From an uncultured Pseudomonadota bacterium (lineage in GTDB: Bacteria > SAR324 > NAC60-12), in the NCBI GenBank assembly GCA_913020725.1, contig CAJWCD010000016.1, positions 1 through 38,002 of the forward strand: a stretch of 38,002 nt of DNA. Direction: 5' to 3'. This document shows positions 1 through 38,002 of the stretch, piece after piece. Below the pieces are notes generated by a model that saw only the letters and a program-made list of their open reading frames with translations, was not told where the DNA came from and made no database searches. Numbering within the stretch: the stretch's first letter is position 1; each line of letters starts with the position of its first letter. A program made the position numbers and the translations under genes.

Positions 1-102
1 CGCTTGATCCTGTCATTGAGTGGAGTGCAGGACTACTTGTCCCACACGATAGTCTATCACCTCTTCAAAGTGCATAACAGGCTCTAGCAATTCCATGAGG
101 TG

Positions 103-576
103 CTACTTGCGGCTCAGTTCCTCCTCGTACATCTGATAGTGCGTCTCCTCCATGCCGAGGGTTTGGTAGGTTTTTTGGGCACGGAGGTTGTGTTTTTCCA
201 CATAGAGCCGAAACCCACAGACCTCCGGAGTCTTGTCCGCTAGTGTTTTGACAAAGGCATACATCGCCCGATAGACCCCACGCTTGCGACACTCCCGGGT
301 CACATAGACGCTTTGAATCCACCAGAACACCCCGTTGCGCCAGTCGCTCCACTCCTTCGTCACCATCAGGGTGCCGATGACCGTTTCAGCTTCTTCGGCG
401 ACCAGATAGAAGCCTAGGGCGGGTTCTGTAAAAACACGACAGACTCCGGCGCTGACCACTCCGTCTGCCAGGACCTTGTCTTCGGTTTCCAGCGCCATCG
501 CCTGGTTGAAGGCGACAATTTCCGGGGTATCGACGGGGGTCGCCAAACGGACTTGAATAGGAGCAGTCATTGTCAT
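103..576 (-). CDS. GNAT family N-acetyltransferase
   Basis: 157 aa ORF with EWSDWRNG-FWWIQSVYV motif, acetyl-CoA motif A (RKRGVYRAMY) and C-terminal N.RAQ.TY..LGM; start could be 570. Confidence 0.9.
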   Translation of the reverse strand: MTMTAPIQVRLATPVDTPEIVAFNQAMALETEDKVLADGVVSAGVCRVFTEPALGFYLVAEEAETVIGTLMVTKEWSDWRNGVFWWIQSVYVTRECRKRGVYRAMYAFVKTLADKTPEVCGFRLYVEKHNLRAQKTYQTLGMEETHYQMYEEELSRK

Positions 577-838
577 GCTTTCGTGTTGTGCGCTTGCGGG
601 ATTTTCCCTGCGCTGGAGCGATCGTTCAGTTTACGGCAATTTTCCTGATTTAGACAAGCGACTTGCATGACGGAGCGGATGTTTCTATGGTGATGTCGTT
701 CCTCGGCACACGGCATGCGAAGCTCTGTTTGAGTGGCTTTTGAGACACCAGCGAATTGACTCCTTCAGACCTGCGGCATGAATCATTCTCGTTTTTGCTC
801 CAGCCGTTCACAAACTCACAGACGGTCATAATCTCCAC

Positions 839-3800
839 ATGCAGAGCATCATTCGTTTCTTTCAGGCACTGATCGGTTTTCGGAAGAGCCTCATTCTGCT
901 CACCGTGCTGCTCACCGCCTTTGCGTTCCAGACGGCCAAGGAGCGGTTGTTCACGGCGGAGGGCGAGTTGATTGTGGACAGCACCGTGGAACCCTTCATG
1001 GCTCGGGGTTCCGGAACTTACGAGTATTTCAAGGAAATGCGTGAGGTCTTTGGCAGCGAGGAGGTGATGGTCGTTGCCCTGCATCCTCAAGCCGGGAGCC
1101 GATTTGATTACCGCTTTTTCACCGCGCACGAGGAGTTACGGAAGCAACTGGAGGTCGGATTGCCTGCTGTGGAGGAAGTCACGGCAGTCACCAACATCCC
1201 CCGCATCGACGGAAACTGTGCGGGAAAATCCTTCTTTCACGTCGAGGGTGTGGCGTCAGTCTGCGAACCCATCTTGGAGAAATACGCCTTTCAGCTTGAA
1301 TGCCTGAAGAATCCCCCTGCCGGAGTCGTGGCAACCGACTCTTCTGAAGATGGCTTGGCGGGAGACCTGGACGAGGATTTCAACGAGGACGAAGAGGAAG
1401 ATTCAGAAGCAGGGGCGGAATCCGATCTGGACGAGGATTTCAACGAAGGCTCTGAAGCGGAATCTGTTGCTGTAGGTGAGGGTTCGGAAGGCGAGTTAGA
1501 CTCCGGACTGGACGAGGAATTCTCGGCGGAGGAAGAGGATGACGAATCCTACGGAGAAGTGGAATCCGAGCCGGAAGCGGTCCTGAGCTACAGCGAAACC
1601 AACAGTTGCACTCCGGACATGCTGGCCAAGTCGGAGGCGCAAATCATCCGCGCAGCCGACCAGCAGGTGGCCTCCGTTTTTGAAGAAATCAAGGATCACG
1701 AACTCATCCGCAGGGATTTGATCTCGCCGAGTTATGCAACGGTTGCACTGCTGGTCAAGTTCAGCACTCAGGCGGTGCCTTCGTCTCCGGAAACTCAGGA
1801 AGCCCTCCAGCGCATCCTCAAGGCATACTCCCCGGCCAAGACCCAGATCAGCTATTCCGGGCAAGCCAGAACCGAGTACCTTTCGGCAAAAACTATCGTC
1901 AGCGACATTGCGAGGATTCTGCCGTGGAGCCTGGGGCTGATCGTCCTCACCCTCGCTCTGACGTTCCGGAGCATCCGTGGCGTCCTCATTCCCGTGGTGG
2001 TGGTGATGGCCGGCATCATCTGGACTTTTGGGTTCATTGGCCTGACAGGCTTTCAGCTAAACATGGTGACGATGGTGCTGGCTCCCTTGCTGATTAGCGT
2101 TGGGAGTGCCTACATCATTCACTTCATGAACCAGTACTACCATGAAGTGAACGAGAACCCCGGAATGGGCACGGACCTGATCTCTCGCAACACGATTGAG
2201 AAGATTGCCATTCCCATGGTGGTGACCGCCCTGACCACGCTGGCGGGCTTTGCGGCCCTCTCCACAAGCCCCATTCCTGCGGTCAAGGAAGTGGGCCTGT
2301 TTGCCTGCTTCGGGATTGCGGCCATCATTCTCCTGTCTCTCAGCTTTGTTCCCGCCCTGCTGACGTACCTGCCCCTTCCCAAGGCCAAGCAAGTAACCGC
2401 GAAGCCGGGGATCATTGATCAATTCCTCACAACAATCGGCAACCTCGTCGGCAAATACTCTGTCAAGTTCATCTTCTTTTGGGTGGCCGTCACGGTGGTT
2501 GCTTTTGTGGGAATGATGAATGTGACGGTCAACAGCCAAGCCAAGAATTTTGCGGAGGATTCCTCCATTGAAATGGACTTGGCGTTCATCCAGAGCAGCC
2601 TGGCGGGCACCACCACCCTGCGGCTGGTTTTCTCCGGAAAGGACGCTCCGGAGCAATTGCAAACCGCGCAAGCGATGTATGGGTTGCAGAACCTGAAACA
2701 GTGGATTCTTCAGGCAGAGGAGGAGAACCTGCTGAGCCAGATTGAGGGTTTGCGGGTGGACAAGGTCTATTCTGCGGTGGAGTACCTCGACCTCTACCGC
2801 AACGGCATGGACGCCCTCAAGGACGAGGAAGTGGTGAGCTTCTTTGAGGAGTCCGAAAAGCAGGGCTTTCCGAGATTCCTGAGTCCGGACGGCGACCTGT
2901 TGCAGATGAACATCCGCATGAAGACAGATGGCACCAGCGCCTTGCTGGAACTCCGGGAGGCGTTGGGTCCGCAGGTGACGCGCCTCTTGCCGGAGCTTGC
3001 AGTGCAGTACACGGGAAGCGGGGTGCTGAGCAGTGAATCGGCAGACAATATTGCTACCGGGCAAATCCAGAGTCTGCTCACCGCGTTGGGGATCATCTTT
3101 GTGTTGTTGTCGGCGATGTTCCTCTCCTTCCGGATGGGCCTCATCGCCCTCTATCCGAACGTCGTGGCCATCGCGGCGTTCTTTGGCACGCTTGGCTGGC
3201 TGGACATTCCCATCGGGGTGACGATCTCCATCATTGCTTCCATCGCACTGGGAATCGGGGTGGACGACACCATTCACTTTTTGTCGCACTTCAACGAAAA
3301 TCTGAAGAAAACGCACGATGAGAAGCAGGCGTCCCTCGCCTCGCTTCAGCACTTGGGACGCCCCATGATCTGCACCACGATTGCTCTGGGGCTGGGCTTC
3401 GCCGTCTTTGCCAGTGCCGACATGGGCTCGCAGGTTCTCTTCGGTGTGCTGACTGCGTATACGCTGACCATTTGCTTGATCACGGATTTGAACTTCCTGC
3501 CCTCAGTAATGGTCAAGACCAAGCTGATGACGGCATGGGATTATGTCAGTCTCAATTACAGCCAAACCTTCATTGAGTCCATTGGACTGTTCCAGGGCAT
3601 GAACGTCCGTCAAACCAAACTGATGACCCTGAGTGCCTATCCCAAAAAGTTGGCGGTGGGCGAGTTGCTGTTCTCCGAAGGTGAGTTGGGGAACGATCTC
3701 TACATCATCATGAGCGGCGGCATTGACATCTATCTAGACCAGCAGTTCCACGGAGAGAACAAGGTGCTGGCTCAACTGCCTCCGGGCGTGTCGTTTGGCG

Positions 3801-4675
3801 AGATGGGACTGTTCCGGCACATGAAACGCTCCGCCAGCGCCAAAGCGAATCAGGACACAAAACTGTTGGTTCTCAACGAGAAGGTGCTGACCCGGCTCCA
3901 GAAGCGCTATCCGAAGATCGCCTCACTCCTGTTCAAGAATCTGGCACGTCGCCTTGCAGCGCTGACCAAGAATTTGGACCTCAAGAGTGCCGAACAGCAA
4001 CTGCTCTCCAAGAAGCACCGCAGCCTCGTTCACTTCCTGAAATTCTGGGAAGACGACACCGAGGACACGCCGCTCTTGGAGGTGGTTGATCAAATCATTG
4101 CAGATGGCAAGCTCACTCAGGATGAGCGCAAGGAACTCTTTGAGATAGTGTACAAGGACGGCACCGTCAGCAAGCAGGAGCAGGAGCAGCTTGACCGCCT
4201 CAAGCAGATGATTGAAAATGGAGAGTTGGAGGAGGTCAAACCCGTCTTGTCCGACATCTTCCAAGACATGTCGCATCACCAGCTCAACGAAGTGTGCGAG
4301 TTTTTCCATCTCAAGGAAATTCCTGCCCATGTCCGGCTCTGGACGGAAGGAGATTATGGAGATAGTATGCTGGTGGTTTTGGAGGGGGACTTCAACCTCA
4401 ACAAGCAGGTCGATGGCCAGAACATCGTGATGCGCACGGCGACTCCCGGAGACCTTGTGGGGGCCATTTCCATCCTTGGCGGGGAGAACCAGCGCACCTC
4501 AACCTTGGAATCGTTGTCTCCTGCAAAAGTCTTGTTCGTCGATATGGCCGGATTGGATCGCCTCTATAAAGCGAAGCCCAAGCTGGCGACGCAGCTGTAT
4601 TTTAACATCGTGTGCTTCCTGTCCAATCGTTTGGAGCAGGAAACCCAGATCCTGTACGAAGGCTCGTCAAAGTGA
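839..4675 (+). CDS. MMPL/RND-family exporter with C-terminal cyclic-nucleotide-binding domains
   Basis: 1278 aa; two RND halves each with a periplasmic loop and TM bundle; GIGVDDTIHF motif in second half; C-terminal CAP/cNMP folds (LFSEGELG...FGEMGLF...RSASA and WTEGDYG...VGAISIL...RTST). Confidence 0.9.
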   Translation: MQSIIRFFQALIGFRKSLILLTVLLTAFAFQTAKERLFTAEGELIVDSTVEPFMARGSGTYEYFKEMREVFGSEEVMVVALHPQAGSRFDYRFFTAHEELRKQLEVGLPAVEEVTAVTNIPRIDGNCAGKSFFHVEGVASVCEPILEKYAFQLECLKNPPAGVVATDSSEDGLAGDLDEDFNEDEEEDSEAGAESDLDEDFNEGSEAESVAVGEGSEGELDSGLDEEFSAEEEDDESYGEVESEPEAVLSYSETNSCTPDMLAKSEAQIIRAADQQVASVFEEIKDHELIRRDLISPSYATVALLVKFSTQAVPSSPETQEALQRILKAYSPAKTQISYSGQARTEYLSAKTIVSDIARILPWSLGLIVLTLALTFRSIRGVLIPVVVVMAGIIWTFGFIGLTGFQLNMVTMVLAPLLISVGSAYIIHFMNQYYHEVNENPGMGTDLISRNTIEKIAIPMVVTALTTLAGFAALSTSPIPAVKEVGLFACFGIAAIILLSLSFVPALLTYLPLPKAKQVTAKPGIIDQFLTTIGNLVGKYSVKFIFFWVAVTVVAFVGMMNVTVNSQAKNFAEDSSIEMDLAFIQSSLAGTTTLRLVFSGKDAPEQLQTAQAMYGLQNLKQWILQAEEENLLSQIEGLRVDKVYSAVEYLDLYRNGMDALKDEEVVSFFEESEKQGFPRFLSPDGDLLQMNIRMKTDGTSALLELREALGPQVTRLLPELAVQYTGSGVLSSESADNIATGQIQSLLTALGIIFVLLSAMFLSFRMGLIALYPNVVAIAAFFGTLGWLDIPIGVTISIIASIALGIGVDDTIHFLSHFNENLKKTHDEKQASLASLQHLGRPMICTTIALGLGFAVFASADMGSQVLFGVLTAYTLTICLITDLNFLPSVMVKTKLMTAWDYVSLNYSQTFIESIGLFQGMNVRQTKLMTLSAYPKKLAVGELLFSEGELGNDLYIIMSGGIDIYLDQQFHGENKVLAQLPPGVSFGEMGLFRHMKRSASAKANQDTKLLVLNEKVLTRLQKRYPKIASLLFKNLARRLAALTKNLDLKSAEQQLLSKKHRSLVHFLKFWEDDTEDTPLLEVVDQIIADGKLTQDERKELFEIVYKDGTVSKQEQEQLDRLKQMIENGELEEVKPVLSDIFQDMSHHQLNEVCEFFHLKEIPAHVRLWTEGDYGDSMLVVLEGDFNLNKQVDGQNIVMRTATPGDLVGAISILGGENQRTSTLESLSPAKVLFVDMAGLDRLYKAKPKLATQLYFNIVCFLSNRLEQETQILYEGSSK
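1364..1446 (+). repeat. Imperfect direct repeat (60-nt period) encoding DLDEDFNE within an acidic low-complexity insert
   Basis: ga(c/t)ctggacgaggatttcaacga at 1364-1386 and 1424-1446; a third degenerate copy (LDEEF) near 1505-1525. Confidence 0.8.
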
Positions 4676-4730
4676 CGTCGCTTTGTCGCCCTCGTGTAGA
4701 TCAACCAACAACACATTGAACGGATTGAAA

Positions 4731-5552
4731 ATGCGGAAACCCTTGATTTTCACAGTGCTGGTTGCCCTCCTGACCGCCTGCAGCGGAGCGGCGTGGGCGG
4801 TCGATTGCCTAGAGTTGGACACCAATGAGAAGATCAAGGCATTCGTCAAAAAGAGCCAGGATTCCAATCCGCTGAAGCGAGAAAATGTCAGCACCCGCTT
4901 TGATTTGAAGACGAAGGAGCAGGGTAAGAAAAAGACGGAGTTGATCCAAAGCCTGCGGATGGGAGACCGGAAACGGAGCTTCTTCGTGAAGGGGAAAAAC
5001 GCACCGCAGTGCTTCATCACGCTGGGGGAGCGCGATTACCGTTGCTCCAAGTGCCGGGCGCTAACAAACAGCGAGTGCCGCAGTTTCAAGTCGTCGGAGA
5101 ACTCGCAGGTCATCCGGGGCACCAATATTGACTTGGGTGATTTCGATTTGATCACGGATGATGAGCATGAATCCGTCTGCAACGACGTGAAGAACAACAA
5201 GAAGGTCATCAAACTGACGACGAAGCGCATCAGCGGTGATTCGCCGTATGAGAAGATCATCAGCTACTACATCAAGGACAAGGAAGTTCCGATCACGATG
5301 AATTATTTTGCGGAAGGTGTGCTCCGGAAGGTGTATCGTTTCTTCCCCAAATACTACATTCAAGTGAAAGAGGAGTGGATTGCTGCCGTCACTCGTGTTC
5401 GGACCACTGCGGGGAAAGAGAAGAAGTACACCTTTGAAACCATTGTCAAAATCAAGAAAAACAAAAAGAAGCAGTACCAAATCTATCTCGACCCAGCCAC
5501 CGATCCTGCCTTGAAAAAAGCCAACTTTGAGACGATCTTCAACATCGAGTGA
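4731..5552 (+). CDS. Periplasmic LolA-like / outer-membrane lipoprotein-sorting protein
   Basis: ATG at 4731 followed by a signal peptide (lipobox-like LTAC and AWA site); IRGTNIDLGDF resembles the G(S/T)DF.Y.D motif and SPYEKIISY the S.Y.K motif of this family; lies directly after an MMPL gene. Confidence 0.7.
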   Translation: MRKPLIFTVLVALLTACSGAAWAVDCLELDTNEKIKAFVKKSQDSNPLKRENVSTRFDLKTKEQGKKKTELIQSLRMGDRKRSFFVKGKNAPQCFITLGERDYRCSKCRALTNSECRSFKSSENSQVIRGTNIDLGDFDLITDDEHESVCNDVKNNKKVIKLTTKRISGDSPYEKIISYYIKDKEVPITMNYFAEGVLRKVYRFFPKYYIQVKEEWIAAVTRVRTTAGKEKKYTFETIVKIKKNKKKQYQIYLDPATDPALKKANFETIFNIE

Positions 5553-5555
5553 TCC

Positions 5556-7163
5556 ATGCACCTCTCCAGAAGCCTGAGTGCCATCGGAGTGTGGGCGGGA
5601 ACCCTGCTCTTGGGTTCCTCCCTTTATGGCACGGAGCCGTTCAGCGAGGCCTGGGAGGACAAGCCCTTGCAACTCTTGGCACAGTCTGATCCGGACGCAA
5701 CGAACGCTTCGGAAGACGAAGTGTTGCTTGGAGGAGATGAATCCGACACTGAGGATGATGAACTGCTGGGGGACGAATCCGAGGATCCGGAAGGCTCCGG
5801 TGATGAGGATGAAGATTTGCTGGGAGGCGACGATGATCCGGAGGACGAAGATTCTGCGGGCTTGGATGAAGATTTAGACTCCGATGAAGAGGAGGACGAG
5901 GAGTTGGAAACCTCGTTTTTCATGCAGCAGCAGTACCGCGCCTTTGGCGGCTCCAGCAGCGAAGAACGCGGTGGCTTGGTGCAAAGCTCAAGCGACGATT
6001 CGAGCCGCAAGGATTACCTCGTCAATGCCTACCAGTTCAGTGCCACACTAGAAACCTCGCCCTACGATTTCTTCTATTTCCGCCTGCTGGCGCGGGTGAT
6101 CCTGCAAAACGACCGCATCAAAAAAAAACGGAATGAGGATTACGAGTTCCTGATGCGGGAGGCCTACTTCAGCAGTCAGGAAGGCAACCGCCGCTACCGT
6201 ATCGGCGCGTTACAGTTCAAACACGGCAAGGTGGACCTGGACAGCCCCATCGACATCCTCAACATGGGCAACCCCAAATCGCTGGAATACCTCAGCTTAG
6301 AAGAGGGCAAACTGCCCGTGATCGGGGTCCGGTACGATTGGCTGGGAGCATCCAACTTCTCCCTGTTTGCCGCACCTTTCCGGCAGAAAACCGATGGGAC
6401 TGAATACACCATTCAGCGCAGGGAACTTGACGAATCCGGAACCGACAACAACACCACTGAATCCGTGTTTCGCCCGCACCTTGGAGCCACTTACGGATTC
6501 GGAGTGGGCGACGGAAAAATGACGATCGGCGCCTTTCGCTGGTTTGACAAGGATAACGACATCGAGTGGACCAGTTCTGCTCTGCTCAGCAGTTCGTACA
6601 AGGAGAAGGACACCACGATCAACTTTGCGACCTTGGACATGGACGTTCCCCTTGGGAATTACGTCCTCAAGGCCGACGCGGGTTGGTTTTCCAAGAAAAA
6701 CTTCTACTCCTACTACAAGCGCACCAGCGATAACGCCTCCATCTTCAGCACGGTTCAGGTTCCACACACAGCGGTCGCGCTTTCACTTGAGCGCAAGTTC
6801 GATAATTTTTTTCTGATGCCCGTGTTTTCCCACCGTTCCCTTGCCAAAGTGCCGAGTGCAACGCACATCATCGGCTTTGAGAACAAGGAAACGGCGGCAA
6901 GTGAAGAGCGCGATTTGCAGAAGAGCCAGTTTGGGTTGGTGTTCATTTTGGACACCTCCGAAACTTGGAACACCACCGTGTCCCTCCTGCAAAGCGCCCC
7001 GTTCAAACAGACCACCGCCACCAACATTTGGACCTTCAAACCCGGAGGAGAGGATCACGAGTTTCAACTCAAGCTCTTCCACACGGCTTCGGAAAAATTG
7101 CTGATGACCGGTAAGCAGATCAAGTCCGCCAAGGCGTTCCTTCAGTATCAGTACAATCTGTAA
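5556..7163 (+). CDS. Putative outer-membrane beta-barrel protein (DUF1302-like partner of MMPL/LolA-like genes)
   Basis: Signal peptide, acidic N-terminal tract, alternating beta-strand patterns, REAY and G..D..SP.D..N motifs, aromatic C-terminal strand (AFLQYQYNL); 3 nt after the previous gene. Confidence 0.65.
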   Translation: MHLSRSLSAIGVWAGTLLLGSSLYGTEPFSEAWEDKPLQLLAQSDPDATNASEDEVLLGGDESDTEDDELLGDESEDPEGSGDEDEDLLGGDDDPEDEDSAGLDEDLDSDEEEDEELETSFFMQQQYRAFGGSSSEERGGLVQSSSDDSSRKDYLVNAYQFSATLETSPYDFFYFRLLARVILQNDRIKKKRNEDYEFLMREAYFSSQEGNRRYRIGALQFKHGKVDLDSPIDILNMGNPKSLEYLSLEEGKLPVIGVRYDWLGASNFSLFAAPFRQKTDGTEYTIQRRELDESGTDNNTTESVFRPHLGATYGFGVGDGKMTIGAFRWFDKDNDIEWTSSALLSSSYKEKDTTINFATLDMDVPLGNYVLKADAGWFSKKNFYSYYKRTSDNASIFSTVQVPHTAVALSLERKFDNFFLMPVFSHRSLAKVPSATHIIGFENKETAASEERDLQKSQFGLVFILDTSETWNTTVSLLQSAPFKQTTATNIWTFKPGGEDHEFQLKLFHTASEKLLMTGKQIKSAKAFLQYQYNL

Positions 7164-7214
7164 ATTCCAGACGCGATCATGCCCTTTGACGAGACACCGG
7201 GCAGAGGAGCCTCC

Positions 7215-7430
7215 TTACGAGGGTTGGCGTGAGTCCAATTCAGCCTGCAACACCGTTTTCATCATCTGCAAAACGGGCGGGGCTTCGCCCGTCTGGCCGT
7301 AGATTTGGAGAAGCTTGGTTGTTTGATTGAGGGATTTGTGGATTTGGTCACGACTGAGTTCACGGGCGTACTGCTCAAACTGATCGCGCTCATGCGGAGA
7401 ACTGAGAGTGTCCAGTTGGGGCAGTTCCAT
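7215..7430 (-). CDS. Small hypothetical protein
   Basis: 71 aa helical-looking ORF; ATG 2 nt after the amidase stop, with GAGGA upstream. Confidence 0.55.
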   Translation of the reverse strand: MELPQLDTLSSPHERDQFEQYARELSRDQIHKSLNQTTKLLQIYGQTGEAPPVLQMMKTVLQAELDSRQPS

Positions 7431-7432
7431 GT

Positions 7433-8848
7433 TCAATCCTCAATAGGATGTGTCCAAGGTGAGGCGGCTTCAAAGGCAGCAGCGGTTTGAAAGAGGGTGG
7501 CTTCTGCAAAGGGGCGTCCCACCAATTGGAATCCTGTAGGCAGCCCGTTGCTTGTGGTTCCGGCGGGCACGGCGAGGGCGGGCAGTCCGAGGTAATCAAA
7601 GGGACGGGTGCAGTGCCCAAGCTGGCTGATGTAGTCAATGAAGCCCGGATTGGCTCCAACATCCGACTCCTCAAGGGTGGGCACCGGGATCGGCACGATC
7701 GGAACGTGCAGCACGTCCACCTGTGTGAACACCCGTTCCAGAAAATCCTGCAAAACCACCTCCCGGAGATTGAGTGCCTCCATATAATCGACGGCGAGGT
7801 AGAGCAATCCGGCCCGGAGCCGCCCTAGGGTTTGGGTGCCGTAGTCCTGTGAACGTTCCCGCAGCCAGAGGGCGTGATGCGAGGCGCCCTCGACCCCAGC
7901 AATCAGGTTGACCATCGCATTGCTGGCGTGGATGGTTTCCGGCATCGCCAACTCCCGAACCTCAATGCCCAAATCCTTGAAAACTTTCAGGCTTTCGGTC
8001 ATGCGCACCCGAACTTCAGGATGAATCGGATCGTAAAAATAATTGGAAGGCACCCCCACTTTCAGTCCCTTGGGGAGATTTTCCAACCCGCTGAGGTAGT
8101 CGCCCACTGTGCGAGTGGAGCAGGTGCGGTCGTTCGGATCGGCTCCTGCAATGGTTTGAGTGAGGAGCGCACAGTCACGGACCGTGCGAGTCAGGGGACC
8201 AACGTGATCCAGTGTGTGCGAAAGCGGCATGGCCCCGTAGCGGCTCACCCGCCCATAGGTCGGCTTCATCCCAACGAGTCCACAGCAGGACGCAGGAAAG
8301 CGGATCGAACCGCCCGTATCCGAACCGAGGGTGCCATAAACCAAGCCTGCAGAAACCGAAACAGCCGGGCCACTGGAGGACCCCCCTGTGATGTAATCCA
8401 GATTCCAGGGGTTGTGGACATTTCCGGTGATCTCGTTGTGCCCCGTGAGACCATAGGCAAACTCAACCATGTTGAGCCGTGCAATGTCGAGTGCTCCGGC
8501 GGCATCGAGTTTCCCCAGCACAGTTGCTGTAAACTCCGGAACAAAATCGGCCCGGATTTTCGAACCGCAGGCACTGACGCGCCCTTTGCGGTAATACATG
8601 TCCTTGTGCGCCAGCGGAACCCCGTGCAGCGGTCCCAGTGACTGCCCCGAACTCCGAACCTGATCGGCTTTGCGTGCGTCGTCCAAGGCGGCTTCGGCAG
8701 CCATTCCCGCCACGCAATTCAGTCGTGGGTGTGCGGATTCCAGCCGCTCCAAGCAGTTGCGCGTGAGCTCTTCGCTGGAAACCTCGCCCTTCTCGATCGC
8801 CTCGGAAACCGCGCTGAGGCTGAGTTTGGCAAGTGCGGTGTCACTCAT
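7433..8848 (-). CDS. Amidase signature family protein (GatA/AtzE-like)
   Basis: GPLHGVPLAHKDM (catalytic Lys), GGSSSG, GSDTGGSIRFPA (Ser-cisSer-Lys triad); GGAGG SD before ATG 8848. Confidence 0.95.
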   Translation of the reverse strand: MSDTALAKLSLSAVSEAIEKGEVSSEELTRNCLERLESAHPRLNCVAGMAAEAALDDARKADQVRSSGQSLGPLHGVPLAHKDMYYRKGRVSACGSKIRADFVPEFTATVLGKLDAAGALDIARLNMVEFAYGLTGHNEITGNVHNPWNLDYITGGSSSGPAVSVSAGLVYGTLGSDTGGSIRFPASCCGLVGMKPTYGRVSRYGAMPLSHTLDHVGPLTRTVRDCALLTQTIAGADPNDRTCSTRTVGDYLSGLENLPKGLKVGVPSNYFYDPIHPEVRVRMTESLKVFKDLGIEVRELAMPETIHASNAMVNLIAGVEGASHHALWLRERSQDYGTQTLGRLRAGLLYLAVDYMEALNLREVVLQDFLERVFTQVDVLHVPIVPIPVPTLEESDVGANPGFIDYISQLGHCTRPFDYLGLPALAVPAGTTSNGLPTGFQLVGRPFAEATLFQTAAAFEAASPWTHPIED

Positions 8849-9038
8849 TGCTGCCTCCGTGTTGCTCCATCCGGCGCTGGAATCCAGAGGGTTCCTGTTC
8901 AAAGCCGATACGGTTGAGAAAATTGCGCTTGGCGTCCGCTTGCTGGAGGGAGTTCGTCAGCAGGCGTTGGGTGGATTCGGCCTCCGGGTTGAGTTGCCGA
9001 AACCTTGCCCAATCCTTGAGGTTGGTGATCGCGTCCAT
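8841..9038 (-). CDS. Small amidase-associated protein (GatC/AtzG-like position)
   Basis: 65 aa; stop overlaps the amidase start (ATGAGTGA); C-terminal F-E-x-E-P motif. Confidence 0.6.
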   Translation of the reverse strand: MDAITNLKDWARFRQLNPEAESTQRLLTNSLQQADAKRNFLNRIGFEQEPSGFQRRMEQHGGSNE

Positions 9039-9142
9039 GTTGAGTGTGCAAATGGGTTGTCTTTTGGCGATTGCTCGCTAAGTTGATTCAACTTACGCAA
9101 ACCGGACCTCCCGCACAAGCTTTTCGTCATCTCAGTCTTGAA

Positions 9143-10018
9143 ATGAGTTTTTGGGTGATCACCGATTCGGGGTTGGGAGGACTCTCCATCGCAGCCCGTT
9201 GTATGCAAATGCTTGAGGTTGCGCCCAAGTCGGCAGCAGCAATTTCCGGAGGCGAGTTGGTTTACGTCAACGCGGTTCCACATGAAGATCGTGGTTACAA
9301 CACGATGACCTCCCGCGCAGGACGCCTCAAAACCTTCCGAGCTTTGCTCCAGCGCGTGAACCGCGCTTTGCAGCCAGAGGGCATCTTGATCGCCTGCCAT
9401 TCGCTCTCGCTCTTCCTCCCGGAACTCAAGAATGAATTCAGCAGTGCGCTGGACCTGCGAGGCGTGGTCGAGTCAACACGGAGCCTTGCCCGGAAAACTC
9501 TCGCAGACACCGAGGAGGAACTGGTGATTTTCGCCACTCCTGCAACGGTTGCTGAAAGCGTTTACAAAAATGCCTTAACCGTCGAGCATCCGGAATGGGC
9601 GGGACGCATTCACGAGCAAGCCTGTCCAGAACTGGCCTCGGCGCTTTCTGCGGATGCCCACGGCGATGCGGCGCATGCACGGGTCGAGCACTTTGTCCGG
9701 GAGGCGCTTGCCCGGATTGCTCCAGAAAAACCGGTCTGCGGAATTTTAGGCTGCACCCACTACGGGTATCGCGCCGATTTTTTCCAAGCCGCACTCGCGA
9801 AGCACTGGCCCAATGCGAGTCACGTTCTTGACCCAAACGAAGCGGCAGCCTTAGAATTAACCGCAATGATTGGGACTCCGGAGCGGTTCCGTTTCATCAG
9901 TCCGTACCCAATCCCGGAGTTTGAAATGCAGACCGTGAGCGGTTTTCTCCAGCCCATTTCCGCAACGGTCGCAAACGCTTTCCGCAACGGAGAGATTCGT
10001 GAGGACTGGTCCGTTTAG
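9143..10018 (+). CDS. murI: Glutamate racemase-like (Asp/Glu racemase family)
   Basis: TDSGLGGLS N-terminal motif, two catalytic Cys motifs (IACHS, LGCTHY) and FATPATV; ATG 9143 preferred over 9044. Confidence 0.75.
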   Translation: MSFWVITDSGLGGLSIAARCMQMLEVAPKSAAAISGGELVYVNAVPHEDRGYNTMTSRAGRLKTFRALLQRVNRALQPEGILIACHSLSLFLPELKNEFSSALDLRGVVESTRSLARKTLADTEEELVIFATPATVAESVYKNALTVEHPEWAGRIHEQACPELASALSADAHGDAAHARVEHFVREALARIAPEKPVCGILGCTHYGYRADFFQAALAKHWPNASHVLDPNEAAALELTAMIGTPERFRFISPYPIPEFEMQTVSGFLQPISATVANAFRNGEIREDWSV

Positions 10019-10035
10019 ATTCTCAAATAATTGAA

Positions 10036-11577
10036 ATGTCAGGAAAAATCATTGTTCCGCTGGAGGATCGCGGATTTCTCATTGCCTATGAAGGCGTGTT
10101 GCCTCATAAGCTTCCGGCTCCGGAGGCGTCCGATCTGTTGTTCAAGGAGTCAGGAGTCAGGAGTCAGAAGTCAGAATTTAGCAGGCAGACAAACCACCAA
10201 GCTCGCGAACTCATTGAACTCCCCAACCAACCCGTCTTTCAGCTTGGCGCCTACACGCATCCAGAGCCTTGGCGTGAATTGGAAGATGGGCAGGTTTGCC
10301 AGAGTTTAACGGAATGGCAGTTTTCCGCAGCTTCCTGCCGCGCGCTTCGTGGGTGCGTTTGGAAGGAACCACATTCACTGGAGGAGATCAAAAACTGGCT
10401 CTTGCAGACTCCGGAGGATCCGCTGTGCAATGTCGCGCAGCAGGTCGGTGCGGCGGTCATTCATCCGGATCAACCGCTCAAATTCCAGCGGCTGGACATC
10501 CCCAAGCCGTGGGGATTTGAGGGCTGGTACACGGGTGTGGAAAAACGTGGGGTCGTCAGGGTCGGCGCTGCAACCGGAAGCACCGAACTGCCCCACGCGC
10601 TTTCACTGTTCCCCAGCGAATTGCATGGATCGCATCCGGAGCAATTGGTGCTGCTCAAGACGCTCAATCCCGTGCCGCAGGAAGTGCTGGGCGACCTCTA
10701 TCTTGAACTGCACGAGGAAAAGTGGGAGGTGTACGTCGTTACCGAAATCGACCGCGTGGCGTGGCCGGACGGCGAGGGCATCGTCAAAGCGGGGGGGCAT
10801 CCGGAAAAGCTTCGGCAGTTTCAAGAAACGCATGGCGCCGAATGGAAAGCCGCATTTCGGCAAGAGTTCCGGGAGACGATCCGACGCTACGAAAAAGTGC
10901 GGCGCGAAATTGACAAGCAGCTGGACGAAACCAAGCAACAATGGGGGCTTGACCCCAACGCTCCGCTCCAACCGGAGCAGCTTCAGCAACTGCTGGAAAC
11001 GGTCCCGGAAACACAGGCGCAGGTGGAGCGCAATCTACGTCTGGAGGTGGAGGGTTTCATCGGCGACTGCCGGGTGCGCGTCGGCGACATCGTGGTCTTT
11101 CCCACCTTCAACCTGCACTCGCTCCGACACGGCATCCGCGTGGTGGAATTCCAAACCCCGCACTACGAGCGGCGCATCGCGTTTTTCGGGCAGAAGGTGC
11201 TGACCCAAGCGCATTGGGACACCGACCGCGCCCTAGAGGTGATGGACCTTGTGCCCTATCAACCACCTGCCCTCCAACTGGTGCGGGTGGAGGCCGGGGT
11301 GCGGGTGGAGCAGTTTGTGGATTTTCCGGATTTCCGTGCGTTCCGTGTCACGCTTGCAGCAGGGCAGTCCTGTGCTTGGGAGACCGGAGCCGAATATCAC
11401 CTCTGGATTGCCGTGAACGGCACGGTGTCGTTTGGCTGGACGGAAGGTGCGACGGAGTTGTCTGCCGAGGAGTCGTTGATGATGCCGGTGGCGCGAGGAA
11501 CTTACGAGGTGAGCAACCCCGGTTCGGAACCGCTGATTTTGCTGCTGGCGCAACCACACTCAACTGCGAACGGATGA
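10036..11577 (+). CDS. Cupin protein, type I phosphomannose-isomerase-like
   Basis: PKPWG.E.W, LLK.L, LELHEEK.E and HSL..G..V.E.Q motifs parallel the PMI type I metal-binding motifs; long helical insertion; C-terminal cupin. Confidence 0.6.
   Translation: MSGKIIVPLEDRGFLIAYEGVLPHKLPAPEASDLLFKESGVRSQKSEFSRQTNHQARELIELPNQPVFQLGAYTHPEPWRELEDGQVCQSLTEWQFSAASCRALRGCVWKEPHSLEEIKNWLLQTPEDPLCNVAQQVGAAVIHPDQPLKFQRLDIPKPWGFEGWYTGVEKRGVVRVGAATGSTELPHALSLFPSELHGSHPEQLVLLKTLNPVPQEVLGDLYLELHEEKWEVYVVTEIDRVAWPDGEGIVKAGGHPEKLRQFQETHGAEWKAAFRQEFRETIRRYEKVRREIDKQLDETKQQWGLDPNAPLQPEQLQQLLETVPETQAQVERNLRLEVEGFIGDCRVRVGDIVVFPTFNLHSLRHGIRVVEFQTPHYERRIAFFGQKVLTQAHWDTDRALEVMDLVPYQPPALQLVRVEAGVRVEQFVDFPDFRAFRVTLAAGQSCAWETGAEYHLWIAVNGTVSFGWTEGATELSAEESLMMPVARGTYEVSNPGSEPLILLLAQPHSTANG
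10145..10179 (+). repeat. Heptamer tandem repeat (AGGAGTC)3-AGAAGTC-AGAATTT inside a CDS
   Basis: Read directly from the sequence; encodes ESGVRSQKSEF. Confidence 0.85.
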
Positions 11578-11653
11578 GAAGTCTACTTCTGCTTTTGATG
11601 AACCACCGATAATCAAAGGGTAGTGGCTCAGTTGTACATGACATCCTGATGTT

Positions 11654-11735
11654 GTCATTCCGGGCGAAGCATTGCGCAGACCCGGAATCCATTTGCTGGA
11701 CAAGTGCTGCTGGATTCCTGCTTGCGCGGGAATGA
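11654..11735. repeat. REP/dRS3/RPE-like palindromic element (two ATTCC..GGAAT hairpins in inverted arrangement)
   Basis: GTCATTCCGGG...CCCGGAATCCA-spacer-TGGATTCCTGCTTGCGCGGGAATGA; matches the widespread GTCATTCCCGCG..GCGGGAATCCA repeat architecture. Confidence 0.75.
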
Positions 11736-11837
11736 GCAAGAACGTGGGTAGCTATCATTTAGCTGATGTGCCAACTACCAGTTGCGTTTCTTTGTGAACT
11801 TGGAGGACAATTTCAACATAAAAACAGAGAATGCAGC

Positions 11838-11957
11838 ATGAAATTTTTTAATCGAGCCAGGCCGATTCGTCCTGAAGATCATTACCATTTGAACCCTCTG
11901 GAACGCTTTGATTTTGAGGATTTTCTTTGTTTGATTGAAGAAAAAAACTATTTTGTC
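11838..11957 (+). pseudogene. N-terminal relic of an AAA-type ATPase gene
   Basis: MKFFNRARPIRPEDHYHLNPLERFD...LIEEKNYFV resembles the FFN.AGP..P.DHY...PL.R...LI....YFVLHAPRQ.GKT start of a known ATPase family, but breaks off just before Walker A; locally AT-rich. Confidence 0.6.
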
Positions 11958-12093
11958 AAGTCTCAGAATTTTCAGGAAAAACAATCACCGTTTACGGAAT
12001 GTGAGAAAGATCATTATTCAGCAAGCCGGAGACGAAGGTGGCAATTTCATTTTCATCCGGAAGGAGTGGCAACCTTGACGGAACCGCCGTTTG

Positions 12094-12495
12094 CTACAGC
12101 ATCGGGTTGCGACGCAGCGTGAGGGTGAAGGAGGCTCCGGATTCCGTGGAGTCCGGGAGCGAGAAGGTCTGGATGAGGTGCCCCTGCGCGGAAATCCGCA
12201 CGGCGTTGTGAGCTTCGGAAAGCGCAAGCAGGGAGTGCCCGGAGAAATCGGTGACCCAAGTGCTGTTGCCGGAGGTGAGGATCGCGCCGCCCACAGGTTG
12301 GGCGTTGTGATCTTGTACAAGGACTTTCAGGAGCGAAAGTCCATCCGTAAGGGTGGCGGCTACCGTTTCCGGAAAGTCGTGAGGCGCTACGGAAACGCGG
12401 AACAAATCGGCCTCTTCTTGAATCCAAGCGAATCCGCTCGAAATTCCAAGCAAACTCAACCCTAAGCAAAGAATCAGAAAATACTGTTTGGGCAT
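12094..12495 (-). CDS. Secreted hypothetical protein, carboxypeptidase-regulatory/prealbumin-like fold
   Basis: Signal peptide (MPKQYFLILCLGLSLLGISSGFA) and V.D....PV.GA......TD..G motif. Confidence 0.6.
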   Translation of the reverse strand: MPKQYFLILCLGLSLLGISSGFAWIQEEADLFRVSVAPHDFPETVAATLTDGLSLLKVLVQDHNAQPVGGAILTSGNSTWVTDFSGHSLLALSEAHNAVRISAQGHLIQTFSLPDSTESGASFTLTLRRNPML

Positions 12496-12537
12496 CGGTG
12501 TCACCAGTGGTAGCTTGTCCAAGCATTGAAGAAAAAA

Positions 12538-14973
12538 ATGCAAAAACCATGCTCCCAACCCTCCCACGGGTCTCCGGTGGTGGAGGTCGCACTCAACCTA
12601 CCCCTGCGCAAGACCTTCGATTACCGTTGGCCGGACGATTTTCCGCAAGCTCCCCAACCCGGAATTCGGGTGCTGGTTCCCTTTGGAAACAGCAAGCGTG
12701 GGGGCATGGTGGTCCGGAGCAAGCCGACCTCGGAGCATCCGCGTCTCAAGTCCGTCTCCGAGGCGCTGGACGAGCAACCCGCCTTGGCTTTGGAACTGCT
12801 CGAACTCAGTCGCTGGGTGGCGGAATACTACCTCGGCAGTTGGGGGGAGGTGTTGCATGCCGCAATGCCGGGGGGGCTGGGAATGCGGATGGAAACGCGC
12901 TTCTGGCCGTTGCAAAAAACCCTGCCCGGATATGAGGATTTGAGCACACCCCTTCAGAAATTGGTGCCCCGCGAATCGTGGACGCAAAAAGACTGGCAGC
13001 AGGCACAACCCACGGTTTGGGACGAAACGCGGCTCGAGCAGTGGCTACGGGACGGAGCCGTGCGCAAGGCGCATCAGCCGACCGGAATCAAGCTCAAGCC
13101 CCGCATGGAACGTTGGGTGCGTCTGCGACCGAACGCTGCACCAGAGCCACCTCCAACCAAACGGAAGACCAAACGCATCGAGGTGCTGAAACTACTGGAG
13201 CAAACTCCAGAGTGGTCGTGGAAAGCGTTGCAAACCGAGGTCTCGAACGCGGGTGCGGCACTCCGGAAACTCGCGGAGGAGGGCAAAATTGAGGTTTTTG
13301 AACGCAGAATCTTCCGGCGGTTTCTGCCACAAGCTCTTCCGGAGCGCGAAGCTTATCTCACCCTCAATCTCGCACAGGCCGAGGCATTTTCCGAGATTGA
13401 CCGCAACCTCAAATCCAGAACCTACCAGACTTTTCTGCTCGAAGGGGTCACGGGCAGCGGCAAGACCGAGGTTTATCTTCACGCCGTCCGCACGGCTCGC
13501 AAGCTGGGCAAGTCGTGTCTCGTACTGGTCCCGGAAATCGCGCTCACACCGCAGTTGGTCAACCGTTTCCACACACGCTTTGGCGATGAGATCGCGGTGC
13601 TGCACAGCGGCATGGACGACGGAGAACGGCTGGACGAGTGGTCGCGGGTACGGCAGGGGTTGGCGTTCATCGTCATCGGGGCACGGAGCGCGGTGTTCGC
13701 GCCGCTGGAGAATTTGGGGCTGATCATCCTTGATGAGGAACATGATTCCTCCTACAAGCAAGGGGAGTCGCCGCGCTATCACGGGCGTGATGTCGCAATC
13801 ATGCGCGGGTATCGCTGCGGGGCGACGGTGGTGCTGGGTTCCGCAACCCCCTCGCTGGAATCGGTTCACAACGTGGCTTCCGGAAAATACACGCCGCTCA
13901 CGCTTCCGGAGCGTGTTGAACAAGCCGAACTCCCTGAGATTCGAGTGCTGGATTTGCGCAACACTCCTCGGCTTCCGGGCAGTCCATTTCTCTCGGAACC
14001 CCTTTTGGCGGCGATGCAGGAACGCTTGCAACGCCGTGAGCAAACCATCCTCTTTCTCAACCGCCGGGGTTACGCGCCGCTCGTGCTGTGTCCGGATTGC
14101 CAACACACCCACACCTGCCCGCATTGCAGCCTCTCGCTGGTGTTGCACCAAGGAATCGGACGGTTGCGCTGCCACCAGTGCGAGTTCGCTCAGCCGCTAC
14201 CCTCTCGCTGTCCCGGATGCCGCACAGAACGCCCTCCAAAAATCATCGGCGTGGGCACCGAACAGGTCGAATCCGAGTTGAACCTACGCTTGCCGGATGC
14301 CCGCATTTTGCGCATGGACCGCGACACCCTGCACGGCAAGCACGCGCTTTCCCGGATGTACGAGCGCATCCGGCAACACGAGGTGGACCTCGTGATTGGC
14401 ACCCAGTTGGTCACCAAGGGACACGACTTTCCGGAAGTCACGCTCGTTGGGGTGTTGCTTGCGGACCTTGGACTCAACCTCCCGGATTTCCGGGCGAGCG
14501 AGCGCACCTTCCAACTGCTCACACAGGTTTCCGGACGCGCCGGACGAGGGACCAAACCGGGTGAGGTGATCATCCAGTCTTACAATCCTCGGCATCACAG
14601 CGTCCTCTGCGCCCAAGCTCACGACCCCAGTGGTTTCCGCAAACTCGAACTCGCACGCCGTGACGAACTAAGACTCCCCCCCTTCCAACACCTTGCACTC
14701 GTGGTTTGTGCGAGTCCGGACGAACGACGGGCCACGCACTTGGCCGAACAATTGGCCTCCCGACTTTCCGCATGCAACCCCAGCGTGCGCTGGAGCGGCC
14801 CAACGGAAGCCCCGTTCCGCAAGCTGCGGTCCCGCTACCGCGTCCAGCTTTTGCTGCGAGCCGTACAAGTAAGCCTCTTGCGCCAAGTCCTGAAGCGTTT
14901 GCTGGAACCGGAACTTTCCTTGCGCCGTAACGAACAGGTGATCGTGGACGTGGATCCCGTGGATTTGCTGTAA
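12538..14973 (+). CDS. priA: Primosomal protein N' (replication restart helicase)
   Basis: GVTGSGKTEVY, DEEH, LNRRGY, four CxxC Zn motifs, GTQLVTKGHDFP, QVSGRAGR and terminal DVDP. Confidence 0.97.
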   Translation: MQKPCSQPSHGSPVVEVALNLPLRKTFDYRWPDDFPQAPQPGIRVLVPFGNSKRGGMVVRSKPTSEHPRLKSVSEALDEQPALALELLELSRWVAEYYLGSWGEVLHAAMPGGLGMRMETRFWPLQKTLPGYEDLSTPLQKLVPRESWTQKDWQQAQPTVWDETRLEQWLRDGAVRKAHQPTGIKLKPRMERWVRLRPNAAPEPPPTKRKTKRIEVLKLLEQTPEWSWKALQTEVSNAGAALRKLAEEGKIEVFERRIFRRFLPQALPEREAYLTLNLAQAEAFSEIDRNLKSRTYQTFLLEGVTGSGKTEVYLHAVRTARKLGKSCLVLVPEIALTPQLVNRFHTRFGDEIAVLHSGMDDGERLDEWSRVRQGLAFIVIGARSAVFAPLENLGLIILDEEHDSSYKQGESPRYHGRDVAIMRGYRCGATVVLGSATPSLESVHNVASGKYTPLTLPERVEQAELPEIRVLDLRNTPRLPGSPFLSEPLLAAMQERLQRREQTILFLNRRGYAPLVLCPDCQHTHTCPHCSLSLVLHQGIGRLRCHQCEFAQPLPSRCPGCRTERPPKIIGVGTEQVESELNLRLPDARILRMDRDTLHGKHALSRMYERIRQHEVDLVIGTQLVTKGHDFPEVTLVGVLLADLGLNLPDFRASERTFQLLTQVSGRAGRGTKPGEVIIQSYNPRHHSVLCAQAHDPSGFRKLELARRDELRLPPFQHLALVVCASPDERRATHLAEQLASRLSACNPSVRWSGPTEAPFRKLRSRYRVQLLLRAVQVSLLRQVLKRLLEPELSLRRNEQVIVDVDPVDLL

Positions 14974-15076
14974 GTCCGAGCCATCATCAGACTTGAGGGT
15001 TCAAGCGAGTACGCTACGCTGGTTCCGTTTCGCATTGACAAACACATTTTGACAACCCCATCACCAGCAACTCCAC

Positions 15077-16432
15077 ATGCCCGACACGCAATTCTTCACC
15101 GATCATAACGCCCGCCACGTGTTTCACCCAATGGGGCATCCGGCAGAAATCCAGTCCAACCCTCCCCGTATCATCTGCAAGGGTGAGGGCGTGTTCATCG
15201 AGGACGAGCAGGGCAACCGTGTGGTGGACGCAGTGGGAGGTTTGTGGAATGTCAACCTCGGCTATTCTTGCGAGCCGATCAAGCAGGCGATTGCCGAGCA
15301 ATTAGCAGAACTGCCCTACTACTCGTCGTTCCGGGGCACGACCACTCCGGGCGTGATCGAGCTTTCGGAACGGCTCACGCAACTGCTTGCGCCTGAAAAA
15401 ATGCGGCGGGCTTTCTTCACCTCCGGAGGTTCGGACAGCATCGAAACCGCCCTGCGCTTGGCACGGCAATACTGGAAGGTGCAGGGGCAGGGGGACCGCT
15501 ACAAGTTCATGTCCTTCAAGAAGGGCTACCACGGCACCCATTTTGGCGGGGCGTCCATCAACGGAAGCGACCGCTTCCGGCGCGGATACGAGCCGATGCT
15601 GCCGGGTTGCATCCATGTACTCTTTCCCGCGCTTTACCGAAACCCACTGGGCGCAACTGATCCGGAAGCACTGGCCGAGCAGTGCCTCGCCCTGATCGAG
15701 GACGAGATCAAGTTCCAGAATGCAGACACGATTGCCGCCTTCATCGCCGAGCCGGTTTTGGGAGCCGGAGGAGTGTATCCGCCGCCGCCCAACCTCTGGC
15801 CGGGGCTACGTGCCCTCTGCGACAAATACGACATCCTGCTGATTGCCGACGAGGTCATCACGGGCTTCGGGCGGGCAGGCGACTGGTTCGGCAGCCGCGT
15901 CTGGGGCGTGGCTCCAGACATCATCTGCCTCGCCAAGGCGATCACTTCCGGTTACTTCCCGCTGGGTGCGGTGATGCTCAACGAAAAGCTCGAAACCGCC
16001 TTCATGCAGGATCAAGAACAACTGGCGGCGATTTACCACGGCTACACCTACTCCGGACACCCTGTTGGGTGCGCCGCTGCGCTCACTGCGTTGGACGAAA
16101 CCTTCAAGCTCGACCTGCCCGGAAATTCACTGGCACGGGGCGAACAGATCATGAACCGCCTGCAAGCCTTGCAGGACGAGGTGGAAATCATCGGAGAAGT
16201 CCGGGGTCGTGGCTTGATGGTCGGGATCGAACTCGTCTCGGACCGGGACGCCAAAACTCCGCTTTCCCCACAAATCGCCGGAGCCATCGGCAACGCCACC
16301 TTTGAGGCAGGAGTCTTCGTGCGGATTTCCGGGAACATCATCATCCTCTCCCCGCCGCTAATCCTGAGCGCATCCGAGGCGGATCAGATTTGTGATGCCT
16401 TGGAGGTTGGACTGAAATCGGTTTCCCTATAA
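15077..16432 (+). CDS. Class-III PLP aminotransferase (omega-amino acid/BioA-like)
   Basis: GGLWNVNLG, SGGSDS, GYHG, LIADEVITGFGR, LAKAITSGY (PLP Lys), HGYTYSGHP. Confidence 0.93.
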   Translation: MPDTQFFTDHNARHVFHPMGHPAEIQSNPPRIICKGEGVFIEDEQGNRVVDAVGGLWNVNLGYSCEPIKQAIAEQLAELPYYSSFRGTTTPGVIELSERLTQLLAPEKMRRAFFTSGGSDSIETALRLARQYWKVQGQGDRYKFMSFKKGYHGTHFGGASINGSDRFRRGYEPMLPGCIHVLFPALYRNPLGATDPEALAEQCLALIEDEIKFQNADTIAAFIAEPVLGAGGVYPPPPNLWPGLRALCDKYDILLIADEVITGFGRAGDWFGSRVWGVAPDIICLAKAITSGYFPLGAVMLNEKLETAFMQDQEQLAAIYHGYTYSGHPVGCAAALTALDETFKLDLPGNSLARGEQIMNRLQALQDEVEIIGEVRGRGLMVGIELVSDRDAKTPLSPQIAGAIGNATFEAGVFVRISGNIIILSPPLILSASEADQICDALEVGLKSVSL

Positions 16433-16438
16433 CCCATC

Positions 16439-16957
16439 GTGTCTTCCCGACTCGAACTCGGCCTGCGGGTGTTCGCACTGGTGGCGTCGGTCTCCTTGCT
16501 CACGCAGATTGATGCGCAGACAAAGTGGATCAAGCGCGTGGATTTGACGATGCAACCGCGTCTTTGGCCGATCCTCGCATTGGTGTTGATGGTCGTGTCC
16601 GCACTGGCGATGTGCGTTGTTGGGTTCCGCAAACTGCGCAGCAATCAAGTGCAATCCGCACTCCCTGAACGCTCCCTGTTGCTGGAGTGGTGGCTACCGT
16701 TCGAATACAGCCTTTGGTTCCTCGCATATGTTTATGTTGTTGGTCTCGCAGGTTATCTGTTGGCAACACTGGGCTTCATGCTCGTGCTGACCTACCGCGC
16801 AGGTTTCCGGGAAAAACGCTGGTTTGGTTGGGCCGTGGTCGTCGGCTTGACGGTGGTGCTGTCGTTCCGGACGGCACTTCAGGTGCGGTTGCCGAGTGGT
16901 CAGCTTTACGAGTTCCTGCTCCCGGGGTTCCGCAATTTCATGATCACTTATTTCTAG
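16439..16957 (+). CDS. tctB: Tripartite tricarboxylate transporter small membrane subunit
   Basis: Four TM helices, P..WP motif, GYLLAT, C-terminal F...L.V.LP.G; directly before tctA. Confidence 0.8.
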   Translation: MSSRLELGLRVFALVASVSLLTQIDAQTKWIKRVDLTMQPRLWPILALVLMVVSALAMCVVGFRKLRSNQVQSALPERSLLLEWWLPFEYSLWFLAYVYVVGLAGYLLATLGFMLVLTYRAGFREKRWFGWAVVVGLTVVLSFRTALQVRLPSGQLYEFLLPGFRNFMITYF

Positions 16958-16966
16958 CGGCCTCCT

Positions 16967-18468
16967 GTGTTGGAACTTTTGTTGGAGGGTTTGCTGAACA
17001 TCGCCCGCCTGGATGTCGCGCTGGCGCTGGTGATTGGTGCCGTGGGTGGCGTCATCATCGGGGCAATTCCGGGAGTCGGCCCGGCAGTGGCGATTGCGAT
17101 TCTGCTGCCCGCGACCTACAAGCTCGATCCGCTGGTGGGGTTGACGCTGCTGCTTGGCATCTACGGTGCTTCGATGTACGGCGGGGCGATTCCGGCGATC
17201 CTCATCAACACCCCCGGAACTCCGGTCAACGCGCTGACGACCTACGATGGTTACAGCATGACCAAGCAGGGGCAGCCAAGGCGGGCGCTTTCGCTGGCGT
17301 ACAGCGCAAGTTTTGTGGGGGGCATGATCAGCATTCTCGCACTGCTCACCTTGGCTCCCAACCTTGCGGCTATCGCCCATACTTTGGCAGTCGAGAAATC
17401 TTCCTCGCCGCACTGCTCGGCCTTGTGCTGGTGATTGTGGTCCACCGCGACCATACGCTTGCTGCTGCCTTTTTGGTGGGGTTAGGAGTATTCTTCGCCA
17501 CGGTCGGCATGGAACCCGTGCGGCTTTCAACGCGCTTCACCTTCGGAATCTCATGGTTGCGCGGGGGCTTCCATTTGATTCCGGTGGTTCTCGGACTCTT
17601 CGCCATCTCGCAAGCTTTCATTTTGTTGATTGGAAGCCCCGCCAAGCACAAGATGCCCAAGCTCACGGGCAGCCCCTTTGAGGGTTTGCTGGAGGTCTTC
17701 CGCATGAAGCGCGTGGCCGTGTCCTCCTCAGTGTTTGGAATCATCATGGGAATCATCCCCGGAGTCGGAGAATTCCTCGCGCAGTTCTTCTCGTACAACC
17801 TTGCGCAAAAACTCTCGAAAACTCCGGAGCAATTCGGAAAAGGCTCTCCGGAGGGCTTGATCGCCTCGGAAGCCGCGAACAACGCCGTGCCTGCCGCCGC
17901 GATGATTCCGCTGCTCGCGCTCGGCATTCCGGGAGAGGCGCTGACCGCGATGATGCTCTCGGTGTTCCGGGTTCACAACCTTGTTCCCGGACCCAAGCTT
18001 TTCCAAACTCAGCAAGATTTGGTCGTCAGCCTCTACCTCTGCCTCTTCATCACCAACCTGCTCATCCTCGCCTTTCTGCTGGTTTCGACCCCCTTGTTGA
18101 TCCGGGTGATCCATGTTCCGGAGCGTTTTTTGGGGGTTTCCGTGCTGGCACTTTCGCTAGTCGGAGTTTACTCGATCCGCAACCAAGTCACCGATTGCTG
18201 GATTGCCACTGCGTTCGGACTGTTTGGTTATGTGCTGCGGCGCGTCGACTGGCCGCTGGTGCCGATCATCCTCGGCATCATCCTCGGTGAGATCATGGAG
18301 GAGAAATTCCGAGCCAGCCTTGCCCGCGTGGAAACCCCACTGGACTTTGTGACCCGACCCGCTGCCGCCACCATCGCCGCACTGATCGCCCTCGCCCTGC
18401 TCTCCCATCTGGTCGCGGAATTCCGCAGTTGGAAAGTACGGCGGAGTCTTGCTGCCGTGGAGCCGTAG
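16967..18468 (+). pseudogene. tctA: Tripartite tricarboxylate transporter large subunit with a single -1 frameshift near 17376-17378 (possibly a sequencing error)
   Basis: N-half has GAIPG and YGGAIPAILINTPGTP...DGY; C-half in another frame has EAANNA and PLLALGIPG; adding one C gives AIAPYFGSREIF and a 501-codon ORF. Confidence 0.85.
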
Positions 18469-18484
18469 CCTCCGGACGGTTAAC

Positions 18485-18533
18485 AAAAAAAAGAACGGTG
18501 GCTCTTGACTCTACAAGTTAAGGGCGATAGAAT
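18485..18533 (+). promoter_or_regulatory. Sigma70-type promoter of the ABC operon
   Basis: TTGACT (18505-18510), 17-nt spacer, TAGAAT (18528-18533), preceded by an A-tract (UP-like). Confidence 0.7.
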
Positions 18534-18658
18534 TGCGCGTGTGCAAGTGTCTGCTCAAAAGCCAACGGGCCGTTGGTGCTCTCACGCTAGACGCTAAACC
18601 CATACGATAGGGTTGACCTTGGTTCACCCATTTTACTAACTCTTTCAAGGAGAAAACC

Positions 18659-20221
18659 ATGAGCCTCTCTAGAAAAATCGGAATGTCGTTTGCTGCGATC
18701 CTGCTGGGATCGGCACTGGTCTTGGGCACAGCACAGGCCAAGGACATCCTCCTCTATGGCGGGAACCAGGACATTGACAACATTGATCCCGCCACGGGAG
18801 AGAATTACTCGATCAATGCCGCGCTCCGCAGCCTGTATGACGCCTTGTTCATTTACCGGGGCGAGAAGATCCAACCGCACTTGGTGGCAAGTTGGTCGGC
18901 AAGTGACGATGCCAAGGTCTGGACGTTCAATCTGAAAAAGAACGCCGTCTTCCATGATGGCAGCCCGGTGACTGCGGAGGCTGTGGTTTACAGCTACAAT
19001 CGCATTCTGGAAATCTCCGGACCACCTGCATGGCGCTGGTCTGGAATTTCGGACAAGAACACCGCCAAGGCGCTTGGCTCTCACAAGGTGCAGTTTACCT
19101 TGACCAAGCCTTTTGCCCCGTTCATTGGCACCCTTCCGCAATTGTTTGTGGTCAATCCAGCAATTGTTGAGGCAAATCGCGGGGACGACTTTGGGCAGAG
19201 CTATCTGAGACTGCATGAGGCGGGTTCCGGGCCGTTCACTCAGGGACGTTGGGAGATCGGCAACGTCTATGAGTTCAAGGCAACTAACAACTACTGGGCT
19301 GGCTGGACAGGCAAAGGTCACTTGGAGGGCTTCATGTGGATCATCCAGCGCGATGCGGCGACTCAGAAGAACTCCCTGCTTGCCGGGGAAACCCACATCG
19401 CCGACACACCGGCTGGCAGCGACAAGGCTGAAATCGCCAAGACTCCGGGTTTCCGGATCACGGAGGATGTGGGCTTTTTCACCAACACCCTGAAGATGAA
19501 CAATCAGGGGAAGTACACCAGCAATCTGAACCTGCGCAAAGCCATTGCCCACGCAATGAACTACGATGCACTTCCGCAGGTGCTGGATGTCAAGGTGACG
19601 GTGTTGCCGGGTGCCACCCCCTCCAACTTCTTGGGCTACACGAAGGTCGCGGTTCCTACCTACGACCTCGACAAAGCCAAGCAATACCTCGCCAAAACTC
19701 CGTGGCCCAACGGTGGCATCACCTTGGACTACGTTTACGTCACGCAATTCCCGCGTGAAGAAATCCCCGGATTGATGCTGCTTGAAGGTTTGGCAAAGTT
19801 GAACATCACGCTCAACATGAAGCCCATGCTATGGCCGGACATGGTCGCGAGTTGTGGGTCTCCTGAAACCGGACCGGATCTCATCAACATCTACACCCTC
19901 CCGCCATACCTCGATCCTGATGCCCACCTCTACAACCAATACCACTCTGGCCAGTGGGGAAGCTTCAACTCGTGCAGTTTCTACAAACACGCCGAGGTAG
20001 ATGCCAAGCTGGACCAGGCCCGTGTCATTGGGGACATCGACCAGCGGTTGGCACTTTATGCGGATGTGCAGAGGCAACTTGCCGCTGATCAGCCTTCGGT
20101 TTGGATGTACACCGAGGACAGCCTGATGGGCTTCAGCCAGTGTGTGAAAGGCTATCTCTATTCCCCGATGTATCCGATCACAGTTCTCTTCCAAGACCTC
20201 TGGATGGAGAACTGCAACTAA
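18659..20221 (+). CDS. ABC transporter substrate-binding protein, family 5 (DppA/DdpA-like)
   Basis: AAGGAG SD, signal peptide, FHDGSPVTAEAV.YS, GSGPF. Confidence 0.93.
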   Translation: MSLSRKIGMSFAAILLGSALVLGTAQAKDILLYGGNQDIDNIDPATGENYSINAALRSLYDALFIYRGEKIQPHLVASWSASDDAKVWTFNLKKNAVFHDGSPVTAEAVVYSYNRILEISGPPAWRWSGISDKNTAKALGSHKVQFTLTKPFAPFIGTLPQLFVVNPAIVEANRGDDFGQSYLRLHEAGSGPFTQGRWEIGNVYEFKATNNYWAGWTGKGHLEGFMWIIQRDAATQKNSLLAGETHIADTPAGSDKAEIAKTPGFRITEDVGFFTNTLKMNNQGKYTSNLNLRKAIAHAMNYDALPQVLDVKVTVLPGATPSNFLGYTKVAVPTYDLDKAKQYLAKTPWPNGGITLDYVYVTQFPREEIPGLMLLEGLAKLNITLNMKPMLWPDMVASCGSPETGPDLINIYTLPPYLDPDAHLYNQYHSGQWGSFNSCSFYKHAEVDAKLDQARVIGDIDQRLALYADVQRQLAADQPSVWMYTEDSLMGFSQCVKGYLYSPMYPITVLFQDLWMENCN

Positions 20222-20238
20222 CACCCTGACCGTCTCTG

Positions 20239-20305
20239 GTGGGGCGTGTTCTGCGCCCCACACGCCTTTACCAAACTACCAGCCGACAACCTCTGTTCGG
20301 CTTTT
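20239..20305 (+). terminator. Intercistronic stem-loops after the SBP gene (mRNA stabiliser or partial terminator)
   Basis: GTGGGGCG..CGCCCCAC hairpin (20239-20261) and AGCCGA..TCGGCT followed by TTT (20281-20305). Confidence 0.45.
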
Positions 20306-20316
20306 AAGCCTTCAAC

Positions 20317-21333
20317 ATGCACCTCCAACTGGGTTATTTTGTCAAACGGTTGCTGCTGCTGGTGCCACTGCTGGTTGGGCTTTCCCTGCTCACCTTCAGT
20401 ATCGCACGAGTGGTTCCCGGTGATCCGGTGGGGCTTGCTGCTGGCCCGCAAGCAACTCCGGAGATCAAGGAAAAGCTTCGGCAGGCATTCGGCCTCGACC
20501 AACCCCTGCCCCTCCAATACTTCAACTACGTTGCCGGGTTATTCCAAGGCGATTGGGGGGAGTCCCTCTATTCGCGTCGGTCGGTTGCCAATGATCTGAA
20601 AACCTACTTCCCGGCAACCTTGGAACTGACGCTTGCTGCGATCTTGTTCGCCTCGGTGTTGGGAACCGTCTTGGGCGTGTTCGCGGCGTTGTACCGAGAC
20701 CAGTTGCCGGATCATCTGTCGCGGATTGGGGTTCTCTTTTTCGTCAGCTTCCCCCAGTTCTGGTTGGCCATGATCTTCCAACTCGTTTTCGGGTTGCTGC
20801 TGCGCTGGTTTCCGATCGGCAAGCGTTTCGACATTCTGACTCCCCCTCCGGAAACCATCACGGGACTCTACACCCTCGACAGTTTGTTGGTTTGGGATTT
20901 TCAGGCATTTCAGGTCGCGGTGGGACACCTCTTCATTCCGGCCTTGGTGCTGTCGTTTGGGGCACTGGCCAGCATCACCCGGATCACCCGCGCCAACATG
21001 CTGGAAGCGCTGGACAAGGATTATGTGCGGATGGAGCGGGCGCTTGGACTTCCGGAACACCTGATCATCTTCAAGTATGTGCTACGCAACGCCTTCATCG
21101 CCACACTGACGGTGATCACCTTGGAATTCGGTTGGCTGATGGCCGGAGCGGTGTTGGTCGAAACTATCTTTGATTGGCCGGGGCTCGGACTCTATGCGGT
21201 GGAATCTTCGCTGCGGTTGGACTTCCAGCCGATCATGGGCATCACCATCATTTATGGGATGGTCTTCAGCCTCGTCAACATTTTCACGGATCTGGCCTAC
21301 GGGCTGTTGGACCCTCGCATTCGCTATGACTGA
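20317..21333 (+). CDS. Peptide ABC transporter permease (DppB-like)
   Basis: PGDP, FGLDQPL..QY, FPATLEL, EAA-like loop, terminal LDPRIR. Confidence 0.93.
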   Translation: MHLQLGYFVKRLLLLVPLLVGLSLLTFSIARVVPGDPVGLAAGPQATPEIKEKLRQAFGLDQPLPLQYFNYVAGLFQGDWGESLYSRRSVANDLKTYFPATLELTLAAILFASVLGTVLGVFAALYRDQLPDHLSRIGVLFFVSFPQFWLAMIFQLVFGLLLRWFPIGKRFDILTPPPETITGLYTLDSLLVWDFQAFQVAVGHLFIPALVLSFGALASITRITRANMLEALDKDYVRMERALGLPEHLIIFKYVLRNAFIATLTVITLEFGWLMAGAVLVETIFDWPGLGLYAVESSLRLDFQPIMGITIIYGMVFSLVNIFTDLAYGLLDPRIRYD

Positions 21334-22231
21334 AACAAGCTCACTGACTCCGGATTACGAGGAGCAAGCACGTTCGGCACGTTGGGAACATTTTCGTCGG
21401 AGCGTTTACCGTTTTCGCCGCAACGGACTCTCGATGCTTGGTTTGGGGATTCTTGCGGTGGTGGTGATCCTCGCGATTGCGGCTCCGTTCATTGTGCCCT
21501 ATCCGGAAGACGCCACGGGAACCACGCACGTTCTTGAACGCCTCAAGCCTCCGAGTGCCAAACACTATTTTGGAACTGACAAGGTGGGACGTGACGTTTA
21601 CAGCCGTGTGCTGATGGGAACCGGGCTCGCCCTGCAAGTCGGCATCGTCATCATTGTCTTGGCGACCACGATTGGCGTGACCTTGGGAGCGGTTGCGGGG
21701 TACTTTGGTCGCTGGGTGGATGAAATCATTATGCGTGTCACCGACATCTTCTTGACCGTGCCTGCGCTGATTCTGGCCATTGCGATCACGGCAGCGCTAG
21801 GCAAGGGCATCACCAACGTGATGATCGGCATCTCGCTGGTCTGGTGGCCCGGATTCGCACGTCTCACCCGCAGTTTGGTGTTGAGCCTCAAGCAGGAAGC
21901 CTTCGTGGAAGCGGCCAACGGTATCGGCGCCAGCCACGCCCGGATTTTATTCCGGCATATCCTTCCAAACGCACTCTCGCCCATCATCGTGAAGATGAGC
22001 ACGGATTTCGGTTTTGCCGTGCTCACGGCAGCGGCACTTGGTTTCATCGGACTCGGCGCACAGCCGCCAACGCCTGAATGGGGAGCGATGATCAATGACG
22101 GGCGGGGCTATTTCCCCGGCAAATGGTGGATTGCCACCTTTCCGGGAATCGCCATCTTCATCGTGGTGTTCAGTTGGAATCTCTTGGGGGATGGTCTCCG
22201 AGACATCCTCGACCCACGCTCAAGACGCTGA
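21326..22231 (+). CDS. Peptide ABC transporter permease (DppC-like)
   Basis: H.FGTD..GRD, FVEAA..IGAS..RI.FRHILPN, PEWGAMI, LLGDGLRD.LDPR; ATG overlaps the dppB-like stop. Confidence 0.93.
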   Translation: MTETSSLTPDYEEQARSARWEHFRRSVYRFRRNGLSMLGLGILAVVVILAIAAPFIVPYPEDATGTTHVLERLKPPSAKHYFGTDKVGRDVYSRVLMGTGLALQVGIVIIVLATTIGVTLGAVAGYFGRWVDEIIMRVTDIFLTVPALILAIAITAALGKGITNVMIGISLVWWPGFARLTRSLVLSLKQEAFVEAANGIGASHARILFRHILPNALSPIIVKMSTDFGFAVLTAAALGFIGLGAQPPTPEWGAMINDGRGYFPGKWWIATFPGIAIFIVVFSWNLLGDGLRDILDPRSRR

Positions 22232-22245
22232 AGCAAATTTTGGGA

Positions 22246-23265
22246 ATGCTGCTCGATATTCGCAACCTGCATCTTGAATTCCAGACCTTCGACGGGACAT
22301 CGAAAATCCTGGTCGGGGTCAACCTCCAGCTTCAGCGAGGTGACATTCTGGCCTTGGTGGGAGAAACGGGCTGCGGAAAATCCATGACAGCCCTCAGTAT
22401 TCCGCGTTTGATTTCCATGCCTCCGGGCAAGATCACGCAGGGGCAGGTGCTGTTTGAGGGAGAAGACCTTTTGCAGAAACCCCGTTCAGAAATGCGGAAG
22501 TTCCGTGCCAAGCACTTGGGCATGATCTTCCAAGACCCAACCACAAACCTCAACCCCCTCTTCACGATCCGGGAGCAGCTTGTGGATGCGGTTCTTTACC
22601 AGTGCCATGCGGCAGATAAAGTCTCTGGACGCTGGAAAAATTTCCTGCCCTCGGCGCGGCAACTGCGTCAAGACGCTCATGCCCGTGCCGTCGAGTTGAT
22701 GCAGTTGGTCGGCATTCCGGACGGCAAACGACGGCTGGAAGACTACCCGCATCAGTTCTCTGGTGGAATGCGGCAGCGCGTCTTGATTGCCATGGCTCTT
22801 GCCGGGAGTCCAGACCTTTTGATTGCCGATGAACCGACCACCGCACTTGATGTCACCATCCAAGCACAAATCCTGCGTTTGATGGCTGATTTGGTGAAGC
22901 GGTTGGGGCTTTCCGTCTTGCTGATCACCCACAATCTGGGTGTGGTTGCCAAGACCTGTGAAAAGGCAGCGGTGATGTATGCGGGGCGTGTGGTGGAGCA
23001 AGCACCTGTCCGGGAATTGTTTCTCAATCCCAAGCACCCCTACACTCAAGGCTTGCTGCAGGCGGTGCCCACCAAACACACCAACCGGGGCGAGCTTGCG
23101 GGCATTCCCGGTTCGCTCCCCGATCTTGCCAACCCACCCTCCGGATGCCGGTTCCACCCGCGTTGTCCGCACGCCACCGAGATTTGTCGGCAGCAAGTTC
23201 CACCCACTATCACCGTTGGCCCAGAGCATTCCACGAGTTGCCACCTTTATCCGGAAGCGACATGA
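22246..23265 (+). CDS. Peptide ABC transporter ATPase (DppD-like)
   Basis: [26 protein letters not shown], Cys-rich C-terminus (GCRFHPRC). Confidence 0.95.
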
Positions 23266-24251
23266 GCGCCACGACCCCACTGCTTGAGGTCCGCAACCTG
23301 AAGATGCACTTTGCTTCCCGGCAGGGACTGCTGCGCCGTGAGGTCAGCCAGGTCAAGGCCATTGACGATGTGAGCTTCTCCCTTGAGGCGGGCAAAACCT
23401 TGGGGCTGGTTGGGGAATCCGGCTCCGGAAAAACCACGATTGGCAAATGCGTGGTGCGCCTGCTGGAACCAACCGAGGGGGAGATTCTGTTTGAGGGAAA
23501 CAACATCGCCCATCTGTCGCGCAAGGAAATGCAGAGCAAGCGGGCCGAGGTCCAAATGATCTACCAGTCTCCTGCCGCCTCGCTCAACAGCCGCATGACG
23601 ATTGGGCAGATCGTCTCCGAACCGCTCTGGATCCACGAGGGCTTGCGGACCCATGAGGCCAGACACCGAGTCCTCGAACTGTTGCACACCGTGGGACTCA
23701 AGGAGGAACACTACCATCGCTATCCCCACGAGTTCAGCGGGGGTCAACAGCAACGGGTGGGGATTGCGCGGGCCTTGGCCCTCAAGCCGAAGCTGCTGGT
23801 GCTGGACGAACCGACTTCGGCGCTTGATGTGTCAGTGCAGGCGCAGGTGTTGAACCTGCTGCAAGCGTTGCAGGATCAGTTTCAACTCACCTACTTGTTC
23901 ATTTCACACGATCTTGGGGTCGTTAGGTATGTCTGCGATCAGGTGGCGCTGCTCTACCTTGGGAAGCTCGTTGAGGTCGCCGATGTCGAGGCCGTGTTCG
24001 AGAACCCCAAGCACCCCTACACCCAAGCACTCATTTCTGCAATTCCGGAACCGGACCCCGGCGACGAACGCGAGCAGATCCTTCTCAAAGGAGAAACCGC
24101 CGCTGCGAAGCCAGAGCGGGGTTGTGCCTTTGCGCCTCGGTGTCCTGCCGCCAAGCTTGACCAGTGTGCCCGCGTCGAGCCACTGCTGGTTGAGGTCGAA
24201 GGCGGGCACCAAGTCGCCTGCCACCTGTTTTCGGAAACAGAGAGGCGCTAA
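23262..24251 (+). CDS. Peptide ABC transporter ATPase (DppF-like)
   Basis: GESGSGKT, FSGGQQQR, LDEPTSALD; ATGA overlap with the previous gene. Confidence 0.95.
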   Translation: MSATTPLLEVRNLKMHFASRQGLLRREVSQVKAIDDVSFSLEAGKTLGLVGESGSGKTTIGKCVVRLLEPTEGEILFEGNNIAHLSRKEMQSKRAEVQMIYQSPAASLNSRMTIGQIVSEPLWIHEGLRTHEARHRVLELLHTVGLKEEHYHRYPHEFSGGQQQRVGIARALALKPKLLVLDEPTSALDVSVQAQVLNLLQALQDQFQLTYLFISHDLGVVRYVCDQVALLYLGKLVEVADVEAVFENPKHPYTQALISAIPEPDPGDEREQILLKGETAAAKPERGCAFAPRCPAAKLDQCARVEPLLVEVEGGHQVACHLFSETERR

Positions 24252-25327
24252 AGCGGTCGTTCTTCGATGGGGGTGAATTCGATGTCGTAGCCGAAATATT
24301 GCGGTCCCACCAACTTCAAGCCCTCGGAGGTACGCCACTTGGGGTCGCTGGGAATGCCCAAGCCTACCACCCGGAGGCCAAAGCGCAGCGATTCAGTGGT
24401 GACGGGTTCGCCCGTGTCAATGTCCAGCAGAGTGATCAGGTCCGGAGTGGAGACGATGGCTTCTGCGTCCCTGCGTGCAATCAGAAACTCGTTTTGAAAA
24501 TCGATTTCGAAGGTGTGCGCGGAGTAGCGATCAATCCCTTTGAGGGTGGCGGTTCCTCGTGCAAATCCGCCTTCTGTCCGTCGTTCCACATCGGTCACTT
24601 TTGCTTCAAACAACTCAAAGGCTCCAAGCAAAGTGCGAAGGGCTTCCACGGGATTGCGATTGTCTAGACGCGCTTTCCGGAGGGTTTCTCCGATTTTCTT
24701 GCAAAGACTGATCGTGCCGCGGATAAGCGACTGCTTGGCGGTCGCACCATTCATTGAATACAGGGCAATCAACGCGGAGCCGCCCATCTCAACAGTGGCC
24801 GAGCGTGCCAGCCGTTCCGTCCACTTGTTGTCCACGGTGTCCAGCAACACGGAGTTTCCCTTGTCATCGCTCATCACCATCGGAGTCGCCGAAATTCCGT
24901 GCATGGTGAAGGACACCATTTGCAGTTCCGGATAGGCGCGACCCATGCCGTCGCCGTCCACCAACGGGAGGCCCATTTCTGCCGCAACGATAAAGGGGGT
25001 GGTTGAGTTCAAGCCTCCGCATTCCGCGCACATCACCGCAGTGATCGGCTGGCCCATGAACTCTCCGAGCTTGGTGTAGGCCGTCACAATTTCATCCCCC
25101 CGTGGCAACTTCTCCAGCATCACCGTGGGAGCCCCCATCATGGCGGCGCAGGCCACTAGGTCATCATCATTGAGTTCATCCACGTCGATCAGTGCGACGG
25201 GAGCGTTTTTCCGGATGGACTGCATGGCCATCAGCTTGCCGATATAGGGATCCCCGCCGCCACCGGTTCCCATCACGGCTCCACCCACCGCAACATCATG
25301 CATTTGTTCCGCAGTAATCGTTTCCAT
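24248..25327 (-). CDS. DUF917 family protein
   Basis: GTGGGGDP, E.GG.NS, DGDGMGRA.PE, E..GGF..G, QNE and PDLI motifs; GGAGG SD before ATG 25327. Confidence 0.9.
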   Translation of the reverse strand: METITAEQMHDVAVGGAVMGTGGGGDPYIGKLMAMQSIRKNAPVALIDVDELNDDDLVACAAMMGAPTVMLEKLPRGDEIVTAYTKLGEFMGQPITAVMCAECGGLNSTTPFIVAAEMGLPLVDGDGMGRAYPELQMVSFTMHGISATPMVMSDDKGNSVLLDTVDNKWTERLARSATVEMGGSALIALYSMNGATAKQSLIRGTISLCKKIGETLRKARLDNRNPVEALRTLLGAFELFEAKVTDVERRTEGGFARGTATLKGIDRYSAHTFEIDFQNEFLIARRDAEAIVSTPDLITLLDIDTGEPVTTESLRFGLRVVGLGIPSDPKWRTSEGLKLVGPQYFGYDIEFTPIEERPL

Positions 25328-25338
25328 CTGTCCTCCTC

Positions 25339-26418
25339 TCAATTGGCAAGGGGTTGGTAGTTTACGTCCGCATAACCGAAAGCCTTGGGGCCAACCACCT
25401 TGAGCGCGGCCTCCGTCCTCAGCAAGCGGTGGCAGGGAAAGGCCATCACGGCCACGCGCATTCCGTAGCGCAACACCTCGGTCGTGATCGGCTCACCCGA
25501 ATCCACATTCAGCACGATGATCAAATCCGGAACGGAAACCGTCACCGTCCCGTTGCAGCGCAGGATCAGGTTTTCGTTCTGAATGTCGATTTCTGCCAAA
25601 TCGTTGGGATTTTCCAAACTCTCCAGCTTGACCCTTCCGACCGCAAAGCCCCCCTTGAGTTCGCGGCGCACGTCGGTGATCTTTCCCCGGAACTGCAATT
25701 GCCCACCCGCTTCGGTTTGGATCGCGTCCAGAGGATTGCGGTTTTCCTCATTCGCCAAACGGACACAGCGCCCCAAGTTGGTTGCTTGCGTGAGGGTCTC
25801 CGGAATCGCATAGCGTTTGATGAAATCTCCCCGCATCGGTGGATCGGCAAATCCGGCCGCAGCCCCCATGTCCACGGCAATGGTGCGGGCAAAACGCTCC
25901 AGCCAGTACATGTCCTGCACCTTCCGGAAGACCACAACATTACCCTTCTCGTCGGCAATCGCCGCAGGCTGAGGTGAATGACCGTAGATGAAAAAGGTCA
26001 TCATTTGAATTTCAGGAAACGCTCGGCCCATGCCGTCACCATCCACCACCGGAATTCCGGCTTGTGCGGCAGTGATCAAGGGTTCCATGCTGTTGGAACC
26101 ACCGATTTCGGCAGGAATCAGAGCAGAAATCGTCTTGCCGGTTTCTTGCTCAATCGCCTTCAGTGCCTGAAAACACTCGTCGCCCCGCTCGAGCTTCTCG
26201 ATTCCCACCACCGGGGCACCGATACCACCGACACTGACCACAAGATCATCATCTCCCAATGCTTCCAGTGGAATGATCTCAATGTCCTTGCCTTGGCGCA
26301 GCAGTTCCCGGACTCGCAGTTTGCCGATGTAGGGGTTGCCTCCGCCGCCCGTGCCCAGAATCGCAGCACCGACCGCCAAATCATCAAGCTGTTGCTCGTC
26401 CAGTTTACGAGAGGCCAT
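25339..26418 (-). CDS. DUF917 family protein (paralog)
   Basis: GTGGGGNP, EIGGSNS, DGDGMGRAFPE, GGFAVG, QNENL, PDLI. Confidence 0.9.
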   Translation of the reverse strand: MASRKLDEQQLDDLAVGAAILGTGGGGNPYIGKLRVRELLRQGKDIEIIPLEALGDDDLVVSVGGIGAPVVGIEKLERGDECFQALKAIEQETGKTISALIPAEIGGSNSMEPLITAAQAGIPVVDGDGMGRAFPEIQMMTFFIYGHSPQPAAIADEKGNVVVFRKVQDMYWLERFARTIAVDMGAAAGFADPPMRGDFIKRYAIPETLTQATNLGRCVRLANEENRNPLDAIQTEAGGQLQFRGKITDVRRELKGGFAVGRVKLESLENPNDLAEIDIQNENLILRCNGTVTVSVPDLIIVLNVDSGEPITTEVLRYGMRVAVMAFPCHRLLRTEAALKVVGPKAFGYADVNYQPLAN

Positions 26419-27955
26419 CTAAATCCCCCACGGCTTTGACACGAACTCGGGTGGCGTTGCCCGGAAGGTAGGCCAGCGGCACATCTTCGACATCAACAAT
26501 TTCCACCGTGTCTCGTTTCGCTCCGGCTTCGACGGCTTTTTCAATCGCCTCGGCCTTAGCTTCGTTCAAGACCTTGTCACGGGTTTGCTCGGTCAGAGCA
26601 TAGACCCGATCAATTTCTCCGCTGATCTGGGCAATGGCCGCTCCCACGGCATTAGCAACGGCATGGTTTTCTGGACGCTTGACCGGCAAGTCACCGATCT
26701 GATCCTTCACCAAGATGCTGCCCCCGCCCACGACAATGACCGGAATGGGTTCCGGAGAAAGCCGCATGCGCTCGACAACGACTGAAAGCATTTCCTGCAT
26801 TCGTGAAACTGATGCCTCGATCAATTCCGTGGGCAGTCCGGAAACTTTGCTGGCGTCGCCAAAATCCGCCATGCCTGCGGCAATCGCGATGTCCGACGCG
26901 GTCAGGGTGCTGCCTCCAAAAATCAGGGCGTCTTCCGTGAGGCGGTAGCCCACGCTTTGCGGGCCGACCTGAATATCGCTGGCGGTTCCCAGCACATGCG
27001 AACCGCCACCCAAACCGATACTGAAGACATCCGGCATCCGGAAATTGGTGCGCACCCCGCCGATCTCAACGGCCACCCCGGCTTGGCGCGGAAAGCCTTT
27101 TTGCAAGGCCCCCACATCCGTGGTTGTGCCGCCGATGTCAATGACGACCGCATCCTTGAGTCCGGACAGGAAGGCTGCCCCGCGCATGGAGTTGGTGGAA
27201 CCGCTGGCGAAGGTCAGCACCGGAAACCTGCGGGCGAGTGCTTCGCTCATCAAGGTGCCGTCATTTTGAGTCAGGTAAAACGCTGCCGATAAGCCCGCTT
27301 CCGAAAGCGCTTCCTTAAACGCGGTGATGGTGGAATCGCTCAAATCCCGCAAACAGGCGTTCATGATCGTCGCGTTTTCACGCTCCAAGAGACCGACCCG
27401 CCCAATATCGCTGGAAAGGGAAAAATGCGCCTCCGGCAATTCCTTTTCGAGGATGGCTTTGGCCTCTTGTTCCATTTCGGTGTTGACCGGACTGAAGACT
27501 GCCGAGATCGCCACGGCCTTGATGCCCTTTGCTGCGATGTCTCCGGCGATGCGCTTGAGTTCGTCCACATCGATTTCCGAGATTTTTCGTCCGTCAAACT
27601 CGTGTCCTCCGTGGGCCAGCGCGTAGTGATTGCCGACCAAGTCTCGCAAATCCTCCGGCCAGTCCACCATGGGCACCAGCGAGGCGGTCGCTGGCAGTCC
27701 AAGCCGTACCGCTGCTGTTTGTGCCAAGTGGCGACGCTGCACGACGGCGTTCGTAAAATGCGTGGTGCCAATCATCACGGCGTCCACAGTTCCACGATCC
27801 ATCCCGGAGCTTTGTAACACTGTGTTGAGGGCATTCCGAACCCCGGACATCACGTCTGCGGTGGTGGGAGTCTTACAGGACTCCAGAACCTTGGAGTCTT
27901 CCATGAGCACGGCATCCGTGTTGGTGCCTCCCACATCCACGCCTATTCTGAACAT
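26405..27955 (-). CDS. Hydantoinase/oxoprolinase (HyuA-like) family protein
   Basis: IGVDVGGTNTD, GTTHFTNA, ERENATI.NA, DIGGTTTD, GLGGGS, ANAVGAA. Confidence 0.93.
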   Translation of the reverse strand: MFRIGVDVGGTNTDAVLMEDSKVLESCKTPTTADVMSGVRNALNTVLQSSGMDRGTVDAVMIGTTHFTNAVVQRRHLAQTAAVRLGLPATASLVPMVDWPEDLRDLVGNHYALAHGGHEFDGRKISEIDVDELKRIAGDIAAKGIKAVAISAVFSPVNTEMEQEAKAILEKELPEAHFSLSSDIGRVGLLERENATIMNACLRDLSDSTITAFKEALSEAGLSAAFYLTQNDGTLMSEALARRFPVLTFASGSTNSMRGAAFLSGLKDAVVIDIGGTTTDVGALQKGFPRQAGVAVEIGGVRTNFRMPDVFSIGLGGGSHVLGTASDIQVGPQSVGYRLTEDALIFGGSTLTASDIAIAAGMADFGDASKVSGLPTELIEASVSRMQEMLSVVVERMRLSPEPIPVIVVGGGSILVKDQIGDLPVKRPENHAVANAVGAAIAQISGEIDRVYALTEQTRDKVLNEAKAEAIEKAVEAGAKRDTVEIVDVEDVPLAYLPGNATRVRVKAVGDLDGLS

Positions 27956-28147
27956 CGCGTCCTTTTTCTGTTGAAGTTGTACGAATCAGGTTTTGTGGAT
28001 GGGCCAAGGTCACTTGTACCAGCACAGGTTTTCCTGATCCCGAGAAGGCATACCTATACCGGATTTCGGCAGCGAAAAAAAGCCCAAAACATCGAAACCG
28101 ACAAAAAGACGCAGTGGTGGCGTTGTGACGACTGGAAGAGTGGAGGG

Positions 28148-28591
28148 TCAGGAGTTGCGGAGGAATTCGTTGAAATCGCGGTAGAGTTCACGGTCGGCAA
28201 GCCACTGGTGCAGGGCATTCATCACCTCCTTGCGCAGGGCGGTTTCCCGGATGTTGAGGTCCGGTTTCTTGTCGAGGACGTTGAAGCTGGCCGATTCCTG
28301 CTTCCATTTCAGCGTTTCTTCATGCATTTTGGAAAGGGGATTTCCTGCTGCACGGATTTCAAAAGCACCCAGTGACAACACAAAATTGTCGTAAATCCGC
28401 ACCACTCGGTTGGGGGGAATGTCCTTGAAATTGAGGAGGTTGCCCAGTTTGTTGAGGCGACGACTGGAGTAGCTGTCGTGGACTTGGAGATTGTGGCGTC
28501 CGTGGTAGTCTTCGACGAGCAGACGACGCTCCCCGGATTCCGGATGGGTGAAAACGCGAGTGATCAACAAATGACCGGTGAGGACTTTCAT
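28148..28591 (-). CDS. Hypothetical protein
   Basis: 147 aa ORF with globular composition, co-oriented with neighbours; no motif recognised. Confidence 0.6.
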   Translation of the reverse strand: MKVLTGHLLITRVFTHPESGERRLLVEDYHGRHNLQVHDSYSSRRLNKLGNLLNFKDIPPNRVVRIYDNFVLSLGAFEIRAAGNPLSKMHEETLKWKQESASFNVLDKKPDLNIRETALRKEVMNALHQWLADRELYRDFNEFLRNS

Positions 28592-28622
28592 CGCAAACGA
28601 CGGGTTTTTATTTCAGTGAAAT

Positions 28623-29071
28623 TCACAACAGGTGGGAGTCTACCAGTGCTTCGTGGACTTGGGGATCCTTGCGGGCCAAGGAACGCATCACGATCAGGAG
28701 GCGTTGCAACTCGTCCCACATGCGCTGTTCGCGTTCCTCACGGCGGCGGCGTAGCCACTCTGCAATGAACGGCCCGGCCAGCACACCCATGATCAGAATG
28801 CCCAAAATCGTCTGGATAAACTCAAAGCGCTCGTTCACCTGCTCAAAGCGCTTATCAACTTGCTCAAAACGCAGGACCGTCTCCTTGCGGAACTGGTTCA
28901 TCTCCACTCGGAACTGGTTCATTTCCATTCGGAGTTGCTTCATGTCCACCCGAATCTCCTTGATTTCGGCAAGGATGACCCAAAGCGGTCTTGGGCGTGA
29001 AGTGGCGCCGCCGCAAAGCAAGCCAGTAGCAGGATGGCGAACAACCCTCGTTGCATCGTCGTTTTCTTCAT
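28623..29071 (-). pseudogene. Secreted/membrane-anchored coiled-coil protein with a single -1 frameshift near 28979-28981
   Basis: GGGAG SD then MKKTTMQRGLFAILLLACFAAAPLHAQDRF signal peptide; one extra G joins it to VILAEIKEIR..RFEQVDKRFEQVNERF..TM helix (449+1 = 450 nt). Confidence 0.7.
28821..28950 (-). repeat. 21-nt (heptad) coding tandem repeats
   Basis: R.EMNQF x2 and RFEQV(D/N)(K/E) x2 are visible as 21-nt repeated units. Confidence 0.7.
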
Positions 29072-29188
29072 GGACTCCCGAATTTTGAGGTTTGCGGTGT
29101 TGCCCAGTCGCGCTTGCCCGGAACGTGTTTGACTTCCGACACTTTAGCATGTATTTTTTAACGATGCTTTGCAACTCTCGAGAGTCCC

Positions 29189-29884
29189 ATGCGCTACCCT
29201 GTGGTTTTTTTTGACGCTGACGACACCCTTTTTGATTTCGAAAAAACGAAGCAAGTGGCGCTGGACGCCCTTTTTGTGGAAGCAGGATTCCCTCGTTCGG
29301 AAGCCCTGACGGCAACCTACGAACGCATCAACCAGCAACTCTGGCAGGAACTTGAGCAGGGGCGGGTGGCTCCAGCCACTCTGAAGGTGGAGCGTTTTGC
29401 AAGGTTTTGCACAGCAACCGGGCTGGCAGGCGATCCGGAATGGCTCAGCACGCGCTACCTTCAGCGCCTTTCACAAGGAACGGACTTGCTGCCGGGAGCC
29501 GAGCAATTGGTGCAGACGCTCCACGGGAGCGTGCGCTTGGCACTGATCACCAACGGACTCCAAGCGGTTCAGCGTCCGCGTTTTGCTCAATCACCGCTTT
29601 GCAAATGCTTCGAGGTGATCGTGGTCTCAGAAGAAGTGGGAATCGCCAAACCCAACCCGGAGATCTTCCGGATCACTTGGGAGCAGATGGGGTGCCCAGA
29701 GCTTTCCGGAATCCTGATGGTCGGTGACAGTTTGGCTTCCGACATCCAAGGCGGTGTCAACTTCGGAATTGCCACTTGCTGGTACAACCCCAACCAACTC
29801 CCGCTACCTGCGGAACCTCGGATTGATCACAACCTCACAGACCTTACAAAATTTCCGGAGTTGGTGTTGGACCGTTCTGTCTGA
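29189..29884 (+). CDS. yjjG: HAD-superfamily noncanonical pyrimidine nucleotidase
   Basis: FFDADDTLFDF, ITNG, SEEVG.AKP, MVGDSL.SDI.GG motifs. Confidence 0.88.
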   Translation: MRYPVVFFDADDTLFDFEKTKQVALDALFVEAGFPRSEALTATYERINQQLWQELEQGRVAPATLKVERFARFCTATGLAGDPEWLSTRYLQRLSQGTDLLPGAEQLVQTLHGSVRLALITNGLQAVQRPRFAQSPLCKCFEVIVVSEEVGIAKPNPEIFRITWEQMGCPELSGILMVGDSLASDIQGGVNFGIATCWYNPNQLPLPAEPRIDHNLTDLTKFPELVLDRSV

Positions 29885-30043
29885 TTGACTCGGTTGCCTC
29901 TGAACCCTCCCGTCAAGAGAACTGGGGGCTCCGGAAAATATCGCTCGCACTGCACCCCTTGTCCTTCTATGATGACGGCTTTCCCAATTCACGGGAATGC
30001 GAATTTTGGCGCTGACCCACACCCAACCAAAGGAGATCTGCAA

Positions 30044-30208
30044 ATGAGTGAATGCCCGCTTTGCGACGCTGAAATCACACTGGACACGGACACGGTCATG
30101 GGGGAACTTCTGGAATGTCCGGACTGCGGGACCGAACTGGAAGTCACCGGACTTGATCCTCTTAAACTGACGGAAGCTCCGGAAACTGAAGAGGACTGGG
30201 GCGAATGA
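30044..30208 (+). CDS. lysW: Amino-group carrier protein LysW/ArgW
   Basis: 54 aa, acidic, two CPxC Zn motifs, terminal EDWGE; AAGGAG SD. Confidence 0.97.
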
Positions 30209-31038
30209 AAATCGGCTTCCTGCATTCCCTGATCCGCAAAGAAGAAAAACTCCTGATCGAAGCCTTCAAGCAACGCGGGGTTGAACTGGTGATGCTTGAT
30301 GATCGCAAGCTGATCTTTGATCTCGAATCCACTTTAGAAGTGGATGTGGTGCTGGAGCGCTGCATCAACCACTCGCGTGCCATGCACGGCTTGCGCTTGC
30401 TGGAAAGCAGTGGTATTCGCTGCATCAACACCTCCGAGGTCTCGCGGGTTTGCGGCGACAAGATGCTCTCCTCGCTGGCTCTCAAGGAAGCAGGAGTGCC
30501 TCAGCCGCCGCTGCGCATTGCGTTCACCGAGAAATCGGCCTTGGTGGCCATCGAGGAGTTGGGCTACCCCGTGGTTCTCAAACCTGCTGTGGGGTCGTGG
30601 GGACGGTTGCTGTCCAAGGTGAACGACCGCGAAGCCGCAGAGTCGCTGCTTGAACACAAAGCCATTTTGGGAAGCTACCACCACTCTATCTTTTACATCC
30701 AGAAATATGTGGAAAAGCAAGGGCGGGACATCCGCAGTTTTGTGGTGGGAGACGAATGCATCGCCGCCATTTACCGGACCTCTCCCCACTGGATCACCAA
30801 CACAGCGCGTGGTGCGGTTGCCAGTGGATGCCCCGTGACCGATGAGATCCGCACGGTTTCGCTGGCGGCGGCCAACGCAGTTGGTGGGGGGGTTCTGGCG
30901 GTGGATTTGTTTGAAACCGCGGACGGCGTGTTGGTGAACGAAGTCAACTACACGATGGAATTCCGCAACAGCATTGAAACCACCGGAGTGAACATTCCTG
31001 CACACATGGTGGACTACGTTCTGGAGAACACGCCATGA
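30205..31038 (+). CDS. lysX: LysW-AAA/glutamate ligase (ATP-grasp, RimK family)
   Basis: [43 protein letters not shown] overlap with lysW. Confidence 0.95.
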
Positions 31039-32060
31039 TCCGGGTTTCCATTGTCGGGGGTTCCGGTTACACCGGAGGCGAGTTGCTGCGGTTGTTGCTG
31101 TTTCATCCGGAATGCGAAGTCCAGCAGATTACCTCGGAACGTTTTTCCGGGAAATTCGTCCACAACGCCCACCCCAATCTGCGCGGGGCGACCCGCCTGA
31201 AATACTGCGCCGTCAACGAGCTGGAACCGTGCGATCTGCTGTTCCTCTGCCTGCCGCATGGCCGGACCATGACGGCGGTGGATCGCTTTGAGAAACTGGC
31301 ACCACGGCTGATTGACCTGAGCGCGGATTTCCGGCTGACCGACCCGAAACAGCACCAGCGCTGGTACGGCACCGAACACACACGGCCTGACCTGTTGGGG
31401 GCTTTTGCCTACGGGATTCCGGAAATCAACCGAGAGGCAATCCAGTCGGCGACTCGCGTTGCCTGTGCGGGTTGCAACGCCACGGTCAGCACGCTGGCGG
31501 TGCGACCGTTCACGCGACGCGACTTGGTGGAATCCATTGTGATCGAGGTCAAGGCCGGGTCCAGCGAAGGAGGCAATGCGTCCAGCGGCGCCAGCCACCA
31601 TCCGGAACGCAGCGGCGCGGTGCGCTCCTACCGTCCCACCGGGCATCGGCATGTCGGGGAGTTGCAGCAGTCGCTAGGTGAGGTGCCGATCCACTTTTCC
31701 GCGACCTCGATTGAAATGGTGCGGGGCATCCTTGCCACCTGTCATGTGTTTCTGAAGAAACCGCTGGAAGAGAAAGCGGTGTGGAAAATCTTCCGGGAGG
31801 ACTACCGGGACGAGCCGTTTGTGCGCCTCGTCAAGGAGCGCAGCGGCATCCACCGCTACCCGGACCCCAAGCTGCTGGCAGGCACAAACTACTGCGACAT
31901 CGGCTTTGAACGTGATCCGCACTCCAACCGACTGGTGGTGCTGAGCGCCATTGATAACCTGATGAAGGGAGCGGCGGGGCAGGCCGTGCAGTGCCTCAAT
32001 CTCATGCACAGTTTTGACGAAACCTTCGGGCTGACGTTTCCCGGCCTGCACCCAATCTGA
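31035..32060 (+). CDS. lysY: LysW-gamma-aminoadipyl/glutamyl-phosphate reductase (ArgC family)
   Basis: [22 protein letters not shown] catalytic Cys, [18 protein letters not shown]; located in the lysW operon. Confidence 0.92.
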
Positions 32061-32067
32061 CGCACCC

Positions 32068-32703
32068 ATGTGCCGCATCCTCTGGGTTCGCGCCGAGCGT
32101 CCGTTTCAAATGGCCGCACATCTGGAACGGTTTGCGGACGTATCCAAGAACAGTTCCGAATATCAGGGACACGGTTGGGGGTGCGCTTGGCTGGACGGCG
32201 GCGAGTGGCGCCTTCACCACAACCTCCAACCCGTTTGGGACGAGGACTTTTCGCAGTTTGGCGCCACGACGCTGTTGCTGGCTCACGCGCGCAGCGCGTT
32301 CAGGGACGAGGGCATCCGGGTGGAGAACAACATGCCGTTCTGCGACGGCAAACGCGTGTTTATTTTCAATGGAGAGCTGCAAGGTGTGCGGATCAAGGAG
32401 GAGGGCCGCATTGGGGCGGAAAAGATTTTCAACTACATCAAACGCTTCGATCACCACAACCTCCAATCCGGATTGGAAAAAAGCGTCAAAGTGATCGAAA
32501 AAAGAACCCGCTACATCCGTGCCATGAACTTGATCCTTGCCAGCCGTGAATCCTCCGAATTGGCCACGCTTTACAACGAAAGGCCCGACTACTTCCAGAT
32601 GCACCGAATTGAGCGCGATGGAGTTGCGCTGGTCTGCTCCGCTCCCTATCCGGGAGAAGATGACTGGCAACTGATCCGCAACCACACCATCCAAACCCTC
32701 TGA
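32068..32703 (+). CDS. Class-II glutamine amidotransferase-fold (Ntn) hydrolase, EgtC/Dug3/YafJ-like
   Basis: Met-Cys N-terminus (MCRI), GWG, LAHARSA, N.MPF, FNG. Confidence 0.85.
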   Translation: MCRILWVRAERPFQMAAHLERFADVSKNSSEYQGHGWGCAWLDGGEWRLHHNLQPVWDEDFSQFGATTLLLAHARSAFRDEGIRVENNMPFCDGKRVFIFNGELQGVRIKEEGRIGAEKIFNYIKRFDHHNLQSGLEKSVKVIEKRTRYIRAMNLILASRESSELATLYNERPDYFQMHRIERDGVALVCSAPYPGEDDWQLIRNHTIQTL

Positions 32704-32717
32704 AGCGAATCCCCTTC

Positions 32718-33509
32718 ATGCACCTCATCAAAGTCGGCGGCGGAGCCGAAATCAACCTCTCCGGAATCGTTGCCGATCTCGCCGAACTGGACACGCCCTT
32801 TGTGGTGGTGCTGGGCGCGAACGCCTTGCGGGACGAAATAGGGCAGAAGCTGGGGCTGGAAAAGCAGGAACTGACCTCGGTTTCCGGCTACAAAAGCGTC
32901 TATTCCGACGAATCTGCGATTGACTTGATCATGATGACCTATGCGGGTCTGCGCAACCGTCGATTTGTCGAACTCTGCCAGCGGCACGGGATCAACGCCG
33001 TGGGCCTGACCGGCCTCGACGGACGCATGGTTCAAGGCCAACGGAACCGGGGGATTCGGGTCCGGGAAGGTGGCAAGACTTTGATGAAACATGATTTTTC
33101 CGGGAAACCCAAGTCCGCCAACACGGACTTGCTCAGGCTGCTACTGGAGCAGGGCTATCGTCCTGTCCTCAGTATCCCCATCGTGGACGAGCAGGGCTTT
33201 GCCATCAACTCCGAGAACGACGACATCGTCAATGTCTTGCAGAAAAGCCTTCATGCCGAAAAAATCCTTCAGTTGATCGAGGCTCCCGGGTTTCTCGACC
33301 AGCGGGACGATCCGGAAAGCGTGGTGCGGCAGATGACGCAGCACGAACTGGAGGCGCGGGAAAACCAAGTGGAGGGCCGCATGAAACGCAAAATGCTGGC
33401 GCTGCGCCGCTTGTTCGATGCCGGAGCAGCAGAAGTCGTGATTGCGGATGGACGAAACGAACACCCCGTGCGGGATGCACTTGCCGGACAAGGAACCCTC
33501 ATCCGATGA
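32718..33509 (+). CDS. lysZ: LysW-aminoadipate/glutamate kinase (ArgB family)
   Basis: IKVGG, SVSGY.SVYSD, GLTGLDG, G.MKRK; located in the lysW operon. Confidence 0.92.
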   Translation: MHLIKVGGGAEINLSGIVADLAELDTPFVVVLGANALRDEIGQKLGLEKQELTSVSGYKSVYSDESAIDLIMMTYAGLRNRRFVELCQRHGINAVGLTGLDGRMVQGQRNRGIRVREGGKTLMKHDFSGKPKSANTDLLRLLLEQGYRPVLSIPIVDEQGFAINSENDDIVNVLQKSLHAEKILQLIEAPGFLDQRDDPESVVRQMTQHELEARENQVEGRMKRKMLALRRLFDAGAAEVVIADGRNEHPVRDALAGQGTLIR

Positions 33510-34654
33510 ACATTCAGGAACGAGAAGAACGCCACGCTCTGGAGGTTTACCCTCGGCGAGGGGTCAGCATCGTGCGTGGAGCAGGAGCCACGCTCTGGGA
33601 TGATCAGGGGAACGCATACCTTGACTGCGCTTCCGGGGTCGGGGTGGCCAGTGTCGGCCATGCGAACCCTGCGGTGGCTCAGGCGTTGGCCGAGCAGGCA
33701 CAAACGCTGGTGACCTGTCCGGGCATCTTCTACAACGACCAGCGCGGACAACTGATGGAAACGCTGGTCGGCCTTGCTCCGGACGGCTTGAACCGCGTCT
33801 TCCTCTGCAACTCCGGAACAGAAAGCACAGAAGCCGCCCTCAAGTTTGCCCACAAAACCACGGGCCGCAGCGGGGTGGTGGCGGCCATGCGCGGATTCCA
33901 CGGACGCACGCTGGGCGCCCTCAGTGCCACTTTCAAGTACCGCGATGCCTTCGAACCGCTGCTGTCCGGATGTCAGTTTGTGCCGCTCAACAAGCTCGAA
34001 AAGCTGGACGCGGCCATCACGGAGGACACGGCGGCGGTGTTGCTGGAACCCATTCAGGGCGAAGGCGGGGTGCGGCCTGCGCATGTCGAGTTCCTCTCTG
34101 CCGCACGGCAGTTGTGTGATGAACGCGGGGCGATGCTGGTCATTGACGAAGTGCAAACCGGGTTTTGCCGAACCGGAACCTTCTTCGCTTGCGAAGCCCT
34201 CAACCTTGTTCCGGACTTGCTGTGTCTCGCCAAGGGCATCGCCGGAGGCGTGCCGATGGGGGCGGTGCTCTGCTCGGATAAGATTGATGTGACCGTTGGG
34301 GTCCACGGCTCCACCTTTGGCGGCAATCCCCTGGCCTGTGCGGCGGCACTGGCGGCCATCGGTTTCATGCAGGAAAACGATCTGGCTGCACAAGCCCGGA
34401 GCAAGGGGGATTACTTCACACGCCACTTTGAAGCGAAGCGGCCAGAGCGGGTGCGAGAGGTGCGGCAGTTTGGCCTGATGATCGGCATTGAACTCAAGGA
34501 AAAGGCCACCCCTTACTTGCAGGCGTTGCTCGCCCAAGGCGTGATCGCGCTTCCCGCAGGTCCAACCGTCATTCGGCTACTCCCTCCACTGGTCATCTCG
34601 GAATCCGAACTCGACACGGTCGTCACCGCCTTGCACACCGCACTTGCAAACTGA
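33506..34654 (+). CDS. lysJ: LysW-aminoadipate/glutamate semialdehyde transaminase (ArgD family)
   Basis: NSGTES.EAALK, FHGRT.GALS, DEVQTGF.RTG, LAKGIAGG, HGSTFGGNP; ATGA overlap with lysZ. Confidence 0.92.
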   Translation: MNIQEREERHALEVYPRRGVSIVRGAGATLWDDQGNAYLDCASGVGVASVGHANPAVAQALAEQAQTLVTCPGIFYNDQRGQLMETLVGLAPDGLNRVFLCNSGTESTEAALKFAHKTTGRSGVVAAMRGFHGRTLGALSATFKYRDAFEPLLSGCQFVPLNKLEKLDAAITEDTAAVLLEPIQGEGGVRPAHVEFLSAARQLCDERGAMLVIDEVQTGFCRTGTFFACEALNLVPDLLCLAKGIAGGVPMGAVLCSDKIDVTVGVHGSTFGGNPLACAAALAAIGFMQENDLAAQARSKGDYFTRHFEAKRPERVREVRQFGLMIGIELKEKATPYLQALLAQGVIALPAGPTVIRLLPPLVISESELDTVVTALHTALAN

Positions 34655-35546
34655 ACCCGCATCCCAAAAATCGGCTGGGCTGGGCGCGGCCAATCTCGCG
34701 TTGCTGGTCGTGCTGGCACTGGGCTGGGGCGCGAACTGGCCAATCCTCAAGATCGGCATTACCGAAGTGTCCCCGTGGGTGTTCCGGTCGCTGACCTTTC
34801 TTCCTTCGGGAATGCTCTTGCTGGCCCTTGCCCGTCTCAACGGCCACCCACTCGCCGTCCCCCGCCCCTTTTGGCCTCCACTGCTGGTGGCCTCGACCCT
34901 CAACATCACGCTCTGGGGAATGCTGGTGCTGTACGGGCTTTCCTTCATGACCGGAGGCCGCGCCGCCATCCTCGCCTTCACCATGCCGGTTTGGGCCAGC
35001 CTCTTTTATGCACTCTTGGTGAAAACGCTGCCAAGCCGTCAGGTGGTCTATGCCCTGATTGCAGGAACCACGGGGGTGTTGCTGCTCTGGTTGGGAGATC
35101 CGGAAACGCAGGCCCGGAATGCGTGGGGGCCGCTCTTGGTGATTGTTGGCGGAGCTATGTGGGGGGCCGGGTCGGCCTATGTCAAACACACAGGATTCCC
35201 GGTTCCCACCTTGGTGCTCACAGGATGGATGCAACTGCTGGGGACGATTCCGGTTGCGCTCATAGCCCTGCTGTGGGACTGGCAAAATATCGGAACTCCG
35301 GGCTGGCCGCAGTACTTCTCCCTGTTTTATAACATCGTGGTCGCCGGGGCGATCATGTACTGGATTTACTTCACCCTGCTCAAGCGACTCACGGTCGCCA
35401 TGTCCACCATCGCCATGTTGGCGGTTCCGGTGGTCGCCGTGATCTCCGATGCTTTCTGGCTCTGGAAATTCCCCCTCTGGATCGACCTCGGCGCACTTGG
35501 GCTGATTGGAGTCGCTGTGGCGCTGGCCCTCAACAAACCTGCTTAG
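34644..35546 (+). CDS. DMT/EamA family transporter
   Basis: About 10 TM helices, WGANWP..K.G, GGRAAIL..TMP.W; start (TTG 34644) overlaps the lysJ end. Confidence 0.88.
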   Translation: MQTEPASQKSAGLGAANLALLVVLALGWGANWPILKIGITEVSPWVFRSLTFLPSGMLLLALARLNGHPLAVPRPFWPPLLVASTLNITLWGMLVLYGLSFMTGGRAAILAFTMPVWASLFYALLVKTLPSRQVVYALIAGTTGVLLLWLGDPETQARNAWGPLLVIVGGAMWGAGSAYVKHTGFPVPTLVLTGWMQLLGTIPVALIALLWDWQNIGTPGWPQYFSLFYNIVVAGAIMYWIYFTLLKRLTVAMSTIAMLAVPVVAVISDAFWLWKFPLWIDLGALGLIGVAVALALNKPA

Positions 35547-35639
35547 AACGCTTCAGACGACACCTCATACGCTTCGGCAAGCCGCAAACGCCCCCGTTCT
35601 TAGTGCTGTGACTGGATCGGAAAGTTACAGTTCCGGGGT

Positions 35640-36188
35640 TCAGGATCCGGTGGTGAAAGAAAACTCATAATCGGAACTCAACTGAGTTCCGGAGCCGTCC
35701 TTGGCGTCTTTGAGCTTACGGCTTCCATCCAAGCTTTCTTTCAAGACTTTGACCTTGTAGGTGGTGTTTGCATCCAGAGCTGAATTCAGGTCAATTGTAA
35801 TGGAACTGCTGCCAATAGTCCCGTTGTCATACAAACAGTTTGAATAACTATCCTTGGAAAGAAGGATTGGCAGATCTTTAATGCTGGATGAACTGTTACA
35901 AGTCACAAATGAATCGGAGCCTACCGTCCAACTAGTTAGCCAGGCGTTACTACTATTAATAAAATAAATGGATTTGTTGAAGTTAACAACAATGCTTGCC
36001 GTGCGACTCACGGAGGTCGAACCATTGTCTGGAGTGGTAGACGAAACCGCCAAAGTGGTCGTGGTGGAACCAGCGTCTTCAATGGATTTGGAATCCAAAC
36101 CACTGCTATCCAGTTTTTGCTGGCCACAGCTACCAATCAGCAGCAGTGCCAACCCCAAGATACATAATCTTAAAACTGCCATTGCCAT
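35640..36188 (-). CDS. Lipoprotein with bacterial Ig-like (Big_5-type) domain
   Basis: Lipobox IGSC, TP..G...VS....I.V.F motif, L..NTTY, terminal FSFTTG. Confidence 0.75.
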   Translation of the reverse strand: MAMAVLRLCILGLALLLIGSCGQQKLDSSGLDSKSIEDAGSTTTTLAVSSTTPDNGSTSVSRTASIVVNFNKSIYFINSSNAWLTSWTVGSDSFVTCNSSSSIKDLPILLSKDSYSNCLYDNGTIGSSSITIDLNSALDANTTYKVKVLKESLDGSRKLKDAKDGSGTQLSSDYEFSFTTGS

Positions 36189-37600
36189 TTCAAATTGAAC
36201 CCACGTGGAGCTTGAGGGGAGGAGAATGCAAGCACACGCGGGGAAAATCGGCTCGCCATGGTGTCCGGAGACTCACTGAACCAGAGGTAGGCTTCCACCC
36301 CCAAAGCCAGCAGGGTGATCGTATCCCAGAGCTGCACTTGGCTCTTGTAGGATTTCATCTTGGATTGGTTGCTCTGATACTCGCTTTTGGTCGCGGCGCT
36401 GGAACTGCTGGCGTAGCTGTCGGCAAGCTCCTGATTTTTCGTGGCGAGGGCATTGAACTGATTGGCGTTGCTCAGTGATTGCAGCAGGGCCACGCCTGCG
36501 ATTCCCAGAGTGACGTAGTGCCAAGTCATATCCCGTTCACTTGCGACCACGGTTTCCGATGGGGCCTCGTCGGGTGCCTCAACCGTGGGCGGAGGTTCCG
36601 GCTCTGCCTCCTTCACAGGTTCCAGCTCTGCCTCCTTCACAGGTTCCGGCTCTGCCTCCTTCACAAGTTTCGGAGTTTTCTTGGGTTGAGGTTCTTGCTT
36701 GGGGGTGAGTGGGATCGGTGTTCCGGCAAGGGACGCATCGGAAGTTTCCTCCACTGTTGCTGTTGCTACAGGTGGTGATTCAGTCACTGTCTTGGGTTTT
36801 GGCTCTGCCTCCTTCACATGTTCTGGCTTGCGCTCCAGCAACTTGAGTTTGAGTCGGGCAAGCTTGACACGGGGACTATCCGGGAACTGCTCAATAAAGA
36901 ACCGGAAGTTTTCCGGGTCATCGGAATCCTCAACCATTGCCCACGCCTCCACATCCAACTGCTTCTCTGGCTGGGGTTCTTCTTTGGAAATCACCGAAGG
37001 TTCCGGTTGAGGAGTCGGCATGGGCAGCACAAAAACAAAATCTCCCTTGTCGAGGTTGGGGTTCCTGATCTTGCCGTACTGCGGATGCTGTGCGTTTCTG
37101 GAGTAGTTCACCACGGTCTTCTGAAGAAACTCCCCAAGCTCGATGGCCGTGATGTAGGCACCGTAGACGAACGGGTCGGCCTTGTCTGTGCTAGGAATCA
37201 GAATCCCCAACTTGGCTAGTCCCTTGCGAGTGTCCTCATCCCAAATCGAGTAGGTGTGCTTCATGAAGTGGAGGTAGCCCGAAATCCGCTTGACATCCAA
37301 GTCAGCCTCATCTGAGAGACTCTCTAGAAGCAGCGTGTCAGGGTAGCGAATTGCGTACAGCATCAGCATCAGTTCTCGCTCGATGTCACTGTGCCAGTTT
37401 CGGTAGCCGTGCCCCATCCACTCGTCGATCATGTCGAACATACCGCTGGTGTAGGGCCGATATATTCGGTACAGCAGTTCCTCGTAGCCATCTGGATTCT
37501 GGCTCTCATGCAGGTGATGAGCCTCAAACAACTCGGGAACTCGCTCGAAGAACGGTCGCAACCGCTCTCTGTCGATGCTGAGCAGGGCGTGTGCCTGCAT
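36170..37600 (-). CDS. Apparently chimeric ORF: unknown N-terminal domain fused to the tail of a caspase(C14)-domain surface protein with Pro/Glu repeats and C-terminal hydrophobic segments
   Basis: ATG 37600 after GGGGTG; ELGEFLQK.V.NYS...QHPQYGKIR.P.LDKGDFVF resembles bacterial metacaspase C-termini; W..V.DS.DP..F..F..QFP.S....LAR motif; no His-Cys caspase core. Confidence 0.55.
   Translation of the reverse strand: MQAHALLSIDRERLRPFFERVPELFEAHHLHESQNPDGYEELLYRIYRPYTSGMFDMIDEWMGHGYRNWHSDIERELMLMLYAIRYPDTLLLESLSDEADLDVKRISGYLHFMKHTYSIWDEDTRKGLAKLGILIPSTDKADPFVYGAYITAIELGEFLQKTVVNYSRNAQHPQYGKIRNPNLDKGDFVFVLPMPTPQPEPSVISKEEPQPEKQLDVEAWAMVEDSDDPENFRFFIEQFPDSPRVKLARLKLKLLERKPEHVKEAEPKPKTVTESPPVATATVEETSDASLAGTPIPLTPKQEPQPKKTPKLVKEAEPEPVKEAELEPVKEAEPEPPPTVEAPDEAPSETVVASERDMTWHYVTLGIAGVALLQSLSNANQFNALATKNQELADSYASSSSAATKSEYQSNQSKMKSYKSQVQLWDTITLLALGVEAYLWFSESPDTMASRFSPRVLAFSSPQAPRGFNLKWQWQF
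36593..36664 (-). repeat. 24-nt tandem repeat x3 encoding VKEAE(P/L)EP
   Basis: aggttcc(g/a)gctctgcctccttcac at 36593, 36617 and 36641; partial copy near 36801-36818. Confidence 0.9.
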
Positions 37601-37617
37601 GATACCACCCCGAAGGA

Positions 37618-38001
37618 TCACTCCTTCCACTCGCGGTACTGAATCCACTCTTCCTTGAAGTATTCTTGGAGAGCGGCCTCATCCTCGTCACCGGGCAGTA
37701 CGGAAGTGAGGTACTGCTCCCACTCCTCGTCACTTCCCTCAAACGGTGTGCCCTGCAGGTCGTGCTTCTTGCCGTGGAACTTGCCCACACTTCGGTTAAA
37801 CTTGTCAGACGGGATGAACAGAGCTGACTGACCCTCCTTCCTGCGGGCGTTGATACGCTCCATCTCAAGGTTGAGTTCGTCGAAGTAGTGAGCCCTGCTT
37901 TCCTCGTTGAGGTGGTCGCGGTCGGCCGGGACGGTCGCCTCACGCTCGTCGTAGCGCCCCTTGATGCCATACACATACGCCCATGTCGCTGAGGTCGACT
38001 C
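37618..38001 (-). CDS. 3' part of a BoxB/PaaA-like diiron aryl-CoA epoxidase subunit (runs off the window)
   Basis: Reading frame is open to the window edge: ESTSATWAYVYGIKGRYDE...P..KFNR.VG.F.G...W...LP...D resembles BoxB-type C-termini. Confidence 0.55.
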   Translation of the reverse strand, partial: ESTSATWAYVYGIKGRYDEREATVPADRDHLNEESRAHYFDELNLEMERINARRKEGQSALFIPSDKFNRSVGKFHGKKHDLQGTPFEGSDEEWEQYLTSVLPGDEDEAALQEYFKEEWIQYREWKE

Positions 38002-38002
38002 A

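Follow-up and report, generated by a model that had tools for sequence, protein, structure and literature searches.

A gene of an uncultured Pseudomonadota bacterium (GTDB lineage SAR324, NAC60-12), located at positions 32068..32703 of the forward strand and referred to below as X, very probably encodes an amidase that releases lysine from the carrier protein LysW through a cysteine thioester, taking the step of the metallopeptidase LysK. X would represent a new enzyme family acting at an established step of the LysW pathway, and its chemistry is likely metal-free.

Organization of the lysW operon

The window, i.e. the whole stretch of 38,002 nucleotides that was analysed, carries on its plus strand the gene order lysW-lysX-lysY-X-lysZ-lysJ, with successive intergenic gaps of -4, -4, +7, +14 and -4 bases. 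Profile searches identified the carrier LysW (30044..30208; 54 amino acids with the C-terminus EDWGE; TIGR01206, 69 bits, above the cut-off), the ligase LysX (30205..31038; TIGR02144 score 333, above the cut-off), the ArgC-family reductase LysY (31035..32060; TIGR01850 score 377), the [LysW]-aminoadipate kinase LysZ (32718..33509; NF010659 score 230, above the cut-off) and the aminotransferase LysJ (33506..34654), the top match of which is the Thermus LysJ model NF042418 with a score of 448, under its cut-off of 700. These matches and the narrow gaps bear out the original prediction of a tightly coupled operon that holds every step of the LysW pathway except LysK. The latter is missing from the window as well as from the source genome (93.3% complete), where the top TIGR01902 score was 41 against a cut-off of 163. 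The genome-wide search for lysK and M20 genes proposed at that time was carried out and revealed six M20 genes, all of other families (amidohydrolases, hydantoinase/carbamoylase, and ArgE/DapE types).

The product of X is 211 amino acids long, starts with Met-Cys-Arg and is predicted to be a stand-alone Cys-Ntn amidase of the class II amidotransferase fold. It has no attached synthase domain, and no M20 metallopeptidase domain was matched in it in Pfam or NCBIfam. The only sequence matches obtained, both sub-threshold, were to GATase_4 (19.6 bits, cut-off 23) and to the EgtC model TIGR03442 (39 bits, cut-off 218.65). The GC content of X (56%) and of the operon (59%) lies near that of the genome (57%), hence composition is uninformative on transfer; X orthologs were found in two of 40 relatives, and the plasmid sequences searched contained no match to X.

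The operon is followed by a gene for an EamA-type transporter (34644..35546, plus strand), which overlaps the end of lysJ by 11 bases. Among the best 80 of 568 homolog loci it was seen at one only, the closest one, and the transporter is a local add-on to the operon; that its cargo is aminoadipate or lysine is a guess. Immediately 5' of lysW lies a YjjG-family nucleotidase gene (29189-29884), which was found at none of the same 80 loci and is probably a bystander. No Rfam match was obtained in the window, and the region 29700-35700 showed neither a sigma-70 site nor an excess of terminators. Metatranscriptome contigs from four runs cover parts of X, one of them spanning the lysY-X junction; they were not accepted as a sign of expression, because the flanking genes are covered too and the libraries may contain DNA.

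Several other features of the window were recorded. On the minus strand, a hydantoinase/oxoprolinase gene followed by two S-Me-THD-like (DUF917-type) genes occupies 24248-27955 and is adjoined by a family-5 ABC transporter (18659-24251). The region 839-4675 codes for an MMPL/Patched-type membrane protein of 1278 amino acids with two cNMP-binding domains. Two minus-strand ORFs have no Pfam match: a small one (28623-29054), which combines a hydrophobic segment with short heptad-like repeats in tandem, and one of 492 amino acids (36170-37648), which has a short Pro/Glu-rich repeated stretch and could result from a fusion or a wrong join of frames.

Predicted structure of X

The structure of X was predicted from a 101-sequence alignment (pLDDT 96), and the top structural match of this model was EgtC (Foldseek E 6e-12, TM 0.83; Z 26.0, rmsd 1.7 over 198 residues), followed by the glutaminase domains of GlmS (Z 22) and PurF (overall Z 18-22). 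X is thus predicted to adopt an EgtC-like Cys-Ntn sandwich of the class II amidotransferase type. Together with the length of 211 residues, the model agrees with the original description of a Met-Cys-start, class II amidotransferase-type protein that lacks a synthase domain. Sequence identity to EgtC is 17-20% (18% in the structural alignment). A PDB search with the plain X sequence gave nothing significant, and the family profile matched 3mdn (E 3e-5) and, weakly, EgtC.

The possibility that X simply is EgtC was ruled out, given its 39 bits against the required 218.65 and the fact that 96 of the 101 family members match TIGR03442 only weakly (best E 2e-15). No ergothioneine gene context was seen within the window, X being flanked by LysW-pathway genes. 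A search of longer proteins gave six matches, five of them with LysZ- or LysY-type domains. These X-LysZ and LysY-X fusions (including P0172 and P0234) were discarded as evidence: the clusters for which a size is given have 1-3 members, the genes concerned are abutting or overlapping, and frameshifts seem to underlie most of the fused reads.

Predicted active-site motifs

Motifs were placed by profile alignment of X with GlmS, PurF and YafJ/EgtC-like sequences drawn from genomes, and residue conservation was counted over the 101-member family alignment. Cys2 (32071..32073), the predicted nucleophile exposed at the N-terminus after removal of Met, is present in all 101 members; the model aligns from residue 2, which superposes on residue 2 of EgtC and residue 1 of GlmS. 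In the motif H73-A-R75 (32284..32292), Arg75 (101/101) falls on the Arg of the HTR/HVR motif, which in class II enzymes binds the alpha-carboxylate. The pair N101-G102 (32368..32373; 101/101 and 99/101) corresponds to the Asn-Gly that forms the oxyanion hole in these enzymes and is predicted to do the same in X. The retention of Cys2, the H-x-R Arg and the NG pair, noticed from the single sequence, therefore holds for the family. Invariant as well are R3, W57, G113 and G116, and position 119 is Lys or Arg in every member.

The departures from the canonical motifs proved to be just as consistent. I115-G116-A117-E118, the first four residues of I-G-A-E-K (115-119; 32410..32424), align on T-D-S/T-E of GlmS and of the YafJ/EgtC-like set, with an alignment probability of 99.8 for the YafJ/EgtC-like pair and 99.1 for all together, and weak for GlmS or PurF alone. 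In class II enzymes it is the TD[ST]E motif that supplies, with its Asp, the binding partner of glutamine's free alpha-amine; this Asp, canonical in glutaminases of the GlmS/PurF/YafJ type, is lost in X and replaced by Gly116 in 101/101 members, upstream of the invariant Lys/Arg119. In addition, M89 takes the place of the His in HP[FH], and F100 that of the His in HNG. The substitutions originally read as TDSE to IGAE, HPF to MPF and HNG to FNG were thus recovered, and the alignment with GlmS and EgtC suggested for checking the loss of Asp showed the change to Gly to be real and invariant. Around five outer homologs in which the Asp is retained, the short flanks of about 1.5 kb contain no LysW gene.

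Distribution and genomic linkage

The X family comprises at least 2,903 protein clusters (E≤0.001) and is without its own model in Pfam or NCBIfam. A close set of loci, the best 80 of 568 GTDB stretches with X homologs, includes records from Pseudomonadota, Gemmatimonadota, Calditrichota, KSB1, Ignavibacteriota, Acidobacteriota and Woesearchaeota. At all 80 of these best-matching loci X has at least one LysW-pathway neighbour (lysY at 70, lysZ at 69, lysJ at 66, lysX at 65 and lysW at 59). A distant set, the best 80 of 101 confirmed metagenome loci, represents a branch reached by profile search that is about 25-35% identical to X, its members being 38-56% identical to their query. In 73 of these 80 lysJ is present, nearly always directly upstream of X; in the remaining seven X starts within 142 bases of the contig end. 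Linkage to LysW-pathway genes, co-occurrence with lysW having been named as a test by the original prediction, is accordingly seen in 80/80 close (best 80 of 568) and 73/80 distant loci (best 80 of 101). A LysK query against both sets found no LysK and one weak M20 match.

At five gammaproteobacterial loci (L040, L058, L060, L061 and L063) the operon is split, X staying with lysW/lysX/lysY genes and lysZ lying far off on the chromosome. No named cultured host was found among the best 120 homologs of the protein of locus L080.

Mutual exclusion of X and LysK

For the comparison with LysK, genomes were picked by lysX only (Gemmatimonadota, 12 of 151; Nanoarchaeota, 10 of 301; Acidobacteriota, 33 of 301; Ignavibacteria, 12 of 201). 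After the removal of five genomes previously known to have X and one flagged as unpublished, 61 operons were left. The corresponding genomes, most of which, as in the whole X/LysK comparison, are incomplete assemblies, had X only in 43 cases and LysK only in 18; none had both and none had neither. Forty operons contain X, with LysK above the cut-off in 0/40 of those genomes. Fifteen end in lysJ-lysK, all above the TIGR01902 cut-off, and X occurs in 0/15 of those genomes. The other six are interrupted by contig ends, three X and three LysK genes being found elsewhere in the assembly. The slot directly after lysJ, which is used by the distant X genes, is the position of LysK in 15/15 LysK operons. 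Likewise, LysK above the cut-off was found in 0/50 further X genomes (50 of the 80 of the close set).

The Fisher test of X versus LysK gives p 8e-16, a value that is overstated because it ignores kinship, the data amounting to 1-2 independent swaps. On a tree of LysX plus LysY (60 rows, two loci omitted) the X/LysK label changes two times, and supported branches demand only one of these changes. Nevertheless, across deep divergence no operon lacking lysK was observed without X. The anti-correlation with lysK that had been anticipated is therefore evident in the sampled genomes, and a canonical lysK routinely accompanying X was not seen among them.

The source genome and most X genomes do have other ArgE/DapE-type M20 enzymes, which could in principle carry out lysine release; the LysK of Thermus is described as promiscuous (PMC12998189). 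Archaeal genomes bear on this point. Three woesearchaeal loci (L035, L050 and L190) combine homocitrate-synthase-, homoaconitase- and homoisocitrate-dehydrogenase-like genes with the order W-X-Y-[X]-Z-J, where the bracketed gene is X. Their genomes and two more, a group selected for few or no LysK candidates, have a PF01546 match in 0/5 cases, and in these M20-free archaeal genomes X is the only amidase candidate found. Genomes G013 and G014 have no lysA above the cut-off. Locus L035 also harbours, between homocitrate synthase and homoaconitase, a gene of the muconate-lactonising/enolase family (L035:4395-5429; weak MenC and DgcA matches), which is part of this woesearchaeal LysW operon.

The C-terminus of the carrier

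The LysW of the window ends in Glu, as do the carriers of about two thirds of X operons. Carriers ending in Gln are frequent as well: EDWGQ was found at 17 of 59 close and 11 of 31 distant loci, some of them near-duplicates. In the sample picked by lysX this end occurs in 14/39 X operons versus 0/18 LysK operons (p 0.002, a figure with the same kinship weakness, as there are 1-2 independent X/LysK contrasts). Changes between Glu and Gln number seven on one tree, five of them forced, and ten on another. A carrier with Gln at its end lacks the side-chain carboxyl needed for loading, so the simplest condition under which drift to Gln could recur is an amidase acting at this very position. It is therefore reasonably likely that X also deamidates Gln-ended carriers, as a second job beside lysine release.

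Substrate and role in the source genome

The LysX encoded in the window bears the residues F179-I189-T200-N255-S256. This corresponds to the F-I-T-NS signature of the Thermus aminoadipate type, one of the published five-residue LysX types (PMC12998189), and the same signature occurs in 62 of 64 rows of the close set. Arginine genes lie elsewhere in the source genome (argB, a second argC on contig C30, an argD-like gene, argJ and argG). Because of the aminoadipate signature and the separate argB, argC, argJ and argG, LysW-Lys appears a more likely substrate of X than LysW-Orn, the call between lysine and ornithine being made solely from the five LysX residues. Of the activity originally proposed, hydrolysis of LysW-gamma-Lys or LysW-gamma-Orn, the lysine part is thus favoured, and the ornithine part seems less likely. 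Haloarchaeal ArgW operons are reported to carry argE (PMC10433800).

The source genome also contains lysA and dapB of the DAP route to lysine, and a search of this incomplete genome with one homocitrate synthase protein query returned only CimA- and LeuA-like genes (28-32%). As DAP-lysine and acetyl-arginine genes coexist here and no homocitrate synthase was found, the operon probably makes lysine by salvaging aminoadipate from another source, in parallel with the DAP route. Among the 50 X genomes lysA is present in 41, a homocitrate synthase of the L054 type (≥40% identity) in nine and lysX in 49; in view of the lysA and homocitrate synthase counts, the operon is often dispensable for de novo lysine synthesis.

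Some X operons hold a second lysX paralog (L049:8087-8947, L193:2886-3722, L196:8797-9624, L197:10029-10859 and L198:8081-9040). The five-residue signature of these paralogs fits no published type, and possibly another amino acid is loaded.

Proposed reaction and alternative explanations

We infer the substrate, catalysis, residue roles and physiology of X as follows. X would cut the amide between the side chain of the terminal Glu of the carrier and lysine. After removal of Met, Cys2 would attack the gamma-amide, with Asn101-Gly102 stabilising the oxyanion, and lysine would depart; hydrolysis of the resulting LysW-glutamyl thioester would then yield free LysW. Arg75 may hold the C-terminal carboxylate of the carrier, and Gly116, standing in place of the Asp that pairs with the alpha-amine, may make room for the peptide chain. 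Lys/Arg119 could bind either the acidic tail or the carboxylate of the leaving lysine. By identical chemistry, Gln-ended carriers would be turned into Glu-ended ones that LysX can load.

The same thioester might serve a different end. X could act mainly as a transferase, with aminoadipate capturing the LysW-glutamyl thioester, so that release and reloading become one step and LysX primes only, comparable to what ArgJ does with the acetyl group. Thioester chemistry permits capture by an amine, ArgJ is an Ntn-fold precedent for acetyl-group cycling, and a Gln-ended carrier could be loaded in this way without ATP. However, lysX is kept in nearly all of the 50 X genomes with its signature almost unchanged in the close set, and EgtC, the nearest structure, is described as an enzyme that takes glutamate off a gamma-glutamyl intermediate or amide (PMC5790434). 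A predominantly transferase role is therefore quite improbable. A broader version, in which X is both a gamma-glutamyl transferase and a hydrolase of the carrier, activating Gln-ended LysW and swapping lysine for aminoadipate in a cyclic, ATP-sparing pathway that would be the commoner form in several bacterial and archaeal phyla, is unlikely too, if slightly less so.

It may also be supposed that the role of X is confined to maturing or repairing the carrier, by converting Gln to Glu or removing mis-loaded amino acids, and that lysine is released by an ArgE/DapE-type M20 enzyme encoded outside the operon. The glutaminase-type fold, the frequency of Gln-ended carriers and the generic M20 enzymes of most X genomes would suit such a role. 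Yet X is retained in the operons with Glu-ended carriers, that of the window included, M20 matches are missing from five X genomes, X is absent from all 18 LysK operons and no lysK-less operon of the sample dispenses with X, so that this explanation is very unlikely. Least probable of all is the release of ornithine (ArgW-type use) or of another non-lysine product by an operon serving a non-lysine purpose in DAP-route hosts, since the prevalence of lysA over homocitrate synthase and the deviating second lysX of a few operons are outweighed by the F-I-T-NS signature, the aminoadipate-synthesis genes inside many X operons and the arginine genes (argB, argC, argD-like, argJ, argG) located elsewhere in the source genome.

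Release of lysine from LysW by X remains by far the preferred reading. In the literature searched, which took in only part of the subscription journals, LysK is the sole enzyme named as releasing lysine from its carrier protein, and no report of a Cys-Ntn amidase releasing lysine from LysW was found. A term search of the main text of the GapMind 2026 preprint gave no passage on LysK, EgtC or an amidotransferase. The genome report of Caldithrix abyssi describes LysWXZYJ and Hcs in one locus with LysK absent, and its authors suspect that a non-orthologous displacement has occurred within lysine synthesis (PMC5317091). If the assignment is correct, X could fill this published gap, small archaea without an M20 peptidase could be scored as lysine makers, the tolerance of Gln-ended carriers would be explained, and amino-group carrier proteins could be unloaded with a tool that needs no metal. 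With X in 43 of the 61 lysX genomes from four groups, it may be the commoner last step there.

Comparison with known systems

The glutaminase domains of GlmS and PurF and the stand-alone YafJ/SPO2029-like domains (1xff, 1ecb, 1te5, 3mdn) resemble X in fold (Z 19-22), in the position of the Cys nucleophile and in the Arg and Asn-Gly motifs. X differs from them in having no synthase domain, in the altered Asp and both altered His positions, and in its invariant Lys/Arg119. A parallel to the proposed dual activity is offered by Dop of the Pup system, a single enzyme that deamidates the terminal Gln of a protein and also cleaves the amide later formed there. The fold of Dop is different and the Pup bond is made to a lysine side chain of the target protein; the likeness is confined to the dual activity proposed for X, and no homology is claimed.

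EgtC (PDB 4zfj, 4zfk, 4zfl; TIGR03442) shares with X the stand-alone size, the Met-Cys-Arg start and the fold, and by analogy the reaction proposed for X would likewise cut a gamma-glutamyl amide and deprotect an alpha-amino group. Unlike EgtC, X has Gly for the Asp of TD[ST]E and a LysW gene context, and its glutamyl donor would be a protein terminus. LysK of the M20 family (TIGR01902, NF003367; Thermus thermophilus) has no relation to X in sequence or fold and employs metal-activated water, as opposed to the thioester chemistry predicted for X. Nevertheless, the reaction and substrate proposed for X are those of LysK, the type of operon is the same, and the distant X genes come after lysJ, just as lysK does.
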